DNA from: Escherichia coli
GTDB taxonomy: Bacteria; Pseudomonadota; Gammaproteobacteria; Enterobacterales; Enterobacteriaceae
Reading direction: 5' to 3' (one strand)
Assembly (NCBI GenBank): GCA_902500205.1
Contig: GCA_902500205.1_4868.1
Length of the DNA stretch: 64,000 nt
In this document: one piece after another, positions 1 to 64,000 of the stretch
Position numbering within the stretch: the first letter of the stretch is position 1
How the letters are laid out: every line of letters starts with the position of its first letter
Notes under the pieces: model-generated
The model's database searches: none
The model's input: the letters and a program-made list of their open reading frames with translations, nothing else
Told to the model about the DNA's origin: nothing
Translations under genes and position numbers: made by a program

Positions 1-42
1 GTCGGTGGGCTGTTCGACCAACCGCGACCATGGCATCTTTGG

Positions 43-498
43 GTGATGCACCTCACTGAACTCGACACCGGTGAAATTGTAACAGAAACCGCAGTTGCCA
101 CACTTGACGATTATACTTTGGCGGACTTCTGCGAACACGCTGAGGAGTTAGTTAAATCGTTACGCCCTGAACAGGAAGAGGGGAAGTATTTCGGTTATGC
201 ATTTGTGGCTGCACCGAACGAGCGGTACGACTTCAAAGCGGAAGAAGACCAGCTCATTGAAAACTTCATGCATTCTGGACTACTTGATACGTCGTTACAT
301 CTGTCGGAAGAGCAACAGTTCGTTAGTCGTGCAGAAATGGCAAAGTTACTTGTTGGTTATACTCGGAAGTTTGACGTGACCGTTGAACATGTCAAAGAAG
401 TACCAGAGATTGTGAGCAAGAAAGACGAGGTGGTACTTCCGGTTGACGAGGTCGTCGGTAAAGTAGCGACTGCGATAGGGGCAACAGGGGATTACTGA
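43..498 (+). CDS. hypothetical protein (acidic); 5' end may lie upstream of the window
   Basis: ORF from GTG 43/ATG 46; the frame is open back to position 1 so the true start may precede the window; stop overlaps next start (ATGA at 498). Confidence 0.45.
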   Translation: MMHLTELDTGEIVTETAVATLDDYTLADFCEHAEELVKSLRPEQEEGKYFGYAFVAAPNERYDFKAEEDQLIENFMHSGLLDTSLHLSEEQQFVSRAEMAKLLVGYTRKFDVTVEHVKEVPEIVSKKDEVVLPVDEVVGKVATAIGATGDY

Positions 499-707
499 TG
501 AATCTACGTTGGCCGATCGTGGCTGCTGTGTTGTTTTGTATCTATATCGCCATCAGCACCAGTACCCGCACTGCAGAACGTCGCGAGACCGCAACCAGTA
601 CGTTCAGAATGTGTATTGATCGAGTAGACCCGAACAATAGCACTTATCCTGACGCTGTGAACGCGTGTCGCAAAGCGGTTGCTGAGATATTGAAAGAGGA
701 AAAATAA
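498..707 (+). CDS. small protein with hydrophobic N-terminal segment (putative membrane protein)
   Basis: 69-aa ORF, start overlaps upstream stop; N-terminal stretch PIVAAVLFCIYIAIS is TM-like. Confidence 0.4.
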   Translation: MNLRWPIVAAVLFCIYIAISTSTRTAERRETATSTFRMCIDRVDPNNSTYPDAVNACRKAVAEILKEEK

Positions 708-792
708 TGGAAAACCTCACGCCGATTGAGATAGTGGTGCTATTAACCCTAGGTTACATGGATTTGATTTTAACCCCATTAATTATCGAGTG
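706..792 (+). CDS. possible 28-aa hydrophobic micro-protein
   Basis: ATG 706 overlapping the upstream stop, preceded by AGAGGA; peptide MENLTPIEIVVLLTLGYMDLILTPLIIE is almost entirely hydrophobic. Too short to be sure. Confidence 0.2.
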
Positions 793-797
793 AATAA

Positions 798-1283
798 ATG
801 AAACTACAAACCGAGGTTAAGGAAATACCCGCACAAACCGTGGCATCCGCGAGTGGACTGATACTGTCTATACCGTGCGACGAATTTAAAGACTCGGCCC
901 GTCCCGACGAAACGATATCGTTAGCATTACGTCGCGGACACGTTTTCTGTGAATTCGACGCGCCTGTGATTAAACCGTGTCAATCGTTCGGGGAAGTAAA
1001 GGCCGCCATTGATCGGATACGTTGTATTGAACTCGTACGCGTTTGCGGTTATGTATCGAACGTCTGCTATGGCGTTGTCGATGGTTACTTTCAACTCCGC
1101 GGTGAATTCACACCACACGGCCCACTCAAAGCGTTAGCGATTGAAGTGATGCGTGCAGGCACCATCACGATTTCTCCACGTATAGAACTCGATGGATATG
1201 GGAAGATTGTTTGCATCCCATCTTTCGATGTTGTGGCAGAAGAAACCCCACGTTATCAATTTCTACATACGGTGAAACAATGA
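798..1283 (+). CDS. hypothetical protein
   Basis: 161-aa ORF in the plus-strand gene series; stop overlaps the next start. Confidence 0.45.
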   Translation: MKLQTEVKEIPAQTVASASGLILSIPCDEFKDSARPDETISLALRRGHVFCEFDAPVIKPCQSFGEVKAAIDRIRCIELVRVCGYVSNVCYGVVDGYFQLRGEFTPHGPLKALAIEVMRAGTITISPRIELDGYGKIVCIPSFDVVAEETPRYQFLHTVKQ

Positions 1284-2287
1284 CAAAGCTTGTTTCGTTT
1301 TCAGCAGGGTTGGATTCCACCTGGATAATGTATCAGCTGTTGTGCAAAGCACCGGCCAATGAAGCGCGACATGTCCGTCCTGCATATTTCTCCATGTGGA
1401 ATGGAGGTAACGCGAACTTCATGGAAATTCTTTGTAGTGTGGCCATTGTTGAACGGCTAATGGACAGATACCACGCACAAACCGATCGTGTTACATGGGC
1501 GGTGCTCGGGGAAGAGAACTTTCCGCCTGTCGTTAGCGCCGGATACGCTAACGGCTGGTCGCCTCTGGTTCAGCAAGGCAATGTTGTTAACGGCCTCGCT
1601 AAACTGATGTGCGACATTACACGCAAACAGCACCACGCCTATGCAGTTATTGGCTGGAATAAGCTAGATGCGTTGGAGAATAGTCTAGAGCTGGGAGATT
1701 GGACATTAGACGAGTACGCACGCTTAAAGAACCTTTATAGCGAACTGATGTATTTCCAAGATCATGCCGGCCGCGTTCCACCGCTTCTAACACCTGCGTG
1801 GGATAAAGAGAAACTGGAAATGTGGCAGGAGTTGCCGGAAGACATTCGTAGATTGGTGCAGGTCAGTAACTACAACAACTACGAATTCGCGATAGACCGT
1901 GAGAATAACATGCTCATCGTTTATGCCCATCCGTCGGCAAAGTCGCAGAATTATCGTAGTCTTGGTATTACACCGTCTGTGGGATGGGAGATTAAAATTA
2001 ACGATGCTTACAGACGGGTATGGTGCTCTGCTCTCGGTAGTGCTATTTCTGCTATGGGTTTGGACGTACCGACTTTTGCTAACTTTAAGGACCCGAAAAG
2101 AAATCACACAACCTTTACGGTAACTGAAGATACTGAAAGACTATTTATCACGTCATTTACAGCAGAAGAGTGGTGCGAATATGCACCGCATTTTAAAGCG
2201 CTTCAGGAGAAAGAAAAAGAGAGAGCGAATAATGCCAAAGCAAGTAAAGCTGTGGACGCTCCAACTGGCGAAGTGGCGGATAGCTGA
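1280..2287 (+). CDS. PP-loop (adenine nucleotide alpha-hydrolase)-like protein
   Basis: Start moved to in-frame ATG 1280 (MTKLVSF..) overlapping the upstream stop; N-terminal SFSAGLDST resembles the SGGxDS PP-loop of PAPS-reductase/QueC-type ATP pyrophosphatases. Confidence 0.45.
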   Translation: MTKLVSFSAGLDSTWIMYQLLCKAPANEARHVRPAYFSMWNGGNANFMEILCSVAIVERLMDRYHAQTDRVTWAVLGEENFPPVVSAGYANGWSPLVQQGNVVNGLAKLMCDITRKQHHAYAVIGWNKLDALENSLELGDWTLDEYARLKNLYSELMYFQDHAGRVPPLLTPAWDKEKLEMWQELPEDIRRLVQVSNYNNYEFAIDRENNMLIVYAHPSAKSQNYRSLGITPSVGWEIKINDAYRRVWCSALGSAISAMGLDVPTFANFKDPKRNHTTFTVTEDTERLFITSFTAEEWCEYAPHFKALQEKEKERANNAKASKAVDAPTGEVADS

Positions 2288-2615
2288 AAAACGGAATTTG
2301 CCAAAGCTGGATATAACGGTTAAGTCGGGGCTGAAATATTTGGCACCCGACTGGGACTTTCTGATGGACTACAAGAAGTCTGACAAAGGCCCCGACGCAG
2401 AAGCTGCGTATACCAAACGCTACCTGCAGAAACTTAGTCGGTTGTTTGATGAAGACACTGATAAGTTGATAGAGATTCTCCGCCAGGGCGAGGTCGTACT
2501 AATGTGCTATTGCCCACCGGGGAAATTCTGTCATCGCCACTTGCTAGTTTCTTACCTTATTGAAATCGGTGAGTGGTTCGGTTATGAAGTAATTTACATG
2601 GGCGAGTTATCGTAA
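2232..2615 (+). CDS. hypothetical protein with CxC...CH motif (DUF4326-like?)
   Basis: In-frame ATG 2232 chosen to limit overlap; motif LMCYCPPGKFCHRHLL recalls the conserved Cys/His signature of a small phage/bacterial family, from memory only. Confidence 0.35.
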   Translation: MPKQVKLWTLQLAKWRIAEKRNLPKLDITVKSGLKYLAPDWDFLMDYKKSDKGPDAEAAYTKRYLQKLSRLFDEDTDKLIEILRQGEVVLMCYCPPGKFCHRHLLVSYLIEIGEWFGYEVIYMGELS

Positions 2616-2626
2616 GGAGAGTCATC

Positions 2627-3022
2627 GTGAAATTGATTATGCCTAAAACCGTTCCCAATCAGGATATGGTTACGACTACACTGTTTTCTGAATCATTACG
2701 CAACTCTGTACGTCAGACCGCTTCACGTCTAGACGTGGCAGTTGAAGAACTCGACCCTGAAGTCTTCATGAAGTATGCGTTTATTGCAGAAGGTTACGCG
2801 ATCGCCCTGAGTTATGCGCGGTATGTCGATGACGTGACAGAAGCTAAACGTTATTTAGAAGGCTGTTGTCAAGTTTTCCGTGAAGAAATCACCGAGATGG
2901 AGATGGTTGACCGTGGCTTACCTGAATTTGTAAAGGTGGGTTACGATAAGCTGTTGCAATCCATCGCGGATGAGATCAAACGTCGCGGGTTAACTGTGGT
3001 GCACAGCGCTACACTACACTAA
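2627..3022 (+). CDS. hypothetical protein
   Basis: GTG start 5 nt after AAGGAGAG; followed by a strong terminator. Confidence 0.55.
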   Translation: MKLIMPKTVPNQDMVTTTLFSESLRNSVRQTASRLDVAVEELDPEVFMKYAFIAEGYAIALSYARYVDDVTEAKRYLEGCCQVFREEITEMEMVDRGLPEFVKVGYDKLLQSIADEIKRRGLTVVHSATLH

Positions 3023-3036
3023 CGGCGTACGAGTAG

Positions 3037-3077
3037 GCTACCACACGATCATATGTGTGGTAGCTTATTTTTTTTTG
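3037..3077 (+). terminator. intrinsic terminator
   Basis: 10-bp stem GCTACCACAC / GTGTGGTAGC with 8-nt loop followed by TTATTTTTTTTTG. Confidence 0.7.
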
Positions 3078-3092
3078 TTTCTGGAGGCGTTA

Positions 3093-3626
3093 ATGGCAGA
3101 CCGCTATCAGCCCGACCTAACACTCTCGTCGAAAGCGCTTGTCGTGGCGTTGATTAATCACGATAACGGCTTGTCATTATCGCCTGACGAGATTGTGATA
3201 AGCGGAGTAGGGCCAATCGACTTAGGTGTTGAAAGTGCCCGTACCTCGCAAGCGTACATTGCGAAAGCACGTAAACCTAACGGCAAGAAGGTTACCGTCT
3301 ATTACGACCGTCTAGTCGCTAATAAGATTATCGACCCGCAAGGACCGATACTGGTTACTGTAGCTCCCGGCGACACCTATGCTGATTTAGCGACAGTTGT
3401 AAACCAGTTATGCGGTTTAAACTTGTCACGTGAAGACATCTCGACAGGGGTTATTACACCAACAAACGAGCCGTTGATTGCAGCGATGAGTGACGATTCA
3501 CCGGCTTGGACGGCTACCTTTACATTCACGGCGTTTAATGAAAAAGAAGCTGTGGCAAGTCTGGATGAAGAAACTGTTTTATGCATCGGTGATGATGCAG
3601 TGTTAACCTACGGAGACGATGCATAA
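3093..3626 (+). CDS. hypothetical protein
   Basis: ATG 3093 five nt after GGAGG; the longer ORF-track start (3057) lies inside the terminator hairpin. Confidence 0.55.
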   Translation: MADRYQPDLTLSSKALVVALINHDNGLSLSPDEIVISGVGPIDLGVESARTSQAYIAKARKPNGKKVTVYYDRLVANKIIDPQGPILVTVAPGDTYADLATVVNQLCGLNLSREDISTGVITPTNEPLIAAMSDDSPAWTATFTFTAFNEKEAVASLDEETVLCIGDDAVLTYGDDA

Positions 3627-4096
3627 TGGCAACTGTAGTCAAAAAGAAACGTTTGCATGAACTCGATTCTTACGACGGTGATAAGTCGAGCGCAGTAGCG
3701 CTTATTAGCGTTGATGAAAAGGAGTACAAACTTCCTCTCAGTGAAATCGGCGGCGGGGCAGATGCAAACCCTATCCAAAACTTATCCGGTGCTGACGGTA
3801 TCGTTGAAATAGATCCCAATATTGCGGACGACTTCATTATCCGTTTAGGTGACCCCACCACTGCGCTTTCTATCACACCTATTACCGACCCGGTTCCGGG
3901 TACGCGATATGAATTATTACTGACGCTACGTCAGGGTACCGGTGCAAACAAAATCACCTGGCCGGCTTCGGTTAAATGGCCTAACGGTGCAGAACCTCCG
4001 TTATCGTACACGCTAGACGCCGAGGATGTGTTGTCTTTGTCATCTACGGATGGCGGTACAACCTGGAAAGGGGCCATTTGCGGAACAGGATACTAA
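3626..4096 (+). CDS. hypothetical protein
   Basis: 156-aa ORF, start overlaps upstream stop. Confidence 0.5.
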   Translation: MATVVKKKRLHELDSYDGDKSSAVALISVDEKEYKLPLSEIGGGADANPIQNLSGADGIVEIDPNIADDFIIRLGDPTTALSITPITDPVPGTRYELLLTLRQGTGANKITWPASVKWPNGAEPPLSYTLDAEDVLSLSSTDGGTTWKGAICGTGY

Positions 4097-4099
4097 GCC

Positions 4100-7000
4100 A
4101 TGCGCAAATTTAAAATCTCTGCTAAACGACATGCGTTGAACTATGCGATGTCGCTGGCTTACGGACATCAGGACTTTGTTCGCCGCAATACCGGTCTCAC
4201 AAATGACGCCCACAAAGACCATTATCTGATTAACCCAGAAGGGGTGCTATCTAATAACCGGCATTTCATTGCTGACTCCATGGCAGTGTATCAACCTAAT
4301 GGTGACGCCACCACAGAAGGTCAATCGTTGCTGATTATTGGTTACTGTCACATGTACATTGCTACCAAAAACCGGATGTGGTTAGATGCGGCGATTCGTG
4401 CATGGGAAGCGTACGCTACCTACTATTACGCAGGTCAGGCCATTCCTGAGTCACCGCAACGTTGGATTTGTAACTGGCTAGTTAACGGTAAAGAACCGGT
4501 GCTGGCAGACTATCCGGTGCATCCGACCGAGCCAACCCACGGTGGTTACAAGTGTGTACCGGTAACGTTTACGAACGGGCGTTGTCAGATACCCCAAGGC
4601 GCACCGTTCTTTGGTGAGTATCTGAACAATTTCTTTTCTGCGCATCGTGGCCATCCTACCTGGGGCGCGGTTAATGCTGACGTACAGAAAATTAAGGAAT
4701 CGGAAGACGGGTTAATTGACTGGTCTAAAGTCCCTGATTACTTAATCACCAATCCAGAGAAACCTTACGATGTAAAAGCGTGGGTAGACTGGAACAGGAT
4801 GTTAAACGACCCAACCGGATATACCCCAATATGGGGTGGTTCTACCTCGAAAGGTCCGCGGTACGAACCCGACTGGTTTGTTGTGTGGACGGGTGAGAAG
4901 GTTCAAGACGGCGAAGTCATCGAATCTGGTTTACCTGATGCCCAGAAAGGAACCGTACAATTAAAGGACACCAGTATTAACGGTGTGTATTTGATTAACT
5001 ACGCATCCCAGGTACCTGTAGAACACGGCGGGTATTTGTTTGGCCGCAATGAGCCGTGGCACAACCGTCCAGTTCATACCCCGTTAAAAGGGTCTGTTAA
5101 CCAGATGGGTAACGCGGCAGATGCGGAAGTGTGGTTTATTGATGCCTGTTATCTGCTCTGGCGTATCACAGGTGAACCGCGCTATAAAGCCGCACTAGAC
5201 TCTGTGTTCTATACAGCGCATGAATACACGTATATCGATGCGAAGGACAAGTTTTTCCGACGTTCTAAGCTAGCCGAAACGCCATTTACAGATGGTATCT
5301 CGTACGACTATAAATACCCCAGCACCGTTGAGGTCGCTTACAGTCGTGATGAAAATGGTGATATTGTGTTCCGTTCTGAGAAAGCTGTGCAGAACTTTAT
5401 GGAACAGCAAGCCGTGCGTTTCAGGATAAACAGTCAATCGAAGTTACGTGTGACGTATGGCGGTGTTTGCGACAACGGTGATGCGCTTGCGTGTAAAGTG
5501 ATGGTGGATATCAACCCCGTTAAAGCGGATACTGAAGAAGTAAACTGGTACGGCTGTACGCTTCCAGGATCAACGTCGATGGAAGTAAAACAGCATGACA
5601 TCGGTTTAGGGCATCTGGCCAGAATGACTAATCCGGTCAACGGTGAAGATTACATCATTGCCGATGCGCGAGCATGTTCAGATTACGGTGGGTGTACGTG
5701 GCAGGAGAAGTTTGAGAGTAACATCTACGATGGTCGTTCAGGCACAATCGTAGAAGCGTTATTCCCGAACGACGATGCGGGCTTCATTATCGGTTTCTGG
5801 TTAACCGATGCTGGAGTTGCGCCCCCACAGTCAATTGTCTATCGTGCTGATGCCGATTTCAACTTCCGTTTCGAAGATACCAACAAGTGGCGTTGGTGGT
5901 GGATGTTGCCCGCGACTAACGGGGAATGGAAACAGGTTATTATTCGCCCTGAAGACGCAACACTCTCGGGCTATCAACCTGACCACGATACCGATGTCGA
6001 AACAAAACCGTCTGCGCCAAACTACACAACTATCGATCAGGTAACCATACTGCCCGATTCGGCTGTGGAGAATGCGCACTTTAGCTGGTATTGCGTAAAC
6101 GATGTTCCGCCACTGTTTAATGCAGATGATGGCTGGACATTAACGTTTCGCATCGCAATTCGGGGAGGTTCTGCATTTACGGGTAAAGTGGGCGATTGTA
6201 CGATAAAAGATTACCGTCTTGACTCGCTCGCGTATTGTCCAGGAACGATACCGTTCTCGAACATTTATTCGGAAGGAACGTATCAGCTAGGTGCATGGCA
6301 CGGGATGCCGTATCCTGGCTATCAGTATCCGTTTATGTACACCATACACACCGATGATCGCTACAAAGTCTGGCTCTTAAATCAGATTCGGTTTATGCAC
6401 GATTCACAAACCAACTACCAGGCGCAGTTAGGTGAGTTGGGTCCAGGTTGTGCGGCGTATATTTGGAACCGTTGGGATAACTACACTTACGGACCGGTAG
6501 ATACGTGGACAACGTTCCATTGGGGAGATGGACATCCGTGGGCAGGTTATCAGCCACGCGCGTATAACGCCGCTGCGCGTTGTTGGTACGAATTAGTTGT
6601 GCGTGGTAAAGAGGTTCCACCAGAGCTAGTAGAGTACGTTGAAAATTGGGCTAAGTGGCTCGTAGGGTTCTTAGACCGCTTTGACAACCACACTCCGAAT
6701 GAATTCCCTACGGCACCAAATAAACCGGTATGGGTAGAGAATGATTTCACAGCACATATGTGTGCGCTCTGGATAGCAGGCAGCGCTTATGCGGCAATGG
6801 CTGGCTGTACAGTGGAAGGGTTGAGCCGTATTATGGATATGGGGATGAAGGAGATGGGTGACAACTTCACCGTCACCGACATTCCAGGAAAAGCCATTAA
6901 CGGTGCCTGGTCTCCGTGGGCAAACCCTACTACGGATAACGGTCAGGCTTTTGGGTTTTATACTGGAGAAGCGATGCGTGCAATCGGGTTGTATCTCCTC

Positions 7001-7117
7001 TATAAAGAACACGGCCCAGGACATGATATTTATCGTGACTTGGCAATACCCGACCACACAACAGCTTCACTCGATATAACGTTTACTATCCCAGACGATC
7101 CGCTCGAAACTAATTAA
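4100..7117 (+). CDS. large hypothetical protein (1005 aa), Trp/Tyr/Gly-rich; possibly virion-associated or carbohydrate-active
   Basis: Uninterrupted 3-kb ORF tightly coupled to upstream gene; no motif I can name with confidence. Confidence 0.65.
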   Translation: MRKFKISAKRHALNYAMSLAYGHQDFVRRNTGLTNDAHKDHYLINPEGVLSNNRHFIADSMAVYQPNGDATTEGQSLLIIGYCHMYIATKNRMWLDAAIRAWEAYATYYYAGQAIPESPQRWICNWLVNGKEPVLADYPVHPTEPTHGGYKCVPVTFTNGRCQIPQGAPFFGEYLNNFFSAHRGHPTWGAVNADVQKIKESEDGLIDWSKVPDYLITNPEKPYDVKAWVDWNRMLNDPTGYTPIWGGSTSKGPRYEPDWFVVWTGEKVQDGEVIESGLPDAQKGTVQLKDTSINGVYLINYASQVPVEHGGYLFGRNEPWHNRPVHTPLKGSVNQMGNAADAEVWFIDACYLLWRITGEPRYKAALDSVFYTAHEYTYIDAKDKFFRRSKLAETPFTDGISYDYKYPSTVEVAYSRDENGDIVFRSEKAVQNFMEQQAVRFRINSQSKLRVTYGGVCDNGDALACKVMVDINPVKADTEEVNWYGCTLPGSTSMEVKQHDIGLGHLARMTNPVNGEDYIIADARACSDYGGCTWQEKFESNIYDGRSGTIVEALFPNDDAGFIIGFWLTDAGVAPPQSIVYRADADFNFRFEDTNKWRWWWMLPATNGEWKQVIIRPEDATLSGYQPDHDTDVETKPSAPNYTTIDQVTILPDSAVENAHFSWYCVNDVPPLFNADDGWTLTFRIAIRGGSAFTGKVGDCTIKDYRLDSLAYCPGTIPFSNIYSEGTYQLGAWHGMPYPGYQYPFMYTIHTDDRYKVWLLNQIRFMHDSQTNYQAQLGELGPGCAAYIWNRWDNYTYGPVDTWTTFHWGDGHPWAGYQPRAYNAAARCWYELVVRGKEVPPELVEYVENWAKWLVGFLDRFDNHTPNEFPTAPNKPVWVENDFTAHMCALWIAGSAYAAMAGCTVEGLSRIMDMGMKEMGDNFTVTDIPGKAINGAWSPWANPTTDNGQAFGFYTGEAMRAIGLYLLYKEHGPGHDIYRDLAIPDHTTASLDITFTIPDDPLETN

Positions 7118-7122
7118 GTGTA

Positions 7123-7160
7123 TACCAGCCACCCCGAAGGATGGCTGGTACGCTTTATTT
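7123..7160 (+). terminator. intrinsic terminator
   Basis: TACCAGCCACCC-CGAA-GGATGGCTGGTA hairpin followed by CGCTTTATTTTATTT. Confidence 0.6.
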
Positions 7161-7162
7161 TA

Positions 7163-7190
7163 TTTCAGATAGATGTTATCTCAGTGAACC
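7163..7190 (+). promoter_or_regulatory. conserved intergenic motif, copy C (TTTCAGATAGATGTTATCTCAGTGAACC)
   Basis: One of five related ~30-nt motifs, all on the plus strand just upstream of plus-strand genes; contains AGATA...TATCT dyad. Confidence 0.35.
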
Positions 7191-7244
7191 TCTGAAATTT
7201 ACGTTTCAATCAGAGCTTATGTCATGTATTAAGGAGCAATTAAA

Positions 7245-7577
7245 ATGTCCAAAGTCTATCACATTGCGGTATTGCGTCAGGCAACTGACCTTGAAGGCGA
7301 CGGTGAACTTCGAATGCAGGAAGCCATTCTGAGCACCGTTAAAGAACTTAACCAAGCAAACAATTTCGATGCACGCTTCGAGGCGCTGCCTGTAAGCCGT
7401 AACGCTTTCTACGGCAGTCAAATCCTGGCAACCCAGTTTGCGATGGCTTTAAGTGACTTGCGCAATAACCCTAGTCCTGAAACCGCGACGAAGATGAACA
7501 AACTGTCGTTATGGATGAATAACCTGGACGTCCCCGCAGCATCCACTGTAAGTGGTTTGGGGGTGGTTAATGGGTAG
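7245..7577 (+). CDS. hypothetical protein
   Basis: ATG preceded by TAAGGAGCAATTAAA; 110 aa. Confidence 0.6.
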   Translation: MSKVYHIAVLRQATDLEGDGELRMQEAILSTVKELNQANNFDARFEALPVSRNAFYGSQILATQFAMALSDLRNNPSPETATKMNKLSLWMNNLDVPAASTVSGLGVVNG

Positions 7578-7905
7578 AGTAATCCGTGTTGCCAGACCAA
7601 TGCGTCTCAATAGGACGCTGATGATAAATCGTGATATCAGTGAAGCTGTAAAACAGTTGTCGAATATCGACGGTTACACCTTTAAAGTGATAACACTGTA
7701 CGACTACCCAGAAGGCAAAGTTCCGCAAGAGGCGCTGGATAAATTCGTTAATGTATTAGACGATTGCCTTAAGAGCCCAACGGACGTAAATCTTATCAAA
7801 CTAAACACCATGTCCCTTGCGCTGTACCGGCTGCGTAAAATGGGCATTCATGCTCGCATCGGTAAAGGCGACCAAACGTTAGCCGAATACTGGGCTAAAC
7901 AGTAA
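7570..7905 (+). CDS. hypothetical protein
   Basis: In-frame ATG 7570 (MGRVIRV..) overlapping upstream stop by 8 nt. Confidence 0.5.
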   Translation: MGRVIRVARPMRLNRTLMINRDISEAVKQLSNIDGYTFKVITLYDYPEGKVPQEALDKFVNVLDDCLKSPTDVNLIKLNTMSLALYRLRKMGIHARIGKGDQTLAEYWAKQ

Positions 7906-7932
7906 GCTATTTTAAATCCTAAGGAGCATTAA

Positions 7933-8451
7933 GTGAATATTATCATGAACCTGTATACCAAACGGGAACGTAACGTTTTAGAATCTGGCGTTGCCCCGGA
8001 AGTATTGGCTGCGGGGGATATTAGTATCGACCCATTGAAAGTGAAAGTCGCAGAACTGTTCCCTCGCGACGAATGGGACATCTGGTATTTCCGTTGTTCG
8101 TCGGTATTAAATGCAATCAAGCAACTGTCTGATTATCAGCCTGGTCCGTATATCGGTACCTGGCACTGGTACGTTCCACGCACACCAAACTTCCTCTACT
8201 TACACGATGACGATAAACGTACCCATATTCGCACTGTAGCGACGCCTGCGCGTTTGGAGCGTTATCTGGAGCTAATCCACGACCGGCCTCGTAACGAGCT
8301 GCAGAGCATCGTAGAGGTGCTCAGACAGGTACCTTTAGACGGTATACTGGAACTGGACATGAAAATCGCCGATCGTCCGAGACATTACTGGGAATTTTCC
8401 TGGGTAGACGCGAAGTACGAAAACCATAACGTTATCTATCTGAAGCGTTAA
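7933..8451 (+). CDS. hypothetical protein
   Basis: GTG start 6 nt after AAGGAG. Confidence 0.55.
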   Translation: MNIIMNLYTKRERNVLESGVAPEVLAAGDISIDPLKVKVAELFPRDEWDIWYFRCSSVLNAIKQLSDYQPGPYIGTWHWYVPRTPNFLYLHDDDKRTHIRTVATPARLERYLELIHDRPRNELQSIVEVLRQVPLDGILELDMKIADRPRHYWEFSWVDAKYENHNVIYLKR

Positions 8452-8461
8452 GGGGGACAGG

Positions 8462-8782
8462 ATGTTGAACTGGTTACTGGCGCTGATTAACAAGCGACAA
8501 AAACAACTGTACGAAGAAAACCGAGAATTAGCTGCCGCTAACCGTCGTGTACAGGCCGATAACTTGCAGTTAAGACACGACCTCGCGGAACTGGGCGTTA
8601 ATGCGAGTAGGCTCTGCACGCACATAAGTCGCTGTCACGACATTATCGAACGTATTGGACACTACCATCTTACGTCTCCTGCGCGTCGCGTCTATGACGC
8701 GGCCGTCCAGGGATTGAAAGATACCAGGAATGTGTACGACGAGATGTTAGAAGAGTTTAGCAAACGTGAGGATAAATACTAA
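8462..8782 (+). CDS. hypothetical protein (predicted coiled coil)
   Basis: 106-aa ORF with heptad-like Leu/Ala/Arg repeats. Confidence 0.5.
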   Translation: MLNWLLALINKRQKQLYEENRELAAANRRVQADNLQLRHDLAELGVNASRLCTHISRCHDIIERIGHYHLTSPARRVYDAAVQGLKDTRNVYDEMLEEFSKREDKY

Positions 8783-9165
8783 TGGAAATGCCAACGAACA
8801 CCGACTTAGCACTGGCAATCGAACACATGAAAAACCATCAGCTGACGTTACTGAATGCAAGCACAGAAGGGCAACGTCAAGGGTATGCGCTCGTTGCAAA
8901 AGCAGCGTTAGAACTTAACAAGATTCTACTCGCTAAACTTTACGGGCTGGAAAACAGCGTGCTCCATGCGTCGCACCTGGGCGAAGCCAGCGAGTTAGTT
9001 ACGAATGTGCGGCTGTATGCAAGTCGTGAAATGGAACGTTTAACCAACGAATGGAATGTCCAGTGTAACGGCGAGCGTGCTGATAAAGATCCGCGTAAAG
9101 TCGCACTGACGCCGGGCGTGTACATCAAAGACGGCACCATTGACGAATACAGCGGATTTAACTGA
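8782..9165 (+). CDS. hypothetical protein
   Basis: Start overlaps upstream stop; 127 aa. Confidence 0.5.
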   Translation: MEMPTNTDLALAIEHMKNHQLTLLNASTEGQRQGYALVAKAALELNKILLAKLYGLENSVLHASHLGEASELVTNVRLYASREMERLTNEWNVQCNGERADKDPRKVALTPGVYIKDGTIDEYSGFN

Positions 9166-9188
9166 TCGGCGGATAAGGGTGATTGTGA

Positions 9189-9614
9189 ATGGTAACCATA
9201 GACGTAGCTATCTCTATCGAGCTTCAACGCATCGGTGTAGGTACACTAAAACTTCGTTATCGTGATTTACCGCATTACAACAAGATGTTTGATGTTGGGG
9301 TGATAAAGTTTTATAACCGGTACGGGCCAAGAGAACTATGTCTATGGTTTGTCGAGTTAGCGATAACTTATGGCGAGTTTTATCATCCTAATGTACCGCA
9401 TGTCGAACATGTGTCAAGAGGGCACCTGGAAACTTCCAGAGAGTTCTATCAGCGATTGTATGGCGCGATGGAGGAGTCCGCACCCATCGACTACGACGTA
9501 CCACCTGAACTGTTATTAATCGACCATGAAGGAGAAGCCGGTGTCTATTTCATTACAGGGACTGACTATTCACGAGATTCAGAAATATTTACTCGAGGGC
9601 GGGAAACTGACTGA
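9189..9614 (+). CDS. hypothetical protein
   Basis: 141-aa ORF. Confidence 0.5.
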   Translation: MVTIDVAISIELQRIGVGTLKLRYRDLPHYNKMFDVGVIKFYNRYGPRELCLWFVELAITYGEFYHPNVPHVEHVSRGHLETSREFYQRLYGAMEESAPIDYDVPPELLLIDHEGEAGVYFITGTDYSRDSEIFTRGRETD

Positions 9615-9846
9615 CGACTATCAAACCGCAGATATGTTGCTACAGTCATTTGTACCGTTACGTGCTGAGTATTACGAAATCGCGTTCCTGGGCGATGAAT
9701 ATTGTGTCCGCACGCAAGGGCGTGAATACGAAGCAGTTCGCGTACCACGAACACTCGGCGGGGTGATGATACTTATCGCTAATATCGAAGCACTCAATGC
9801 GAAATGTGCGTTATACATCGCACAAGGAGGTCGCAATGGATTTTAA
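9541..9846 (+). CDS. hypothetical protein
   Basis: GTG 9541 shortly after AAGGAGAA; a longer in-frame start (9526) would overlap the upstream gene more. Confidence 0.35.
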   Translation: MSISLQGLTIHEIQKYLLEGGKLTDDYQTADMLLQSFVPLRAEYYEIAFLGDEYCVRTQGREYEAVRVPRTLGGVMILIANIEALNAKCALYIAQGGRNGF

Positions 9847-9994
9847 GTGGGAACCGTTAACGTTAGCAGAAATTCGTAACAGAATCGATAGAGCTATTGC
9901 AAGGAGAAAACATGTTCGGCCTGTTTCAGGAGAAAAAACAGTTGCGTCGCCAATTAGAAATACTGGAATTGGAACTCAGCCTATCAAAGACTGA
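9836..9994 (+). CDS. possible small protein (52 aa)
   Basis: ATG 9836 five nt after AAGGAGG, but overlaps the next, better-supported gene in another frame. Confidence 0.25.
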   Translation: MDFKWEPLTLAEIRNRIDRAIARRKHVRPVSGEKTVASPIRNTGIGTQPIKD

Positions 9995-10313
9995 GTTGGA
10001 AATTTCGAAAGAAGCGTGGAAAAGAAATCTTGATGAATCTTTCGAAGAACGCCGTAAGCTTACGCGATTACTTTCTGAGGAACAGTCTAAGAACCGGAAA
10101 CTCGAAGATGAGCTACGGGATGCCCGACGAGATGCGGATCTGCGTGACAAGATGTTAGGATGGAACCTGGGTGCCCTAATCTATTTCATAGAGCAACGTT
10201 GGGAACCAAAAACACTCCTTGAGTTGCTCTATGAAAAACTCTCCTGTGTAGGTAAACGTTCTGCGGCCATCGAGTATTTCCGTAGTCACGGTTTCGAGGT
10301 AAAAGATGAGTAA
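9912..10313 (+). CDS. coiled-coil protein
   Basis: ATG 9912 five nt after AAGGAGAAAAC; strongly charged heptad sequence (LELELSLSKTELEISKEAWKRNLDESFEERRKL). Confidence 0.5.
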   Translation: MFGLFQEKKQLRRQLEILELELSLSKTELEISKEAWKRNLDESFEERRKLTRLLSEEQSKNRKLEDELRDARRDADLRDKMLGWNLGALIYFIEQRWEPKTLLELLYEKLSCVGKRSAAIEYFRSHGFEVKDE

Positions 10314-10391
10314 ATTAGAGGTTGGCAGGCTGTTCGTTAATCCTTAAAAAACAACAGTTTCAAATTAGTTACGACCATAAGGAGTATTAAA

Positions 10392-11195
10392 ATGTTAAAG
10401 CCACGCAAACAGAAAAGATTACAGTTTGTCAAAATAGTACATCCACAGTCCCATCGTGTTACAGGTGGACGTCTCTACGTGGGTAAACACCGTAGTCGTC
10501 TTATCACCTGGTCGGCAATGGCCAACGTAGCCACCCAACTCCAGGCAATGGTTGAAGACCGTTGCCAGTTAAAAGGGGATTTCTTTCAAGAGAAGAAACC
10601 CTATCGTGATATCTTCCGTACACTAAAGGCGTGCTGGGTACTCAGCTGGGTGCCTGGCCGCGAACAACTTTATTTTCTGCGTAAGTTCCCACGCCCTATG
10701 CCGAAGGAAAACATTAACGTTTTCTTAGACAAACTAAAACGCTTTAATGACATCGGCATAAACGCTAATAAAGAGCAAGTTTCTGCTACAGTAGCAGCCC
10801 GAAAACACTTACGCGATTATGTGGCCGATCGAGATGTTGAGTTCGCTTATATGACGCCGACTGTACCGCTGCTAAACGGTGATGCATTGAAAGCGAAGAT
10901 GGAAGAGATCGCGTTGAAGTTTCCTAACATCAGACACATCGCACCAGACGCGGTACTACAGCTGAACACTGAAGGCTGCACGCGTTTACCGACAGTCTCT
11001 GACACGGTGTTAGTATCAACACCTGATGTTCCTGATGGAAAGTCGTTCCTTGAAATGATAAAGAAACGTACAGAGGGTGGATATCAACCGATCTTTCTGG
11101 ATTCCCTTTCACAACATCCTGAAGTAGAACAAGAATTTAACATGAACACTAACAGCCCTTACGACTCCCTATACAAGGACGATAATGATGCTTAA
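10392..11195 (+). CDS. hypothetical protein
   Basis: ATG preceded by TAAGGAGTATTAAA; 267 aa. Confidence 0.6.
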   Translation: MLKPRKQKRLQFVKIVHPQSHRVTGGRLYVGKHRSRLITWSAMANVATQLQAMVEDRCQLKGDFFQEKKPYRDIFRTLKACWVLSWVPGREQLYFLRKFPRPMPKENINVFLDKLKRFNDIGINANKEQVSATVAARKHLRDYVADRDVEFAYMTPTVPLLNGDALKAKMEEIALKFPNIRHIAPDAVLQLNTEGCTRLPTVSDTVLVSTPDVPDGKSFLEMIKKRTEGGYQPIFLDSLSQHPEVEQEFNMNTNSPYDSLYKDDNDA

Positions 11196-11613
11196 GCCTA
11201 AGAAACGTAAAGATGGTGCGGTCATTTTCTCTCCGAGAATCGCTGTAGCAGTTGGTAAGAAATTACTGGTCCAGGACGGTAAGTGGGTCAGTGACGGATT
11301 CAGTCAGTACACCTCGCTATGCATGTCTTCCGAGATGAATCAGATGCACGGGAAGAAAGTACGTGACCGACGATCTCAGATGCCAAAAGTTATCCGTGTT
11401 GTGGCCGGCTGGTATAAGCGATACATGAAAAAGAACTTCCCACACGCAGCGCCGCCGTTTGAAGAAGGGTCTTTTGTTCGTACAGAACCCACCGAAGCGG
11501 GTGGCGAATTACCGGTGCGTACCGGCACGGCGTATTCGACGCTGACTTCCTTGTGTCGTCAGTCGTACGAAAAGCAGAAGGCGTTGAAGGACACTCTACT
11601 CCACATCAACTAG
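11185..11613 (+). CDS. hypothetical basic protein
   Basis: 142-aa ORF overlapping upstream stop; Lys/Arg-rich N-terminus. Confidence 0.5.
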   Translation: MMLKPKKRKDGAVIFSPRIAVAVGKKLLVQDGKWVSDGFSQYTSLCMSSEMNQMHGKKVRDRRSQMPKVIRVVAGWYKRYMKKNFPHAAPPFEEGSFVRTEPTEAGGELPVRTGTAYSTLTSLCRQSYEKQKALKDTLLHIN

Positions 11614-11650
11614 GATGACGCTTATCCCAAGGGTAGCGAATAAAGCAGTA

Positions 11651-11687
11651 CCCTACTCCTTCGGGAGTAGGGTTTCTTCTTTTTTTG
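11651..11687 (+). terminator. intrinsic terminator (UUCG tetraloop)
   Basis: CCCTACTCC-TTCG-GGAGTAGGG followed by TTTCTTCTTTTTTTG. Confidence 0.75.
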
Positions 11688-11706
11688 CCTAGTCCGATTA
11701 CAATTA

Positions 11707-11740
11707 TTTTCAGATATATATTACTTAGGTGAGAGTTAAC
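11707..11740 (+). promoter_or_regulatory. conserved intergenic motif, copy A (TTTTCAGATATATATTACTTAGGTGAGAGTTAAC)
   Basis: 32 of 34 nt identical to copy B at 59957; followed by palindrome AGAGTTAAcaaTTAACTCT and then a gene with AAGGAG RBS. Confidence 0.4.
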
Positions 11741-11784
11741 AATTAACTCTTATCTAATCGACCATTATCTTAAGGAGTTTTAAC

Positions 11785-12231
11785 ATGTACATTCTGAATA
11801 ACGAACTTACTAAATACGCTAGCAAAAACCCGATTATGATTTCTTTCCTAATCGTGATGGCGGCCAACAAACAAGACCCTAGCGAATTCACTACTGAGGA
11901 CTTCGAAGAGATTATCGCCAACGCCAAAGAAGCCACGTTCCAGACCACAGAACCTACTCGCGACGAGTTCCCTCTAGGTGAAGCCGGCGATGTAATGTTT
12001 AACGACATGATTGCTTCGTACTACATCAATAGACGTGGTATGGAAATCGAATACGACGAACTTCCTACTAGCAGCTTTGCTGAAATGATTCGTGATTATC
12101 GTCGTCAAGTTGTCTCTGACGACATCGTAAAGAAATACATGGCACAAATCAGCCCATTCAGTCTTGAATTCGAAAACCGTGCAATCGCCTTAGCGACGCA
12201 TCGCCTGCGTTTAGAAAAAGAAGTACACTAA
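11785..12231 (+). CDS. hypothetical acidic protein
   Basis: ATG preceded by TTAAGGAGTTTTAAC; 148 aa. Confidence 0.6.
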   Translation: MYILNNELTKYASKNPIMISFLIVMAANKQDPSEFTTEDFEEIIANAKEATFQTTEPTRDEFPLGEAGDVMFNDMIASYYINRRGMEIEYDELPTSSFAEMIRDYRRQVVSDDIVKKYMAQISPFSLEFENRAIALATHRLRLEKEVH

Positions 12232-12292
12232 CAATAACCCGGCGGGCAAAGTCCCGCCAATCAACCTGCAATCTACAAAAAAGGAATATCCC

Positions 12293-12511
12293 ATGCGCAA
12301 CCTCTTCTCCAAATCTGAAATCAAACCTGTTGTTGAAACCACCGCCAAACGTAAGCCTGACATGATTGACCTGCTGCTGAAAATGTCTGCAGCAGAAGCC
12401 AAAGCTTTCATGAAAACAATGAAAGACGGCGATAAAATGATTGACAACGTTGAAGTAACCTACGGTGTTAAAGACCGCCCAAAGAATAACGGCCTTGTGT
12501 GGGTCTGTTAA
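12293..12511 (+). CDS. hypothetical small protein (72 aa)
   Basis: ATG preceded by AAAAGGAATATCCC. Confidence 0.5.
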   Translation: MRNLFSKSEIKPVVETTAKRKPDMIDLLLKMSAAEAKAFMKTMKDGDKMIDNVEVTYGVKDRPKNNGLVWVC

Positions 12512-12532
12512 TCGACGATTGAGGATAAAGTC

Positions 12533-12964
12533 GTGAACGTAATCAAAAAGCTGAACGGCGATACTTTCCATGCTCTGATGCCGAAGGGTGCACGTATTCG
12601 GATAAACAACAAAAACAAACCCTATAAGACGGACTACACGTTCGACACCACTGACCACGCATTCGGTATCTGCGACGAAGGGACGAACGATGTCAAATGG
12701 ATTATCGTGGTATACGAAACGTCTAGTGGGTATAAGTTCTGGGATGCCTATGAACTGCAGAAGGGCTATTGGTGGTATGTCAGTTGGGAAGCTTTCAATG
12801 ACAAGGTATCTTATTCGTGGAACGACTTCCCGCACTTTTGCTGGGATAGTTGGTTTCATGATTGCGGGGATAAGATTTCTGATCTTGTCCAGGAACTCTA
12901 CAAACACTACAAAGAACACAATGGAAACTTCGTCTATCCTGAATGGGAGCAGTCGAAGTCGTGA
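12533..12964 (+). CDS. hypothetical protein (Trp-rich)
   Basis: GTG start after GAGGATAAAGTC. Confidence 0.5.
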   Translation: MNVIKKLNGDTFHALMPKGARIRINNKNKPYKTDYTFDTTDHAFGICDEGTNDVKWIIVVYETSSGYKFWDAYELQKGYWWYVSWEAFNDKVSYSWNDFPHFCWDSWFHDCGDKISDLVQELYKHYKEHNGNFVYPEWEQSKS

Positions 12965-12968
12965 AGAA

Positions 12969-13000
12969 AAGGGAGCTTCGGCTCCCCTTCTTTTTTTGTT
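12969..13000 (+). terminator. intrinsic terminator (UUCG tetraloop)
   Basis: GGGAGC-TTCG-GCTCCC followed by CTTCTTTTTTTG. Confidence 0.7.
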
Positions 13001-13117
13001 TCCTTTTCTTTTTTGTTTGCTCTTGTTCGGATTCTGGTACGCTCTACGCTTTTAATATGCTGGCAGGAGGTCTAAAAATCTTACGACCTCAATAATCCCT
13101 TAACTCGAGTTAACGCG

Positions 13118-13915
13118 ATGTCTTTTACTTCAAAACAGAATCTGCTAAAACTCATCAACGAAGAGAATAAGATAAGCCCACCGCTTACCTTTGACGATGT
13201 TGATATCGGACTGCCGGAGGTTGTGTCAGTAGACGGTCGTGATTCGGAGGTAGTCCTTACCTCGAAGATGCGCGGTGATGAAGGTACGCAAGTGATTGTG
13301 GACTACCATCGTCGTCCATTAGAGGACTACCTTAAAGGCGATGTTGCCTTTGGAGACGAGGACGTGCAAACCACGCACGACTTACTCGCGGCGATTAACG
13401 AGCGTTTTAATCTGTCTATCTTACCTGAGGATATCGAAGATAACCCCATTGATGGACAGACGCACACAGTCGTTGCTGTTGAAACTTCCCACGAGTGGCG
13501 AAGTCAAGCGGTCATCGAGCTGAAACCTGCTACACCTCTGGCAGAAGTAATAACCAATACAGAGTTGAGCGGTCTTCTGTACCCGGATCACCAGGACATC
13601 CAGTTGGGTCAGGCGTATATCTATTCGCGCGACATCGATTGTAGCCACATCTCTCGTTTCCTGAGCCTCTTAGCGGTCGGTATCGAAGTAGATGACACGG
13701 CGTTAGCAATCGAACTCAACAAATGTGTTCCTGAGATTTGGGTGGCTGAAGATACCCCATCCCCGTATAACTTGCGTGGTGCTACTGTCGTATTCGACGG
13801 CGTACCTGCAGACTTACCGGGAGCAAATACGGCGTTCGCGAAAGTCGTGTCAGTGCAACTGACCGATAAATGTACGAACTTCCAGGGCACCCTCAACTTA
13901 CACTTTAACAACTAG
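13118..13915 (+). CDS. family-A paralog 1 (265 aa)
   Basis: Shares the N-terminal family-A pattern (..L..IN..N....P.T.......G.P......GRD...V...) and the C-terminal LHFNN-type ending with its neighbours. Confidence 0.65.
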   Translation: MSFTSKQNLLKLINEENKISPPLTFDDVDIGLPEVVSVDGRDSEVVLTSKMRGDEGTQVIVDYHRRPLEDYLKGDVAFGDEDVQTTHDLLAAINERFNLSILPEDIEDNPIDGQTHTVVAVETSHEWRSQAVIELKPATPLAEVITNTELSGLLYPDHQDIQLGQAYIYSRDIDCSHISRFLSLLAVGIEVDDTALAIELNKCVPEIWVAEDTPSPYNLRGATVVFDGVPADLPGANTAFAKVVSVQLTDKCTNFQGTLNLHFNN

Positions 13916-13925
13916 GAGGGTATAG

Positions 13926-14768
13926 GTGTCTATTTACGATAAGCCCTCGAAAGAGATGTTGTTAGATGCTATTAACCGACAGAACGGATTAACGGCCAAT
14001 CCACTCACATGGGAGCAGGTTGCAACTGGCTTCCCTGAGTCTGTCCAAACGCCTGGCGCTGACCGGAATACGCGTGTGCTCTTATACGGGTTGAACGGCA
14101 AGGGCTACAAAGGCAACGTTACGCTCGAATACGACCGTATCGAAATGGAAATTCTGTTCAGGAACGTAATACCGGTAGTCGTTGCCGACCCGGTAAATAA
14201 ACTCTCTGAGTTGTTGCCGTTTCTGAATGCGAAATACGGCTTGTCTTTAGTTGCCGACGATATCGTTGACCAGTCAGTAAAAGATTTGGGAGAAAGCTGG
14301 TTAATCGATGTGACTATTAAGCCCGGTTGCTTGGCCTGGCAAGGTGGTTTCCGTTTACGCTTTGCGAAGTTCTTCCCGAACTTGGCGGATGTGGTGACGG
14401 ATGTTGACCTCAGCGCAATTATCGCGCCGTTCGTGGTTGCTAGTAAACCACAGGCCGAGTATGTGGCGTATGGTTACGATTGGACTGAACTGCAAAAACA
14501 GTTCACCACCGATTGGGTTTACAACCGTGCAATCACTGCAGCGGATGTTGAGTTGTTGAATGAAGTGGTGCCATTAAAGTTTGCATATGTGACGGGGGCG
14601 AATGCGCAACCTGAACAAATTGCACTCCAAGGTGCACGATTTATGGGGATAACTTCAGTCACACCGAACGATAGTTACAACCCCGATTATCAGCGTGTGG
14701 CGATTATCAAGCTAGCTGCGGACAGCAACTACGCCGGTAATCTCATCCTTCATTATCTCCCGATATAA
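13926..14768 (+). CDS. family-A paralog 2 (280 aa)
   Basis: GTG start after AGGAGG; N-terminus MSIYDKPSKEMLLDAINRQN...ADRNTRVLLYG...YKGNVTLEYDRIEMEILF fits the family pattern. Confidence 0.65.
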   Translation: MSIYDKPSKEMLLDAINRQNGLTANPLTWEQVATGFPESVQTPGADRNTRVLLYGLNGKGYKGNVTLEYDRIEMEILFRNVIPVVVADPVNKLSELLPFLNAKYGLSLVADDIVDQSVKDLGESWLIDVTIKPGCLAWQGGFRLRFAKFFPNLADVVTDVDLSAIIAPFVVASKPQAEYVAYGYDWTELQKQFTTDWVYNRAITAADVELLNEVVPLKFAYVTGANAQPEQIALQGARFMGITSVTPNDSYNPDYQRVAIIKLAADSNYAGNLILHYLPI

Positions 14769-14778
14769 GGATTTTGAC

Positions 14779-15624
14779 ATGCCACTTTTAGCCACAGCTG
14801 TAAAGATTATTATCGCGGAGGTTAACGTCGAAAACAATCTCGATTTAAAAGTCGAGGATGTTGTTTTTGGTGTCCCTGCGATTCCAACGTCTGACGAAGA
14901 CTTGGCAAAAGCTAACGGTCACAACGCGATGGTGCGCATTCAGGCATTGGCCACGGCTAATGCTATCGGTGCCACTACCGTCTATTACGATCGTGTTGAC
15001 TTCGCAGACATGTTTACCGATCCGGACGGGATTCAACCTTTACGTGTTCCTGCGCGTCTCGATGCTGTTTACCAGATGCATGACGTGGTCGGGTTAATTA
15101 ACCAGTATTACGGTCTCAGCCTTAAACCTGCAGATGTGGTGAATACCGAAATCGACAGGAAGACATGGCGTGTGGATCTGATTGCCACGCCCACTTCCTT
15201 AGGTTGGATAGGGCAACAACAGGTACAGCTGTTACCAGGCGATGCGTTGCTTCCTGCAAACTTCGAACCGTTAACAGTGATGCCTTACGAGTATCCGTAT
15301 TTCAACATCAAGGTCGGTCAAGGTGCAGTTTATTCGTATCCCTGGCGCTTTGATAATTTCGCGGAGGAATTTCAACGACTAGGTGCTGCGATAACCACAG
15401 AACGTCTGGCACAGATTCTCAAAACGGTCACCGGTGATAACTGGACAACATACCGTAACCCTATCGACTTTAACCTTCGTGAAGCCGTCGTCGTCTATAA
15501 CGGGCGTAACAAAGCGGAATTACCAACCAACCCAGCAGTCGACAACGTGCTGATTGTGGAGCTGTCGTTGTACTGTCTGAATTTTGGCGGGCGTTTGTAT
15601 TTGCATTACAACGACCCTGATTAA
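14779..15624 (+). CDS. family-A paralog 3 (281 aa)
   Basis: RBS AAGGA; conserved ..YYDRVDFADMF.. segment and C-terminal ..LYLHYND. Confidence 0.65.
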   Translation: MPLLATAVKIIIAEVNVENNLDLKVEDVVFGVPAIPTSDEDLAKANGHNAMVRIQALATANAIGATTVYYDRVDFADMFTDPDGIQPLRVPARLDAVYQMHDVVGLINQYYGLSLKPADVVNTEIDRKTWRVDLIATPTSLGWIGQQQVQLLPGDALLPANFEPLTVMPYEYPYFNIKVGQGAVYSYPWRFDNFAEEFQRLGAAITTERLAQILKTVTGDNWTTYRNPIDFNLREAVVVYNGRNKAELPTNPAVDNVLIVELSLYCLNFGGRLYLHYNDPD

Positions 15625-15645
15625 TCCTGAGTAAAGGAAGTAAGA

Positions 15646-16557
15646 ATGAAACCTTTAAACAAAACGTCCGATAAGCTGGTTCTGGATTTTATTAATGAGA
15701 AAAACCCAGACGCAGAACTGGAACTTTCTAAAATAACGCTCGGCACACCGACCCCTATTAGCGATGAAGGTGCTGATCGCAATACCAGCATGACCCTGAC
15801 TGCGAAAAAGAACTCCGGGTACATCGGTACTCAGGACGTGACTTATAATCGCCTGGAAGGCGGTGCGCTGTTCCGTAATGTAACAGCATACCTCGACGTT
15901 AAACTGCCGAAAACCACCACAGACCTGCTGACGACCCTGAACACCCAATACGGATTGAAGCTGACCGAAGACGATATCGTTCCGGCGGCTATTCCGGAAA
16001 ATACCAACCCGCCGCTGACTAACCCGAACGATCCGGACCCAGCACCGGTTGACCATGTCATTACCTTCAAAGAAGACTGCTACGCTTATCTGGGCAGCAT
16101 CCCGGTTAAAATCGGTGCTAAGCCTCAGGTTGGTGAACGTCTGAGTCTGGTGGTAACACAAACCAAGCTCGACGGCCTGGTTTACCCAGATGGTCCAAGC
16201 GAAGCGAAGGGTCAGGGCTACATCTACTCTTACGGTGTAGACTGCACAGCAATCGCAGCATTCCTGAAAGTACAGGCGAAAGGTGTTATCGCTGGCGACT
16301 CTGCATTCCCGGTTGAGCTGAATAAAGTTGTGCCGGAACTGTGGGTTGCATCTGATGAGCCTGCGGATTATAACCTGAAAGGCGCTAACGTGTTGTATGT
16401 TGGTTCTACTGCTGACGATGGCACTGCTTCAGGCGACGAACCTAAGAAACCGGTTGAAGGTGCAAACACTGCTTACAACCAGGTTCTGCTGCTGCAGCTG
16501 GATGACACTCTGTGCACCAACTTCCAGGGCATCATGTACCTGCACTTTAATGCCTAA
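15646..16557 (+). CDS. family-A paralog 4 (303 aa)
   Basis: RBS AAGGAAG; N-terminus ..KLVLDFINEKNPDA...ADRNTSMTL... and C-terminal CTNFQGIMYLHFNA almost identical to paralog 1 ending. Confidence 0.7.
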   Translation: MKPLNKTSDKLVLDFINEKNPDAELELSKITLGTPTPISDEGADRNTSMTLTAKKNSGYIGTQDVTYNRLEGGALFRNVTAYLDVKLPKTTTDLLTTLNTQYGLKLTEDDIVPAAIPENTNPPLTNPNDPDPAPVDHVITFKEDCYAYLGSIPVKIGAKPQVGERLSLVVTQTKLDGLVYPDGPSEAKGQGYIYSYGVDCTAIAAFLKVQAKGVIAGDSAFPVELNKVVPELWVASDEPADYNLKGANVLYVGSTADDGTASGDEPKKPVEGANTAYNQVLLLQLDDTLCTNFQGIMYLHFNA

Positions 16558-16568
16558 TTAGGCCTCGC

Positions 16569-16610
16569 TGGGAGGAGGAAATCCTCCTCCTGGCTACTCC
16601 TTTCTTTTTT
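16569..16610 (+). terminator. intrinsic terminator
   Basis: GGGAGGAGGA-AAT-CCTCCTCC hairpin followed by a T-run. Confidence 0.6.
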
Positions 16611-16626
16611 GGCCGAGGAGGCTATT

Positions 16627-17466
16627 ATGGCTTTATATAGTCTGTCTCAGCGACAATATCTGTACGATGCGATTAATGCCGAAAACCCGGATGCTGTTCT
16701 ACCGATGGGTTTAGACAATGCTATCATCGGTACGCCGAAAGCAATCACACCGACAGCAAGCGGTGCCAACACCGAGATTATCATTCGTGGTCGTCAAGGT
16801 CGTGGCTATATCGGTCCTCAGACGTTCCGTTATAAGCGCTTGTCGCTGAACGACTTATTTAAGAACATGACACCTCAGGTAACTGCACCGAATGCCTACG
16901 GTTGGTTGAACGTGGAGTCGAAACGTACTGCGTTTGCGCAGAACCTGAACGGTCGTTATGGATTAAACCTGGTTGCAGACGATATCCCAGAACAATACGT
17001 TTATCTGAACGTAAACAACACGATGCGTATTAACGCTAGCTGTATCCAATACACTGGCAGCATCACCTTTATGTCTATCCGGGGTAAGAATAGCCTCGAA
17101 GACCTCGTGGTAAACGACATCTTGTTGGCTTTGAACCACCCTGCAGCAGCAAGCACTGGTAAGAAATACATGGGCTTCTTGACGTACGGGGAAGACTTTA
17201 CCGATGAAGTGCAGGTTATGGCCTCGTTTAAGAACGGGCGAATGGATGTAGGAAGTAACTTTGATTTGGGTTACACGTCCAATCTGATGGCCACATTGGT
17301 CGCACGTGGGGTACCGTCGTTTGATCCGACGAACTGCACAATTACCCGCTACAAAACGAGTGAGTTGGCGACCGCCAATAAAGCGTACGATAACGTATTG
17401 CTGATTACCGGCATTCAGAACGACCCGAAAGTAATCGGCGAGTGTATGTTGCACTACAACAACTAG
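16627..17466 (+). CDS. family-A paralog 5 (279 aa)
   Basis: ATG 16627 after GAGGAGG; C-terminal ..MLHYNN. Confidence 0.65.
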   Translation: MALYSLSQRQYLYDAINAENPDAVLPMGLDNAIIGTPKAITPTASGANTEIIIRGRQGRGYIGPQTFRYKRLSLNDLFKNMTPQVTAPNAYGWLNVESKRTAFAQNLNGRYGLNLVADDIPEQYVYLNVNNTMRINASCIQYTGSITFMSIRGKNSLEDLVVNDILLALNHPAAASTGKKYMGFLTYGEDFTDEVQVMASFKNGRMDVGSNFDLGYTSNLMATLVARGVPSFDPTNCTITRYKTSELATANKAYDNVLLITGIQNDPKVIGECMLHYNN

Positions 17467-17476
17467 GAATTAGCGA

Positions 17477-18364
17477 ATGGCTATTTATCAACCTTCTAAA
17501 GACGTCCTGTTGGCAGCAGTGAACGCACAGAACTCGCTTGCTGTTAAGATGACTGACATCATCTGGTCCACGCCAAAGGACATCCGTGGTACGGAGAAGG
17601 AAACGCTGACTAACCGTAACACGCAAATTAAAATTACGGCAGATGGGGTAACGGGCTCTACCTGGTCGGGTAAGAAAAATGTCTTCTACAACCGCATGAA
17701 AGTCGAAGACTTGTTAGTGCTGATCGGTGACACGTTGGCGATCGGCCCATCCAACGAAACCTTGTATGCGGCCATTCCTGGACTGAACCAACGTTACGGT
17801 TTTGTTCTGGAAGAAGCTGACCTGCAGGACGCAGATATCGAGTGGAACGGTGATAAGACCGAAGGAACTGTGCGCGTTGTTGCACATCCAGAGTCTATCG
17901 GTTGGGTTGGACAGGCGACATTTAAAGTCGTGAAAGGTGATGAGTCGTTAGTCTCTGCAGTCACCACTAACGTCCTGACCGGTCTGAAATACCCGAACGG
18001 TCAGATGGGTTCCGAAACCGTTACTGCGGTCATTGCAGAGGTTTATTCCTACCCGTACAACTTCACTAAGTACCGAGATGCTCTGCTGGCATACAAGCCG
18101 GGTATTCTGTCTGGACAGCCGTTAACGGATATGGTTAACCTGCTGAAAGATATTACGGGTACTGCATGGGTAGCGACCACTTCCGCTTCCTACGGTTTGG
18201 CGGGCGCGGAGGTTATCAGCGTTGGTCTGAATGACCCTGTTGCAATGCCGACAAACGCGAAGTACAAGTATGCGCTGGTGTTGAAACTGCCTGTTACCTG
18301 TACCACCATCGTCGGAACGTTGTATCTCCAGTTCAACGATCTGGACGATCCAAGCGAGGTATAA
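17477..18364 (+). CDS. family-A paralog 6 (295 aa)
   Basis: N-terminus MAIYQPSKDVLLAAVNAQN...NRNTQIKIT...; C-terminal ..LYLQFNDLDD. Confidence 0.65.
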   Translation: MAIYQPSKDVLLAAVNAQNSLAVKMTDIIWSTPKDIRGTEKETLTNRNTQIKITADGVTGSTWSGKKNVFYNRMKVEDLLVLIGDTLAIGPSNETLYAAIPGLNQRYGFVLEEADLQDADIEWNGDKTEGTVRVVAHPESIGWVGQATFKVVKGDESLVSAVTTNVLTGLKYPNGQMGSETVTAVIAEVYSYPYNFTKYRDALLAYKPGILSGQPLTDMVNLLKDITGTAWVATTSASYGLAGAEVISVGLNDPVAMPTNAKYKYALVLKLPVTCTTIVGTLYLQFNDLDDPSEV

Positions 18365-18367
18365 TTG

Positions 18368-19195
18368 ATGATCAACTATGCTAAGCCGTCAAACGAGTTG
18401 GTCTTTGACCTCATTAACCGGGATAACCCAAACCTACCTATTAAAGCGTCGCCGGCAAACTGCTACGTGGAGAAAGTGACACAGGTTCCCGTTAATGCAG
18501 CTTCCAACAACCGCAATACGTCGGCACGCTTGCGCGGTATTCAGGGTTCCGGATTTCGAGACGCAATCACCGTTTATTACGACCGTGTGAACTTAGCGCG
18601 GTTATTGCCGTGGGGTCCTTCTGTCCAGGCGCAGTTCGTCACGTTTGACGCTCCCAACCTCCACTCAGCCTTTTCGGTGCTCTTGGATACTTACGGAGTA
18701 AACTTCTCTGCAATCGATATCTATAACCTCCCACTGGCGGGCCCCAATACCCCAAATTACACCAATACACAGAACATCGTAGCGCTATCGACATCTCCGG
18801 CTTATATCGGTTCTGCGACGTTGCGTTATAACCGTGGTTTACCGGTACTAGACACTTCGGTGAAATCGGATGTCTTGAATGCGATTCAAGAGCCTATCTC
18901 GCCGTCTCTCGGTAAGAAGTGTATTGATTTGTTGACGTACGGTATTGACTTTACCGCGTATAAAAACCTACTGACAGTAGATGCTTCTGGCCTACCGCAG
19001 TGGGCTGGTTTGCGTAAGGTGTTGGATGACCTGGGTATTCCGAACTACGCGGGGCCACTGAACAGTAACACCGTTCAGGATGTGCCGACTTCCACCGCTC
19101 AGTTCGCTAACAAATCGTACGACCGCGTGGTTATCCAAACGGGCATCGATGAGGAAGGCGTGAAAGGCGTGGCGTACTACCACTATAACAGCTAA
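18368..19195 (+). CDS. family-A paralog 7 (275 aa)
   Basis: MINYAKPSNELVFDLINRDNPNL...NNRNTSARL...VYYDRVNLARLL; C-terminal ..YYHYNS. Confidence 0.65.
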   Translation: MINYAKPSNELVFDLINRDNPNLPIKASPANCYVEKVTQVPVNAASNNRNTSARLRGIQGSGFRDAITVYYDRVNLARLLPWGPSVQAQFVTFDAPNLHSAFSVLLDTYGVNFSAIDIYNLPLAGPNTPNYTNTQNIVALSTSPAYIGSATLRYNRGLPVLDTSVKSDVLNAIQEPISPSLGKKCIDLLTYGIDFTAYKNLLTVDASGLPQWAGLRKVLDDLGIPNYAGPLNSNTVQDVPTSTAQFANKSYDRVVIQTGIDEEGVKGVAYYHYNS

Positions 19196-19200
19196 GTGTA

Positions 19201-19226
19201 GGGGCTCTTCGGAGCCCCCTCTTTTG
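19201..19226 (+). terminator. intrinsic terminator (UUCG tetraloop, short T-run)
   Basis: GGGGCTC-TTCG-GAGCCCC followed by CTCTTTTGG. Confidence 0.5.
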
Positions 19227-19242
19227 GCGATGCGGAGTCCCT

Positions 19243-20655
19243 ATGCTATTTTACTCGAAGGAGTCGGCACTGCTTGTATACGACCAAGTCAATCGGGATA
19301 ACCCTGATTTAGTTGTTAAGCTGACGCCGGCTATCGCTGCTTTAACCGGCGGCCCAACTTCAGTTACGTTAAACCAACGTAACACCAAAGCTGTTTTCAC
19401 CGGGTATCCAGGGACAGGTGTACAAGGTAATGTTACCGTGTACTACGACCGGATTAACCTGGCCACTTTATTTAATTTTGTGCCGACTGTGGCTATCAAA
19501 GATACAGTCTTAACGGTACGAGACGCGCTACCTGCAATAAACGACGCATTGGGGCTTACATTAGTTGCTTCTGATTTGCAGTCACCTGACGCAAGTTTAC
19601 CTAAACCGAGCGCTTCGCCGCAGACGTTGAAATTAAATATCTCAGGTAATTGCCCTGCGTTTACAGGCAGCTTAACGATACGTTATACCGTCCCGAGCGG
19701 TGCAATTTACCCCGATTCTGGACCTGGCCCTAAAACGTTGCTGCAAGGTAACACTATCGCGGGTTATTTCGGAACAACCACAATTGCAGAGTTGTTTACA
19801 CACTCTCAACTTCTTAATGCCACTATATCGGCCGGTGCGTTACCACCGGTACATTCTGGTGCCGAAGGTTGGTACAAGTTCTTTTACCAGGGTAGGGTTA
19901 TTTACCTCCCGATCAGTCCTGTCGCTAGCTCCATCTCCTGGAATACGTTATATACAAACGGACTCGTTTACGGAACAGATGATAATGGTAAATACCCTGC
20001 GGCGACGCCCGTTAACCAGGGACGCATCATTAGCTTTACAGGCGCAGACAACAAAAGGTTTTACTTCCGCGTTCGTCTACCTAGTGCTGGGAAGGACCCA
20101 TACGTCAGCGGCACCCCAACTGCCGCTGAGTTAGCAGGTAGTGAGTTTGAGATGTTCAACTTTCTGTATAATGGAACGTGGGACAAACCGATTAACAGTT
20201 ACTGGACGCTGTTCTGTTTATTGAAAGATACACTGAAGACCAACGTCGCCTATCATCGCATGGCGACGTTGTCTGGAGCCAGTTGGACAAACTTAGGAAA
20301 ATCATCGAGCGCAGGCAACTACTACTGGTTCCCGGTGCTGGAGTTGGTGGATAAATCCACAGTTACCTTGGGTTTAGAAGATATCCATGGTGCGGTAGAT
20401 TACAGTCTCCAACCGTGCAGCGTGTCCGCAGAAAACACGTTTAGTCTCAAGCCGTTGGTGCTCGGTAATCCAGATACTACCGATTTCGAACCGGTAGTTG
20501 TTACTTCAGAAAACAGTTTCGCACTGCATCCGCCTGCTTTAATGCTGCCGAAGACAGTCGATTTCCAACCTATTGCGGCTACCGCTGAAATGTATACGCC
20601 CCCTGACAAGACAACGTTAACGTCTCTTAACGGTGAACTGGACGGCTTTAAGTAG
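19243..20655 (+). CDS. family-A N-terminal domain protein with extended C-terminal region, ends NGELDGFK (470 aa); cassette copy 1, gene a
   Basis: N-terminus MLFYSKESALLVYDQVNRDNPDL...NQRNTKAVF...VYYDRINLATLF; contains SGPGPKTLLQGN..GYFG; C-terminal SLNGELDGFK. Confidence 0.7.
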   Translation: MLFYSKESALLVYDQVNRDNPDLVVKLTPAIAALTGGPTSVTLNQRNTKAVFTGYPGTGVQGNVTVYYDRINLATLFNFVPTVAIKDTVLTVRDALPAINDALGLTLVASDLQSPDASLPKPSASPQTLKLNISGNCPAFTGSLTIRYTVPSGAIYPDSGPGPKTLLQGNTIAGYFGTTTIAELFTHSQLLNATISAGALPPVHSGAEGWYKFFYQGRVIYLPISPVASSISWNTLYTNGLVYGTDDNGKYPAATPVNQGRIISFTGADNKRFYFRVRLPSAGKDPYVSGTPTAAELAGSEFEMFNFLYNGTWDKPINSYWTLFCLLKDTLKTNVAYHRMATLSGASWTNLGKSSSAGNYYWFPVLELVDKSTVTLGLEDIHGAVDYSLQPCSVSAENTFSLKPLVLGNPDTTDFEPVVVTSENSFALHPPALMLPKTVDFQPIAATAEMYTPPDKTTLTSLNGELDGFK

Positions 20656-20666
20656 AGGTATCATCT

Positions 20667-21665
20667 ATGTCTTTTACTTTGCGTTGGAAAAATCCAAACG
20701 TAATCCCTACGGTAGTAAAAATCTACCGTGACGTTAAAGATATCACACCAAGCGCTTTGCCTGAACCGATTGCAACGCTCTCAAATGGCGAGACAGAATG
20801 GCGTGATGCCACCGCCAAACCAGGCGCAATCTATTATTACCTTCTAACGGTAACCGCCAACGGTAAAACAGTGGCATCGTCTAGCCAGAAATACACCATT
20901 GAGATAAAGCGTGGGATTGGCCCAATGACTATTCTAAACGGTAACGACCGTTTAGGGTTTATGGGTGCGGTTCCTTACGACGAACAATGGCTTCCGTCGC
21001 AAATGCCACCTGCATTTTTGGCGATGTTCCCTAATCTATTAACCGATCGTGTGGCGTTGTATAAATTTACCCGAAACGGGAAAATCTATTACATGCTATC
21101 TAATACGTCGCAGTTCCCGAATACGCCTGTGGACTGGGCTTCCCTCTATCAAGCCGGTTTAGTCTATGGTACAGGCGATGCTGGCCCAGAGAACGGCCAT
21201 GGAACGCTACCAGACACTCCACAAGACGCTAAGATAGTCCACAAAGGGGATACGTACATTATGCGGCTTCCTCGCGGCCTGACGATGTCTAGCGAGCCTC
21301 CTGCGTATCCTTTCGTAGCTGACTATAATGGGAAAACCCATGATGAAATCGCTTCTCTAACCAACCCGTGTGAGTATAACGATTTACTTTACACGATGGT
21401 TAACGAGGTGCCGTGGAAACAGCGTTGGGCTAACTGGGCAACGAACAGTTATACTTTTCTGGGGCAGGGTACTTTGGGAACCTTGGCAGCGTATTTCGGC
21501 GGTGGTGTTCTCTGTATGGAACACGACACCGCGGAAGACCGTGTGCTCCATCGTGGTATCTTTAACAATGCCGGTGGAACACCCGTATCAGCGATTCAGC
21601 GTATAAACTATTTATCACCCACCACGAAAGGGCGTTACTACCCTATCTTTGAACTGGTCGAGTAA
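20667..21665 (+). CDS. cassette copy 1, gene b (332 aa), structural-type protein
   Basis: Paralogous to 24121-25107 (shared IYRD..ITPSALPEP.ATL.NGETEW.D, GL.YG..GPGPE.GHG.LPD). Confidence 0.65.
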   Translation: MSFTLRWKNPNVIPTVVKIYRDVKDITPSALPEPIATLSNGETEWRDATAKPGAIYYYLLTVTANGKTVASSSQKYTIEIKRGIGPMTILNGNDRLGFMGAVPYDEQWLPSQMPPAFLAMFPNLLTDRVALYKFTRNGKIYYMLSNTSQFPNTPVDWASLYQAGLVYGTGDAGPENGHGTLPDTPQDAKIVHKGDTYIMRLPRGLTMSSEPPAYPFVADYNGKTHDEIASLTNPCEYNDLLYTMVNEVPWKQRWANWATNSYTFLGQGTLGTLAAYFGGGVLCMEHDTAEDRVLHRGIFNNAGGTPVSAIQRINYLSPTTKGRYYPIFELVE

Positions 21666-21674
21666 GGGGCAGTC

Positions 21675-22598
21675 ATGACTATACGGTTAAGCTGGCCGTC
21701 CCAAGCCAGCAAAGGTCTTACCGCGATTGAAATCTACCGCAAGGAAGGTTGGAACGCAACAATCGACGTTTACAATCCAGGCACACCCCACGCAACTTTA
21801 TCAGGCAACGCGGTAGAGTTCGTAGATAATATCGATACCCTGACGAAGAATACAACCTATCGTTATTGGGTAGCTGCTGTGAAGGACAGTGAACGACTTA
21901 TCGGCAATCCGATTACGCAAGGATTCTATCCGGACACCGGGCCGGGTCCGCAAACAATCCTGCGCGGTGACTGGGCTTCAGGTTATTTCGGTACAGTACC
22001 GAATACAGAGTTCTTTAATACTGCCGAGTTAAAACTCATGTTAACTGCGCAGCAGGGAAACATGTTTGTCTACGACCCTCAGGAATGGCACAAGTTTATT
22101 TTCCGTGGGAGAATTGTCTTCTTCCCAGCGACGATGCATTCGAAAACCAACTCGGTACAAATGGCGTATCAGTACGGTATGATGTACGGGACCGATGATG
22201 TCGGAAGTATTGTTCCGCAGGGAGCCACGGCGACTAAACAAGATTGTAAGGTCACGAAGGATGGTCGTACGTACCGTATCCGATTACCTTACGCAGTCCC
22301 GTACGACGCTGTTCTCTCAGGACAGGATTACAACAACGGTGAATGGCGAAACACAATGGGCCGTTTGTATCCTGTCGGTGCAGAGTTCGCAGCCCTCGGT
22401 CTTGGTGCGATTGACTCACTTGCAAGACAAGGCGCGACTGCGCAGCCGAATGAGTCAGGTGCCGCTGTATTAGCTCCTTTGTGGAGCAACAACATATTCG
22501 CTTATGCGTATGGCACCGTGCCTATGGGGATTAGTAACACCGCAGGTGTCGGGAACTCGGCCACGATATTCTTTGCTTTCGAATTAGTCTTACCGTAA
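21675..22598 (+). CDS. cassette copy 1, gene c (307 aa), structural-type protein
   Basis: Paralogous to 25110-26009 (IEIYRK.GWNATIDV..PGTP.ATL.G, TTYRYW.AAVKD.ER, TGPGPQ..L.GDW..GYFGTV, C-terminal ELVLP). Confidence 0.65.
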   Translation: MTIRLSWPSQASKGLTAIEIYRKEGWNATIDVYNPGTPHATLSGNAVEFVDNIDTLTKNTTYRYWVAAVKDSERLIGNPITQGFYPDTGPGPQTILRGDWASGYFGTVPNTEFFNTAELKLMLTAQQGNMFVYDPQEWHKFIFRGRIVFFPATMHSKTNSVQMAYQYGMMYGTDDVGSIVPQGATATKQDCKVTKDGRTYRIRLPYAVPYDAVLSGQDYNNGEWRNTMGRLYPVGAEFAALGLGAIDSLARQGATAQPNESGAAVLAPLWSNNIFAYAYGTVPMGISNTAGVGNSATIFFAFELVLP

Positions 22599-22611
22599 CG
22601 GAGTAAAAGCC

Positions 22612-24108
22612 ATGGGGTTGTATACAGAACCTTCAATGGAACTGCTCTGCCAACAAATTGTGCGTGACAATCCCGGTTTAGCAGGAAAAATCACCGCTGA
22701 CTCCGTTGGGGTCAGGGGTGTTCCTGTTGCGAGAAACGTTAACGGACGAAACACACAGATTACGTTGGTAGGAAAACCTGGTAAAGGATTTGCTGGGGAA
22801 ATAACGGTATATTACGACCGGTTGAATCTGGCCAGTCTGTTCAAGTCTGGCCCGAATATGGTGAGTATTCCACGTAGCGCACAAACCCATGCGGAAGCGT
22901 TACCGGCGTTCAATGAATTGAACGGGTTGAACTTAACCGCGAGTGACATCACCAGTCCAAACGTTGCATTAATGAAATACGCTACGCCGGAAACTATAAC
23001 TCTGACGGCGCACGCTAACTCCTTGTGCTATACCGGGTCATGCAAGATGACCTATGTTTACGAACCGATTGCGATGTATCCGAAGTCGGGCCCTGGGCCA
23101 AAAGGATTAATGGCCGGTAATGAGTTATACGGATTCTTTGGGCTGGTAAGCGCGGAAGAGTTATTCACATCTGATGAAATGGTGTATGCCCTCTATAACG
23201 GCACCAACTGGCCTAACCGCTACGCTATCAAGTGGCTCAAATTCTTTCTGAATGGGGCGGTAGTGTTTGTTCCGACCCGTGCGATTTGCAACGTTACCTG
23301 GGCAGACCTGTACAACAAGGGTGCAATATTTGATTCCGGAGACGCAGGACCTCGCCCGAAGTCGACTTACACACCTGTCGATGTTGAACAGTTGAAATAC
23401 ATGGTAAAACGGGATGATGAAGGAACGCATTATTTCAGAATGTCTATCCCGTATTACACCGAGAACGCCGCCGCGCCTGATTGGAGTAAACCGCCGTCAA
23501 TCACCTCTATCCTGTCACTGACCAGCAAATTGGGGTCGGTGAACGTATATGGGGAATGGGGAACTCTTAGCACGACTGATGCTAACTTCCTGGATTCCGT
23601 GTGGTTACGACACCAGTTCGGTGCCGACCAAGCGTATTACCAGTCTATCAGTGGGAGCTATCGTTCATACACCTACATCTACACCTCTTCTGGCTTTTGG
23701 CCAATCCTGGAGATGTTTGATGTTGCCAATGAACCTGTGCCGTTGATTGACGAAGGTGCAGAACTAACATGGGCACCGTCCGTGGTTACTCTGACGGACA
23801 TCGACCAAAATGAATCGCTTCGTGTGGTGCCTATTACGGAAACCTCCGCTGCAGCGAATCCACGTCCGTTAGTTTTCAACACCGACAACACCGAAACTGC
23901 CACCCCTGCCTGGGTGCGGGAAGCGTCATCAGACTCACCACGTCCTCTGCTTGCCACGACGGACAATGATGAACGTGCATATTCCGTCGCGGTAACAGGC
24001 ATGGCTAGCGTTAAGATTAGACCGATTATTCTCACGACTGACCAAATCGCCCAACCTTCAAAAATTACTCTGGGCGATACTAACGGTGAGTTGGATGGAT
24101 TCCAATAA
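22612..24108 (+). CDS. family-A N-terminal domain protein with extended C-terminal region, ends NGELDGFQ (498 aa); cassette copy 2, gene a
   Basis: N-terminus MGLYTEPSMELLCQQIVRDNPGL...NGRNTQITL...VYYDRLNLASLF; contains SGPGPKGLMAGNELYGFFG; C-terminal TNGELDGFQ. Confidence 0.7.
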   Translation: MGLYTEPSMELLCQQIVRDNPGLAGKITADSVGVRGVPVARNVNGRNTQITLVGKPGKGFAGEITVYYDRLNLASLFKSGPNMVSIPRSAQTHAEALPAFNELNGLNLTASDITSPNVALMKYATPETITLTAHANSLCYTGSCKMTYVYEPIAMYPKSGPGPKGLMAGNELYGFFGLVSAEELFTSDEMVYALYNGTNWPNRYAIKWLKFFLNGAVVFVPTRAICNVTWADLYNKGAIFDSGDAGPRPKSTYTPVDVEQLKYMVKRDDEGTHYFRMSIPYYTENAAAPDWSKPPSITSILSLTSKLGSVNVYGEWGTLSTTDANFLDSVWLRHQFGADQAYYQSISGSYRSYTYIYTSSGFWPILEMFDVANEPVPLIDEGAELTWAPSVVTLTDIDQNESLRVVPITETSAAANPRPLVFNTDNTETATPAWVREASSDSPRPLLATTDNDERAYSVAVTGMASVKIRPIILTTDQIAQPSKITLGDTNGELDGFQ

Positions 24109-24120
24109 GAGGTAACGACA

Positions 24121-25107
24121 ATGGCTTTTACAATTCGTTGGACGAACAATAACCCTGGGGCTTCGACCGTGAAGCTGTACCGCGACACCAAACCTCTGGT
24201 GCGTACGGCATTACCTGAACCTCTGGCAACGTTCACTAACGGGGAAACTGAGTATACTGACCGAACAGCGATACTGGGGACAACGTATTACTACATGACC
24301 ACTGTGACAGTGGGAAGCCGAACACTGTTCAGTCCGCAGAAATCAATTCTGATTCAGAACCGTCGCGGTATCGGCATCGTGACTCCACAGTACGGTGATG
24401 ACCGCTTTGCGTATTACGGGTATGTGGCGTACGGTGAATTGCCTAGCGCGGCTGATTATCCGCCAGGGTTTGTGGCCATTTCTGGATATGACCCAACTGT
24501 TAAGCCGGGCTTGATTAAGTTCCAGCTAGACGGTAAAATTCTGTATCTGTTTAGTGGTCTTCGTGTGAACGGCAACACGCTGTATAGCCGTGATGCGATT
24601 TATAACGCGGGTTTGCTGTACGGTGTGGAGGGACCTGGTCCGGAAGGCGGTCATGGTGATTTACCTGACGTTGACCAGGCTGGGGAGTTTACGTGGTTGG
24701 GTGACCGCTATCGGATGCGCCTGCTGCGCGGGTTAACGCTCGACAGTGAAAGCCCGGTCATGACACTCGACGCACAGTGGAACGGTAAACTCCATGACGC
24801 GTCACCGTATACTGCCGATAGCGAATACAACCGACTCATCTATGGGATAAGTAGCTGGTTCCCAGAAAAGAAAAAAGTGATGTCCCTGATAAAGTGGTCG
24901 AACACCAGCATATTCGGAAGTGGATCGCTGGTGGCAGGCCGTGGGGCGCATTGTCAGGAGTTTGACCCAGACAGTAAGTTGGGGCTGACGCGCGGATGGG
25001 CGGCGGCGGATTCCACTGATACCGTGGATAACCTCCAGCGTATACAACATGTCCCTGCGACCGTGGGCGGTATTTGGATTCCAGTAATCGAGCTTATCGA
25101 GGATTAA
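24121..25107 (+). CDS. cassette copy 2, gene b (328 aa)
   Basis: Paralog of 20667-21665. Confidence 0.65.
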   Translation: MAFTIRWTNNNPGASTVKLYRDTKPLVRTALPEPLATFTNGETEYTDRTAILGTTYYYMTTVTVGSRTLFSPQKSILIQNRRGIGIVTPQYGDDRFAYYGYVAYGELPSAADYPPGFVAISGYDPTVKPGLIKFQLDGKILYLFSGLRVNGNTLYSRDAIYNAGLLYGVEGPGPEGGHGDLPDVDQAGEFTWLGDRYRMRLLRGLTLDSESPVMTLDAQWNGKLHDASPYTADSEYNRLIYGISSWFPEKKKVMSLIKWSNTSIFGSGSLVAGRGAHCQEFDPDSKLGLTRGWAAADSTDTVDNLQRIQHVPATVGGIWIPVIELIED

Positions 25108-25109
25108 TC

Positions 25110-26009
25110 ATGCCTATTACATTAAACTTTGCACAACGGAAGCCACAGGCGCTCGATAACATTGAAATCTATCGCAAGACGCCGGGCAACGCCACCATTG
25201 ATGTTAATGCACCGGGAACGCCTCTGGCAACCCTTCCGGGTGACGCTACATCGTACGAAGACAACGCTGTGGAAAACAACACCACTTACCGTTATTGGAT
25301 AGCTGCGGTTAAAGACGGTGAGCGTGTCTTCAACACCCCTACCGCCCAAGGGTTCTTTTTAGACACCGGGCCTGGCCCCCAGAAACTGTTATACGGCGAC
25401 TGGCACGCCGGATACTTTGGAACAGTAACGCCAGCAGAGTTATTCACTAACGCGGAACTGAACAGCCTCGTGGTGAATATGTTCAGTTCCGCCGTTGGTG
25501 CCTGGCATAAGTTCATTTACAAAAACCGTATTCTGTTTATGTCCGATAACTCGATAATATACGCTAGCCCGCAGTTCATTTATAACCAGGGGCTGATGTA
25601 CGGCCAGGATGGCAACGGATATGTGCCGAGCTGGGCTAGTGCACGTAACCAACGCCGCACGGTGACGAAAAACGGTTACGAATACGTGGTGCGCTTGCCG
25701 TATTTGTTCGACTACAAATACTGGACGTCTTTCGTTGGAAGCGGTAACACCGAGTTGTATCTCGACGGTGAGTGGTTTAACACCTTCGCGCGCCTGTACA
25801 ACTACAGTGGGCAGTTTCCGCGCTTTGACGACATTCCGGTCGGTCCAATCGATTCGGTTACTGCCCAACAATCTGCATTCTTTGCGGCTATGAATAACTT
25901 GTCCGCTCAGTGGTACAACCGTCCACCCTACCCAGAGTCGCCGTCATGGGGTAACTACGGTACCGATACAATACGCTCTATTGCGGTACTTGAACTCGTT
26001 CTGCCTTAA
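25110..26009 (+). CDS. cassette copy 2, gene c (299 aa)
   Basis: ATG 25110 (MPITLNF..) chosen over the upstream in-frame start; paralog of 21675-22598. Confidence 0.6.
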   Translation: MPITLNFAQRKPQALDNIEIYRKTPGNATIDVNAPGTPLATLPGDATSYEDNAVENNTTYRYWIAAVKDGERVFNTPTAQGFFLDTGPGPQKLLYGDWHAGYFGTVTPAELFTNAELNSLVVNMFSSAVGAWHKFIYKNRILFMSDNSIIYASPQFIYNQGLMYGQDGNGYVPSWASARNQRRTVTKNGYEYVVRLPYLFDYKYWTSFVGSGNTELYLDGEWFNTFARLYNYSGQFPRFDDIPVGPIDSVTAQQSAFFAAMNNLSAQWYNRPPYPESPSWGNYGTDTIRSIAVLELVLP

Positions 26010-26029
26010 CAGGAGACTTCATGGGATTG

Positions 26030-26065
26030 TATAGCGCACTTTACCATAACAGCTAAAAATAGGCC
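26030..26065 (+). pseudogene. 11-codon remnant resembling a collapsed family-A gene (MGLYSALYHNS)
   Basis: AGGAG RBS plus ATGGGATTGTAT.. similar to the start of gene 22612 (ATGGGGTTGTATAC..); ending ..LYHNS resembles family C-termini (..YHYNS, ..LHYNN). Confidence 0.3.
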
Positions 26066-26088
26066 CTTCGGGGCCTATTTTCTTTTTT
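26056..26088 (+). terminator. intrinsic terminator (UUCG tetraloop)
   Basis: AATAGGCCC-TTCG-GGGCCTATT followed by TTCTTTTTT. Confidence 0.75.
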
Positions 26089-26099
26089 AGGACGTTGCA

Positions 26100-27419
26100 A
26101 TGATCAACTATAACAAACCTGTCATGCAACTGGTTTGGGATCAGATTAATCGTGATAACCCGCAGCTCAAGAAACCGCTCAACGCAACCAACGTGGCGTT
26201 ATTACAAGGTCCTTTAACCAATGCCTTGCGCGATGGTCGCAACAGCCGTATCGTGGTAAACGGATTACAGGGTGGTGGTTACAGCGGTAAGATGGACATC
26301 TACTACGACCGCTTAAACCTTTCGCAGTATTTTAAAGGCGTCAGCGTACCGGTTAAAGTACCTTATCGGGCGACGGTCTACCGCGACATCATCGATCGGA
26401 TTTCCGCAGCTTGTGGGTTGGTGCTTACTGCTGACGATTTAACGTATCCTGACAGCCAGTTTGCAATGATCACTGTGGCAACGGGCGATCGGACGGTGGC
26501 GATTAAATCGGATAACCCCGCATTCACGGGTTATATTCCTATTAGCTTTATTCGTGAAGAGCCCAGCTTTGCCGACTTGTACCACACCACCGAAACCGGA
26601 GCTTGGGAACCCATGGATGTTTACAGCACGGTCTATCGACTCGACTGGAGCATGTACACTCAACAGATAATCAATATCCCAATGGGTACCCCGCTGCGAC
26701 TAAACAGTAACTCGTACATGACCCAGTTCATCGCGGCGCTGTCGGCATGGTCGGGCATCCCGTTCACTATCGGTAATGCTGCTACTGATAACCCGTATGA
26801 CCTCTATGGGTATGTCGCTACACGCAATAACAACCCAGGCTTAGACCCTGATATGCGTGGGGAGTACAAATACTGCGTGAAGTTGACGCCACCTGAGGAT
26901 ATGGGTAATCTCCGCCGTCCGTTCTTCTTGCACTTTGGTCCGAAAAATAACGTGGCCTATTTGGCGCAGGAAGAGGACGTCGAGCGTTATGCGCGTTACA
27001 TGAGTTTCCGGGAAACCAGCCCAAATTCGATGAGCGTCACGTTGTATCAAAACGAGTACGTGTTGACTCGGGCAGAATCGCCTGAAACAGCGGATGATTT
27101 AACGGGTTCCCCGTATGGCACTCGATACTGTACCGGGAGTATTCGACGGCTGATGCAACACGCGTTTCCGACCGAAGAGATGTTCCAAGAAAGTATTGCT
27201 AACCGACGTCGGGTACTGTACCACACTGCTTACACCACCACGACATCAGCTATTACTTACCAGGGATTATACCGTAACGGATACCAATCCAAACAAATGA
27301 CGAGCCTCTACTCGAATTACTGTAACTATTTCATCTATTACGACCCAAGCAAAGGCGGCTATATGGTCTACAGTCCATATAGCAAAACCGCCCCGGTCCC
27401 TTGGTATCCACCGCTATAG
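26100..27419 (+). CDS. family-A N-terminal domain protein, 439 aa, C-terminal SKTAPVPW motif
   Basis: N-terminus MINYNKPVMQLVWDQINRDNPQL...DGRNSRIVV...IYYDRLNLSQYF; C-terminus YSPYSKTAPVPWYPPL related to next gene. Confidence 0.65.
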   Translation: MINYNKPVMQLVWDQINRDNPQLKKPLNATNVALLQGPLTNALRDGRNSRIVVNGLQGGGYSGKMDIYYDRLNLSQYFKGVSVPVKVPYRATVYRDIIDRISAACGLVLTADDLTYPDSQFAMITVATGDRTVAIKSDNPAFTGYIPISFIREEPSFADLYHTTETGAWEPMDVYSTVYRLDWSMYTQQIINIPMGTPLRLNSNSYMTQFIAALSAWSGIPFTIGNAATDNPYDLYGYVATRNNNPGLDPDMRGEYKYCVKLTPPEDMGNLRRPFFLHFGPKNNVAYLAQEEDVERYARYMSFRETSPNSMSVTLYQNEYVLTRAESPETADDLTGSPYGTRYCTGSIRRLMQHAFPTEEMFQESIANRRRVLYHTAYTTTTSAITYQGLYRNGYQSKQMTSLYSNYCNYFIYYDPSKGGYMVYSPYSKTAPVPWYPPL

Positions 27420-27433
27420 ACTAAGGTGCCACC

Positions 27434-29611
27434 ATGTCCTACACTCCTGATTTAGTGGCGACCGTGATTCGGTCGCTCAACCGTAAAAACGCGGTCGCCA
27501 GAGCAGTAGACCCCGCTAACGTACGCCTGGTGTCCGTGGCGCATCGTGACGAAAAAACCCTAGACGTCACACTGACAGGGGGTCCGGGGTATTCTAGTTA
27601 CGGTCAAATTACGGCCCAGGTCACGAAGCAAAATATTGCTGATTATTTCGCTAAGGTTAAGTTGGATGCCATTCCCACTTGTGCGTCCATCCACGAACTG
27701 TTGCCACATTTAGACACTCTACTAGGGATTACCTTTTTAACCGACGACTTTGAAGACCTGCCCATCACTTGGACAAACAATGCTGCGCGCATCACGTTCC
27801 AGGCGAAACAGACAAGTCTTATCTGGTACGGCAGCCAAACGCTAGATGTGATAAACGGTGACGTGGATATCAACACTGTCTACACTGTTACCAATATCAT
27901 TTTCACGCTAAAGGCTGCGAATAAACAGCAGTGGATTAACTTCTACTCTAATGCAGCCAAACGGATCGTGGATCTTGATAAAGTCGATGTCAGCGCCCCG
28001 ATGTCCCCGGAGGATATAGGCCAAACCTCTGCGTATAACAGCGTCGTAGCTTTGACCGCTAGACCGGGGAGCGGGATGTTTGGAACGAAGTATGTGTTCT
28101 TCTCACGTAACAAACTCGAGACATATGCAGGCAAAACCACATACGTCCCGGACGATTTCACCGGTAGCCTGCATGATGCTCTGGCCATCGAGACACTCGG
28201 CATTCGGAGTGTTTTTGATGTAAACGAAATTGCTCCTGTAGAGAACCTGACAGGCGAGTGGCCGAGACAAGTGCAATTGGCACCCGTAGAGGGTTCGTAC
28301 AAAGTCATGGGCAGCGCCACGTTGAATGTGGCACGCTATCAAGATAACGAGCAAACCCTTAACCTGAACTACACAACTACGTCGCAACTTTCGGACAGCT
28401 ACTGGGCCACAACGTTGATCAACCATGCGGCCTGCGGGCGTTTGTTTGTTAACGTGACCGTAGATGCGGGGGCTTTCGTTTATCGCGACAGCAACCTGAA
28501 ACCGACGTTCGTTATCGACGAATTGCCGCAAATTGGCGAGGTGGTTTGGAACTTCGTTAACCGGGGAACCATTCTTGGTCGTGGTGGTTCGGGTGTGGTC
28601 TACTCTATGCCTGCGAACACATCAGCGGACGGAGCTGACGCAATCCACATTAGCGATACCTTCCGTGGCAAAGTCACCATCGAAAACTACGGCACCATCG
28701 CCGGTGGTGGGGGTGGGGGCGACTACTATGCGTTTAGCACCACCAAGATCGGTGGAGCTGGTGGTGCGCCTCTCGGGCCAGGCGCGGCGGTGCCCAGCGA
28801 CACCAATAACCGTAACGGCTTAGCTGGGTCCCGTGACAAAGGCGGTGCTACCCAGTTAGTCGTCGCGCAATTTACCGGCTACCAGAGTCGCTACTATGGC
28901 GGTCCGGGTGGGGATTGGGGCCAGCCGGGACGTTATACAGCGTTCGAGCAATGGAACACCCCGGCTACCGGCTCGCCGGTCTATGTCTACGGTCGTGAAG
29001 ACGGGATGTCATGGACTCGCCCTGGGATGGCAGGCGAAGCCGTCGGTGGGAATAAAAGTATCGTCAACTGGGTATCCGTCGGAACGGTGAAACCGAATGT
29101 CACCGACGAGTACCAAGAGTTCCTCGACTACCTCGCAGATTTAGATGCCAACCGACTGGCTAGTGCGGATGGGATAGATAAAGTCACCGACCCAACCAAA
29201 CCTGTAGTTGTGGAGTTCTTAGGTACGATTATTTCAGGTACGCTGTTCAAAAAGCAAAACATACCCGGCGGTTTGGTGGGAACACCATACGGCGATGCTG
29301 TAGCCAACTTACCAGCCACCACATTGTTTGGTATCATGGCACACTGTGTATCGGAGTTTGATATTGTGCACGACACTTGGCGTTACAACCGCGCGGTAAT
29401 GTTCACGCTAAAACCCGCACCTACCGGGGCGATTAGCCTCGCTGTGGAACGCAACCGGGTGAAATCGGCTACCAGTAGTGCACCGGTGGAGAAGTTCTAC
29501 GTCGATCGCTTCGTGTATTACGATGCGTATCTCGGTAAAATGATGGAATGTAATCCGTATACCAAATCTGCCCCTAAACCGTGGGTGCGGCCAACGATAC
29601 CGTTATCGTAA
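27434..29611 (+). CDS. family-A-related large protein, 725 aa, Gly-rich internal segment, C-terminal TKSAPKPW motif
   Basis: Weaker N-terminal family resemblance; internal GGGGGGDYYAFSTTKIGGAGGAPLGPGAAVP; C-terminus NPYTKSAPKPWVRP parallels the preceding gene. Confidence 0.65.
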   Translation: MSYTPDLVATVIRSLNRKNAVARAVDPANVRLVSVAHRDEKTLDVTLTGGPGYSSYGQITAQVTKQNIADYFAKVKLDAIPTCASIHELLPHLDTLLGITFLTDDFEDLPITWTNNAARITFQAKQTSLIWYGSQTLDVINGDVDINTVYTVTNIIFTLKAANKQQWINFYSNAAKRIVDLDKVDVSAPMSPEDIGQTSAYNSVVALTARPGSGMFGTKYVFFSRNKLETYAGKTTYVPDDFTGSLHDALAIETLGIRSVFDVNEIAPVENLTGEWPRQVQLAPVEGSYKVMGSATLNVARYQDNEQTLNLNYTTTSQLSDSYWATTLINHAACGRLFVNVTVDAGAFVYRDSNLKPTFVIDELPQIGEVVWNFVNRGTILGRGGSGVVYSMPANTSADGADAIHISDTFRGKVTIENYGTIAGGGGGGDYYAFSTTKIGGAGGAPLGPGAAVPSDTNNRNGLAGSRDKGGATQLVVAQFTGYQSRYYGGPGGDWGQPGRYTAFEQWNTPATGSPVYVYGREDGMSWTRPGMAGEAVGGNKSIVNWVSVGTVKPNVTDEYQEFLDYLADLDANRLASADGIDKVTDPTKPVVVEFLGTIISGTLFKKQNIPGGLVGTPYGDAVANLPATTLFGIMAHCVSEFDIVHDTWRYNRAVMFTLKPAPTGAISLAVERNRVKSATSSAPVEKFYVDRFVYYDAYLGKMMECNPYTKSAPKPWVRPTIPLS

Positions 29612-29654
29612 TTTAACGAGGAACTTGACGGGTTTAAAGCCTGAAGATAAACCA

Positions 29655-29690
29655 TGCCCTCTTCCCCACGGGGAAGAGGCTTTCTTTTTA
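29655..29690 (+). terminator. intrinsic terminator
   Basis: CCTCTTCCCC..GGGGAAGAGG hairpin followed by CTTTCTTTTT. Confidence 0.7.
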
Positions 29691-29716
29691 TGACCCTATC
29701 AACTCAGGAGGTTATC

Positions 29717-30307
29717 GTGGTCGATCGTTGGAGTAAAGAGGGCATTATTCGTGCCAAAGTAAACATCGAAGCCGGTTACGTTAATAACCCGAAAGATTTG
29801 GGTAAAGCAACGAACCGTGGTGTCACCGAACTCACGGCGCGTGAATATGGCTATAAAGGGGATATGCGTGACCTGAGCTTAGAAATCGCGTTAGACATTT
29901 ACAACAAGCTCTGGTGGCAGCGAATGCGTTTAGACCAGATTATGAAAATGAATGTCCTGCTAGCTGACCGGATGTTTGACTTCGGCATTAACGCAGGACG
30001 CGGTAACTGTATCAAGTCCCTGCAACGTATTCTGAACGTATTAAACCGTCAGGGTAAACTATACGATGATATCGATGCCGATGGTGGTATCGGGCCACGT
30101 ACGTTAACAGCGTTAGAAGGCTTCATCAAAGCCCGTGGGGAAGAGGGCCTGAATCGACTGATGTTCGCTTTAACCTGTCATCAGGTTGCGTATTACACGG
30201 AAATCAGTGAAGGGCGTGAGGATAACGAAGAGTTTACTTACGGCTGGTATGGCCGCGTCTATCAGGAAATGCCAGACTACGTGGCTAAGTTGGGGATGTG
30301 CAAATGA
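29717..30307 (+). CDS. putative endolysin, glycoside hydrolase family 108-like N-terminus
   Basis: GTG 29717 five nt after AGGAGG; N-terminal EAGYVNNPKDLGKATNRGVTE resembles the GH108 signature (EGGYVNDP.D.GG.T..GIT) as I recall it; position at head of a lysis-type cassette. Confidence 0.55.
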   Translation: MVDRWSKEGIIRAKVNIEAGYVNNPKDLGKATNRGVTELTAREYGYKGDMRDLSLEIALDIYNKLWWQRMRLDQIMKMNVLLADRMFDFGINAGRGNCIKSLQRILNVLNRQGKLYDDIDADGGIGPRTLTALEGFIKARGEEGLNRLMFALTCHQVAYYTEISEGREDNEEFTYGWYGRVYQEMPDYVAKLGMCK

Positions 30308-30379
30308 AACAGAATTGGTTTGCTGCCTTAATGAAAGCTATCTGGCGCGCCCTTGTTTTTGCCGCAAGGAGAAAACGTA

Positions 30380-30532
30380 ATGACCCACCGTCCAACTCCG
30401 CCTAAGTTCCCCGAAGTACAAACCGTTCCGGAAACGTATTACGATTCTGGGTTCTTCAAACTATTACGCGCGATCTTCTGTCGGAGGGTAAAACCATGCA
30501 ATACGACAACGACGACTGGCCGAAAGGCTTAA
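30380..30532 (+). CDS. possible small lysis-associated protein (50 aa)
   Basis: ATG 7 nt after AAGGAGAAAAC; Pro-rich N-terminus, poly-Thr tail. Below ORF-track size cutoff. Confidence 0.25.
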   Translation: MTHRPTPPKFPEVQTVPETYYDSGFFKLLRAIFCRRVKPCNTTTTTGRKA

Positions 30533-30588
30533 TGCCCATTTTACTGGGATTAATGGTCCTCACGATGCTCGTGCGTTATATGACGTGA
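30496..30588 (+). CDS. possible small membrane protein (30 aa; holin/spanin-like candidate)
   Basis: ATG 7 nt after GGAGGG; single TM-like segment GLMPILLGLMVLTMLV; overlaps previous small ORF in another frame. Confidence 0.25.
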   Translation: MQYDNDDWPKGLMPILLGLMVLTMLVRYMT

Positions 30589-30595
30589 GGTCAGT

Positions 30596-31237
30596 ATGGA
30601 AGCACTTAAGTATAAGTTGTTAGAGAAGCCGTGGTTTATCCTCACGGATGATTTCCATTTCGAGTTTACGTTGCGCAGCCTCTATCGTGAACAGACCGGA
30701 ATGGATGCGATGGTAGCATTAGCAGGTGTGCATCCGGATACCCCGTTATGGGTAACGGTACCGAGAGGATTTGTGACGGACCTGGCAAGCATTCCAGAAG
30801 CGTTACGTCCTATCCTGCATCCGGATGGGCCTTGGGCTGCTGCCGCTTGTGTGCATGATTTGTTTTACCAGAAACGTTCATCGGTAGGCTTTTACCCTGA
30901 CACCGTTGAAGGTAATCTATCTCGTGCTTGCGACAAAACATTCGCTGACCTGATGTTCTTACGCATCATGGAGGCATTAGGCGTTGACACCTTTATTCGT
31001 AAGTCCTTCTACCGTGCCGTTCACGAGTTTGGTTGGCCGTCCTATGTAGACGATAACTCTAAGGTGGTTTATAGCCGGCCGGTAGAAAAGACGTTGTCCT
31101 ATAATCGCAACTACCTGTTCTTTAGAACGTCGCGTACGTTAGCGATTCCTGAACACGAACGTGTTGACATTACTAATGGGCAACCGGTAAACGTGCAGTA
31201 TTTGAATATCAAACGTGCGTTCCTGACTACCCCTTAA
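30596..31237 (+). CDS. DUF1353-like protein
   Basis: Motif VPRGFVTDLASIP matches the G.(V)TDGASIP signature of DUF1353 as I remember it. Confidence 0.45.
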   Translation: MEALKYKLLEKPWFILTDDFHFEFTLRSLYREQTGMDAMVALAGVHPDTPLWVTVPRGFVTDLASIPEALRPILHPDGPWAAAACVHDLFYQKRSSVGFYPDTVEGNLSRACDKTFADLMFLRIMEALGVDTFIRKSFYRAVHEFGWPSYVDDNSKVVYSRPVEKTLSYNRNYLFFRTSRTLAIPEHERVDITNGQPVNVQYLNIKRAFLTTP

Positions 31238-31246
31238 GGAGAGAAA

Positions 31247-31762
31247 ATGTTTCATCCGAATCCTGCCAACTTCGCGTTAAAAGAGTTGATGCCGCAGGAG
31301 TACATCGCGAAATACGGTGAAGGTGCTATTCGTTTCCTTAATCCGTTACTGTTAATCTCGCTCCAACAGATTCGTAATCGTTTTGGGCGGATGGTGATTT
31401 TAACCAGTTCCCAGCAACAGCGTAGTCTGCGTACCCTGCAGTTCTTTATTAATCAAGAGAAACCAAAGGGTGGAGATTGGCAAACTCGTGCAAACAAACT
31501 GTACGCCGAATCAGGCAGTATGCATAAATTCGGTAATGCGTTTGATGCAACAATGCTTGATACTCCGTTGCAGAAAGTACACGACTATATTGCCGCGAAC
31601 CCTAACGAGTTTCCGTTTATTCACTTTATCGAGTGCGATATTACCTGGCTACATGTTGACGTACGCAACCAGCCTGATATCACCTTCTGGTCACCGACAC
31701 GTGGTACCGTTAAAGTGGTTAAGCAACAACCCATCGATTGGAGCAAGCTAGTTAAAATCTAA
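31247..31762 (+). CDS. putative M15-family peptidoglycan peptidase-like protein
   Basis: SMHKFGNAFD fits the SxHxxGxAxD zinc-site motif of peptidase M15 (VanY / L-Ala-D-Glu peptidase type); RBS AAGGAGAGAAA. Confidence 0.4.
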   Translation: MFHPNPANFALKELMPQEYIAKYGEGAIRFLNPLLLISLQQIRNRFGRMVILTSSQQQRSLRTLQFFINQEKPKGGDWQTRANKLYAESGSMHKFGNAFDATMLDTPLQKVHDYIAANPNEFPFIHFIECDITWLHVDVRNQPDITFWSPTRGTVKVVKQQPIDWSKLVKI

Positions 31763-31842
31763 GCCACTTTAATCAAAAGTAATATCATTTATCATTTGAT
31801 ACGTTTAATGCGCTTAGAGAGCGTTTTAGAGGGTAAATAAAG

Positions 31843-31888
31843 CCCTTACCCACTCCCGTAAGGGGAGTGGGTAAGCATTATTTATTTT
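31843..31888. terminator. bidirectional intrinsic terminator
   Basis: CTTACCCACTCCC-GTAA-GGGGAGTGGGTAAG flanked by A-run upstream and T-run downstream; sits between converging plus and minus genes. Confidence 0.7.
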
Positions 31889-32369
31889 CTTCTAACGGAA
31901 CAATCGTAATCGGAGTAGGAACTTCACCGATAAACCCGCTGCTGCAGCGAAAGAATGTCATCCCTTTACCTTCGCCGGTATACGGGTTCACATCCGAAAA
32001 AGAGTAAGTGGGGCTATCGTTTACGGTTTTATTAATACGGTAATAACGCTCACCTGTGGTGGTGTTAACATTCCCGTCGATTTTGCCAATTGTATCTTTA
32101 AACATCATCGGTGACTCTAGTTTGCCACCGTCCCACGTTGCTACCCAGTTTGCACCCACATCCATTACTGTTACTGACCGCGGCATCATCTGTAGATTGT
32201 CCAGAACCGGACGGTAGTCTACAAACTTCTCCTGTGTCCCTGTGCATGTATAAATCACCAAGTCGTGATTCTTTACCGGTGTGCTGCTAAATTGTCCGAT
32301 GTTGCTTGGTGACTGGACGCAACCGGTCAACAGGCTTATAAACGCGAATACGATAAATAGACGTTTCAT
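31878..32369 (-). CDS. predicted lipoprotein (163 aa)
   Basis: N-terminus MKRLFIVFAFISLLTGCVQ: positively charged start, hydrophobic core and L-T-G-C lipobox; isolated minus-strand gene between plus-strand units. Confidence 0.6.
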   Translation of the reverse strand: MKRLFIVFAFISLLTGCVQSPSNIGQFSSTPVKNHDLVIYTCTGTQEKFVDYRPVLDNLQMMPRSVTVMDVGANWVATWDGGKLESPMMFKDTIGKIDGNVNTTTGERYYRINKTVNDSPTYSFSDVNPYTGEGKGMTFFRCSSGFIGEVPTPITIVPLEENK

Positions 32370-32492
32370 AAGGTACCTTTCAGTGTTAAAAAAATTTCTC
32401 GTTTAACGGCCAACTTTACTGTCATATTAAGCCCGCTATGTGGTTTTTGGAATGTTTAGTATGCACCGTTCGCCTACTACGAGGAAACAACC

Positions 32493-33041
32493 ATGGCAGT
32501 TATCTCTGCAAAAGACCAACTCGTCGCGCTGTTTAATGCTGCAAACAGCGGGCTGTCCAGTCCGTTAACTTCTGCTGACGTTACATTCGGCGCTGTTGCT
32601 GACTATTCACCAGCTGATTCTGGAGACACTCGCAACTCCAAACTTACCATCACCGCCACTGCGGAATCCGCTAACTTTACTGGCGAGAAAGAGCTGCATT
32701 ATACCCGTCTCAATTCATTGAACATCATCGGTGCGAAAGCAGTGACCGCTGACCAGGCAGAATGGGATACCGATGATGAAGTGCTTGCTTTTGTCAACGC
32801 AGATCTAATTGCCGCCGGTAAAACGGAAGATGCGTTTGCATTGTCTGAACTCACCATTACACGCGAGGACGGCAGCAGTGGTGAGAAAATCATCACTGTT
32901 AAGGTGAAAGAAGGCCACATTAAATACCAACCTGCCAGCCTTGCTGTTTATACAGTAACGCAGCCAATCGTTAAAACCGACCTGAGCACCACCAATGGTG
33001 AACTGGACGGATTCGACGGCAAAGGTCACGCTGTCATGTAA
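32493..33041 (+). CDS. short family-A-like protein ending TTNGELDGFDGKGHAVM (182 aa)
   Basis: N-terminal pattern (..DQLVALFNAAN...GDTRNSKLTI...HYTRLNSLNII) and C-terminal NGELDGF motif link it to the 13-29 kb array. Confidence 0.6.
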   Translation: MAVISAKDQLVALFNAANSGLSSPLTSADVTFGAVADYSPADSGDTRNSKLTITATAESANFTGEKELHYTRLNSLNIIGAKAVTADQAEWDTDDEVLAFVNADLIAAGKTEDAFALSELTITREDGSSGEKIITVKVKEGHIKYQPASLAVYTVTQPIVKTDLSTTNGELDGFDGKGHAVM

Positions 33042-33077
33042 CAGAGCAATTAGTAGTTTCTAAGAAATAAATAAAAG

Positions 33078-33118
33078 GTACCTACCTCCCTTCGGGGAGG
33101 TAGGGCCTTTATTTTCTT
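33078..33118. terminator. bidirectional intrinsic terminator (UUCG tetraloop)
   Basis: CCTACCTCCC-TTCG-GGGAGGTAGG with A-run upstream and T-run downstream; ends both the plus gene and the minus-strand operon. Confidence 0.75.
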
Positions 33119-33121
33119 TGC

Positions 33122-33793
33122 TTACATGCCGAGTGATTCGGACAATGTTTTTAAACCGGTGTAATCGCGCTTTTCAGCTAACTCACGGATTTGGCGTTTG
33201 TTATCTGCCATTGCTGAGTGCAACACCTGGTCGCGTGCAACAATAGCGCCCAACAACGCTTTACATTGGTCTACTGTAAACGGACTGTGCTTAGTATTCA
33301 GCGTATCGAGCCAGTATTCTGGTGCGGTATCTGCCTGAATGTATTGACCGAGGATGGTACGCGACGATTCATCGGCTTGAAAGTGACTACCTTCAAACTC
33401 GATATAACCATGACGCACATCTTCGTAGCGATGGTCAAGTTCCAACAGCATCTTCTGCACGTCTTCGTAAATGTAACGTGCGGTAGATTTCAGATTCCCG
33501 CGAATTTCGTCGAGGTCAATCTCCAGCACATTAGCAATAAACTCTTTCGTGCGTTTCAATGTGAAGTTAGCTTCAATCTCCGACATCTCATACAGCTTCA
33601 TGCGTGCCAGGGCTTCTTTATCAGACATCCCTTCGATGAGATGGTAATGGAGTAATGCACAAAATCCGGTACGACCCTGATCCTGCGCACCGATTCGTTC
33701 CATGAAATTGCCGTGACGATCAATCGGCAAATCACGCTGGAAATAACGGGCGCGGATCTCTTCGTTCGTTAAGCTTTTGTCAGTAACAGACAT
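33122..33793 (-). CDS. hypothetical protein, last gene of the rSAM/fibre operon
   Basis: ATG 5 nt after GAGGAGG; 223 aa; no assignable motif. Confidence 0.55.
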   Translation of the reverse strand: MSVTDKSLTNEEIRARYFQRDLPIDRHGNFMERIGAQDQGRTGFCALLHYHLIEGMSDKEALARMKLYEMSEIEANFTLKRTKEFIANVLEIDLDEIRGNLKSTARYIYEDVQKMLLELDHRYEDVRHGYIEFEGSHFQADESSRTILGQYIQADTAPEYWLDTLNTKHSPFTVDQCKALLGAIVARDQVLHSAMADNKRQIRELAEKRDYTGLKTLSESLGM

Positions 33794-34335
33794 TCGTCCT
33801 CCTCAATCAGGCCAAGTTCTAACAACAAACCGAAGTCCAGCATCTGGAAGTCCTGATCGAGGTTACCGGCCCACAACAGAGAAATGTTGTGTTGCTCTTC
33901 TTCTTCCAACTGCGGGAGCAGGTGTTCTTCGAAGATTTGACGTTCTGTGTAATAAGCGTCAACCGGGTTATTGGAGCGTAAGTTACGAATACGCATCCGC
34001 GGGAATGACAAGCCCAATGCCACTAAACTTTCAGGACTGGCTTCATCAATAGAGTGACGTAGCAGTTCGATTTTGTGGCGTGGGTATGCAAGCAGTCGCT
34101 TCTCAAAGCCAGGGTTGCGCTTTTCGATTTCCGCGACAGACTCGTGTCCTTTCTCAACGCAGTAGACCGGGATCATCACATTCAGCCCGTATTTAATCAA
34201 CAGGCTTTGGATTTCATCAGTGAAGTCTTCCCCTGCCACAATTGCGTGCACATTGTACAGCTTGCTTTTGCGCAGGAAGCGATCGACCAAGTGCAGTTTA
34301 CGCTTCGTAAAATTGTGAATCAGTATTGACTTCAT
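33769..34335 (-). CDS. hypothetical protein (188 aa) in rSAM cluster
   Basis: Start set at internal ATG (MKSILIHNF..) to limit overlap with upstream rSAM gene; acidic C-terminus. Confidence 0.45.
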   Translation of the reverse strand: MKSILIHNFTKRKLHLVDRFLRKSKLYNVHAIVAGEDFTDEIQSLLIKYGLNVMIPVYCVEKGHESVAEIEKRNPGFEKRLLAYPRHKIELLRHSIDEASPESLVALGLSFPRMRIRNLRSNNPVDAYYTERQIFEEHLLPQLEEEEQHNISLLWAGNLDQDFQMLDFGLLLELGLIEEDECLLLTKA

Positions 34336-35626
34336 TCTGGGCTCCGTTTTGTAATTTTTCTGCTTCAGCACGTTGGCGTACACAACGTGAACAATAGCAC
34401 ATGGATTTATCATGCAAATCTGATGCGCGGGTCGTACCAGTTTTCTGATACCAATATTCCGCCGCCATCAGCTTCGCAGTAGTCCAACCACACTGACGAC
34501 GTTCGGCGTGATACGCTTTACGGTCTTCCAGTGTACCTTCACCGTTTTCGTACGATGCTGCTGCGCAGCTACCGCAACTGTGTTTCATCGGACACCCTAA
34601 ACAGGTTTCTGGGTAGTTGGTGTACTGCGTTTGAATCTCTTCTAACAGCTTACCACCGTCCAGGCTCACAAACTCACGACCGACCAGTTCTGCTACAGCA
34701 GAACGGGAAGTTACCGTGGACATGAAACGGTTACAACCGTAAATCTTGCGATCAAAGCCGAGACAGGTCATGTGCGTCAACGTACCGCAGTACGGTTTCA
34801 GGCGTTCTGGGTCGAGACGAACAGAGTCGTCATGTAAGAGTTTGTCACGCCAATCCGGGTCCCAAGTTGCCATAAAGTTCAGGCCATCCGGGATGATGTG
34901 TGTAATCGTGTTACGCGGGTTGGTGTGCAGACCCTTCTCAATCCAGTAGTCCATCACGTCCATCATCTGGTTCGCGATATCCAACGCCATATGGCGCGGC
35001 AGGATATCTTCGTACGTTACGTTACCAGAGATGGTACCACCGCCGGACATGTCAATTAACGATTTCATGCTGGCGGCATAGTGCGGCAATGTATCGATCG
35101 TAAACGTCGCCTTTACGCCCAGCTCAGCGATGCCAACGCTCTTCAGGTAATTGTAACCGCGTACCGCAGCTTCGTACGACCCTTCACGCGTCGTGGTAAA
35201 GATACGATATTTGTCATGGACTTCAGGTAAACCATCGATGGAGACCCCAATAGACAGTTTGTCTTTCCAGCGCTCGATAATTTCTTTGTTCAGCGGTCGG
35301 TCCAGAAGTGTACCGTTCGTGGAGATACTGAACATATACGGGCGATTGTGTTCTGCGCATAACTTCTCTGCGGTTTCAAAGGCCGCCAAAAGAAGTTTAG
35401 GCTGCATGAACGGCTCACCACCGATGATATCGATGATGACTTCAACGTTCGGGATATCTTTATCGCGCTCGAAACAAGCGTGGATAAAATCAATCACGTC
35501 TGCTACTTTGTTGTTACGCGGATATTTACGCTCGTAGCAGTATTCGCAGTCCAGGTTACATGACAAGTTAGTCACAACCTGATACGTGCGTGGTGTGTAC
35601 TGGATTTGCTGTTCGCTATTACTCAT
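34298..35626 (-). CDS. radical SAM enzyme with SPASM-like C-terminal Cys cluster (putative peptide-modifying maturase)
   Basis: CNLDCEYC (CX3CX2C) near N-terminus, GGEP motif, and C-terminal CLGCPMKHSCGSC (Cx2Cx5Cx2C) plus further Cys, as in SPASM/twitch auxiliary cluster domains. Confidence 0.75.
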   Translation of the reverse strand: MSNSEQQIQYTPRTYQVVTNLSCNLDCEYCYERKYPRNNKVADVIDFIHACFERDKDIPNVEVIIDIIGGEPFMQPKLLLAAFETAEKLCAEHNRPYMFSISTNGTLLDRPLNKEIIERWKDKLSIGVSIDGLPEVHDKYRIFTTTREGSYEAAVRGYNYLKSVGIAELGVKATFTIDTLPHYAASMKSLIDMSGGGTISGNVTYEDILPRHMALDIANQMMDVMDYWIEKGLHTNPRNTITHIIPDGLNFMATWDPDWRDKLLHDDSVRLDPERLKPYCGTLTHMTCLGFDRKIYGCNRFMSTVTSRSAVAELVGREFVSLDGGKLLEEIQTQYTNYPETCLGCPMKHSCGSCAAASYENGEGTLEDRKAYHAERRQCGWTTAKLMAAEYWYQKTGTTRASDLHDKSMCYCSRCVRQRAEAEKLQNGAQNEVNTDSQFYEA

Positions 35627-36533
35627 TGTTCGCCGCCCGTTTACGCTTAGCAGAAATTACACGGTTGATGTAGTTATACGCATCAACGCCGATAGAACGC
35701 GCCAGGCGATTACAGCCGACTTCCAATATCTCTGGCGCGTTCTGAATTTGCTCCTGCGTACCGTCGGCGTTAAGCCACAGCACTTCACTGCACGTGTTGC
35801 ACTCGGTATCGAACATTTTACTGATCGCAAGCCCACATTCAGAATCGTTCTGCATGTTAAGGCGTTCGATATTGTCGAGTATTTTCCAATACCCGTACAT
35901 GAAGTTCATGACGTGGTCTGGCGATAACGGTTTCGGCATCATCGCATCAAACAGCAACGACATACCACCTGGACGGTAATGATAGATTGCTCGGTGCAGC
36001 TCGATGAAATCTTCGTACCAGCGTTTATCGCCTAACTGGTCACGCGTCATCACACCCCAGGTGTAATAGTTGTCCAGCTCGTACAGCACTTCCAGCGCTT
36101 CGTGATTACCACCGTTTACAAAGTTCATAAACGGACGTTCCGACTTCTTGTAGCCGTCAATGGACACAAAGATAAGGTCGAACTGTTTCAGCAACGGCAG
36201 ATGTGATTTACGCATCTTTAAACCGTTGGTGTACATGTGATGACGGAGGTTCGGATGAGACTCCTTCAACTCATTCACGAAGTCTTCAATCTTGCGCTGC
36301 GCTAACAGCGGCTCACCGCCCGTCCAATGAATCTCACCGATATCCGGATTCTTCTCTAAAATCGAGAGAATCTCTTCACGTTGAAACTCACGAGAAGTAT
36401 CTTCTCTATCCATGTAATAAGCCCCTCCACAGAAGCTACAGTCTAAGTTACACTTAGAAGTTGCGACAACCGACAGAATTGACGGTTTGTCGTACAGTTC
36501 AGACGAGATCCTGGATTCTACTTGATCTGTCAT
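35619..36533 (-). CDS. radical SAM enzyme (second, 304 aa)
   Basis: CNLDCSFC (CX3CX2C) and WTGGEPLL motifs; ATG 36533 (MTDQ..) after GGAG; C-terminal region has additional Cys (ECNTCSE). Confidence 0.7.
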   Translation of the reverse strand: MTDQVESRISSELYDKPSILSVVATSKCNLDCSFCGGAYYMDREDTSREFQREEILSILEKNPDIGEIHWTGGEPLLAQRKIEDFVNELKESHPNLRHHMYTNGLKMRKSHLPLLKQFDLIFVSIDGYKKSERPFMNFVNGGNHEALEVLYELDNYYTWGVMTRDQLGDKRWYEDFIELHRAIYHYRPGGMSLLFDAMMPKPLSPDHVMNFMYGYWKILDNIERLNMQNDSECGLAISKMFDTECNTCSEVLWLNADGTQEQIQNAPEILEVGCNRLARSIGVDAYNYINRVISAKRKRAANNE

Positions 36534-36555
36534 TGCAGGTTGCTCCAGTATATTT

Positions 36556-37443
36556 TTAAATATAATCAATGGCGAATAAAGGATCTTCGTCTACATTAGC
36601 GCCAGGCACCAGTAACATCGGGTCGTGATAGGCAGCTAAAATTTTGTTCAGGTCGGCATGTCTTTCGTTCAAGCGTTTCAAATCGGCCAACGTAACCGAA
36701 CGACTACGAATCTCAGAAACAGCTTCTGCTTCTTCTTTCGTTAAATCCACCTTCGTTAAGAGGAAGCTTACCAGCTTACTCAAATCCGCTTCTGTCGCCG
36801 GGTAATCCCCATATCGGGTTTGAACCAGGTGTTGCATCCACGGCTTACGAATACGTTTGGTGATTTCGAAATCGTCAGTCAGCGCATACCAGACAGAACG
36901 CTTTTTATCCCACACGAACTTATAGCTATACGCCATCATGTCCGCTAAACGGGTGATGCCGAGTTCTTTATATCCCTCGATATCGATGTACGGTTCGGTG
37001 TCGAAATACGTTTCCGTATCGGCAGGTACCAGTACAAAGTAGTAAGGGAATGAGCCCAGATAGTCCGGACTCCACCAACGGCGCGCCATCGGTTTTGCTT
37101 CGAGTTCGTCAAACGGTGTAAACATCAGTTCTAAATCGACACTGTTGTTCAAAATCCCTTCACTGAAGAAATACTTACCGTCGACTAACACGCCACGAGA
37201 GTTACCATCGCCGTTAAAGATAACGATGGCCTCTGCAACCATATCACGGATCTTAAACGTATTTTCTACGGTGTAGTTCTTCTTGTCGGTCAAGAAGCGA
37301 CCACGAACCTTTGGCCACTCACCAGGAATCTGTGCAATCAGTCTGACTTTGTCAGCGAGGTGTGCACGCACCGAATCTGGGGAAGATAGATGCAGCGGGT
37401 GGTTGAATGTGGTTTTATACGCAAGATGCAAATCGTTTTTCAT
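36556..37443 (-). CDS. hypothetical protein (295 aa) between precursors and rSAM genes
   Basis: ATG after GGAG; no recognisable motif; position suggests accessory or partner role. Confidence 0.5.
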   Translation of the reverse strand: MKNDLHLAYKTTFNHPLHLSSPDSVRAHLADKVRLIAQIPGEWPKVRGRFLTDKKNYTVENTFKIRDMVAEAIVIFNGDGNSRGVLVDGKYFFSEGILNNSVDLELMFTPFDELEAKPMARRWWSPDYLGSFPYYFVLVPADTETYFDTEPYIDIEGYKELGITRLADMMAYSYKFVWDKKRSVWYALTDDFEITKRIRKPWMQHLVQTRYGDYPATEADLSKLVSFLLTKVDLTKEEAEAVSEIRSRSVTLADLKRLNERHADLNKILAAYHDPMLLVPGANVDEDPLFAIDYI

Positions 37444-37465
37444 TTAATACTCCGAACGTTTTCTG

Positions 37466-37672
37466 TTATCGATTCCCCGCTCCACGGCTACAGCTTCCGC
37501 TGCAGGACCAGCTACACCCACCATTACAGTTATAGTGAGAAAGCGGTAAGCCAGCCAGGTTATTTGTGGTCGACACGGTGCCCTGGTTAGCGATATAGTT
37601 GTTTGCCTGTGCGGTTGTAATGTAACCTTCTGCCGTAACGAGACGGTTTCGAATAGTCTTGAGACTGATCAC
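37466..37672 (-). CDS. leader + Cys-rich core small protein 3 (68 aa)
   Basis: GTG start 5 nt after GGAGG; N-terminus MISLKTIRNRL.. parallels the two larger paralogs; core HYNCNGGCSWSCSGSCS. Confidence 0.55.
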   Translation of the reverse strand: MISLKTIRNRLVTAEGYITTAQANNYIANQGTVSTTNNLAGLPLSHYNCNGGCSWSCSGSCSRGAGNR

Positions 37673-37687
37673 ATAAGCCTCCGTCGG

Positions 37688-38092
37688 TTAGGAGTTAGGA
37701 CCTGAACAACCACCAGAGCACGCACCTGAGCAGTTTGCGGAGCAGGATTTACCACAACCCCCAGAACAGCTGCCTGTGCACGTGCCGCTACAACCACCAG
37801 AGCACGAAGAGCTACAGCCCGTGCAGCTGCTGCTACAGCCTGATACACAGTTTGCCGAACAAGTCGACCCACAACCGCCCGTAGCAGACCCAGTACATCC
37901 GCCAGAACAACTCGAGCAACTAAAAGAGCATGTGCCACCACAGTCATAGTGCGAACGGCCTTGACCTGCGAACAAGTCGGCGTTATTCGTAGCTTTATTG
38001 CGAATGTAGTTTTGCACATTCGTGGTGTTCTTTAAAGCGTTTGCATCGATCGCGTTTAATCGGTTATTCAGTTCTTTTAATCCAATTGCCAT
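37688..38092 (-). CDS. leader + Cys/Gly/Ser-rich core protein 2 (134 aa)
   Basis: N-terminal ~48 aa conserved with neighbours (MAIGLKELNNRLNAIDAN..); C-terminal ~85 aa is C-(S/T)-G-x-C repeats with about 20 Cys. Confidence 0.65.
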   Translation of the reverse strand: MAIGLKELNNRLNAIDANALKNTTNVQNYIRNKATNNADLFAGQGRSHYDCGGTCSFSCSSCSGGCTGSATGGCGSTCSANCVSGCSSSCTGCSSSCSGGCSGTCTGSCSGGCGKSCSANCSGACSGGCSGPNS

Positions 38093-38102
38093 TTAATCCC
38101 CC

Positions 38103-38495
38103 TTAGCGACCTGAACAGCCACCGGAGCAGGCTCCGGAACAACTGGAAGAACATGAGCCACCGCAACCACCTGTGCAGTTACCGGTACAGCTACTACTGC
38201 AACCACCAGAACAACCAGAGCAACCAGAACAGTTACCGCCACACGTCGAAGAACAGCTACCGATACAAGAAGCAGAACAGCTTCCTGAACAGCTCGAACA
38301 GCCATGCGAGCAACCGTTAGAGCACGTCCAAGAACATGTCCCGCCGCAATCTAGCTGTGTTTTCGTCCAACCCCCAAATCGGTCTGCCGCGTTATGGGCT
38401 TTAGAGGCCACTTGCGCGTCGATACGGGGGCCTGTCGCCATGTTAGCTTCGACTATCTGGACGCGGTTTCTGACGTCTTTAATAGATATCGCCAT
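38103..38495 (-). CDS. leader + Cys/Gly/Ser-rich core protein 1 (130 aa)
   Basis: ATG after AAGGAAG; MAISIKDVRNRVQIVEAN.. leader-like region, then DCGGTCSWTCSNGCSHGCSSCSGSC.. core. Confidence 0.65.
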   Translation of the reverse strand: MAISIKDVRNRVQIVEANMATGPRIDAQVASKAHNAADRFGGWTKTQLDCGGTCSWTCSNGCSHGCSSCSGSCSASCIGSCSSTCGGNCSGCSGCSGGCSSSCTGNCTGGCGGSCSSSCSGACSGGCSGR

Positions 38496-38496
38496 T

Positions 38497-38541
38497 ACGC
38501 TTCCTTAAAAAGTAGAACGAGCGGACTATGTCCATAAACAT
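38497..38541 (-). terminator. hairpin with partial T-run between fibre gene and Cys-rich genes (attenuator or partial terminator)
   Basis: On the minus strand GAGCCGGACTATG-tttatgga-CATAGTCCGCTC followed by GTTCTACTTTTT, immediately upstream of the first Cys-rich gene RBS. Confidence 0.4.
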
Positions 38542-38560
38542 AGTCCGGCTCGTAAACAAG

Positions 38561-39763
38561 TTACTTAGTACCCGCTTCAGCTTGAACATCGTCGCGCGAG
38601 GTGAGGTTGTTGTTAACGTGAACAGCAGCCTGCACAACACCGCCATACTGTTTATGGAGGTAATTCGGGTGTGGGTTATCCGCAGCCGCATGGTTCGCCA
38701 GATTCTGGTTTGCCTGCGAAATTGCGTTGGTGTTGTTTACAACCTGAGTTTTAAGACTGTTGATTTGTCCTTGCAGGTTATCAATTTGCTGTTGGAAGTC
38801 TTTGCCCTGATTCTCAAGATCCGTGACACGCTGATTTGTTTCATTCAGCGCAGACTGAAGATCGTTAACCTTCTTCTGTAATTGCAACACCAGAGAATTA
38901 AGGTTAGCTAATGCTAACGACATTTTCTGGTAATTTTGAGCAACCACGTTAAGCTGGTCGTTCCACGCGGCTAACGAAGCCACAATTGCATCGATGCGTT
39001 GCCCCAACGCTGTGTCTGCTGCTCTTAAGTCGCCGATATCTTTGATAGTGGCGTCAATGGCAGTCTGTACACTTTGAATCAGAGCACGAATCTCCGTCTC
39101 CGTCAGGCCATTAACCTGATGAATGTCGAGATTGTGTACGTTACCTTCGGCGTTGATGTGGGTATTTAAGGCGTCGAGGAAGTCGTTTTTCAGACCACCC
39201 AGAATACCTTTAATTTCTTCCAGCTGTACTGCAGAGCCGGAGTTAATCGCATCTTTAATCCCCGCGAGTACGGTAATGATATACTCAAAACCGTAGATAT
39301 CGCCAAGGTCTTTATACGTCGGTGCGGACGGGAACGTATCGGGTACGTTCCGAAGATCCTTGAAGTCCACCACGCGGTCTTCAATTTTCAACGACGCAAT
39401 CGCTTGTCGGATGCCTTCGACGTTCGCGGACTGAAAACCACCGACAACTTGCGCAGAGACTTCGATATCAGTAGGAATGGCCGTGTTAGTTACCACCACA
39501 CCCATGACCACTTCGCGGTTCTTGGTCATTTTCTGATATGCAGTATGTGCAAAAATCAGCTCGTAGTCTGTACCGCGTTTGTACGGGTAGACACCTGGTT
39601 TATTCGCAGCCGCCAAGCGGAAGGTATCCGCGTAGAAAGCTCCGTCAGGAAATGCAAAAGCCCGGTTAACTTTACCAGAACCTAACGTAATACGCCGCGT
39701 AACGGCGTTCGACGTTAATGTCCCGGTAAGGTCGAGCGGGTACTGATAAATGATTTCGGCCAT
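38561..39763 (-). CDS. tail-fibre-like coiled-coil protein (400 aa)
   Basis: ATG 39763 (MAEIIYQ..) 7 nt after AAAGGAG; N-terminal module shared with the three giant proteins (..AFYADTFRL....G.DYELIFAH); Gln/Asn/Leu heptad coiled coil in C-terminal third. Confidence 0.65.
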   Translation of the reverse strand: MAEIIYQYPLDLTGTLTSNAVTRRITLGSGKVNRAFAFPDGAFYADTFRLAAANKPGVYPYKRGTDYELIFAHTAYQKMTKNREVVMGVVVTNTAIPTDIEVSAQVVGGFQSANVEGIRQAIASLKIEDRVVDFKDLRNVPDTFPSAPTYKDLGDIYGFEYIITVLAGIKDAINSGSAVQLEEIKGILGGLKNDFLDALNTHINAEGNVHNLDIHQVNGLTETEIRALIQSVQTAIDATIKDIGDLRAADTALGQRIDAIVASLAAWNDQLNVVAQNYQKMSLALANLNSLVLQLQKKVNDLQSALNETNQRVTDLENQGKDFQQQIDNLQGQINSLKTQVVNNTNAISQANQNLANHAAADNPHPNYLHKQYGGVVQAAVHVNNNLTSRDDVQAEAGTK

Positions 39764-39810
39764 TGCCAAACTCCTTTGATTGGGGCTTCCTTGCCCCATA
39801 GCGCTAACTG

Positions 39811-42800
39811 TTAGGTACGGAACATAAGATTGACCTGGATAATATCAGGCTGTTGCCATCCTCTCTCGTTCACCCAATCGTGCGCAATCGTTAACGTAAG
39901 ATCATCGCCATCCCACGCCACGATCGGCGGTGGGAATAAACCCTGAGCGCCCGTGGTAACAACCGGAATTGCACCCGCCACATCCACAAACGTGTAGCTA
40001 CGGCTGTTCAAAACAACTGGTGTGCCGTAGGTCTCTCCCCCCAATGGTAAGATTTGAATCTTACTATCCGAAAGATCGGTGGTGATTGGTAGTCCCCCCG
40101 CGTCCGTGAAAAGCCAAGAGCAAATATGCTGGTTGGCCATCTCAAGCGCTGGGGAACTCAACACAGCAGAGAAAGTAAACGTACATGGCACGCCTGCGGG
40201 CAGAGAGTGCTGTTTGTGATACACGGTATGTGGTGTTGGCATTAGCACTTCTGGATTTTCTTCAATGTTAACATCCTTACCTTCCGCCTCGACGTTGTAT
40301 AAAAATCTATCTACCGTATCCCATGGGGCGATGTTGACATTAAAGGTCGTTTCTACTCCCGGTGTACCTGGGACGACGAATTTACTTTGTATCACCACTA
40401 TCATCATTCCTGAGGTCGGAGAGAAAGCAGGCGTAGGGATACCCACCCACTCCATTCCCAACGATGCCGCTTCACCGTTCTCATCGGCCGTTACCGTCGC
40501 AATTGTTGTAGGATGTTTCCAAAACGCCCCCGACTTGTTTGCCTGAGTAAACGCCGGCAAAGTTTTCAAGCCTTCGAAACGTTTGGAGACCATCGGTTTA
40601 CCGCGACGCTGTGCGTCAGATACGGTATAAAGCAACTGACTATCCAGATAGCCTTTCGTAGCATCGATAGACAAAGGACCCATCGCTTCTTTACGCAATG
40701 GTGCCAGTCTGCCCGTTGCCGCATCCCTTCCCACTTCCACATCATGCTTATTCTCAACCGCCGCATGTTCCAACAGTTGTTTCACCGCCCCCAATCGCTT
40801 AGCATGTTCGACGTTAGTCTCGACGACTCGCGACGAGCCCGTTTTAACATACCCGATATAGAGTTCCGTTTCAGTGTCTGGATGTTGAATCACGTCCATT
40901 ACGTACTTCGGTGTACCATTTTCTACCTTGGCGTGCAGGTAGAATGTCCGGTTCTGATGGTTTGTTGGAAATGCTGCGCTGAGGTCAATATACCACGTAG
41001 GCAGCTTATAAGTGCTCGAGCCGAAACGCAGGTCAACTTCCTCAGTCACATATACCAGCCAACCTTCAGCTGTTTCCACACCAGCAATGACAACCGATTC
41101 AGTCGGGCCACTAAAATTAGGAGCCGCGACAAAATCTCTCGACGACGTTGCGATACCACCACAATAGACGTAGTCGAGAGATGAGTTGTGTAGCATCACC
41201 TGATCACGATGAGCCAGATAAGCTGGGCTGACTGGAGTGTGTGACGGTGCCATACGTCCAACGCCGTGTGGAGCAGAAGAACGCGTCCAGGTACCATTAG
41301 ACAGCGTAAGACCAACAGCGTAGTTAAGCGCACCCAAGTCGCCAATCAGGCGCAAGGTTAACGTGTGTGGAAGATACAACCCGAACTGCGTACCATCTAC
41401 CGACACCAGTGTAGGTTGTCCCGGCCGGCGTGTTTTTCCTCCCGTTATCTCACCCAACGTAGCATAGTTCAAGTCATAGTCGAGGTTGTTATAGAAGTCA
41501 AACAAAGCCAATATCGCTGCGGGGAATGTTACCTGCCCGTTGCTGATTGTTGGTTTCAGTGTAAAGTAGTAGATATCCAACACGTTAACGTTGTTCACAG
41601 TACGCGTACATGCTACTTGTGCTAACGTGAGCGGTGTGGCCGTACCAATGCCGATGAACCAAACGGAGAACAATGCCTTTCCTGCGTTATTTGCGGCAAG
41701 GATAAATTCCGAAGCATAACCATTCGCAGCGCCTGCCGGTGCACCGTCGATGATCATCTGCTTCATCTTATTCCATTCGGCTTGTGACAGCGTCAACCGA
41801 TCGGCATGAATCGTGAAAGTGCCAGAAACGTTGTGGTAAGGGAATGTTTCTGGCCCTGTGCAATACCAGCCGTTTAACTCTGTACCAGGCGACGCCGGTG
41901 TAACAATGTGGCACATCTGCGACAGATTCTCGTACGTGGTAGAATCCACTACACGACGATTGTTAGTTGGTCCATACCCCGCTTTACCTGAGTAAGTGGT
42001 GTTCGGATCAAACTCAACTTCAATTGCCAAACGGGAACGTGGCTGTGACAACCAGATAAGTCTGGAATTCGCTCCCAGAGTCAGCGGATACGCCATACCC
42101 AGCTCGTAGATAGAACCACGACCTTGGTTTAACGTTACCGCACTAAACCTTCTGGCAGTGAAGTTGTAGTCGCACGACAGGTACTCGTACCAACTCACAC
42201 CGTCGTCTAACGTGGTAATCGTGACAATTGGCATTAGGTCACGATCGCCGGCATGTCCTTGCGAAACGATATATTTGTCTTGCGATGTTGCAAAGGTTTG
42301 GTTATTAGCTTGACCTTCGCCCCACTTCCGGCTCGGAATCCCAATCTCAGCACCACCGTTATAACGAACCGCGGTAAGATCAGCCACAATAGGGAATCGA
42401 TCAGCCCCTTCCAGCGTTACCGTCATTGAACTGCAATCAACAACAAAGCTTGACACCCATTGTTTAAAGCTAATCGTCTGCCCTGTGCTGGAGGCAAACC
42501 AGACTGTTGGCGTTAAACCAACACGAAATTTCAGCCCATCAACACCAATCGCGTGATTACACTCAGGACCATGTACAAAGTTGATTGCATTGTTCCACTT
42601 CGCTAACGCGTCTGCGTAGATCTGTGTAACTGGTGCTGGGAGCGCATCGGAAGGTGCACGTTTCTGTCCCTGTCGCAGATAAACGTTTTCACCCGACGTT
42701 AATATCCCGCCTGTTAACGCATCCGCCACAAACGTGTTGCTACCACCCGGATTAAGTTCGTTGAGTGCGATGCTACGCATACTCACGAAATAGTTACCGG

Positions 42801-44994
42801 AGGTAAGCACCGTACGCAACAGGTAGACACGTTCATTACAAACAATCAAATCGTCTGTAGAAGCGTTTGGAGCCCACGGTGCTGTCGTTACTGTGCCCGC
42901 ACCATTACCGTTCTTGTAATCACCCAACACCACTTTAACAACACGATGATGTTTTGCATGGTCAATCGTCCCATCGAAGATGACCAAGTAGTACGCACCG
43001 TCACTGCCTAAGCAGATCATTGCATCTGTACCGGTAATCACAATAGCAACCAGATTCACCCCAGGATACGCCGACATTCCAGCGGGTCGATAACGTACGG
43101 ACGTCTGCTGCATATTTTCCAGCGTATTGCTTGGCGACACATCGGCATAGGCGTAATAGATAGTCCAGTCACCTGGTGGATTCCCGTTAGAACCGTTACG
43201 GAGCGAGTAAACCTTACCAGACTCGTAACGCGCCAAACCTTTCTGCCAGGTTTGGTTTTTGGTATACCCTTCGTAGTTCCCCTGGACTGGTATAGGCAAG
43301 AAGTTATTGTTGCCGTACGATGATCCGCCGACAGTCCATGCGGGCAACAGCGTAGCAATCTTGTCATTCAGTGTGTCAATCTTTTGTTCAAGCAAGAAGC
43401 CCTGACGCGAAGTGACCATCTTATCCGAGGTAGTGTCGATTGCATCCCACAGTTTAGCCAAACCTGTAACAGACGTGGATGCGTACGGCACGTTATCGAG
43501 ATCTGCAATGGTGTGGGTGTGCGTTGTAAGCGCTTTGCCTGATAGCACGGTACGCAATGCGTTAGTAACTGGCTTTTCTAACGGTCCGGTATTGTTCATC
43601 TTCTCAATACCGAAATCTGCCGCGGTTAAGGTCAGATGCATCTGCCCGTTTGAATCTAATACAAACCCTTTACCGTTGACTGTATACGTGTCGTCCACAT
43701 ATCCGTCGAGTTTGTTCTTCAAGTCAGTAACAGCTTTTTGGGAAATCGCTGTGGACGCTGCAGCGGACGCCGAAAGGTTAGTAATCGCAAACAAACCCTG
43801 CACAGTTGTGGTTGCTGCAGGCAGCTCCGCATTCATGTAAAGTTTGTTTGTTTCTTTACCAGAGCCGTAAATCTTCAACGTGTCGCTGGACTTGAAGTAG
43901 GCGTTTGCTGGAAGTATCTTCACCGAGGTCAAGTACATCTTAACCATATCCGGTGTAACAAGATACACGCTATTATACACAGGTGCAAGCACACCCGCAT
44001 CATAATCGCCCCACTTGTCACCTGCTTTACCCGAGTGAACCCAAAGCGTGTTCAGACCAGCACTGAACTCCGTAGCGATGCCCGGTTCGTTGTTATCCTG
44101 GTCAGCTTTTAATACCAGCGGTTTTGTCGAGGTGATGATGAACTTCTCACCCTTCATGCTGATAACGTGACCAGACGTTGTTTGGAACGTAATCGCGTCG
44201 TTATTCAGAACACGCATACGGCCCAGTAAATCACCCAGGGTATTATCCAGAAGCATGTCAACGTGTTTCTGTTGGATGCCACTGGTAGACATTAACGTCA
44301 CTAGCTCTGCCAGGGTACGTCCGAATGCCTTAGTCGCATCTACGGCTTTGCCGAGTACCGGGAGAGCGCCAATGTCACCGCAGGTGTAACCATGTGCATT
44401 TTTAATCAGGTGGTGTTGATACATTTCGTCATCAAACACCTGCTTACCGTTCTGATAAATCAAATCGGTAACTTCGGCAAAAGCCTCATCCAGCTCGTGG
44501 GCGCGCTCTAAAATACCCAGACGGATATCTTCCAACGCCTTTACGATTTCATCGCGAAGAATCGCTTCTTCGAGGTCTTTTGGCGGGTCGATTGGCGAGA
44601 TAATCGGCGGATATTTCATCAGCTCAGACCAATCGCAGTTACGCGGGTCTTTCATATCTGTCTTAACCAGATACTTGCCGATTTCAGAAGCAGGGATGCG
44701 ATACTGTCGACCAACCGACAACAACTCGTATTCTACCTCTGTGGCGTTCAGCAGCATTATGCTGCCGTATATTGCATCGTTCTCAGCCTCGGCTAATTCC
44801 TGGAAGTAATGTCCTAGGAAATAATCGAGACCTTCTATTAACTTGCGTTTGGTTCCGGTTGTTTTATCGGTAACGGTTAACGTTAACCCGATGCGATAGA
44901 ACGGTGCTTCGACGGGAATGACCGCCGAATAACGGTTCGGGTAAGTAGCGGTACTGAGCGTACCGTTAAACTGCGCCGCATCTTCTCTCGGCAT
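39811..44994 (-). CDS. giant tail-fibre / receptor-binding-like protein (1727 aa)
   Basis: ATG 44994 (MPREDAAQF..) after AGGAG; shared N-terminal module (APFYRIGLTL...GLDYFL); fibre-type motifs (TTTVQGLFAIT, ISQKAVTDL, HTHTIADL). Confidence 0.75.
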   Translation of the reverse strand: MPREDAAQFNGTLSTATYPNRYSAVIPVEAPFYRIGLTLTVTDKTTGTKRKLIEGLDYFLGHYFQELAEAENDAIYGSIMLLNATEVEYELLSVGRQYRIPASEIGKYLVKTDMKDPRNCDWSELMKYPPIISPIDPPKDLEEAILRDEIVKALEDIRLGILERAHELDEAFAEVTDLIYQNGKQVFDDEMYQHHLIKNAHGYTCGDIGALPVLGKAVDATKAFGRTLAELVTLMSTSGIQQKHVDMLLDNTLGDLLGRMRVLNNDAITFQTTSGHVISMKGEKFIITSTKPLVLKADQDNNEPGIATEFSAGLNTLWVHSGKAGDKWGDYDAGVLAPVYNSVYLVTPDMVKMYLTSVKILPANAYFKSSDTLKIYGSGKETNKLYMNAELPAATTTVQGLFAITNLSASAAASTAISQKAVTDLKNKLDGYVDDTYTVNGKGFVLDSNGQMHLTLTAADFGIEKMNNTGPLEKPVTNALRTVLSGKALTTHTHTIADLDNVPYASTSVTGLAKLWDAIDTTSDKMVTSRQGFLLEQKIDTLNDKIATLLPAWTVGGSSYGNNNFLPIPVQGNYEGYTKNQTWQKGLARYESGKVYSLRNGSNGNPPGDWTIYYAYADVSPSNTLENMQQTSVRYRPAGMSAYPGVNLVAIVITGTDAMICLGSDGAYYLVIFDGTIDHAKHHRVVKVVLGDYKNGNGAGTVTTAPWAPNASTDDLIVCNERVYLLRTVLTSGNYFVSMRSIALNELNPGGSNTFVADALTGGILTSGENVYLRQGQKRAPSDALPAPVTQIYADALAKWNNAINFVHGPECNHAIGVDGLKFRVGLTPTVWFASSTGQTISFKQWVSSFVVDCSSMTVTLEGADRFPIVADLTAVRYNGGAEIGIPSRKWGEGQANNQTFATSQDKYIVSQGHAGDRDLMPIVTITTLDDGVSWYEYLSCDYNFTARRFSAVTLNQGRGSIYELGMAYPLTLGANSRLIWLSQPRSRLAIEVEFDPNTTYSGKAGYGPTNNRRVVDSTTYENLSQMCHIVTPASPGTELNGWYCTGPETFPYHNVSGTFTIHADRLTLSQAEWNKMKQMIIDGAPAGAANGYASEFILAANNAGKALFSVWFIGIGTATPLTLAQVACTRTVNNVNVLDIYYFTLKPTISNGQVTFPAAILALFDFYNNLDYDLNYATLGEITGGKTRRPGQPTLVSVDGTQFGLYLPHTLTLRLIGDLGALNYAVGLTLSNGTWTRSSAPHGVGRMAPSHTPVSPAYLAHRDQVMLHNSSLDYVYCGGIATSSRDFVAAPNFSGPTESVVIAGVETAEGWLVYVTEEVDLRFGSSTYKLPTWYIDLSAAFPTNHQNRTFYLHAKVENGTPKYVMDVIQHPDTETELYIGYVKTGSSRVVETNVEHAKRLGAVKQLLEHAAVENKHDVEVGRDAATGRLAPLRKEAMGPLSIDATKGYLDSQLLYTVSDAQRRGKPMVSKRFEGLKTLPAFTQANKSGAFWKHPTTIATVTADENGEAASLGMEWVGIPTPAFSPTSGMMIVVIQSKFVVPGTPGVETTFNVNIAPWDTVDRFLYNVEAEGKDVNIEENPEVLMPTPHTVYHKQHSLPAGVPCTFTFSAVLSSPALEMANQHICSWLFTDAGGLPITTDLSDSKIQILPLGGETYGTPVVLNSRSYTFVDVAGAIPVVTTGAQGLFPPPIVAWDGDDLTLTIAHDWVNERGWQQPDIIQVNLMFRT

Positions 44995-45026
44995 TGCAAA
45001 CACTCCTAATCTGTAATAAAACGGAG

Positions 45027-45056
45027 ACCGCCCTCCCAATAACGGAAGGGCGGTTT
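45027..45056 (-). terminator. weak intrinsic terminator between giant fibre genes
   Basis: ACCGCCCT..AGGGCGGT hairpin followed on the minus strand by CTCCGTTTTATT; likely partial read-through. Confidence 0.4.
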
Positions 45057-45089
45057 ACCTACGGACTACCCGCCCGTAGGCAGTCCGTC

Positions 45090-48000
45090 CTAAGAGGCCC
45101 ACTCACCCGAGTTGTTGCCTTCGTTTCTACGTTCAGTATCCAACGTTTGTAAAATCCAATCCCATGTCCTGGTGGGGATGTGGAATGGATTACGCTTCTC
45201 AATGAGAATCGTTTCGCCACCAGTGCGAAGTTCCACCGGTGTCGTTTCAGTAATCACGAACATCGGATTACCACTACTACCTACGCCATTAATAGTGAAC
45301 TTCGCTTGCAACGGCGGCACAGAACCTTCCGGAGGCACGAACACGATGTGAATTGGCTGCATCGGTTTCGTGCGGGCAAGAGTCCTGGATATCTGAACAG
45401 CTGTTGTCGATGCACTGAAAGGTATAACATTACCCGGAATTTTCTCACTACCCACGATGATATATCCAGGGTAGTTAGAGAGCATTGTCCCATTTACCGA
45501 CACAAAACGCTCAGTTTGAGTTGGGCGATAAGCCCGCATAAAGCCGTACTTCCATTCACCACCGTTAGACGTATAGTCTGCAGGAGCCGACTCAAGTAGC
45601 GGAGCACCACGTTTCTGCAGCCCTTTATAAAACGGCGCTGGGAGTTTACCGTTCGGTGCAAGTTCCGGATAACCCTCACTTGCAGCAGACATCGTGATGT
45701 ATTCCGTAACCGGGTGATCAACGTTATCTCCAAATGACGCAAAAGGTACCGTTGTTACTGTCATCTCCTCGTGGTCGGAAGACTGTCTATCTGGCGTCCT
45801 TTCAATATACGACTCAAACAGTGAACGTAAATAATGGAAACGATTTATATCCACATCTGAGATGATCGGCTGCATCAAACCGTGGTTAATAGTCACGTTG
45901 TCTCGAGTTTCAATACCGGAAACGTGGATGGCTAGCGCCCCACCTTTAAAGTAATCGATCGCATCAAACGGAATGTCGTATTCCATTTCGTAAACCTGCA
46001 CCAGCGGATTGGCTATCAACTTAGAAACCATTGAGATGCGCAGTACCTGCGTATCAACAATGTATCGATAACGTACAAGCCAACGATCTCCAAGCGGCGC
46101 AAGCTCACTATCGGTATGAACCGAAAGAAAATCTAAACACTCGGTAGATTGGCTCGTCAGGTTTTTAATTACCCTCGGATTTTCAAGCACCTTATTTGTA
46201 ACACTGCCCTGCGTGGTCGAGATGATGCCTCCAGTTGCTTGGTTATAAGGAGACCTGATGAAGCCACAATTCAATTCTGGACGATTGCCACTCCATCTCA
46301 GTACCCTAGTCATGCTTTTATCATCTGCAGACGGGGCCATGAAGTTTAATGTGATATCGCGAACGCGAACTGTTTGTGCTTCCGACAAATCAACATCGAC
46401 CACCACAGAACCTTCAAACGTCGCCATCCCTTTTTCTTTCGGGTTGCTTGGTGTAAACCAGCAGTACGGTGATGCGCTTTCTGTGGAGACAACCGCTCCA
46501 ACAAACACTAGGCTTGAAATGGTACTATCAAATTTATAATCGAATAACCCTCGGTCTAATCGAATATAGTGGTTACCAGAAACTGGACTATTAGGGTACG
46601 CATAAAGCCACTGTTTAGGCAACGGATCGACTTTGTTTAGCGGTAACATTTTTGGGTTATCCGTCAACGACCAGTCGGCATTACTCACTCCGTGCGCCAG
46701 ACGTGTTTCGAAGTGCCGTTTAAGTTCGGACGCCATGCCAAAATCAAACGTCGTTTCAAACTCGTAAGTCGTACCTGCAACCAATCCCGTCTCGGGTACA
46801 TCAATATGTCCGATATAGCCGCGTTCCAAGTTAATACCTTCCGTGTCCACAATAGGTTCGGCGCGCGAATATAACGCATCGGTTATCATGTTCACATAGA
46901 GGTAATGCCTTAAACCATTCGGCGTCTTAACAAACTCCTGCAGGCGGGCAACTTTGGTGTTTTTATCCGAGGCCCCAACCGCAAAGTCACCGTCGTAAAT
47001 TGTGAAACGAATTGCGGCTGCTTTAGCGCTATCGTTACACTCGGCACGGAATGCTAAGCAGTGTTGCTTCCACCCCTCCTTGACAGTCGCCTCCAGATAC
47101 CCCGCTTCTGTAATACCCGCACCGATAATTTCACCGTCCAGATAAACAGAAACAGCACCACCGCCACGAACCCAAATCCGTAGTTTACCAGAGTCGCAAC
47201 GAACCCACGTTTTCGCCAAGAGGTTAACGACTGACAAATCACCCATTCCGGTTGTCGTTAAACCAATCTGCGCACCGTAGTTCGTTTCCGGGACGGCAAC
47301 CTCAAACCCACTAAAATCAATACCGTCACCGATATTAATTACCGCGTTCTGCCACGTTCTTTCCATACGGTTATCTGGAGAGAACCACTGGAACATCGGG
47401 GTGGTTTGCAGGTCTATCGAACCAGATACCGTCCCCTCTTTACGTGCACCATTTAACAGATAGAAATAATTCAAATCCGTTACGGCGAGGGTGGTACGTG
47501 TAGATCCCACAGTCCAAGTCTTACCACGCACAGCGGCAAAATCGGTCACGGAATCCTCTTTCGCGTTTGCTAGCGCAGCTGCAACTACGTCTAAACGTTT
47601 TGACAAATCGTTCAGAACGTTCGGGGTAACGCCGCGATTACCCGACAAGCCGTTTAGGTTGGTAGAATATCGAGCGATACCGGGAACTGTTTGAGAAGCC
47701 GTTGGGATCTGTAAATCGGCGAAGTTGTGATGGTGACCTTTATCACTAAGACCGGTAACTGCTTCTGCCAACGCATCAGAAAGTGGTTTATCGACGTCAG
47801 CTGTGTTATCAGCCAAGTCTAAACCTAAATCCTTTTTCGTCAGCGTTCGACTACCAGTGTTCATCGGCTGGTTATTCAGCAGCGTTGTCTTCCTGACGTA
47901 CGAAGACAGGTCGCCCTCATACGGCAAAAGCGCCGACGGGGTGACTGCTTGTCCCTTGACTACATCGCTCGGCTTATCAGTCAGCGTCACAACGCCTGGT

Positions 48001-49220
48001 TCAGAGGTCGTCGCGGGTTTGGCTGTGACCTTCCCGGTGACGGGATCGGCTTTTGACCCTTTACCCGTGAAAGTGATGCCGTTCACCCCGCTAATGTACA
48101 GTTTGTTGTCATCCGGGTCAACGGTACCACCGCCGGTACCAGGGTCTTGTTGATAGCCCATGAGAGCAGTTGTGGTCAGTAACGTCGTGCCATTAAGCGT
48201 CAGCTTATCCATCCCCAAGGCACTGCCAGTCGACTCAATACGTAATGTATTGATGCCTGCTTTCCACTCCATAAACCGGACGGTTCCAGTAGTGTCGGCA
48301 TACCCACACGCCAACACAACAGAGCCATTAGATTTAAGAGTGAATGCCTCAGCAGAGAACACAATTTCGGATTCACCAGCAGGAGAACGGAACAGGGCAC
48401 GAGTACCAGATATCGTCGCGTTAAACACCCCTTTGGATTCTTTCGATACCCATTTAGAAATGTACTTGTCGATATCCGATTGTTGCAGACCCAGTGCACG
48501 GACCTCGCTGGTTAACTGACGCAACGTCTTTCCATACGCCAGGAAAGTATCTGGCGTTTTCAGGTTGACAGGATGCGCACCGGCCTGCGCCGCGGTAGTC
48601 CCATGAGGGTTAGTCGACGCAATGTGTCCGGGGTAGTTAAATGTGGCGATTTCAGTTCCTAAGCCCAAAACCGCATCTTTCAGCTCAGTAAGCTTTTCAC
48701 GAATCTGCTCGTTGGCCGCCCCGGCATCTAACTCCACATCATGCACTGCAGAGGCAACATACTTTTTATTCAGCATGTCTGACCAAGCTACCGCTGCAGG
48801 GGTGGCTGGGTACAGGGAAGGTCGATTACCTAAAAGCAGCCAATCTGCAGCCGTTGGATTGTTGAGTGCCTTAATTAGCTCATCTAACATCTCAATCAAA
48901 CCACTGTAAAACGTACCCCCGAGCATCTGGCCTTCAAAGACCACCGCACCACGCAGTTTAGGGTTAATAAGATGCACCCCGCAAAACACCGGGGTCGTCA
49001 CCGAGTCGTCCAACGGTGTTAAAGCATACTCCAGCTCATAGTCCGTCCCGCGGGTAAGCGGTATGGACGAGCCGGCGAGCCTTACCACCAATCCTTCGAA
49101 AAACGGGCGATGATCTAGCATCACCACCCGATCGTTAGGATTGTCGGAGTCGATGATACGTTCCTCGATGAAGTGACACTCAGGATTTACACCCCGAGGA
49201 TCGTAAGGATACGTTTTCAT
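45090..49220 (-). CDS. giant tail-fibre-like protein (1376 aa)
   Basis: ATG after AAGGAG; shared N-terminal module (..PFFEGLVVRL......GTDYELEYAL); classic fibre motif EPGVVTLTDKPSDVVKGQAVTPSAL. Confidence 0.75.
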   Translation of the reverse strand: MKTYPYDPRGVNPECHFIEERIIDSDNPNDRVVMLDHRPFFEGLVVRLAGSSIPLTRGTDYELEYALTPLDDSVTTPVFCGVHLINPKLRGAVVFEGQMLGGTFYSGLIEMLDELIKALNNPTAADWLLLGNRPSLYPATPAAVAWSDMLNKKYVASAVHDVELDAGAANEQIREKLTELKDAVLGLGTEIATFNYPGHIASTNPHGTTAAQAGAHPVNLKTPDTFLAYGKTLRQLTSEVRALGLQQSDIDKYISKWVSKESKGVFNATISGTRALFRSPAGESEIVFSAEAFTLKSNGSVVLACGYADTTGTVRFMEWKAGINTLRIESTGSALGMDKLTLNGTTLLTTTALMGYQQDPGTGGGTVDPDDNKLYISGVNGITFTGKGSKADPVTGKVTAKPATTSEPGVVTLTDKPSDVVKGQAVTPSALLPYEGDLSSYVRKTTLLNNQPMNTGSRTLTKKDLGLDLADNTADVDKPLSDALAEAVTGLSDKGHHHNFADLQIPTASQTVPGIARYSTNLNGLSGNRGVTPNVLNDLSKRLDVVAAALANAKEDSVTDFAAVRGKTWTVGSTRTTLAVTDLNYFYLLNGARKEGTVSGSIDLQTTPMFQWFSPDNRMERTWQNAVINIGDGIDFSGFEVAVPETNYGAQIGLTTTGMGDLSVVNLLAKTWVRCDSGKLRIWVRGGGAVSVYLDGEIIGAGITEAGYLEATVKEGWKQHCLAFRAECNDSAKAAAIRFTIYDGDFAVGASDKNTKVARLQEFVKTPNGLRHYLYVNMITDALYSRAEPIVDTEGINLERGYIGHIDVPETGLVAGTTYEFETTFDFGMASELKRHFETRLAHGVSNADWSLTDNPKMLPLNKVDPLPKQWLYAYPNSPVSGNHYIRLDRGLFDYKFDSTISSLVFVGAVVSTESASPYCWFTPSNPKEKGMATFEGSVVVDVDLSEAQTVRVRDITLNFMAPSADDKSMTRVLRWSGNRPELNCGFIRSPYNQATGGIISTTQGSVTNKVLENPRVIKNLTSQSTECLDFLSVHTDSELAPLGDRWLVRYRYIVDTQVLRISMVSKLIANPLVQVYEMEYDIPFDAIDYFKGGALAIHVSGIETRDNVTINHGLMQPIISDVDINRFHYLRSLFESYIERTPDRQSSDHEEMTVTTVPFASFGDNVDHPVTEYITMSAASEGYPELAPNGKLPAPFYKGLQKRGAPLLESAPADYTSNGGEWKYGFMRAYRPTQTERFVSVNGTMLSNYPGYIIVGSEKIPGNVIPFSASTTAVQISRTLARTKPMQPIHIVFVPPEGSVPPLQAKFTINGVGSSGNPMFVITETTPVELRTGGETILIEKRNPFHIPTRTWDWILQTLDTERRNEGNNSGEWAS

Positions 49221-49232
49221 TCAAAAATCTCC

Positions 49233-52200
49233 TTAATCACGAATAATAAGTGTTCGACCTGACGTGTTTTTCGGATTGAACGTCATCATCTTGGACGGGT
49301 GTGCCACCAGTGGAATTTTACCTGTATCCACTGGTCGGAACGAACTGTATGAATAGTTGCACATCGCGCTGTTCATCTCATTGATCGTTGAACCTGCATC
49401 CACCACGCCAGTAAAGAATCTTGCGCGGTTTAAGCCGGAATAGTTAATCGCATAGTCAAGGAACGTGGCGTAATAACGATTCTTTGTCGGCATCGTGTTC
49501 AGGTTAGCGTAAGTCAAACGCGCTTCTGTGTCGGAACTAAACAAACCACCCACGCCGTGATAAATCGGCGTACTCGGATCGGTAATCAGTTTCGTCAAGT
49601 CGATATAGTCAGGACGGAGACGGGTAGACAAATCCTCAGTCCACGACTCGCCGGTCGACTGCAAGGTGTATTTCAGCGTCTTTGTTGTCGCGGTTAGCGT
49701 CAGCTCAAAGTTAATCGTTTTGGAATCGATGTTAATCGTTCCCACGAACGAAATACCGTCCGCTGTTCGCGCGTGGCTGAAACGCACCGATGGATTAAGT
49801 GCCGTCCAGTCATGGCCGGCACCAGTAACGCCATTCAGACCAATAACAACCTGTGCAGCACGTCCGTAGTTAACCGCGATTCCCGCATACGTGCTCACGC
49901 CGCCTGGAGTGGTAATACGTCCTGCGGTGCGTGCGACGAGTACAGAAATACGGTGCATGAACGTGGCCGAGTGATGGCAACACCCAATTACCGTTTCTAG
50001 CACACTGTCCGCTGTTGCGGTTAAAGGTGTCCACGTTGCGGTAATGCCGTTATTCTGGAACATCGGGAATGTGTTGTGGACAAAACGATAATCGGTTACA
50101 GATAAACTGGTTGTTTTAAACGTCCATTTATCAGCAGCCGGATCGTAGTCCGCTTTCAACATAGGTGTATAGCTGCTAGCCTGCGCGTAACGCCAATCGG
50201 CATCTATACGTTTTGTACCCGGTGCGCCCGTGGACCACACAGGCCCGCCAGTACCGTAAGTAAATCCGAATTCAGCTTGCGTCATGCCCCGACGAATATG
50301 GGCGTTATCATCCTCGATATGCTCGCCTAATTCACGGAACTCACCTAAACGCGTCACGTTGCGGATTTCTACAAAAACCACACCGGTTTCACTGGTGATG
50401 ATGGAACCTATTTTGGTCATCGTCTCAGTTTCTGCCGTGTTTGGATTTTCGTAGATAATGTACTTGCCGTCATCGCCCGCCGCGTCAACATACACGCCAA
50501 ACTCAGCATCTTCGTGCGTCGCTGGGAATAGCTCCGCCAAGTTAAATGTGGAGAGAGGTACTTTGTACTCGCGACCAACGAAATAATCGTTCGCTTTAAT
50601 AGTAACCATCCAGTCGGTGTAAGTGATGCCGTTTTCAATGATGTCCGTGCCGGGTAAACCGTAACGAATAATGTTGATTGAAGCACCAGAGTCGACTGTC
50701 TTCGCAACCTTCTCTATCTCTGTGATGGCGTCCGCCTGTCGGATGACCTCACCGCCGTCTAATGCCAGCGTGGCATCGTCAACCGCGGTGCCGAACTGTA
50801 CTAAACCGAACTCCGTCGTTGTTGCACGCTTAATCCCGAGCGCAGCAGGAGTGTGTGTGTGACCGACGACTGCGTACTTGTCCAGCTCAGCTCGTTGGAG
50901 CGGGGAAATCGGCAATTGCACATCTGGGATGTTCTGTACGTTCGATAAGCCGAAGTTAGTTTTATCGATGTAAATAGAACTCGTCAGTGGCATGTCGTTG
51001 ATGTACGATTTAACAGCAACCAACTTGCCCGTAAACTGCTGATCCAATTTCTTGATGAGTGCCGGCGTTGCGGCCAAGTCCTCACGATCACCGAATTCAG
51101 TAGCCAACAAACGGACAGCCATCAGGCCAAGGTCGTCGGACTCCGGTGGAACAAAAGTACAAATGAACGGAACAGACTGAATACCGTTGCCGTTAATGGT
51201 TACAGTAGCTGTGGATGTTCCGTAAAACAGTCCATCACCACCTGACTCGTTACCCGGCAGGTACGGCCCGACCGTAGTAGGGTCCAATAGTTTCTTACCG
51301 TTGAACTCCAATCCACGGGAATCCGGATAAAGGATGAGTTGGTTAGCCCCACCTTGCCATGTAATCGGATTGTTCCCGGCGTTAACGGTTTGCGAATCGC
51401 GTCCAATAAAACGGATAACCTTCGGGTCAACCGTGAATTGTGCACCCACTCCTTCAGACTCATCGGTACCCACTGCTGACGTTATCGAAGTCAGGCCAGG
51501 CTTCATACCGAAAGTGCCGTTGATAGACTGTGCAGCCGCCGGTAAACGTAAAAGCTTATTCGCCAGCGTTGACAGTTTCGGCAACAGATTGTTAACGTAA
51601 TCTGTCAGCTGCGGTTGCGTTTTTCCGTATACCAGTGTCGCGTCCGAAGCAATACCGTTATTCTCCAAAGCACGGATTGCGCCCCACGAATCGCGATGTG
51701 GGTTATCCTTGCGCGGCACGTGCGTATGTGCCGGTGCATCACGGTACAGCTTATCGACAATCTGGTGATATTTTACCAGCAGCTGGTACACGTCGTTGTT
51801 AACGTCAGGTGCCGGTGCGCCTGGTAATGAACGAATCTGGACGTAATCGTTCTCACCTGCCCACCAGTTTAGGTTGACGCCCGATTTAAACTTCAACCAT
51901 TTTGCGACATCAGTTTTCTGATACCCTGGTGCAAATTCGCTCGGTGGGTTGTCAACGTTAAAGCTGTAGTTAACGGTTTGCTTGCTTGTTTTAACGGTAA
52001 TGTCGTAAACGCCGTTACCTTCGCGTCTGACCACGCTAAGCTCAATATCACCCGCCAACTCGGTATCGGTCAGGCCAGTCGTCAACGTATAGCTGTAATT
52101 AGACGAACCAGAACCAATCGCCGTCGTTAAGGTAAGATAAATCGCGCGTTGCTTCAACTGAAGACGCAGGATACTTGTCCCACCGTTTGCGTAACAGAGC

Positions 52201-52946
52201 ATCCAATCGATCAACTCGCCTGGGTTTAACGTTGTTTCCGGTGGAATGCTCGGTAAACGGTGTTTTACCGCTAACGAATACGCATTGAACGTCGTGTTCT
52301 GGTAAGATAACGAATAACGACGACGAGACGCGTTATACGTGTAGCCGCCAGTACCGTCGTACGTCGCATACTGCTCGGATGTGATAAGCGTGACACCGGC
52401 GCGATATTGAAGGTCTAACGTGTTACGAGCAATCGGGTCAACGCGACTGATCGCTTCACCGAGCTTAGCGCCAACCGCAACAATGGCTTCCATCAACTCG
52501 GATTCGCCACGCCAGTTTTCCCAGTCGAACTTAATATCGACCGGTGGGAAATATAAATCCCCAATGACGTTATCCCATTGGCAGTCCACGGGATAGCGAT
52601 CTTTATTCGCTTCTCGTTCTGCGGCGATCATTTCTGCAGTGGCTTCACCGATGCCAATTGCGTGGTAATCGAGTGTAAAGCCACTCTGATATTTCGGGTT
52701 GGTAATCCACACACCACCATGACAAACATGGCCAGTGCGTGCCATGCCCGTAACGTACGCATGGGTGATGACGTAATCATCACCTAATGTTAATTTCTTG
52801 CCGCCACTCTTGACCACCAGGGATGTGGTATAAAAGGGGGCGTGTGCGGGGAACAACATCCGGTACTTAGTACCGATCGGCGTTACCGCTTCACCGGTCT
52901 GCATATTCCCCGGTTCTTGATAGTGCGGGTCAGGGACGACAGCCAT
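49233..52946 (-). CDS. giant tail-fibre-like protein (1237 aa), first gene of minus-strand operon
   Basis: ATG 7 nt after AAGGAG; N-terminal module (..APFYTTSLVV.....LGDDYVITHA); VGHTHT and TTEFGLVQFGTAVDDATLALDGGEV fibre-like segments. Confidence 0.75.
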   Translation of the reverse strand: MAVVPDPHYQEPGNMQTGEAVTPIGTKYRMLFPAHAPFYTTSLVVKSGGKKLTLGDDYVITHAYVTGMARTGHVCHGGVWITNPKYQSGFTLDYHAIGIGEATAEMIAAEREANKDRYPVDCQWDNVIGDLYFPPVDIKFDWENWRGESELMEAIVAVGAKLGEAISRVDPIARNTLDLQYRAGVTLITSEQYATYDGTGGYTYNASRRRYSLSYQNTTFNAYSLAVKHRLPSIPPETTLNPGELIDWMLCYANGGTSILRLQLKQRAIYLTLTTAIGSGSSNYSYTLTTGLTDTELAGDIELSVVRREGNGVYDITVKTSKQTVNYSFNVDNPPSEFAPGYQKTDVAKWLKFKSGVNLNWWAGENDYVQIRSLPGAPAPDVNNDVYQLLVKYHQIVDKLYRDAPAHTHVPRKDNPHRDSWGAIRALENNGIASDATLVYGKTQPQLTDYVNNLLPKLSTLANKLLRLPAAAQSINGTFGMKPGLTSITSAVGTDESEGVGAQFTVDPKVIRFIGRDSQTVNAGNNPITWQGGANQLILYPDSRGLEFNGKKLLDPTTVGPYLPGNESGGDGLFYGTSTATVTINGNGIQSVPFICTFVPPESDDLGLMAVRLLATEFGDREDLAATPALIKKLDQQFTGKLVAVKSYINDMPLTSSIYIDKTNFGLSNVQNIPDVQLPISPLQRAELDKYAVVGHTHTPAALGIKRATTTEFGLVQFGTAVDDATLALDGGEVIRQADAITEIEKVAKTVDSGASINIIRYGLPGTDIIENGITYTDWMVTIKANDYFVGREYKVPLSTFNLAELFPATHEDAEFGVYVDAAGDDGKYIIYENPNTAETETMTKIGSIITSETGVVFVEIRNVTRLGEFRELGEHIEDDNAHIRRGMTQAEFGFTYGTGGPVWSTGAPGTKRIDADWRYAQASSYTPMLKADYDPAADKWTFKTTSLSVTDYRFVHNTFPMFQNNGITATWTPLTATADSVLETVIGCCHHSATFMHRISVLVARTAGRITTPGGVSTYAGIAVNYGRAAQVVIGLNGVTGAGHDWTALNPSVRFSHARTADGISFVGTINIDSKTINFELTLTATTKTLKYTLQSTGESWTEDLSTRLRPDYIDLTKLITDPSTPIYHGVGGLFSSDTEARLTYANLNTMPTKNRYYATFLDYAINYSGLNRARFFTGVVDAGSTINEMNSAMCNYSYSSFRPVDTGKIPLVAHPSKMMTFNPKNTSGRTLIIRD

Positions 52947-53013
52947 TTTACACTCCTTTTCTCTGAGGGCGTCGAGTTCATACTATGACCCGAATCCTTA
53001 GAGGAAACAGCCA

Positions 53014-54276
53014 GTGACTACTGCTTATCAAGTGCGGGCCGACAGCGCTTTTGGCTTCTCTCGAGACACCCGAACTTGGGGAACCATCGATGTCACGCAG
53101 CCCTTAAATACCCTTTGTGCTAACTACCACTTTTTCGAAGTAGGACTAGAAGCACTAGGTGCTGAATATACCTTCTATAGCCAGTATCACCTGGCTGATT
53201 TACAAAACCGTACGGACACGTTGCAAGATTGGTTAAACACCAAGTCAGGAATCGCGATTCCAACGCTTGGGAAGGGCCTACCGAAGCTCGAATTCGTTGA
53301 GGCACATTACCAGTCTATTAATGCAGATGTGCCCGTAGAAACGCACCTGTGCCCTCCTGGGTACCATTACACTCAGGACTTCAATCCCGATGATGCACAC
53401 GACGTTGTTGTAGTCTGCGACGATGAGTGGAAAGAGAAATACCGTACTGGGGTGCTGTACAACATCAACGGCCAGTGGGTACCTCACCAATCTGACCCAG
53501 TGGGCGTTCGCTTAACCGGCGCTGGTAATATCGTGCGGCGTGCCAATACACCTGACATCGGCTGTCTGGTGATGGCAAACATCGGTAAAGTAAAGACCTA
53601 CCCCATATCCGGTTTAACGATGAACAAACTCGATACTACGCGAGATTACTATTCTTCGTTAATGTTGACCTTACCCGATTCCATTACAGGGAAAACCGTT
53701 GGGTTCGTCATCGGAGGTATTCTGCATTGGTTGCCGCCGCAGGGCTATTTCAGCGACCGTGCGATTATGCTGAGTCTGCCAAACCTTAGCGTGGCGAAGA
53801 TTGTATTGGAAACCCGTCGCTATTACGATTGGGACGCCATCGGTGTAGGTGATTTAAGTACGCCTACGTCCGTTCAACGTATTCGTAACTCAGAAACGTT
53901 AAAAGCGTTGCTGACGCACGAATCCTCGTTTATCTTTACGATAGACAACCCGTATCTCGAAAAAGAGATTCACGGAATAAGCCACAACGCTATCTGGGGC
54001 CGGTTCTATTTAAAAGACCCAACTGACCCAGATGGGAAGAAAACGCTAGGTCCTATCTTTAACCGTATTGGTAAATGTGTAGGGTACTGGCCGACCTGGG
54101 AAGAAGGGGAGTGGGTCTTTAATACCACATTCTTCGACCGGGAAAACTTTTTGTTGGGGAACGCGCGTTGGTATAACCAGAATTTGGTAAACGACGCGCA
54201 GGCAATCGTCGGGCCTTTCGGGGCTTGGGGTAAGCCATTTGTTGAAATGCATCGCTACAAAGCACGAAAAAAATAA
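53014..54276 (+). CDS. hypothetical protein (420 aa)
   Basis: GTG start after AGAGGAAACAGCCA; divergent from the minus-strand fibre operon. Confidence 0.55.
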   Translation: MTTAYQVRADSAFGFSRDTRTWGTIDVTQPLNTLCANYHFFEVGLEALGAEYTFYSQYHLADLQNRTDTLQDWLNTKSGIAIPTLGKGLPKLEFVEAHYQSINADVPVETHLCPPGYHYTQDFNPDDAHDVVVVCDDEWKEKYRTGVLYNINGQWVPHQSDPVGVRLTGAGNIVRRANTPDIGCLVMANIGKVKTYPISGLTMNKLDTTRDYYSSLMLTLPDSITGKTVGFVIGGILHWLPPQGYFSDRAIMLSLPNLSVAKIVLETRRYYDWDAIGVGDLSTPTSVQRIRNSETLKALLTHESSFIFTIDNPYLEKEIHGISHNAIWGRFYLKDPTDPDGKKTLGPIFNRIGKCVGYWPTWEEGEWVFNTTFFDRENFLLGNARWYNQNLVNDAQAIVGPFGAWGKPFVEMHRYKARKK

Positions 54277-54282
54277 AAGGTA

Positions 54283-54326
54283 AACCCTACTCCCAACGGG
54301 AGTAGGGTACCTATATCTTTTTTTGC
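54283..54326. terminator. bidirectional intrinsic terminator
   Basis: CCCTACTCCC-AAC-GGGAGTAGGG with A-run upstream and T-run (TCTTTTTTTG) downstream. Confidence 0.7.
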
Positions 54327-54337
54327 CTGCAGGCCGA

Positions 54338-54547
54338 TTACGCGTTTACGTAATAGATGGCGTTGCCGAACATTTTGTTGTTGCCGCCACAAGCGGTAAC
54401 TTTAAATGCTACGCCGCCTTCAGCTTCGGCTTTCTTAGCCAGCGCTTCGGTAACTTCGGTAACGGTGCTCAGTCCAGAAACCTGAACGGTGCCTGCTTCT
54501 ACCAGACCAGAAACGTCGCTGCCTGCGGTGATTTCACGAATGCTCAT
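54338..54547 (-). CDS. DUF1471 (YhcN/BhsA family)-like small protein lacking a signal peptide
   Basis: C-terminal SGLSTVTEVTEALAKKAEAEGGVAFKVTACGGNNKMFGNAIYYV matches the DUF1471 domain pattern of enterobacterial stress proteins; RBS GGAGA. Confidence 0.5.
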   Translation of the reverse strand: MSIREITAGSDVSGLVEAGTVQVSGLSTVTEVTEALAKKAEAEGGVAFKVTACGGNNKMFGNAIYYVNA

Positions 54548-54641
54548 TTACTTATCTCCATTAACAAATGATAGCAGAAGAACCCTATGTTCAACTACTT
54601 GTACTTCGAGGCATATTAACTGCCCCGACTCGTAAATTAGT

Positions 54642-54728
54642 TGACAATAAACCGGCTTTTGTGCGAAAAAAGTGGCTAACTGTGCACAAGCGATTCGGGT
54701 TATCGTTACAGTTAGGGGTTTATTGTCA
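54642..54728. repeat. 12-bp perfect inverted repeat pair TGACAATAAACC / GGTTTATTGTCA separated by 63 bp
   Basis: Read directly from sequence at 54642-54653 and 54717-54728, in the leader region upstream of the minus-strand DUF1471-like gene; minus-strand TATAAT-like hexamer overlaps at 54731-54736. Confidence 0.5.
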
Positions 54729-54754
54729 CATTATACCCCACACACGTAAATAAC

Positions 54755-55687
54755 TTAGTGCGGTGTACTGGTGTCGTTGCCCGGACCATGGCCAGTATGT
54801 ACGTGAAGAGTAAAGGTGATGCCGCCGATAACCGATTCGGTAACTGTGAATGTGCCCTTACCTTCACCCTTGCCGTTATAGAGGAAATCTTTACCTACTT
54901 CCAGGTTACCGGTAAATAGATTCGTTGGACAATCGGTCTTCCAGTCTTCAGTCGTCCATGCCATGTTTTTCGACGCTGTAGAGTTGCGAGTTTCGCACTT
55001 CTCGTTAATCGTCTTTGTCTCGAGATTAATAGAACGTTTAGCATAAATGAAAGCGTCCTCTTTATTGATATTAATCTTCGACCGGCAGGCGTTTTCAAAC
55101 CCTAAATCATCCTCTGGAGAGTTGAGGTAGAACTTACGCCCTTCGTCATCCACCAACTGGCAAAACCCGTCACGGGTATTCAGCTGGAGCAGATACGCGT
55201 TTTTCTCACCGTTAGTCATACTGGTACGTAAAGTAACGTGACCATCCATCGGGGAGATATTCAGTACGTAGGCGTTAGAGAGGTCATCGGCCATCTGGTT
55301 TACTGGGTCAGCAGACCAGGCGTATACCCCATCTTCCAGTCGCTTAACGTTACTATTGTTTAAATCTTCCCAGAAGTACATATCGGTTTCACCGATACGC
55401 CAGATTCTTACGTAGTCTTCTTTTTTCACATCCGGAGGGTTAACCCGGTTGCTGTTGGACTTCATCCATTTTGCAGTGATGGCATTACCTTGCTTTACAG
55501 TAAGGTTGTCAGTACCACTTAAACTGTTGTGTTGCTTCTCTACAGGTGTCTCTGTTGCATCGACAGCTGTTGGATTAATAAAGTTAACTTCGATAGGGAT
55601 GACTTTAACTCGAGTGGCACCACGAGGTTTATCTTCCGCGACGATACCTATCGAGAAGATGTGCAACCCTGACTTAGATTTATTCAT
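54755..55687 (-). CDS. hypothetical protein (310 aa)
   Basis: ATG 6 nt after GGAGG on minus strand. Confidence 0.55.
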   Translation of the reverse strand: MNKSKSGLHIFSIGIVAEDKPRGATRVKVIPIEVNFINPTAVDATETPVEKQHNSLSGTDNLTVKQGNAITAKWMKSNSNRVNPPDVKKEDYVRIWRIGETDMYFWEDLNNSNVKRLEDGVYAWSADPVNQMADDLSNAYVLNISPMDGHVTLRTSMTNGEKNAYLLQLNTRDGFCQLVDDEGRKFYLNSPEDDLGFENACRSKININKEDAFIYAKRSINLETKTINEKCETRNSTASKNMAWTTEDWKTDCPTNLFTGNLEVGKDFLYNGKGEGKGTFTVTESVIGGITFTLHVHTGHGPGNDTSTPH

Positions 55688-55867
55688 ACCACCCTCCTCT
55701 CATACTACACTTTTTTACGTTTCGATCTCATCGTTTGACAATCGAGGAAAGTACGGGGGTAAGGGGGTTTATGTATTGGATGCGAACATAAACGGAGGTA
55801 TCCGTAGGATACCGACATCCTTTTTGTAGTTGACCTTGACTTCTAACCTAACGAGGAGTGCAGTACC

Positions 55868-56185
55868 ATGTCTTTATTTCAAACCATTAAAAGTGCATTA
55901 GAGCGTAATGATGCAGACAGTGCCTTTACTGCGTTACAGAAAGCCAGTAACGGGAAGCTAGACAGCGTCTTTGCTAACAATCAAAGAATGCGCTTTTACA
56001 AAGTCGGGGAAGTAGACCAGTTCTACGACGAACTGTTTACGGGAGTAGTGCAAAGCGCGGTATACGCCATACCGACTGAACAATTAAGTCAGTTTGAAAA
56101 AGGGATGCGTTACCAGCGGTTAAGTAACGACTACTCATTACTGAATCTGGCTATCGATGACTGCATCGTACTGGTTGTATACTAA
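55868..56185 (+). CDS. hypothetical protein (105 aa)
   Basis: ATG after GAGGAG. Confidence 0.5.
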   Translation: MSLFQTIKSALERNDADSAFTALQKASNGKLDSVFANNQRMRFYKVGEVDQFYDELFTGVVQSAVYAIPTEQLSQFEKGMRYQRLSNDYSLLNLAIDDCIVLVVY

Positions 56186-56187
56186 GT

Positions 56188-56217
56188 TTTTACAGATAGA
56201 TGTCATCTTAGTGAGCA
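56188..56217 (+). promoter_or_regulatory. conserved intergenic motif, copy D (TTTACAGATAGATGTCATCTTAGTGAGC)
   Basis: Related to copies C and E; followed by TGTGTATAAAC (extended -10-like) and a small hairpin before gene 56306. Confidence 0.35.
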
Positions 56218-56305
56218 TTGTGTATAAACCCACAGTCGCTTAAACACCAACTGTTCTTTAGTAACAGTTTTTGGTCACTTTAGTGTACTTTAAAGGAAAT
56301 ACCAA

Positions 56306-57544
56306 ATGTATAACGAATACGAATTAGTTTACCAGACACCGAAAGAAGCATTCTTTAATGCAGTAATTACTAACTCAATTGTACTGTTGGGAATGCAGTT
56401 CAATATTCGGAGTATGGCTTACAGCGACGTAACGTGGCAGGATTGTGCGTGCCTGCCACAAAAGCTCTCAACCGTTGTCGAAAAGCGGCTGCTTGACAAA
56501 GGGGAAGTAAAGTGCCGTTTAGGCCACCACGTCTCTGACTTAGCGCCGTGGGTTGAATTAACCATGACATTCGAAGGGGATACGCGGGTAGCTTACCTAT
56601 CGGGTAATCAAAACATCGGACGCGCCATTGCTGAGGGTAACACAATGTGGGTGCACTACATTCTTACTCTGCTGATCGATAAACCGGTGTTCGAGTTAAC
56701 ACCAGACATGCCTACACTAAGCGATAGCAACTGGTGGACTGGCGGAGAGCTGAATACAGGGTTTAATGAGAAATTACAAAACTTTAATTCAGAGCGGCTT
56801 GATGTTGATGCGGAAGTGTTGGTGCAGCAGTTCCCCGAATTCACTGCGTACCAAATTACTACCGTATGGAATAGAGCGGTAAGCAAGCGCAGATTCTACA
56901 CGAAAAACGCACCGCGTGAAGCAGCCAAACCTGTGGAAATTGACGAAGAGACCAAGGAAGCACTGCGTGATCTAGTCACCATAGCCAATGATAGCAATAT
57001 GATGTTCTGGACATCTGATGAAAACGCTAACCATTATTTCGGTGAGATGTTAGACGCCGATGTTTGGTCAGTAATGCCGATAACAGAGCCAGGAAACCTT
57101 AAAGATTACTATAAGGTCGAAAAGGATGAGGTGGTTAATGAGAAAGTCCTCACTCTTCTTGCTGTTTTCCGCGAAGTTATCCAGTCAGAAATACTGTTAA
57201 GCATCTATAAACGCAAGACCCCGGCCAGTGAAAATGACACGGCGTGGGTATTTGACTGCCGACCGACAAATACAATATCGCCTGCGTTCTGGATACAGGT
57301 GACAGGAAAGCTGCAGCGTGTGAACAGTTATGTTGTTTCTCGCCTGCCAGATTCTGAAATGCGCTCCGTTGCCGAACCTGCTTATTTGATGTCGGCGAAG
57401 GCGGTACGGGATGCGTGGGGTACCAACGAACTGAAACAATGGCATTACGACGCTATCATCAAATGGGGTGTTAACAATGGCTGGAAAGAAGTGACTAAGT
57501 ACGGCCGTCAACTGTTGTTTGTCGCTGATTTGCGTTTACTGTAA
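56306..57544 (+). CDS. hypothetical protein (412 aa)
   Basis: ATG after AAAGGAAATACCAA. Confidence 0.6.
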   Translation: MYNEYELVYQTPKEAFFNAVITNSIVLLGMQFNIRSMAYSDVTWQDCACLPQKLSTVVEKRLLDKGEVKCRLGHHVSDLAPWVELTMTFEGDTRVAYLSGNQNIGRAIAEGNTMWVHYILTLLIDKPVFELTPDMPTLSDSNWWTGGELNTGFNEKLQNFNSERLDVDAEVLVQQFPEFTAYQITTVWNRAVSKRRFYTKNAPREAAKPVEIDEETKEALRDLVTIANDSNMMFWTSDENANHYFGEMLDADVWSVMPITEPGNLKDYYKVEKDEVVNEKVLTLLAVFREVIQSEILLSIYKRKTPASENDTAWVFDCRPTNTISPAFWIQVTGKLQRVNSYVVSRLPDSEMRSVAEPAYLMSAKAVRDAWGTNELKQWHYDAIIKWGVNNGWKEVTKYGRQLLFVADLRLL

Positions 57545-57552
57545 TCTCGTCA

Positions 57553-57585
57553 TCGGGGGTCTTGTACCCCCTTCTTATTTTTTAA
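57553..57585 (+). terminator. intrinsic terminator
   Basis: GGGGGT-CTTGT-ACCCCC followed by TTCTTATTTTTT. Confidence 0.65.
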
Positions 57586-57604
57586 CCGTAAAGAGTATTT
57601 AACC

Positions 57605-58186
57605 ATGCCACAACCAATTATTGAACAACATGAAATGAACTACGAAGAACTGACCCGCCGCTATCGCGTGAAAGCCCCACGGGTAGTAGAAGGTTGCGAG
57701 AAATACAAAGAAGCAGACTTCGTGGTATTCCAACGCGAAGGTGTTCCGATGTTGGTGTTCGTAAAACACGTCACCACCGATAACGACGACCGTCTAGTGA
57801 TGCTGTATAACGTGATGGCTACCGTACTAGATACTGATATTGGGTTGTTACGTCGTTATAAATCATCCTACGAACAAAAAGCGAAGGTGGTTGCTTTTGA
57901 CTTACCACGCACGGTACTAGTAGATGGTTCCCGTCCGGCTATTCTTCGTTTTACGAAAAGCGAAGACGACAGTAACCCAGCGCATACTGTTCAGCCACTA
58001 ACGCTGTCGCAAGATACGTTACAGCAGAACGGCGGGATGGATTGGCTAAACGTCATGTTACCGGGCCTAGCTGAAGGTCAGGAACTGCATCTGGTTTGCT
58101 ACACCCCATCCGTTGAGCACACCTATGCGCGTTACCTTACCGAAGAACACGGTTTCCGTAACCACCGTGGTATTTACATTGCGTAA
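57605..58186 (+). CDS. hypothetical protein (193 aa)
   Basis: Complete ORF after the terminator. Confidence 0.5.
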   Translation: MPQPIIEQHEMNYEELTRRYRVKAPRVVEGCEKYKEADFVVFQREGVPMLVFVKHVTTDNDDRLVMLYNVMATVLDTDIGLLRRYKSSYEQKAKVVAFDLPRTVLVDGSRPAILRFTKSEDDSNPAHTVQPLTLSQDTLQQNGGMDWLNVMLPGLAEGQELHLVCYTPSVEHTYARYLTEEHGFRNHRGIYIA

Positions 58187-58195
58187 GGTGAGTGT

Positions 58196-58759
58196 ATGTC
58201 CCGTTTACTAGAAATTCGAAACGATATCTGGCAAGAGCACATCCGCAACGATCCGGAGTGGGAAGGAGTTGAAAGTGATTTACCGGATAACCCCGACCAG
58301 CTGTTGGTGTTCCTTTATAGCGATAAAGCCAAACAGATCAAGGGGATATTTGAACGCAAAACGACAAGCTTGTCGACCTTACTGAGCTGCATTTGCTGTG
58401 GCGTCAGTGAGCTTGATCCCAATCTATTCACCAACTATCTTGCGCGTAAAGTCCGTACACCGCTACTGGAGGTTACACTCCCGCCAGATATTCGTATCAG
58501 TAAAACCGTACCGACCGTTTTGCGTTTACAGGATGTGTCTGGTAGTAGCGACGACGGGGAAACAACGATTACCCTTTCCTCGTCAGAGGGTGAACTCGCA
58601 ACCGAATCGTTTCTTAGCGAAGTCGAGGCCGGATTAAAGCAGGACGTAATCGTCTATAATCTCGGCGGTGTGCCCATTGAACCCATTTTACACTTCTTTG
58701 AAAGCCAAACCTGCCATCTTGTAGAAAGCTTAACATACCACTTTAAAGGAGCTTTATGA
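58196..58759 (+). CDS. hypothetical protein (187 aa)
   Basis: ATG after AAGGTGAG. Confidence 0.5.
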   Translation: MSRLLEIRNDIWQEHIRNDPEWEGVESDLPDNPDQLLVFLYSDKAKQIKGIFERKTTSLSTLLSCICCGVSELDPNLFTNYLARKVRTPLLEVTLPPDIRISKTVPTVLRLQDVSGSSDDGETTITLSSSEGELATESFLSEVEAGLKQDVIVYNLGGVPIEPILHFFESQTCHLVESLTYHFKGAL

Positions 58760-59286
58760 TGAAACTCGAAGGCTACGTTGTTACTGATAAACCTTTTGCT
58801 GAAGCCAACCTGTCGCGTTCACAGGTTGTTTATAAAGACATCGATGTGCCTGCCGAAATCGTTAAAGCGAATCCCAGCTGGCTAATCAACCACGTTTCTT
58901 TGGAAATCACCAATCCGTTTATCAACGATCCAACCGACCCATTTGTCGACATGGGTAATTTCCGCGATATTCTTTCCCCGCATCAATACCAGACAGTGGC
59001 ACAGAAGAAAGGGAACTTGCTCACCGAAACGAATGAGTGGGAGCGTATCCAAGAGCGTCATCCTGAAAAGGGTTTAATGGAAATTTATCACCAACACCCT
59101 AAAGAGTTTGACAAATTACCCCTGTGGGCATCGGTGGCGTATAACTGCAGTGGGATATATGACCATCTGTTGCTGAGCGGATACGATGGCGCAATACACG
59201 CAGCCGAAGGCCCGCACACGCCGGTGACTGCTTATCACACATTTCACCCAGCGCGCATCACTTTCATCGAAACGTTGAGTGTGTAG
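58756..59286 (+). CDS. hypothetical protein (176 aa)
   Basis: ATG after AAAGGAG, overlaps upstream stop. Confidence 0.55.
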   Translation: MMKLEGYVVTDKPFAEANLSRSQVVYKDIDVPAEIVKANPSWLINHVSLEITNPFINDPTDPFVDMGNFRDILSPHQYQTVAQKKGNLLTETNEWERIQERHPEKGLMEIYHQHPKEFDKLPLWASVAYNCSGIYDHLLLSGYDGAIHAAEGPHTPVTAYHTFHPARITFIETLSV

Positions 59287-59291
59287 TTTAT

Positions 59292-59334
59292 CTCCAGTAA
59301 CCACGAGGGTTACTGGAGTCCTCTTATTTTTTAC
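59292..59334 (+). terminator. intrinsic terminator
   Basis: 11-bp stem CTCCAGTAACC / GGTTACTGGAG with loop ACGAG followed by TCCTCTTATTTTTT. Confidence 0.75.
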
Positions 59335-59365
59335 ACTTAACTCAAATTAATTTGAGGTGTGGTAT

Positions 59366-59953
59366 ATGACAGAACGTATTTTACGACTGCAAGAGAACAG
59401 GTTAGAAGACCTGCACGTAATGCGTAGTCGTGGCTTGTTTCCGGTGGGGCTTGATGTGAGTGGATTATTAACTGCCGCAGAGCACGGGGACAAGGTCATT
59501 ACAATGCATTCACGTGGGAACGAAGTGGTCTCTGCGATTTTCATCGATAAGGTTATTCCGGACTCGGAAAGTGGTAAGGTGGCGGGACACATCATTTACG
59601 AATACTTTCGCAGCATTCTATACGAGGAAAAGATAAATGTCAAAACTTTTATGGAGTACGCTAAGCGAAATAACTACATCGATGCGCGACTGATGGTCAC
59701 GGAAGGCACCCCAACTATAAACGGTAAAGTCCACCATCGTTTACTTGGAGCACAGTTGCCGAGACTAGGCGAGATACCAACGACGATAGAGCTGCACCAA
59801 AAAACAGATTGGCGACACAAAATCGAAGTGCTTCACAAGCTTTACGATTTATCGATCGTTCAAATCAAACTGGTGGACTTTACGCCTGCAAATATGCAAA
59901 TCGCTAAGCGCGCGTTGGGTTTTCGTATTCTTAACACAACCTTCACATTGTAA
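59366..59953 (+). CDS. hypothetical protein (195 aa)
   Basis: ATG 59366 after GAGGTG that lies inside a conserved CTCAAA..TTTGAG hairpin. Confidence 0.5.
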   Translation: MTERILRLQENRLEDLHVMRSRGLFPVGLDVSGLLTAAEHGDKVITMHSRGNEVVSAIFIDKVIPDSESGKVAGHIIYEYFRSILYEEKINVKTFMEYAKRNNYIDARLMVTEGTPTINGKVHHRLLGAQLPRLGEIPTTIELHQKTDWRHKIEVLHKLYDLSIVQIKLVDFTPANMQIAKRALGFRILNTTFTL

Positions 59954-59956
59954 AAT

Positions 59957-59990
59957 ATCTCAGATATATATTACCTAGGTGAGAGTTAAG
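59957..59990 (+). promoter_or_regulatory. conserved intergenic motif, copy B (ATCTCAGATATATATTACCTAGGTGAGAGTTAAG)
   Basis: Near-identical to copy A; followed by GAGTTAAgagaTTAACTC palindrome and then a terminator-like hairpin. Confidence 0.4.
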
Positions 59991-60002
59991 AGATTAACTC
60001 AA

Positions 60003-60033
60003 TGGCTACCTTCGGGTAGCCTATTCTTTTTTA
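60003..60033 (+). terminator. intrinsic terminator-like hairpin (UUCG tetraloop) downstream of motif B
   Basis: GGCTACC-TTCG-GGTAGCC followed by TATTCTTTTTT. Confidence 0.65.
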
Positions 60034-60057
60034 AACCAATCGACTATAGAGTAAAAC

Positions 60058-60459
60058 ATGACTATCAAGAAGTTCTTACAAACAGTAGTAGTTCTGGCCG
60101 CATGTGGCATCGCAGCAACTTATGCTTTCGATAAGCCAGACGTGACTGAATACGTATCTGCGGATTCCGATTACGGTATTGCACCGAATGAAAAACCGGA
60201 ACTGATGCGTGAGGTCGAACAGTTACAAATCTACAAACTGACGGATGGTAAGAACTGCACAGGGCTGGTTATCGCTGATAAGAAACTGAAAATGTATCAG
60301 CGATTAACCGACATATCGTGCGATCAACCAAAAGTCACTTCGGTCAGCGTATCGCCGTTGGAATTACCAGATCTGGTTGCTGTGAGTTTTTATCACAACG
60401 ATGTGCTCGTTGGTCGCATCACCCTCATTCGTGGAGATATCAAAAATGAAATGCAATAA
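60058..60459 (+). CDS. secreted protein, probable lipoprotein (133 aa)
   Basis: N-terminus MTIKKFLQTVVVLAACGIAATYA: hydrophobic core with L-A-A-C lipobox-like sequence. Confidence 0.55.
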   Translation: MTIKKFLQTVVVLAACGIAATYAFDKPDVTEYVSADSDYGIAPNEKPELMREVEQLQIYKLTDGKNCTGLVIADKKLKMYQRLTDISCDQPKVTSVSVSPLELPDLVAVSFYHNDVLVGRITLIRGDIKNEMQ

Positions 60460-60937
60460 CGTTAATCACCACTTGGCCAAAGTGGTGCTTTTTACTGTGC
60501 TGTTGATGGCACTTGTTGTTGGGCTACGGATTTCTAAGGCGCACGCTGACGAATTCAGCGGGTTCCAGGGCAGTATTAACGGCAGCATTCCAGCATATAC
60601 CCGCACCATCAATCTTAATGATAAGCCGTTCTGGTGCAATGCGCGTAAGCTGCTTAAGAAACAGTGTCGTGTAGTTGACATATCCTTCAACGGACGTGTC
60701 GCTATCGTACACCGTCCGGGCGATAAAGATTGCCCAGGTGGTTGGTGGGGTGCAGTCGACCGTCACAACGGTGACGCGTTATGGCTTATCCCTAATCGTG
60801 ATGAACTATCAGTGGAGAAAATTTGCAGCAAAGATTTCAGGGCCGGTTTTGTACAGCGACCTGATACCAAAACTCTGGCCTCCATCGCTATGTACTACGG
60901 TATGGAAACCATCAAAACAATCGACTATTCAGAATAA
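60446..60937 (+). CDS. secreted Cys-containing protein (163 aa)
   Basis: ATG 60446 after GGAGA; signal-peptide-like MKCNNVNHHLAKVVLFTVLLMALVVGLRISKAHA; six Cys in mature part. Confidence 0.5.
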   Translation: MKCNNVNHHLAKVVLFTVLLMALVVGLRISKAHADEFSGFQGSINGSIPAYTRTINLNDKPFWCNARKLLKKQCRVVDISFNGRVAIVHRPGDKDCPGGWWGAVDRHNGDALWLIPNRDELSVEKICSKDFRAGFVQRPDTKTLASIAMYYGMETIKTIDYSE

Positions 60938-60959
60938 CTCAAAAAATTGAGGTGCTATT

Positions 60960-61370
60960 ATGAAACATTTTTTATTACCAGTTTTACTTGCTACTCTGGC
61001 CATTAGCTTCTTCGCTCGTGCTGGAAGTATCGAGTTACCAAAAGTTGTTAACGATCACGAATACGGCGGAGAGTTCTGGTGCCAGAACTCTGACGTACAA
61101 GGCGGTAGCTGCCAGATCGTTGCGATGTCCGATAACAACCGTTACCTGTTAGTGAAAACGATGGGCGGTGTCGCATGTGGCGACCCTGAATACGGGGTTA
61201 TTAACATGGCAACCGGGCAAGCCGAATCCATGAACTATAATGATAACCAAGCCTGCAGTGGTGAAGCCGTTGCTGAGTTTACACGCGACCCAGGCGACAA
61301 TGCCCTGACGGTTATCATGTACGACCCTACGATTAAGAAAAACGTAGGCATCAATAAACTCGACTTTTAA
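60960..61370 (+). CDS. secreted small protein (136 aa)
   Basis: Signal-peptide-like MKHFLLPVLLATLAISFFARA; RBS GAGGTG within conserved hairpin; Cys-containing mature region. Confidence 0.55.
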   Translation: MKHFLLPVLLATLAISFFARAGSIELPKVVNDHEYGGEFWCQNSDVQGGSCQIVAMSDNNRYLLVKTMGGVACGDPEYGVINMATGQAESMNYNDNQACSGEAVAEFTRDPGDNALTVIMYDPTIKKNVGINKLDF

Positions 61371-61383
61371 GTAAGGAAACAAC

Positions 61384-61767
61384 ATGCGTGGATTTATGGG
61401 TATTATCGCGGCGGTGTTCTTGACCGCTTCCGCTTCAGCTACAACCAGCGTAGAAGATTTACTGCCGGGCACACCGTATCAGTACAACCCGCCTTCATTC
61501 GAAGTCTGTACTGGCGACGATGGCAGATGTGAAGAAGTCAGCCGTCACGACGAGTATATCCTGGTCCACGCAAAGGGCGAGGAAACTTGTCCGGCTGGTT
61601 ACTACTTCTTGTTGAACTCAAAGGCACAAGAGATTGTGCCGGTAGAGACAATAACGTGCGACCCGACGCTTCGCGCGTCGCTCGCTTACAATACGAAAAC
61701 CAAACAGCGCCTCCTGGTTATTGAACAACAAGGCGAAGTGCGTGGTTCAATAGCGCTCGACCAGTAA
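61384..61767 (+). CDS. secreted small protein (127 aa)
   Basis: Signal-peptide-like MRGFMGIIAAVFLTASASA; Cys spacing loosely parallel to the preceding gene. Confidence 0.55.
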   Translation: MRGFMGIIAAVFLTASASATTSVEDLLPGTPYQYNPPSFEVCTGDDGRCEEVSRHDEYILVHAKGEETCPAGYYFLLNSKAQEIVPVETITCDPTLRASLAYNTKTKQRLLVIEQQGEVRGSIALDQ

Positions 61768-61775
61768 CCGAAAAG

Positions 61776-61804
61776 TTTTCAGACAGATGTTATAACGTGA
61801 GATG
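61776..61804 (+). promoter_or_regulatory. conserved intergenic motif, copy E (TTTTCAGACAGATGTTATAACGTGAGATG)
   Basis: Related to copies C and D; followed by hairpin GTGAGATG-ACGACC-CATCTCAC. Confidence 0.35.
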
Positions 61805-61813
61805 ACGACCCAT

Positions 61814-61867
61814 CTCACTTTGGCCCTGCGGTGATTTCCCCAACACTTAGCCGCAGGGTCCTTTTTA
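61814..61867 (+). terminator. intrinsic terminator-like hairpin with long loop
   Basis: CCCTGCGG ... CCGCAGGG followed by TCCTTTTT. Confidence 0.5.
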
Positions 61868-61896
61868 ATCGACTATTACCCGTAAGGATTAAGCAA

Positions 61897-62397
61897 ATGA
61901 ACATGAACATTCTCGACGATACCCGTTCTTCTTTCTTTACTCAGATGAACGTTAACCCTGAACGTACCCGTGCTATTCTTTCTACTGGTTGGAAGTTGAA
62001 GTTGTTAGGCGAGTTAACCCTCAATCGCACCGACTGGCCAGCAGAAGCAACCGTACTGATTAACAGCATTCACAGCGAGTGGCTAGATGCTGCGTTGAAT
62101 GCCCCACAACTACGTCCGTACTATCGGATGCTTCACGCGGGATATGAAGTATACCGCAAAGGTTGGTACGATGCAGCCACATATTGCAACATCCCTGGAG
62201 GTCGTGAAGACAACACCGTCGACCACGTATTAGTGAATAACTTCTGGGGCGACCAAATTGAGGTCTTACAACTCTCTACCGGTGACCGTATTCCGGCCTG
62301 TGAGTTATTCGAAACTAACGCACAAATGTACGAACCGTATGCAATGATTCGTGGCCATAAGGTCCCAATCATTTCCCTTATGCATATGGGGCTGTAA
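61897..62397 (+). CDS. hypothetical protein (166 aa)
   Basis: ATG 61897 (MNMNILDD..) 8 nt after AAGGA; the longer ORF-track start lies inside the terminator region. Confidence 0.5.
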   Translation: MNMNILDDTRSSFFTQMNVNPERTRAILSTGWKLKLLGELTLNRTDWPAEATVLINSIHSEWLDAALNAPQLRPYYRMLHAGYEVYRKGWYDAATYCNIPGGREDNTVDHVLVNNFWGDQIEVLQLSTGDRIPACELFETNAQMYEPYAMIRGHKVPIISLMHMGL

Positions 62398-62404
62398 ATA
62401 CGAG

Positions 62405-62434
62405 AGGTAGCCTACGGGCTACCTTCTTTTTTTG
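62405..62434 (+). terminator. intrinsic terminator
   Basis: GGTAGCC-TACG-GGCTACC followed by TTCTTTTTTTG. Confidence 0.75.
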
Positions 62435-62451
62435 TTGAAGAAGGATTAAAC

Positions 62452-63078
62452 ATGAACGAGATTACCCTGATTCGTTTCATCGACGACATGGTGACGTGTC
62501 AGAAAGCGAATCGTCGGGATACCAAACTGCGTATCAATCTGATGGAAGAAGAGGTAGAAGGGTTTCTGGAATACCCGCGATTGGTGAAGTGGTTTAAAGA
62601 AGCACTGCCGCGTAGCTGGGAACAGCTAGAAGCGTGGTTTGCTCTACCTATTGCAGAACGTAACCCTAACAATACGATCTTTACCGGAACCACTGCATTA
62701 GATTTGGCTGGTTCGGTGGAGCAACCTAAACGTTTGGTTTTCTTCTACGTCAATGGCGATTCAATAATGGCTGATACAGTTAACTGGATTTCTGATGAGT
62801 TGACTGTAAACACCACTTTGGTCGGTAGCGCTGCTGATGCCTGGGTTGTTGGTCAGCACCAATCGCAACCGTACGAAGAAATCAAAACCGGTTATTTAAT
62901 CCCGATATATCTCGACGGCGTGGCACCCGGTCGTAGTGCCGAACTGTTCAAATTCCTGCTTACTGAAACGTTAAAGGTTGTCGATTCTGATGCCGGGCGG
63001 GCGTGGTATGAATTAACCAAAGAGCGCACCGATAGTTTTTGGGAATCACTCGGACACCGTAAGTTTATTCCGCAATAA
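62452..63078 (+). CDS. hypothetical protein (208 aa)
   Basis: ATG after GAAGGATTAAAC. Confidence 0.55.
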   Translation: MNEITLIRFIDDMVTCQKANRRDTKLRINLMEEEVEGFLEYPRLVKWFKEALPRSWEQLEAWFALPIAERNPNNTIFTGTTALDLAGSVEQPKRLVFFYVNGDSIMADTVNWISDELTVNTTLVGSAADAWVVGQHQSQPYEEIKTGYLIPIYLDGVAPGRSAELFKFLLTETLKVVDSDAGRAWYELTKERTDSFWESLGHRKFIPQ

Positions 63079-63088
63079 CTCTCCTCTC

Positions 63089-63123
63089 TGGAACCCTTCG
63101 GGGTTCCATTTCTTCTTTTTTAC
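63089..63123 (+). terminator. intrinsic terminator (UUCG tetraloop)
   Basis: GGAACCC-TTCG-GGGTTCC followed by ATTTCTTCTTTTTT. Confidence 0.75.
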
Positions 63124-63174
63124 GCATGACCTTTTGGATATGAACGACTAATACTTTCTCATTAGAAGGCAAAC

Positions 63175-64000
63175 ATGCTCAAGGTCGAACGTATCATTTT
63201 GAAAGGATTTACCGGCATGGGGTTACATGAAATCGAAACGTTTGATTTCACCCTTAAGTCAACCGTTACCATCATCCTCGGTGGCAACGGCTGCGGTAAA
63301 ACAAGCCTCCTATCTGTTTTTCTCCCCTTAGCTCCAGCAAAATCAGAATTCCGTGAAGGTGGTTCCTACACTAACTACGCGTTAGTTGGGGACGACCGTC
63401 TTAAGTTTGAAGTCCTGCGTCGTGGCTCTTCTCTGTCTTGTAGTATCTTCAACATCACTAAAGGTGTCTCCGTCGTAGACTCGGTAAACGCCAAAGTTTA
63501 CAACTCCATGGTGGAACAGTTAACCGGGATCACCAAAGAAATCAAAGAGTTAATTAACGGTGAAACCTTATTAACAGACGCCACCACTGAAGTTCGTCGT
63601 AAATGGTTTACGTTAATGTCAGAATCTGATCTGACGTACGTTGTTGGTTGTTATCGTCGTCTGCGTAAACTCGCTTCCAGTTTAAGTGGGGCCATTGAGC
63701 ACACCGGCCGTAAAATCGGTGAGGCAAAAATGCGCGTGGTGGACGATGAAGAAGATCGTGCACGTTTGGAAGTTCGTTTGAAAGAACTGGACGTTGAGCT
63801 TCAGGAACTAAACCGCACCATTGAAGCGAGACCCGGTTTAGATAACGCCGTTTCGGTTGATAGTATCCGGAAACGCATTGCTTCGTTGCAACCGGCCGTA
63901 AAACTCATTATAGAGCGTTATGGTGTTCTGCCTTCTGACGAACTGATTAACGAGTTTCAAAGTCGTGTAGTTGCCTGGCGTGAGCAAGCTGCCTCTGCTG
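63175..64000 (+). CDS. SbcC/Rad50-like ATPase (recombination/repair nuclease subunit), N-terminal part; 3' end beyond window
   Basis: Own translation of a frame absent from the ORF track: MLKVERIILKGFTGMGLHEIETFDFTLKSTVTIILGGNGCGKTSLL.. with Walker A GGNGCGKTS followed by a long charged coiled-coil-like region; open to the window end. Confidence 0.5.
   Translation, partial: MLKVERIILKGFTGMGLHEIETFDFTLKSTVTIILGGNGCGKTSLLSVFLPLAPAKSEFREGGSYTNYALVGDDRLKFEVLRRGSSLSCSIFNITKGVSVVDSVNAKVYNSMVEQLTGITKEIKELINGETLLTDATTEVRRKWFTLMSESDLTYVVGCYRRLRKLASSLSGAIEHTGRKIGEAKMRVVDDEEDRARLEVRLKELDVELQELNRTIEARPGLDNAVSVDSIRKRIASLQPAVKLIIERYGVLPSDELINEFQSRVVAWREQAASA

Follow-up and report, generated by a model that had tools for sequence, protein, structure and literature searches.

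The question raised by this locus is whether an open reading frame of only 11 codons, set in an array of phage virion genes, is a gene, a leader that acts on the terminator behind it, or the residue of larger genes that once stood at the site. The window, which is the whole stretch of 64,000 nucleotides that was analysed, is on sequence grounds a Seoulvirus (an SPN3US-like jumbo phage) whose nearest E. coli phage is EC001, and the region of the mini-ORF is 98.1% identical to Escherichia phage vB_EcoM_EC001. At a probability of about 80%, the mini-ORF is a recombination scar rather than a gene, explained by a repeat-flanked deletion.

Several of the surrounding genes belong to DUF7941 (PF25613), a family of virion proteins of chimalliviruses that includes Goslar gp22 and gp23 and PhiKZ gp126 and gp127 (10.64898/2026.04.21.720040). 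An N-terminal globular domain of ~150 residues is common to all DUF7941 members and has been modelled in the PhiKZ baseplate, and the Goslar preprint proposes that the proteins form head-to-tail filaments from the peripheral baseplate, with host-recognition domains (10.64898/2026.04.21.720040).

The fibre-gene array and the position of the mini-ORF

Consecutive paralogous virion genes occupy positions 13118-29611 of the + strand. The array includes seven full-length DUF7941 genes (265-303 aa), of which the last, at 18368-19195, is followed by a terminator (T1), the cassettes A1-B1-C1 (19243-22598) and A2-B2-C2 (22612-26009), the mini-ORF, a second terminator (T2), and homologues of SPN3US gp112 and gp111 (the latter at 27434-29611). 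The A genes, gp112, and gp111 carry only the N-terminal ~150 residues of DUF7941, and the gp111 homologue additionally bears a GP38 adhesin domain. The B and C genes are assigned to phrog_1062, and the A genes contain a central domain that is also found in the B and C genes. The features on which the argument depends are as follows.

18368-19195, + strand: g18368, full-length DUF7941 gene (Pfam profile 1-276, E = 6e-87) ending in ..GVKGVAYYHYNS*; intact paralogue of the relic tail
19201-19218, + strand: predicted terminator T1 between g18368 and A1, at the left array junction (terminator scan)
22612-24108, + strand: A2, the paralogue with which the mini-ORF was first compared (DUF7941 profile 1-153; phrog_3589)
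25110-26009, + strand: C2, final gene of the second A-B-C cassette (ORF list; phrog_1062; 97.5% to SPN3US gp116)
26011-26015, + strand: AGGAG ribosome-binding site (read directly), apparently retained from the lost A3 gene along with its spacer
26021-26056, + strand: mini-ORF MGLYSALYHNS* (11 codons, probable deletion scar), ATGGGATTGTATAGCGCACTTTACCATAACAGCTAA, 36 nt, one occurrence in the window
26056-26091, + strand: predicted intrinsic terminator T2, AAAATAGGCCC-TTCG-GGGCCTATTTT, then CTTTTTTAGG; stem 26056-26081
26100-27419, + strand: homologue of SPN3US gp112, a DUF7941 N-domain protein whose gene would ancestrally have followed a g18368-type gene (synteny in Phobos, CR5)

A preliminary description of the window had placed the mini-ORF at 26030-26065; the reading frame is real, but its true site lies 9 nt lower. 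The AGGAG ribosome-binding site that it described is also present, with a 5-nt spacer to the ATG, and the upstream sequence TTAACAGGAGACTTCATG is identical to that preceding SPN3US gp115. The distance from the C2 stop codon to the ATG of the mini-ORF is 11 nt, and the first C gene and the start of gene 22612 are separated by 13 nt. At the other end, the TAA of the mini-ORF (26054-26056) overlaps the first base of the T2 stem, and the next gene begins beyond the terminator at 26100. No CDS is annotated at the mini-ORF in either EC001 or Lh1B. In the Lh1B record (OK428535, L010 1325-1343), ambiguous N bases lie inside the mini-ORF (ATGGGATNGNATAGCGNAC), which could reflect a low-quality assembly or mixed reads at this position.

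T2 consists of an 11-bp stem, a TTCG loop, and the run CTTTTTT, which is the G+C-rich stem-loop with T run of an intrinsic terminator. Its stem is invariant among Seoulvirus relatives, with a loop of TTCG, TTCA, or TGAA. The terminator and its spacer (window 26057-26099) are almost identical to Phobos L004 12844-12886, though the gp112 proteins are only 47.7% identical. At the other end of the array, the g18368-A1 spacer (19196-19242) is nearly identical to the spacer between Machina gp154 and gp155 (L012 10954-11000), and the left array junction is thus old and common across genera.

Cassette A genes match DUF7941 at profile positions 1-153 only and have the C-terminus ..NGELDGF[KQ]*. This ending terminates every A-type protein (A1, A2, SPN3US A3, JN03 A4, and Phobos gp146, gp149, and gp152) and also occurs near the end of a 182-aa protein encoded at 32493-33041; the sites of the motif are 20632-20655, 24085-24108, and 32493-33041 in the window and 10600-10624 in L011. 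It may be a common C-terminal docking or processing signal of the fibre proteins. Directly after the TAA of the gp111 homologue, TTTAACGAGGAACTTGACGGGTTTAAAGCCTGA (29609-29644) reads FNEELDGFKA* in frame and, since the Phobos and CR5 gp111 homologues end in ..NGELAGFKS* and ..DTLDGFKK*, looks like an ancestral C-terminus severed by a nonsense codon. This remnant is decaying: its F is replaced by V in SPN3US and EC001, the reading frame of EC001 additionally stops earlier, and 15 nt are missing from a Seoulvirus metagenome-assembled genome (L016). The longest ORF of the endolysin spans 29654-30307; its start at 29654 overlaps a terminator-like hairpin (29658-29679), and the gene annotated in SPN3US is shorter (618 nt), which makes ~29690 the probable true start.

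The breakpoint and its flanking repeats

Both ends of the mini-ORF had been likened to ends of family genes in the preliminary description, and the two likenesses exceed chance expectation in the window, though to different degrees. The head matches the start of gene 22612 at 12 of 14 positions (ATGGGATTGTATAG vs ATGGGGTTGTATAC), and these two heads are the sole sites in the 64-kb window at ≤2 mismatches; a second site was expected 0.34 times, which makes the head test within the window alone weakly significant. Alignment of the mini-ORF by MAFFT with the starts of three A-like window genes was uninformative, and the homology became clear only with the relatives. The family C-termini to which the tail had been compared are also real, as the gene at 18368-19195 ends in YYHYNS* and the gene at 16627-17466 in LHYNN*. 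The last 15 nt of g18368, CACTATAACAGCTAA (..HYNS*), match only the end of the mini-ORF, TACCATAACAGCTAA, at ≤2 mismatches in the window, with a chance expectation of 0.09 and none of 100 shuffles reaching two matches.

Comparison with SPN3US turns these likenesses into demonstrated homology. SPN3US possesses three cassettes (gp121-119, gp118-116, and gp115-113), which are followed by an unannotated 30-codon ORF (MGFYSSTALELLCRLIQRDNPQHAGRISWS), an in-frame RDSVLHHNS, the same terminator, and gp112. The start region of SPN3US gp115 contains the spacer and head of the mini-ORF, 34 nt together, without a mismatch. Window positions 20490-26039 are colinear with positions 1-5553 of the SPN3US locus (L001) at 98.4% identity, and this alignment ends 19 nt into gp115; a second stretch, window positions 26031-30400, follows L001 9001-13371 with 97.5% identity. 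The alignments share 9 nt, which correspond to ATAGCGCAC at L001 5545-5553 and to ATAGCGTAC at L001 9001-9009. With a 9-mer common to both alignments, a single in-frame deletion of 3,456 bp (1,152 codons) relative to SPN3US explains the window. The mini-ORF is accordingly divided into three parts.

26021-26039, + strand: head, the remainder of the lost A3 gene (SPN3US gp115), namely codons 1-6 plus the initial base of codon 7, from colinearity with SPN3US
26031-26039, + strand: surviving copy of the 9-bp repeat, ATAGCGCAC, the presumed closure point of the deletion, present in both SPN3US alignments
26040-26056, + strand: tail, last 17 nt of an older g18368-type relic including its original stop codon, from sequence homology

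A full-length gene at this position in related phages, for which the preliminary description proposed to look, is found, as SPN3US gp115 (480 aa) starts exactly there, after the second C gene, and JN03 likewise carries the full-length gene A4 at the position of the relic. With a repeat-flanked breakpoint and with both ends homologous to family gene ends, the interpretation of the mini-ORF as a deletion scar stands. The proposal that it arose by deletion inside one gene does not, since the event took ~3.46 kb, comprising A3 from codon 7, B3, C3, and the head of a pre-existing relic.

The ancestor would have been SPN3US-like, with three cassettes followed by a short relic, the terminator, and gp112. 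In the lineage of the window, EC001, and Lh1B, the deletion would have closed between imperfect 9-bp direct repeats, the first (ATAGCGCAC) at codons 4-7 of A3 and the second (ATAGCGTAC) at 17 nt from the relic's end, presumably by replication slippage or illegitimate recombination at short repeats. Relative to SPN3US, the loss would have comprised A3 beyond its sixth codon, B3, C3, and the relic head. The surviving ribosome-binding site, ATG, and six codons of A3 would then have been fused to the final four codons of the relic with their stop.

Chance resemblance to the family gene ends is next to impossible. The 14-nt head match is weak by itself at an expectation of 0.34, but the 34 identical nucleotides of spacer and head, the break of the colinear alignments exactly at the common 9-mer, the significant tail tests, and the intermediate forms in the relatives all count against coincidence. 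The immediate ancestor is less narrowly defined. The same deletion endpoints would require a loss of 87 bp from a SPLA3-like genome or of ~315 bp from a genome like L016, so that SPN3US-like, SPLA3-like, and L016-like genomes yield the same product and any of them could have been the immediate ancestor. A route in two steps, in which cassette 3 was lost first and an 87-bp deletion followed through a SPLA3-like intermediate, would also serve, although the single 3,456-bp deletion from an SPN3US-like genome suffices and the window, compared across the entire array, shares 98.4% identity with SPN3US against 93.9% with SPLA3. In the final cassette and downstream of it, the window is about equally near SPN3US, EC001, and SPLA3 (97-99%) and is farther from L016 (94-98%).

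Collapsed forms of the site and origin of the older relic

The site occurs in four sizes when measured from the stop codon of the C gene to the ATG of gp112: 408 nt in L016, 321 nt in SPLA5c, 181 nt in SPN3US, SPLA3, and the metagenome-assembled genome L014, and 93 nt in the window, EC001, and Lh1B. The ORF at the site correspondingly has 127 codons in L016, 91 in SPLA5c, 30 in SPN3US and SPLA3, and 11 in the window, EC001, and Lh1B, and the alignment of all forms reveals nested deletions. L016 (ERZ791601) carries two cassettes and the 127-codon ORF. SPLA3 carries two cassettes and a 30-codon ORF, of which the first 84 nt together with the spacer (99 nt) show no difference from the region where SPN3US gp115 starts (100/105 overall). 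The 91-codon ORF of SPLA5c is annotated as a 'virion structural protein' (WNT48651.1). L014 and L016 are the Seoulvirus genomes kept from the metagenome scan; five further matches (L015 and L017-L020) were unrelated chance matches and were discarded. A pattern scan of IMG/VR returned only SPN3US and Phobos themselves.

The repeat joints at the site are ATAGCGYAC for the window form, TCGAA(T/G)CAGC, GAATCAGC, and CCGTT(T/A)AAC. The joint between the SPLA5c and SPN3US forms lies at the short repeat TCGAATCAGC / TCGAAGCAGC, that of SPLA3 at GAATCAGC, and the head-tail joint of the relic at CCGTTTAAC / CCGTTAAAC. As all the resolved joints fall on repeats of 8-10 bp, they would have arisen by slipped-strand or other short-homology recombination. 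The ongoing gain and loss that had been deduced from the mini-ORF thus holds for loss, with at least four collapsed states of cassette 3 or the relic, and for gain only indirectly. Cassette 3 decayed independently in SPLA3, SPLA5c, JN03, and the EC001 lineage.

Two of these genomes show further rearrangements. In the Salmonella phage JN03 (MT799840, L011 8623-12528), cassette 3 is dead, with a nonsense codon at about codon 81 of A3 and a deletion that fuses A3, at about codon 128, with the final ~30 codons of C3. A complete A4-B4-C4 cassette occupies the slot used elsewhere by the relic, gp112, and gp111, and gp112 and gp111 are absent there. In SPLA5c (OR413585, L009 8772-9846 and 10764-11039), a broken B gene with fragments of 591 and 399 nt lies between A2 and a C3-type gene, which suggests a B2/B3 recombinant with a frameshift. 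Among the database Seoulviruses, the 11-codon form and two cassettes occur together only in EC001 and Lh1B, both isolated on E. coli; SPLA3, an isolate from Salmonella, also has two cassettes and retains the 30-codon relic. Cassette content may be related to the host, a relation that is confounded in that the phages form one lineage.

The longer forms identify the tail of the mini-ORF. The tail of the SPN3US relic, GGAGTTAAAGGGATAGCGTACTTCACCATAACAGCTAA, aligns with the 3′ end of g18368 at 31 of 39 positions with one 1-nt gap and the same stop codon; none of 2000 shuffles scored as well, and this is the best non-self match in the window on both strands. In the SPLA5c and L016 relics, homology to g18368 extends over the last ~45-47 codons (100/134 nt), and the last 135 nt of g18368 are 73-75% identical to these longer tails. 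Against the g18368 homologues of the relatives, the relic tail is 65-73% identical for every candidate donor. An old 1-nt deletion shifts the frame of the relic near its end, and the final codons (..NS*) are again in the original frame, so the ..YHNS* of the mini-ORF resembles ..YHYNS* by descent. The reading of the mini-ORF as a collapsed family-A gene therefore survives in that both of its ends are homologous to family gene ends, but a single family-A origin does not. The tail is not that of an A gene, since ..YHNS* belongs to full-length DUF7941 genes of the g18368 type and A genes end in ..GELDGF[KQ]* and do not have the C-terminal half of DUF7941.

The arrangement in other genera bears on how an A-type head and a g18368-type tail came together. 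In Derbicusvirus (Phobos and CR5), the gene order is small DUF7941 genes, a g18368 homologue, a terminator, homologues of gp112 and gp111, and A-B-C cassettes. Phobos gp143 ends in ..AAGVKGRAYYHYNS* and is followed by the terminator, the spacer AATAAGGCCCTTCGGGGCCTTTTTCTTTTTTGAGGACGTTGCA, and gp144, which is the gp112 homologue; the gp143 end, terminator, and spacer each have a nearly identical counterpart in the window, in the relic tail, T2, and its spacer. In Machinavirus (Machina and ChrisDB), the cassettes directly follow the g18368 homologue. Given these two gene orders, Seoulvirus holds both junction types, with intact g18368, T1, and A1 on the left of the array and a decayed g18368 end, T2, and gp112 on the right.

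The relic heads are of A type. That of L016 is A3-like for 70 codons, and the heads in SPN3US and SPLA5c open with ~22 codons that match A4 of JN03, a full-length gene (65/71 nt), before A3-like codons follow. In Pfam searches, the 127-aa product of the L016 relic scored 51.3 bits with two DUF7941 stretches, the best at profile 1-71, and the 91-aa product of SPLA5c scored 29.4 bits at profile 228-272 (the PF25613 gathering score is 27 bits); the 30-aa forms of SPN3US and SPLA3 had no match to DUF7941, and the product of the mini-ORF has 11 residues, below the search minimum of 20. The 70-codon head of L016 compared with SPN3US A3 gave a pN/pS of 0.29, and its pS of 0.28 against a genome background of ~0.06 places the divergence of the two heads long before that of the genomes.

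As judged from these alignments, the relic is probably a joint between genes. It would have begun as a fusion of the first ~70 codons of an A-type gene, broken near the conserved ..VYYD(R) motif, to the last ~47 codons of a g18368-type gene, whose end would have arrived with the gp112-gp111 module; such a gene would once have stood immediately upstream of the terminator and gp112, an order that Derbicusvirus retains. Nested microhomology deletions would later have shortened the relic. An improbable alternative is the collapse, by nested internal deletions alone, of one ancestral gene between the array and the terminator that encoded a full-length DUF7941 protein with an A-like N-terminus and the ending ..YYHYNS*. 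The longest relics do map to DUF7941 profile 1-71 plus 228-272, the nested size series shows progressive internal loss, and the microhomology CCGTT(T/A)AAC at the head-tail joint is typical of internal deletion. However, the heads are of A3/A4 type (65/71 to JN03 A4, and 100/105 to gp115 in SPLA3) and unlike those of full-length DUF7941 genes, A-type genes lack profile positions 154-276, the gene that precedes the terminator and gp112 in Derbicusvirus begins in the manner of g18368 (MLNFSKPSNELVFDLIN..), and the last step in the window deleted a whole cassette and not the interior of one gene. No intact hybrid gene with an A-like head and a g18368-like end was found among the genomes compared.

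Function, turnover, and known systems

By comparison of the related sequences, the mini-ORF is most likely non-functional. Only three genomes carry it (the window, EC001, and Lh1B), and ORF length and stop position differ in genomes that are >95% identical in the flanks. The 11-residue peptide may still be made, as the ribosome-binding site and ATG of A3 are intact, and a small effect on termination is possible because a ribosome halting at the stop codon would rest against the base of the hairpin. A functional leader-type ORF, whose translation tunes read-through into gp112 and gp111 or whose peptide is active, is nevertheless very improbable. The strong AGGAG at 5 nt from the ATG and the stop codon overlapping the first stem base, where part of the stem would lie under a ribosome that ends translation, accord with such a role, and the ancestral Phobos arrangement also has a stop codon directly before the hairpin; the mini-ORF, however, is a recent deletion product restricted to three genomes, and its counterparts are placed differently, as the SPN3US ORF stops 27 nt before the stop codon of the tail, the SPLA5c ORF runs into the hairpin loop, and the L016 ORF continues past the hairpin. 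The predicted fold of 26005-26099 contains no antiterminator, with a z-score of -1.38 and the hairpin as its sole stable element, and no Rfam family matches the site above threshold, the sub-threshold matches being driven by the hairpin. A promoter scan near the mini-ORF found no sigma-70-like site and fewer sites than in shuffles, in phages that use their own RNA polymerases.

A more speculative and rather doubtful proposal concerns the turnover of the array. The partial A-gene head, which most Seoulviruses retain at the right end of the array, may act as a terminal direct repeat that, with the heads of the A genes, enables array expansion, contraction, and module swaps. The SPLA3 joint at an A head and the replacement of gp112 and gp111 by A4-B4-C4 in JN03 point in this direction. 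If so, the repeat in the window, EC001, and Lh1B is down to 19 nt, and their array would be largely frozen at two cassettes.

The scar provides a dated breakpoint in a region that probably determines host range in the SPN3US-like jumbo phages, and several phages of this group are under development against Salmonella and E. coli. At repeats of no more than 8-10 bp, entire three-gene fibre cassettes are lost, the sequenced relatives show at least four distinct modes of decay of cassette 3, and one slot holds alternative modules by phage, either gp112-gp111 with its GP38 adhesin or a fourth cassette. For annotation, the 91-codon 'virion structural protein' of SPLA5c is a relic, and the 11-codon ORF should not count as a gene. 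Erosion at this one site can be followed through four steps. No account of the mini-ORF relic or of variation in cassette number was found in the literature. The mini-ORF is otherwise ordinary, a known kind of gene remnant in a modular host-recognition locus whose history is unusually well documented.

Compared with the DUF7941 family, the scar takes its head from an A-type N-domain gene and its tail from the C-terminus of a full-length member, and the nucleotide homology of its ends establishes descent; unlike the members, it keeps six head codons and about four tail codons, without an intact N-terminal domain, and as none of the defining domain is retained it is not a functional DUF7941 member. 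Nor does it belong with the cassette A genes (phrog_3589), as it ends in YHNS* and not in GEL(D/N/L)GF. Attenuator leader peptides share with it a short ORF, a good ribosome-binding site, and an end at the foot of an intrinsic terminator. In contrast to those leaders, the mini-ORF is not conserved, either as an ORF or in its stop position, has no regulatory codons and no alternative RNA structure in the form of mutually exclusive terminator and antiterminator, and has a recent deletion origin.

Gene remnants left by deletions at short direct repeats are common in phage and bacterial genomes. The present case is similar in that a 9-bp imperfect repeat flanks the breakpoint with one copy kept and the other joints lie on 8-10 bp, and it differs in that a four-size series survives in sequenced relatives and that the product is an in-frame ORF with a real ribosome-binding site and stop codon. 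T-even phages exchange their tail-fibre and adhesin genes in a modular manner, as in the gp37/gp38 mosaics. Similarly, host-recognition modules are swappable in this locus and conserved N-terminal segments serve as crossovers (the SPLA3 joint and A4-B4-C4 of JN03); unlike the T-even mosaics, the modules here are tandem three-gene A-B-C cassettes of a chimallivirus, and the crossover segment is the N-terminus of DUF7941.

Follow-up and report, generated by a model that had tools for sequence, protein, structure and literature searches.

Locus and gene content

The window, the whole 64,000-nucleotide stretch of DNA that was analyzed, shares 97–98% nucleotide identity with phages of the SPN3US clade (genus Seoulvirus; Salmonella phage SPN3US and relatives) and, judged by this identity, is itself SPN3US-clade Seoulvirus DNA. 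We take SPN3US to be a chimallivirus. Published studies place it in this group of phiKZ-like, nucleus-forming jumbo phages (PMC5694885, PMC10052503). The window encodes eleven paralogs that have the DUF7941 N-terminal domain in common (paralog alignment A4), and these correspond to the SPN3US 'paralog family B' (PMC5694885). Against the DUF7941 model (Pfam PF25613, cut-off 27 bits), the 470-aa protein scored 109.5 bits, the 439-aa protein 90.6, the 725-aa protein 85 and the 182-aa protein 41.7. The 725-aa gene is the ortholog of SPN3US gp155 (RefSeq tag ACQ60_gp111), the 439-aa gene upstream of it is the ortholog of gp154, and the 182-aa gene that of gp160. The gp numbers were assigned through the offset between RefSeq tags and published numbers, with gp168, the 5.2-kb gene, as the anchor. 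Other members of the family lie in triplets, each consisting of a DUF7941 protein of ~470–510 aa followed by two proteins of ~300–350 aa; the window lacks the third triplet of SPN3US.

The 725-aa protein consists of the DUF7941 N-terminal domain, a glycine-rich region resembling the Gp38 adhesin, whose translation shows runs such as GGGGGG and GGAGGAP, and a C-terminal domain held in common with the 439-aa paralog (Table 1). The BLASTP alignment of the 439-aa and 725-aa proteins reaches to 1 and 5 residues, respectively, from the two C-termini. In addition, the 725-aa protein keeps a degenerate linker-like segment inside, after the N-terminal domain. Downstream of the gene lies an intrinsic terminator, with the hairpin portion spanning 29658–29679 and the T-tract after it; this terminator is kept in phage JN03, where it adjoins a different gene.

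Table 1. Features of the 725-aa gene, its 3' flank and the motif copies elsewhere in the window
Feature	Position	Strand	Description or basis
Intact motif copy TTLTSLNGELDGFK	20611–20652	+	C-terminus of 470-aa triplet-head DUF7941 protein (ending NGELDGFK-stop)
Intact motif copy ITLGDTNGELDGFQ	24064–24105	+	C-terminus of 498-aa triplet-head DUF7941 protein (ending NGELDGFQ-stop)
725-aa DUF7941 gene, SPN3US gp155 ortholog	27434–29611	+	ORF list; 13 codons shorter than the probable ancestral form
DUF7941 N-terminal domain, residues 11–154	27464–27895	+	Pfam PF25613, 85 bits (cut-off 27), E 8e-24
Gp38-adhesin-like glycine-rich region, residues 362–553	28517–29092	+	Pfam PF05268 (GP38), 67.9 bits (cut-off 25), E 1.5e-18
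C-terminal domain, residues 614–720	29273–29593	+	Common to upstream 439-aa paralog (26100–27419), BLASTP E=2e-8
Nonsense codon TAA, probably derived	29609–29611	+	CAA (Gln) in intact ortholog; DNA alignments A2 and A3, codon table
Probable motif fossil FNEELDGFKA, now untranslated 3' sequence	29612–29641	+	Probable ancestral YNGELDGFKA; Gly to Glu at a nearly invariant position
TGA, AGA, TAA	29642–29650	+	TGA, probably derived second stop (CGA in ortholog); AGA (GGA in ortholog); TAA, probable ancestral stop
Intrinsic terminator: 9-bp stem CCTCTTCCC/GGGAAGAGG, 4-nt loop, then CTTTCTTTTT T-tract	29658–29689	+	3' of the fossil, 5' of the endolysin gene
Intact motif copy TDLSTTNGELDGF	32976–33014	+	182-aa protein, SPN3US gp160 ortholog; N-terminal domain and linker only

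The motif downstream of the stop codon

Directly after the TAA (29609–29611) that ends the 725-aa gene, the same frame continues as TTT AAC GAG GAA CTT GAC GGG TTT AAA GCC TGA (29612–29644), followed by AGA and TAA (29648–29650), and translates as F-N-E-E-L-D-G-F-K-A-stop-R-stop. The motif was present there as the original prediction had described it, and a six-frame search of the window for N[GE]ELDGF returned four matches, at 20629, 24082, 29615 and 32994. From base composition, the number of chance matches expected is 7e-5 for the window in six frames and 9e-8 for the 15 in-frame codons that follow the stops of the 11 family genes; 20 shuffles gave no motif match. The three other matches are the intact copies listed in Table 1. 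All three had been described as gene ends of the form NGELDGF(K/Q/D), which holds for the 470-aa and 498-aa proteins but not for the 182-aa protein, which ends ...NGELDGFDGKGHAVM-stop and has the motif seven residues before its end. When aligned, the four motif-coding stretches proved to be 80–90% identical over 20 nt with mostly synonymous differences.

Comparison with orthologs

Orthologs of the 725-aa protein were obtained from a search of a large protein collection, which returned few homologs. One of them, P0002 (locus L004; 738 aa, 82% identical), has the C-terminus ...KPWVRPKTPLSQYNGELDGFKARG, whereas that of the window protein is ...KPWVRPTIPLS (protein alignment A1). At the DNA level, the L004 gene and the window are collinear over 739 codons without indels, 2217 nt from the start to a common TAA (window 29648–29650), and the L004 gene ends ...PLSQYNGELDGFKARG-TAA, at the place of the window's third stop. 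The 3'-end codons of the window and L004 differ as TAA/CAA (Gln), TTT/TAT, GAG/GGG, TGA/CGA and AGA/GGA. Four further orthologs also end in the motif: P0003 (79% identical; ...ISMLGGEPNGFV), P0011 (38% identical; ...DLSKARGTLDGFKK), the ortholog of Cronobacter phage CR5 (...DLSKAQDTLDGFKK) and a second copy in contig L011 (...LLSALNGELDGFIS). The motif-ending orthologs thus span 38–82% identity, with P0011, CR5 and the second L011 copy lying in the 38–40% range. Since the motif stands at the end of orthologs in several divergent lineages, we consider the long form to be ancestral.

On these sequence comparisons, the motif after the stop is most probably (about 90%) the dead 3' end of the 725-aa gene, cut off by a single C-to-T nonsense mutation that converted CAA to TAA. 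Of the options offered by the original prediction, the first, namely that the gene once ended with the motif and gained a nonsense codon, is the one borne out by the L004 gene, which has CAA where the window has TAA and is collinear with it to the common stop. Comparison of homologs at the stop itself, which had been proposed as a check, agreed: all inspected members of the SPN3US clade have TAA, the L004-type ortholog has CAA, and the downstream codons are collinear. The TAA was also considered as the native end of the gene, the homologous domain of the 439-aa paralog stopping there; this was overturned by the orthologs that end in the motif. Scans of viral contigs with the terminator and of metagenome and genome contigs with the 22-nt motif core found no CAA intermediate in the SPN3US gene order, and SPN3US-clade copies with TAA alone were recovered.

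We reconstruct the following course of events. The ancestor encoded a 738-residue Gp38-type DUF7941 protein ending ...P-L-S-Q-Y-N-G-E-L-D-G-F-K-A-R-G. On the branch that gave rise to the known SPN3US-clade phages, a C-to-T change converted the Gln codon CAA to TAA and removed 13 residues from the C-terminus. Left between this new stop and the terminator, the orphaned codons have since decayed neutrally, by the Gly-to-Glu change, the change of CGA to TGA, the Phe-to-Val change in SPN3US and an 11-nt deletion in SaP7.

Gene order and alternative origins of the motif

The position of the gene differs among relatives. At L004, L005, L009 and L011 and in phage CR5, the pair of a 439-aa and a 7xx-aa gene precedes the triplet cassettes, and in the SPN3US clade the 439+725 pair lies after the triplets, adjoining the terminator. 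In JN03 the 439+725 pair is missing, and alignment with the window picks up again at 29647, just past the fossil. This puts the synteny breakpoint beyond the ancestral stop, no more than a few bases 3' of it.

This fluidity in the order and number of cassettes is what a recombination scar would call for: a replaced gene ending NGELDGFK before the terminator could have left its last codons behind when the 439+725 pair was inserted. JN03, without the pair and with similarity resuming at 29647, agrees with such an insertion, as does the 439-aa paralog, which has the same C-terminal domain and ends right after PWYPP with no motif. We nevertheless judge a scar highly unlikely, since L004 and the window stay collinear, with no indel, past the stop position, through the motif and up to the final TAA that both have; orthologs of 38–79% identity carry the motif at the same place despite their different gene order; and the break in synteny, which falls 3' of the ancestral stop, does not part the motif from the gene body. 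The motif, being on the collinear side of the breakpoint, is thus a piece of this gene rather than the scar of a replaced neighbor. The recombination junction put forward at the outset does exist, a few bases beyond the ancestral stop; it did not produce the motif, which is inside the gene. Switching of C-termini by a shufflon or an invertase of the Gin/Cin type was also considered and rejected: the motif copies are all direct and on the + strand, reach just 80–90% identity over 20 nt and share no long exact core. No recombinase was annotated among the neighboring genes of SPN3US or JN03.

The polarity of the change could also be reversed, with the short form ancestral and the L004-type long form produced by a stop-to-sense change that extended the reading frame. 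A distant homolog of 706 aa (P0010) and the 439-aa paralogs do stop directly behind the PW(V/Y)(R/P)P segment and lack the motif. This reading would however need a 3' untranslated sequence to match by chance the motif of at least 20 paralogs, which is implausible at 7e-5 expected matches per window. Orthologs end with the motif in at least four divergent lineages, CR5 included, and the defects of the window copy (Glu in place of Gly, an internal TGA) are derived. We therefore hold the reversed polarity to be even more improbable than a recombination scar and return to a nonsense mutation in a motif-ending gene.

Age and decay of the post-stop sequence

Both TAA and TGA were found in 10 of 10 aligned SPN3US-clade phage genomes and in a metagenome contig of 242 kb (L025). 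The presence of the stop in all 11 clade genomes inspected, with isolates from several continents, indicates that the mutation predates the known clade. The stop had been thought to be recent; this is true in relation to the split from the L004 lineage, which it postdates, but it is older than the SPN3US clade, being fixed in 11/11 genomes inspected.

The sequence beyond the stop has changed within the clade. The Phe codon of the motif, TTT, has become GTT (Val) in SPN3US, SEGD1, Proteus phage 7, EC001 and SaP7; SaP7 also has an 11-nt deletion within the motif, and EC001 and Lh1B have an additional stop 3 codons upstream of the TAA, although the Lh1B record is of low quality and contains Ns. 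When the window was compared with SPN3US, pS was 0.065, pN 0.0097 and pN/pS 0.15 in the gene body, and in the 42 nt past the stop 4/42 sites differ (0.095), no less than the synonymous rate. By this measure, the remnant is evolving without coding constraint. The pN/pS of 0.15 indicates that the truncated gene is still under purifying selection. In SPN3US, gp155 (78.3 kDa) was detected in purified virions by mass spectrometry with 55 spectra and 60% coverage (PMC5694885 supplement). The truncated protein is still made and used without its tail.

These observations bear on the last option of the original prediction, programmed read-through, in which some ribosomes would pass the TAA and produce a longer isoform with the motif. 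The motif is indeed in frame and directly 3' of the stop, and its eight core codons are the same as in the intact ortholog. However, the extension would amount to just 10 residues before the TGA, with Glu in place of a nearly invariant Gly; in SPN3US and four further genomes Val replaces a nearly invariant Phe, and the deletion in SaP7 breaks the frame. The second stop follows after 10 codons in all clade genomes, a further stop lies upstream in EC001 and Lh1B, and the divergence of the fossil at or above the synonymous rate is that of neutral sequence. The TAA is followed by T. A TAA with U next to it is an efficient terminator context in enterobacteria. ARAGORN, run on the window, found no tRNA gene, suppressor or otherwise. 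Read-through is thus rejected and, in our view, about as improbable as the reversed polarity.

One feature of the fossil departs from this pattern of decay. Although pS between the window and L004 amounts to 0.59 over the gene as a whole, not one synonymous site differs in the eight core motif codons. About 3 synonymous differences would be expected in these codons (P ~0.01), and the ten codons upstream are normally divergent. The identity could be due to chance, to a tiny recombination tract, or to a translation-initiation constraint from an ancestrally adjoining downstream gene.

The terminal motif across the paralog family

Across relatives, the extended motif reads [DP]-L-[SGA]-x-x-[NDS]-G-E-L-D-G-F and is followed by 0–11 variable residues. 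It ends three architectures, namely Gp38-type proteins of 722–738 aa, triplet-head proteins of 464–509 aa and gp160-type proteins of 171–183 aa; the remaining DUF7941 paralogs end ...LHYN. When 20 motif copies were compared by codon, they were found to use differing synonymous codons, which argues for selection on the peptide. These synonymous differences among paralogous copies also led us to reject a function of the motif at the nucleotide level.

The motif columns rank among the best conserved in the gp160 family. An hhalign comparison of this family (A5) with the standard DUF7941 paralogs of 264–306 aa (A6) gave a probability of 97.7% and an E of 2.6e-12, and in this alignment VKTDLSTTNGELDGF aligns with the linker ESLVSAVTTNVLTGLKY behind the N-terminal domain. 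The alignment is direct for the 182-aa family only, and the equivalence to the linker in the long proteins rests on motif identity. The DUF7941 linker has the consensus L-x4-T-x3-L-x-G-L-x-Y-P, with some members reading ATELDGLKYP or TKLDGLVYP, and there is a two-residue difference in spacing between the C-terminal motif and the internal linker.

In AF2 monomer models, the pLDDT of the motif was 74–83 in the 182-aa protein and below 50 in the 470-aa protein. The latter has a segment of ~90 residues that is predicted to be disordered (residues 379–470, pLDDT <50, AF2), with the motif at its end, and its monomer model had no island of confidence at the C-terminal motif of the kind that docking in cis would give. 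According to these models, a disordered stretch of ~90 residues ending in the motif fits a tethered short linear motif. A Foldseek search with the AF2 model of the 182-aa protein found no PDB match below E=1e-3, and searching PDB sequences with a profile yielded chance-level matches near E=1. The baseplate entry of phiKZ that the Goslar preprint cites was not recovered.

The motif is absent from P0010 and has been cleanly deleted from the triplet heads of Erwinia phages Caitlin, Machina and pEa_SNUABM_8; this repeated loss indicates that it is dispensable in some settings. Two other roles for the motif were considered. Processing by the prohead protease was rejected, as the motif has N-G-E and not the A-X-E site of SPN3US gp245 (PMC10052503). 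The motif as a substrate of the adjacent rSAM/SPASM maturase-like pair is an outside chance at best, and a search of the literature on radical SAM/SPASM enzymes in jumbo phages found nothing relevant.

A proposed docking model for the lost peptide

A 2026 preprint on phage Goslar offers a framework for the linker. By AlphaFold 3 prediction, a protomer's linker docks on the N-terminal domain of the protomer that follows, and purified gp22 forms filaments, with AF3 predictions and negative-stain EM as support (bioRxiv 10.64898/2026.04.21.720040). Goslar gp23, which has the N-terminal domain and linker only, is present at ~2000 copies per virion, and the proteins are proposed to form a 'fiber cloud' at the peripheral baseplate, decorated by members with host-recognition domains (bioRxiv 10.64898/2026.04.21.720040). 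The preprint gives no account of the NGELDGF motif or its loss and does not mention SPN3US. In our comparison, Goslar gp23 ends ...KDQLATVLADNVADGFVKP..., and its N-terminal half is related to that of the 182-aa protein (hhalign E 1.7e-5).

By analogy with this system, the peptide lost from gp155 may be a DUF7941 linker element moved to the C-terminus, in which case the truncated protein would be recruitable still, minus this copy of the linker; we put the balance for and against this at even. We infer that the peptides PLSQYNGELDGFKARG and KTDLSTTNGELDGF are candidate docking peptides for DUF7941 N-terminal domains. In such a scheme, the ancestral protein would be recruited via its N-terminal domain and would recruit the next subunit via its C-terminal peptide, and the SPN3US-clade protein would still be recruited, in keeping with its presence in particles, but with its donor site lost, and may be a terminal, non-branching, receptor-binding unit. 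The continued presence of gp155 in particles indicates that the motif is not needed for incorporation. Moreover, the 725-aa protein keeps its internal degenerate linker-like segment, so the C-terminal loss may change little. As for the location of these proteins in the particle, SPN3US proteomics found the paralog family in tailless heads, and the Goslar model has the DUF7941 proteins at the baseplate.

More tentatively, and with the odds rather against it, [DP]-L-S-x-x-N-G-E-L-D-G-F might be a portable 'plug' that wires receptor-binding modules into DUF7941 filaments, with losses of the motif switching members between chain-extending and terminating or between branching and non-branching forms. 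If so, motif loss would retune the host-recognition fiber network of the phage. Losses of relevance here are the stop codon of gp155 in the SPN3US clade, the deletions in triplet heads of several Erwinia phages and the lack of the motif in one metagenomic paralog.

Truncation of a 3' end by a nonsense codon is a known, ordinary kind of event. The significance of this case lies in what was removed, a conserved terminal peptide that ends three DUF7941 architectures and aligns with the linker recently proposed to polymerize them. We found no paper in the literature that describes the truncation of gp155 or the C-terminal motif. SPN3US is the genetic model of its phage group, and its gp155, a naturally occurring variant without the motif, still gets into the particle. 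Together with the motif-bearing gp145, gp148 and gp160, this variant offers a handle on head-to-tail assembly and on the question of head versus baseplate location. It also calls for caution in annotation and structure prediction, as the form found in the SPN3US clade is not the ancestral architecture.

Comparison with known systems

Like an ordinary pseudogenization of a 3' end, the change in the 725-aa gene involves a single base, an ortholog that is intact to the common ancestral stop, and a remnant that decays at a neutral rate. It differs in that just 13 of 738 codons are gone and the rest are under selection, and in that the part lost is a discrete, conserved terminal motif. Programmed read-through, as in the A1 protein of Q-beta and in some structural proteins of phages and other viruses, is similar in having recognizable in-frame coding sequence directly after a stop; here, however, the downstream frame is interrupted, decaying and not conserved in the clade, and the stop context is strong.

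The glycine-rich region of the 725-aa protein matches the Pfam model of the Gp38 tail-fiber adhesins of the T2/T6/S16 type (PF05268, 67.9 bits), and this sequence match suggests a receptor-binding role. Classical Gp38 is a separate protein of ~260 residues on the tip of gp37, whereas the region described here is internal to a 725-aa DUF7941 protein.

Goslar gp22 and gp23 and the SPN3US family B are alike in having the same N-terminal domain, in forming a multi-paralog cluster in a chimallivirus, in being virion proteins and in including some members with host-recognition domains. The 182-aa protein resembles Goslar gp23 in particular, as it likewise consists of the N-terminal domain and linker only, is very abundant (SPN3US gp160) and is encoded near the endolysin. 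In contrast to the Goslar DUF7941 proteins, the linker-like motif here stands at the extreme C-terminus of long proteins, behind large inserted domains. These inserted domains are either Gp38-like or composed of a folded central domain and a disordered tether of ~90 residues, whereas in ordinary DUF7941 proteins of 270–300 aa the linker comes directly after the N-terminal domain.

Conservation and erosion of the C-terminal motif

Codons for FNEELDGFKA, the remnant of a C-terminal NGELDGF motif, follow the stop of the 725-aa gene (ortholog of SPN3US gp155). When the eight core motif codons (window 29615-29641) were compared with those of the intact ortholog on contig L004 (3221-3247), every synonymous site was identical. 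The gene-wide pS between the window and the L004 lineage is 0.59, and the probability of full synonymous identity over these eight codons is about 0.01. Comparable nucleotide conservation was not found among the paralogous copies of the motif.

In EC001 and Lh1B an extra stop occupies codon 723 (TAG and TGA, respectively), three codons upstream of the TAA, which shortens the protein to 722 aa; the Lh1B record is rich in Ns and its extra stop is to be taken with caution. The extra stop in these two phages looks like ongoing erosion of a now functionless ...PLS tail.

The motif has also been lost from some triplet heads, the DUF7941 proteins that lead each three-gene cassette. In Erwinia phages Caitlin, Machina and pEa_SNUABM_8 and in a metagenome contig, these proteins end in ...YTPPES* or ...YTPPA*, their genes terminating at 2871-2880 of loci L021-L024 with the next gene beginning 5-13 nt further on. 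The stretch of ~14 codons has been cleanly deleted and no fossil remains; these deletions are independent losses of the NGELDGF motif.

Terminator and endolysin start

Downstream of the fossil, a 20-nt inverted repeat with 95% complementarity joins window positions 29653-29672 and 30132-30151. One arm of the terminator hairpin is found again within the endolysin coding region (…ARGEEGL…); chance occurrence of this repeat within 14 kb is unlikely. The mechanical endolysin ORF starts at ATG 29654 and reads across the terminator, and the starts annotated in relatives vary, being placed at ATG 29690 or later. A GTG at ~29717, preceded by a strong AGGAGG, agrees with the JN03 endolysin start MVDRW.

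Cassette organization and neighboring genes

Copy number and order of the triplet and pair cassettes are variable between relatives. The third SPN3US triplet is absent from the window, leaving a gap of ~3.4 kb at window ~26031-26039 versus 11149-14597 of the SPN3US locus L002. JN03 carries three triplets without the pair of 439-aa and 725-aa genes, and more distant relatives carry one or two pairs of this type, located ahead of the triplets.

Features of the DUF7941 region in window coordinates
Feature	Position	Strand	Remark
Two triplets	19243-26009		
Radical SAM protein gene	34298-35626	-	one of pair adjoining DUF7941 cluster
Radical SAM protein gene	35619-36569	-	other of pair adjoining DUF7941 cluster

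No Pfam model matches the second and third triplet proteins (332/307 aa and 328/311 aa), which share a central domain (...GPGPK.LL.G...GYFG...AELF...) with the triplet head and end in ...ELVE or ...ELVLP. In the AF2 model of the 470-aa head, residues 1-378 are confidently folded and residues 379-470 are disordered.

The radical SAM pair is kept in SPN3US, JN03 and the CR5-like contig L009. Its 442-aa member contains CNLDCEYC together with a SPASM-like CLGCPMKHSCGSC, and its top NCBIfam matches are peptide maturases, including a CXXX-repeat family (3e-36) and, over almost the full length, the PapB ranthipeptide maturase (1e-32), all with scores far under the family cut-offs. A search of the literature on radical SAM and SPASM enzymes in jumbo phages found nothing relevant.

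Virion location of the DUF7941 proteins

Proteomics of SPN3US assigned paralog family B, to which gp155 and gp160 (the ortholog of the window's 182-aa DUF7941 protein) belong, to the head because these proteins persist in tailless particles (PMC5694885). In the Goslar preprint (bioRxiv 10.64898/2026.04.21.720040), the location given for DUF7941 proteins is the peripheral baseplate, and the two placements are in conflict. Both could hold if the proteins form self-assembling filaments and these co-purify with heads.

Follow-up and report, generated by a model that had tools for sequence, protein, structure and literature searches.

A candidate lysis-type module combining a GH108 muramidase, a predicted phospholipase A2 and an M15-type peptidase in an SPN3US-like jumbo phage

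The window examined in this study, a 64,000-nucleotide stretch of DNA from an Escherichia coli assembly (GCA_902500205.1), belongs to a Seoulvirus, an SPN3US-like jumbo phage of the giant Salmonella phage type, and the evidence leans towards a block of genes at positions 29717-31762 being a late, self-contained envelope-degrading (lysis-type) module of this phage. As a lysis system, however, the block is incomplete: neither a recognisable holin family nor a spanin is present in it. An earlier note, made from the sequence alone, had proposed a lysis-type cassette; the lysis-type character is retained here, while the status of a full cassette is given up for want of a holin family, a lipobox and an i-spanin/o-spanin pair. 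The features of the block and its flanks are as follows:

27434-29611, tail-fibre-type protein with DUF7941 and Gp38 adhesin domains, upstream neighbour of the block
29658-29690, plus strand, intrinsic terminator with a 9-bp G+C stem (29658-29679) and a T-run (terminator scan)
29717-30307, plus strand, gp156 homologue with GH108 and PG_binding_3 domains, 196 aa
30304-30405, plus strand, small ORF a, 33 aa
30380-30532, plus strand, small ORF b, 50 aa
30496-30588, plus strand, small ORF c, 30 aa, one TM helix
30596-31237, plus strand, gp157 homologue with a DUF1353 domain, 213 aa
31247-31762, plus strand, gp158 homologue, M15-like, 171 aa
31845-31885, no strand assigned, bidirectional intrinsic terminator with a 13-bp stem (31845-31875) (terminator scan)

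The three large genes correspond to SPN3US gp156-158, and are referred to by those names. All six genes lie on the plus strand, densely packed between two strong intrinsic terminators, and neighbouring genes overlap or nearly abut and have good ribosome-binding sites, so that the block acts as one bounded unit. The upstream terminator closes an array of tail-fibre paralogues and separates it from the GH108 gene block, which is the arrangement of array, terminator and genes that had previously been described. The downstream terminator is common to the block and the convergent lipoprotein gene gp159 and forms the 3' end of the unit. The block as a whole sits within the tail-fibre region, with gp155 upstream and gp160 (DUF7941) downstream.

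Judged from its sequence, gp156 is a signal-less GH108 N-acetylmuramidase of the TtsA/Sen1395 type. An N-terminal GH108 domain (PF05838, E 7e-18, 65.4 bits against a cut-off of 21.2, residues 15-94) is followed by a C-terminal PG_binding_3 domain (PF09374, E 5e-19, 68.7 bits against a cut-off of 24.6, residues 98-180), and structure and motif tests agree with these matches, which bears out the earlier GH108-like assignment. The protein matches the endolysin family PHROG 315 (E 6e-39) and, in the PDB, Sen1395 (6V3Z, E 1.7e-41) and TtsA (6V40, E 5.5e-39), both of which are active muramidases (PMC6996933); its top NCBIfam match, 'holin-associated N-acetylmuramidase', is under the cut-off. The catalytic triad of TtsA consists of Glu14, Asp19 and Thr28 (PMC6996933). 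Alignment to 6V3Z and 6V40 indicates that gp156 keeps the Glu, in an E-G/A-G-Y motif, and the Thr, while the middle position is Asn, identical to the active enzyme Sen1395 (PMC6996933). Overall, gp156 is closer to Sen1395 (non-LD-specific, phage-type) than to TtsA. No signal peptide or TMD was found, consistent with a soluble protein. The GTG at 29717, located 5 nt past AGGAGG, is preferred as the start, as relatives begin at the equivalent site (M-x-D/E-R-W/F-S) and the ATG start given in GenBank, at 29690, falls in the T-tail of the upstream terminator.

The DUF1353 domain of gp157 is also above its cut-off (PF07087, E 2e-17, 62.9 bits against 22.5, residues 52-142), and the motif VPRGFVTDLASIP, noticed earlier, falls on invariant columns of the family. 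DUF1353 is no longer a family of unknown function, as it is the family of the phospholipase A2 TtaP, whose activity is lost in a D85A mutant and which depletes PE and PG in lysates (PMC11525133). In gp157, a TtaP-type PLA2 core (about residues 52-150) lies between additional beta-rich N- and C-terminal extensions, giving 213 aa compared to 125 aa for TtaP. Residues H87, D88 and D118 are invariant across 41 homologues and align with H70, D71 and D85 of Citrobacter homologues of 117 and 127 aa that share TtaP numbering. A PDB search by sequence with the gp157 family profile returned nothing meaningful and only fold comparison was informative, with the core resembling group XIII/XIV secreted PLA2 (4AUP, 1LWB). 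Thus, gp157 appears to keep the catalytic residues and fold of a TtaP-type PLA2, and sn-2 hydrolysis is predicted from its family membership, within which this reaction has been demonstrated for TtaP alone (PMC11525133). No signal peptide was found in gp157; export signals of the Sec, Tat or lipoprotein type are frequent among bacterial DUF1353 proteins and suggest that these act in the periplasm.

The third large protein, gp158, is best classed as a putative divergent M15A/LAS-fold zinc peptidase with an intact metal triad. Its match to Peptidase_M15_3 is weak (E 0.008, 16.8 bits against a cut-off of 23.2, residues 32-55 only), although 12 of the 18 close relatives do match this family (PF08291; E <= 0.05, with 7e-8 as the best value), and gp158 itself matches PHROG 894 'endolysin' (E 3e-26). 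Among the 18 relatives the zinc ligands H93-x6-D100 and H136 are invariant, as are D138, E129, D131 and R62, and the S-x-H-x-x-G-x-A-x-D motif recognised earlier is present on invariant columns. Within E129-C-D131-I-T-W-L-H136 an acidic residue is available, but its spacing departs from the canonical H-x-H or (D/E)-x-x-H arrangement of a general base. As for gp157, searching the PDB by sequence with the family profile gave nothing meaningful, and the Hedgehog/DD-peptidase fold emerged from fold comparison only; no signal peptide was found. The Pfam scan of the three larger proteins that the earlier note had suggested therefore placed GH108 and DUF1353 above their cut-offs and M15_3 below, yet the GH108 and M15 assignments both survive profile, structure and motif tests rather than failing in profile searches, the outcome that the note had named against them.

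The small ORFs between the muramidase and phospholipase genes, one of them TM-like, had been described as overlapping and well supplied with ribosome-binding sites, and they prove to be real and conserved. All three are under purifying selection in comparisons with SPAsTU and phiEaH2 (pN 0.15-0.27, pS 0.68-1.0), indicating that they are not chance ORFs. ORF a, whose start overlaps the stop of the GH108 gene (ATGA), encodes a cationic amphipathic/hydrophobic helix, NWFAALMKAIWRALVFAARRKR, with a net charge of +6 and a muH of 0.64; it matches PHROG 25143 (E 3e-12), is kept in SPAsTU, phiEaH2 and L016/L024, and shows a pN of 0.18-0.27 against a pS of 0.74-0.81. ORF b, preceded by the ribosome-binding site AAGGAG, is 50 aa long in the window and 28-31 aa in relatives, and has a net charge of +6. 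Its core, D(S/A)GFFK(L/M)LRAIFxRRV, is kept across relatives (pN 0.15, pS 0.68-0.87); no such conservation is seen for the C-terminal extension, where the reading frame runs into ORF c. ORF c, already annotated in SPLA5c and SPAsTU, combines an acidic N-terminus (DNDDWP) with a single TM helix (max KD15 2.58); its pN is 0.24 against a pS of 1.0 in comparison with SPAsTU, and Machina and Kwan have positional analogues of 38 aa and 37 aa, respectively, each with one TMD. TM and lipobox prediction, likewise suggested earlier, was positive for ORF c in the first respect and negative for all three ORFs in the second. None of the three matches a holin family in Pfam, PHROGs or NCBIfam, and ORF c has no match of any kind in these databases. 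ORF c is the candidate of the block for a holin/antiholin-type protein, and its size counts against such a role, since 30 aa with a single TMD is very small for a holin. Similarly, positions 29717-31762 contain no spanin pair, in that neither a lipobox nor a protein of at least 100 aa with an N-terminal TMD was found there.

If the block is a lysis-type module, gp156, gp157 and gp158 would build up in the cytoplasm, because none of them has an export signal, until a membrane lesion admitted them to the periplasm. This lesion could be made by the small membrane-active peptide(s) of the block, by a holin encoded elsewhere, or by both. The muramidase would then cleave glycan strands and the peptidase stem peptides or cross-links, while the phospholipase would turn PE and PG of the inner-membrane outer leaflet and the outer-membrane inner leaflet into lysophospholipids and fatty acids, a breakdown expected to weaken the outer membrane as the last barrier. 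Two peptidoglycan-targeting activities in one block had been considered noteworthy in the earlier note; both are predicted here, but two wall hydrolases per phage are not unusual in themselves, and the combination that was overlooked is that of a muramidase, a phospholipase and a peptidase.

Conservation of gene order links the phospholipase gene to the endolysin gene in related phages. Four genera, Seoulvirus, Erskinevirus, Machinavirus and Wellingtonvirus, retain the order GH108, small TM ORF, DUF1353, while Derbicusvirus has DUF1353 and M15 and lacks GH108. Further afield, Pseudomonas phage Bjorn carries a lysozyme gene, then an overlapping DUF1353 gene, then terminase, and Fusobacterium phage Funu2 a peptidase gene followed by DUF1353. 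Across 39 non-redundant DUF1353 loci from IMG/VR, the upstream neighbour was a peptidoglycan hydrolase in 13 of 38 (8 of them GH108 genes of the phage's own jumbo-phage clade, the remaining 5 belonging to other hydrolase families in unrelated phages), and the downstream neighbour was a holin in 5 of 27. A census of 126 DUF1353 neighbours on bacterial chromosomes, which serves as a control and not as support, contained essentially no wall hydrolases or holins. Among the points against reading the block as a lysis module, DUF1353 genes also often sit after tail-fibre genes (DUF4376 in four cases, S74, BppL), and deletion of ttaP in S. Typhi gave no envelope or secretion phenotype (PMC11525133).

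Other candidate lysis-type genes are found roughly 35-45 kb from the block, beyond the window, where they are scattered over about 9 kb (SPLA5c 181-190 kb) and do not form a cassette. They comprise a 240-aa SLT enzyme (SPLA5c 184582-185304; Pfam SLT E 2e-6, phiKZ gp144 E 1e-7) with the signal/SAR-like N-terminus MFRTILFLLVAMTTFNSNAS, a 67-aa protein with two TMDs, and a spanin-like pair of adjacent genes (SPLA5c 189503-190501). The first protein of the pair, 169 aa long, has a TMD at its N-terminus as well as a coiled coil and a Pro-rich tail, and the second is a 159-aa lipoprotein (LLTGC). The SLT domain of phiKZ gp144 matches twice in SPLA5c, in a giant tail protein and in the 240-aa SLT gene. 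In the PHROG annotation of SPLA5c, the lysis category is limited to the two 'endolysins' homologous to gp156 and gp158 and one transglycosylase. The regular-expression lipobox scan missed gp159 in SPLA5c, probably due to an Asn in the hydrophobic run (a sequence variant), and is therefore not exhaustive. Neither SPN3US nor phiEaH2 is among the entries seen in the portion of the spanin catalogue supplement that was consulted (PMC6139136). The presence of true lysis genes elsewhere in the genome had been named in advance as an argument against the cassette, and these candidates partly make that argument.

It follows that the block may be accessory, given a plausible canonical lysis set elsewhere. 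A stronger form of this idea, in which the distal SLT enzyme, the 2-TMD holin-like protein and the spanin-like pair are the main lysis system and the block is an auxiliary envelope-remodelling set that might treat LD-cross-linked or stationary-phase walls, or clear receptor-bearing debris that traps progeny, is considered unlikely. It draws on the Pfam and gp144 matches and signal/SAR-type N-terminus of the SLT enzyme, on the conservation of the spanin-like pair in 71-73 related jumbo phages, on the classical holin/endolysin/spanin cassette around the SLT endolysin of phiKZ (PMC12894885), and on the finding that enzymes of the TtsA type can act specifically on LD cross-links (PMC6996933). However, the 2-TMD protein and spanin-like pair are supported by topology alone, with no family matches, no homologues of phiKZ gp141, 141.1, 142 or 143 were found in the SPLA5c genome, the genes are dispersed, and gp156 is nearer to the non-LD-specific enzyme. 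In addition, conservation of the GH108-DUF1353 pair in four genera speaks for a core role. The module probably acts alongside the distal spanin-like pair and the secreted SLT enzyme without replacing them.

A similarly low probability is assigned to gp156 being the only lysis protein (as endolysin), with gp157 a factor in tail-fibre assembly, or else a fibre-linked accessory or cargo enzyme, that happens to occupy the fibre/lysis boundary and gp158 a minor tail-associated entry peptidase. The location within the tail-fibre region, the label 'tail assembly chaperone' that gp157 takes from PHROG 1158, and the placement of DUF1353 behind fibre-type genes (DUF4376, S74 or BppL) in several phages and in prophages of Citrobacter are all in line with this interpretation. 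Yet no experiment could be traced behind the chaperone label, a chaperone would not need a PLA2 fold with His/Asp/Asp invariant in 41 of 41 homologues, and in unrelated phages DUF1353 shows translational coupling to genes for peptidoglycan hydrolases. Proteomic evidence is relevant here as well. By mass spectrometry of purified SPN3US virions, gp156 and gp157 are absent and gp158 is a trace component, with 2-3 spectra in some preparations (PMC5105663, PMC5694885); gp158 was not detected in tailless heads (PMC5105663). The pattern fits non-structural lysis enzymes, while the trace of gp158 and its absence from heads would also suit a tail-associated peptidase. By contrast, it is highly improbable that gp156-158 are packaged or injected enzymes that open the envelope during infection (for entry, or as lysis from without) and not at release. 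Although phiKZ-like phages carry virion-associated wall hydrolases, a phiKZ gp181-type SLT domain is present in a 2373-aa tail protein of SPLA5c, and trace gp158 occurs in virions, gp158 was judged a contaminant, and the three proteins do not resemble tail-lysin fusions in size or domain context. A role as virion enzymes was accordingly discarded on the basis of the published mass spectrometry.

Returning to the lysis-type module, the closest counterpart among known systems is the Salmonella typhoid-toxin islet, which encodes TtsA, a type 10 secretion-like muramidase, and the associated phospholipase A2 TtaP. By analogy, the GH108-DUF1353 pair would be a phage-borne counterpart of ttsA and ttaP: in both cases a GH108 and PG_binding_3 muramidase stands beside a PLA2 of the DUF1353 family, whose catalytic His-Asp...Asp is common to both systems, and neither protein has an export signal. 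The present pair differs in belonging to a strictly lytic jumbo phage, in having three micro-ORFs between the genes and a LAS peptidase after them, and presumably in serving full lysis as opposed to controlled toxin release. The authors of the TtaP study found no function for it and suspected outer-membrane perturbation in TtsA-dependent toxin secretion (PMC11525133). A more tentative proposal, possible but with the odds somewhat against it, is that DUF1353 PLA2s form a class of phage lysis proteins not recognised before: enzymatic membrane disruptors, set free with the endolysin, that cleave envelope phospholipids and so break the outer membrane. In that case the ttsA-ttaP pair would be a domesticated copy of this phage muramidase-phospholipase module.

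Current models of Gram-negative lysis involve a holin, an endolysin and then a spanin or disruptin, and the pairing of a wall-cutting with a lipid-cutting enzyme lies outside this standard picture. Like the lambda S-R-Rz/Rz1 and phiKZ gp141-144 cassettes (PMC12894885), the block groups a soluble endolysin with small membrane proteins in a single, presumably late unit bordering the structural genes; unlike them, it lacks a recognisable holin family and a lipoprotein/TM spanin pair and adds a PLA2 and a LAS peptidase, and its sequences show no similarity to the holin, regulator or spanins of phiKZ. ORFs a and b resemble the phiKT gp28 'disruptin', a cationic amphipathic peptide substituting for spanins (bioRxiv 10.1101/515445), in being short, +6 cationic amphipathic helices in a lysis-type block, but they share no sequence similarity with it, are shorter (33 aa; 28-50 aa) and come from a genome with a spanin-like pair elsewhere. 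A functional analogy exists with mycobacteriophage LysB (PMC5707550), a lipolytic enzyme encoded beside the endolysin and proposed to complete the breakdown of the outer lipid barrier after wall hydrolysis. The role of LysB is proven whereas that of gp157 is inferred, the folds are unrelated (cutinase-like serine esterase versus His/Asp PLA2), and the substrates (mycolyl-arabinogalactan versus glycerophospholipid) and host envelopes differ. For gp158, the Hedgehog/DD-peptidase fold and H-x6-D...H zinc triad are shared with M15/LAS endolysins, the comparators being the T5 and RB49 L-Ala-D-Glu peptidases, Ply500, LysB4, LysECD7 and the Streptomyces albus DD-peptidase 1LBU. The Serratia protein ChiX is a secretion-linked endopeptidase of the M15/LAS type.

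A conserved phospholipase gene tied to an endolysin gene would add a lipid-degrading step to lysis, parallel to that of mycobacteriophage LysB. A lysis role, if true, would explain why DUF1353 genes, uninformatively labelled 'tail assembly chaperone', are so common in phages, and would give TtaP its missing biological role in perturbing the outer membrane for toxin release, an idea that the phage context makes directly testable. Amber-mutant genetics exist for SPN3US, as do lambda-based complementation assays for lysis functions. Additionally, the trio of muramidase, peptidase and phospholipase in one phage would represent a ready-made enzyme set against Gram-negative envelopes.

A minor observation concerns the sequence TTATGAC, located in the tail of the upstream terminator (29688-29694). 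Its apparently striking depletion in the window (1 copy against 8.6 expected) had made it a potential signal, but it was rejected as such since it is unremarkable genome-wide, with 18 copies against a median of 26 for 7-mers of the same composition. In Machina, pEa_SNUABM_6 and Kwan, the GH108 gene is likewise preceded by a T-rich terminator tail and then (G/T)TTATGAC, so that this arrangement is conserved.

The 2.2 kb around the block is 99% identical to the Salmonella jumbo phages SPLA5c and SPFM and 96.7% identical to positions 135336-137530 of SPN3US (genus Seoulvirus). All of the open reading frames (ORFs) listed in the earlier note were found on the + strand at 29717-31762, and the three large genes correspond to gp156, gp157 and gp158 of SPN3US. 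GenBank labels each of them 'hypothetical'; the PHROG labels in the SPLA5c record are 'endolysin' for gp156 and gp158 and 'tail assembly chaperone' for gp157. The block is a terminator-bounded unit.

Features of the block and its flanks (window coordinates)
27434-29611, upstream fibre-type gene (gp155), DUF7941 and Gp38 adhesin domains
29658-29679 plus T-run, upstream terminator between the fibre-type gene and the block
29717-30307, +, GH108 gene (gp156)
30304-30405, +, ORF a
30380-30532, +, ORF b
30496-30588, +, ORF c
30596-31237, +, DUF1353 gene (gp157)
31247-31762, +, M15-like gene (gp158)
31845-31875, bidirectional terminator with 13-bp stem, 3' close of the block

The assignment of the first protein to GH108 was borne out by profile searches, in which the GH108 and PG_binding_3 Pfam domains both scored well over cut-off, and by full-length matches to the sequences of two crystal structures, Sen1395 (6V3Z; E 1.7e-41) and TtsA of the Salmonella typhoid-toxin islet (6V40; E 5.5e-39). 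The top NCBIfam model is 'holin-associated N-acetylmuramidase', with a score far under the equivalog cut-off. Muramidase activity is known for the TtsA/Sen1395 family (PMC6996933). Of the TtsA catalytic triad, gp156 keeps Glu and Thr and has Asn in the middle position, as does Sen1395, an active enzyme (PMC6996933). No signal peptide or transmembrane domain (TMD) was found in gp156, so a membrane lesion would be needed for it to get to the cell wall. The GTG start at 29717 proposed earlier also stood: AGGAGG precedes it, and it agrees with homologue N-termini in four genera, with the related jumbo phages Machina, Kwan and phiEaH2 and an IMG/VR clade concurring. The GenBank start, ATG 29690 (205 aa), sits in the terminator T-tail and is probably wrong. 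The motif TTATGAC(C) lies ~25-35 nt 5' of start codons at four intergenic sites (window 29688-29694; SPLA5c 101310, 102637, 145457 and 235488) and may be a phage promoter element, since it is kept 5' of the GH108 gene in Machina, pEa_SNUABM_6 and Kwan; the apparent depletion of TTATGAC in the window (1 vs 8.6 expected) is not significant at genome-wide scale. At least 84 nt at the 5' end of the block (window ~29675-29760; locus L006 ~3104-3190) are identical to the related phage SPAsTU, a stretch that runs from the terminator tail through the ribosome-binding site into the first ~15 GH108 codons, and the remainder of the gene shows only 76% protein identity, a pattern that suggests a recombination (mosaic) junction.

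The second large protein, gp157, belongs to the DUF1353 family, whose 125-aa typhoid-toxin islet member TtaP was shown in 2024 to be a bona fide phospholipase A2 (PLA2) that acts on PE/PG, is distant kin of the group XIV secreted PLA2s and uses H70, D71 and D85 for catalysis (PMC11525133). In gp157, H87, D88 and D118 are invariant in 41 homologues and align with the HD and D of 117- and 127-aa Citrobacter homologues (exactly 70, 71 and 85); this coincidence with the TtaP positions makes gp156 and gp157 the phage counterpart of ttsA and ttaP. The M15 assignment of gp158 held at the level of fold and motif, but the window copy falls below the curated Pfam M15_3 threshold, weak profile support when taken alone. 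Because gp158 matches PHROG 894 'endolysin' (E 3e-26), M15_3 is matched by 12 of 18 relatives (best E 7e-8), and there is no variation at H93-x6-D100, H136, D138, E129, D131 or R62, we accept it as an M15A-like zinc peptidase. Its presumed general base has non-canonical spacing. Several SPFM records contain frameshift-scrambled gp157 and gp158 (P0026-P0033, P0092-P0100), with high HMM scores, low BLAST coverage and tblastn matches in multiple pieces; these resemble indel errors from sequencing or assembly of the records, not biology.

The small ORFs evidently are all real genes, given pN of 0.15-0.27 against pS of 0.68-1.0, with synonymous sites nearly saturated and amino acids kept. SPAsTU and phiEaH2 both retain ORFs a and b, which encode cationic amphipathic helices (charge +6); ORF c is conserved in SPAsTU, has single-TMD analogues at its position in Machina and Kwan, and encodes an acidic N-terminus followed by the single TM helix noticed earlier. 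The three ORFs have no lipobox and no holin-family match in Pfam, PHROG and NCBIfam profile searches. ORF b encodes 50 aa in the window and SPN3US, against 31 aa in SPAsTU and 28 in phiEaH2. Conservation is confined to the core DSGFFKLLRAIFxRRV, and the Thr-rich C-terminal tail, which overlaps ORF c, looks like lineage-specific read-on.

The order GH108, small TM ORF, DUF1353 is kept in four jumbo-phage genera, and an M15 gene lies 3' of DUF1353 in Seoulvirus and one IMG/VR clade. Derbicusvirus (phage Phobos) has DUF1353 and M15 with no adjoining GH108 gene, and Vibrio phage pVa-21 has DUF1353 alone. In other clades, Pseudomonas phage Bjorn carries a lysozyme, an overlapping DUF1353 gene in the usual spanin slot and then terminase, and Fusobacterium phage Funu2 a peptidase followed by DUF1353. 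Among 39 non-redundant IMG/VR DUF1353 loci, 13 of 38 upstream neighbours were wall hydrolases (GH108 8, Amidase_3 2, M15_4 2, lysozyme 1) and others had fibre-type domains (DUF4376 4, S74 1, BppL 1), while the 27 downstream neighbours included holins (5), lysozyme (1) and M15_3 (1). A control census of 126 neighbours at 75 bacterial chromosomal DUF1353 loci showed no wall-hydrolase or holin enrichment. Many chromosomal members bear Sec, Tat or lipoprotein signals, frequently in Proteobacteria, Acidobacteria, Gemmatimonadota and Nitrospira (L101-L179), which suggests that the family works in the periplasm. The chromosomal matches fell in diderm lineages in 78 of 80 cases, a figure biased by the search pattern, and six of the genes adjoin caspase-like Peptidase_C14 genes.

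In the whole SPLA5c annotation, lysis-category labels are limited to the block's two 'endolysins' and one 'transglycosylase'; a topology scan added three further candidates. The transglycosylase and these three all lie outside the window.

Lysis candidates elsewhere (SPLA5c coordinates)
181714-181917, 67-aa 2-TMD protein with holin-like topology
184582-185304, 240-aa 'transglycosylase', SLT domain related to phiKZ endolysin gp144
189503-190012, 169-aa protein with N-terminal TMD, coiled coil and Pro-rich tail
190022-190501, 159-aa lipoprotein (LLTGC lipobox), directly after the 169-aa gene

The transglycosylase has a signal- or SAR-like N-terminus (MFRTILFLLVAMTTFNSNAS) in place of a wall-binding domain. 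The 169-aa/159-aa pair has spanin topology (SPN3US ~180.0-181.0 kb), is conserved in 71-73 jumbo phages of Salmonella, Erwinia and Cronobacter, and is 'hypothetical' throughout among the matches listed. The 2-TMD protein and the pair have no family annotation and do not resemble the spanins, holin and regulator defined by experiment in phiKZ (PMC12894885). A 34-aa hydrophobic ORF precedes the 2-TMD gene. Candidate lysis functions are thus dispersed in these phages, and the supposed lysis-type cassette is a lysis-type module, not a complete cassette, and may be auxiliary.

Gene content, conservation, catalytic residues, folds, the lack of export signals and the terminator boundaries are established for the block. 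On balance we slightly favour a mechanism in which the three enzymes would build up in the cytoplasm late in infection and enter the periplasm through a lesion made by the block micro-proteins and/or a distal holin; gp156 would then cleave glycan strands and gp158 peptides, and gp157 would convert envelope phospholipids to lysolipids and so, together with the spanin-like pair, destabilise the outer membrane. The block may instead be auxiliary to a distal primary lysis system, as the candidates elsewhere would allow; with GH108 and DUF1353 kept together across genera, we consider this improbable. It is similarly unlikely that gp157 and gp158 are fibre-linked or cargo proteins, a reading that the fibre-type neighbours would suit and the adjoining hydrolases would not. 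That the enzymes act from the virion at entry is very improbable: virion mass spectrometry of SPN3US never found gp156 or gp157, and gp158 gave 2-3 spectra only, later judged non-specific by the authors (PMC5105663, PMC5694885).

The block's individual families are known and its genes have database entries, some of them mislabelled; having two wall hydrolases, earlier thought notable for one cassette, is ordinary. Literature searches on DUF1353 in phages, on TtaP and on phage phospholipases and spanins turned up no account of a PLA2 as a conserved endolysin partner in phage lysis modules, and prophage DUF1353 proteins appear in the TtaP paper in the Methods section only (PMC11525133). The closest functional analogy to gp157 is mycobacteriophage LysB, and the closest homologous system to gp156 and gp157 is ttsA-ttaP. 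We tentatively raise the possibility, with some doubt, that the DUF1353 PLA2 constitutes a new lysis effector class from which the TtsA/TtaP pair descends.

Convergent with the block, and between the fibre-type genes gp155 and gp160, lies a gp159 homologue (31878-32369, - strand) encoding a 163-aa predicted lipoprotein (MKRLFIVFAFISLLTG|C; PHROG 9559), a placement that we take to be reminiscent of lipoproteins that mask receptors or exclude superinfection, T5 Llp among them.
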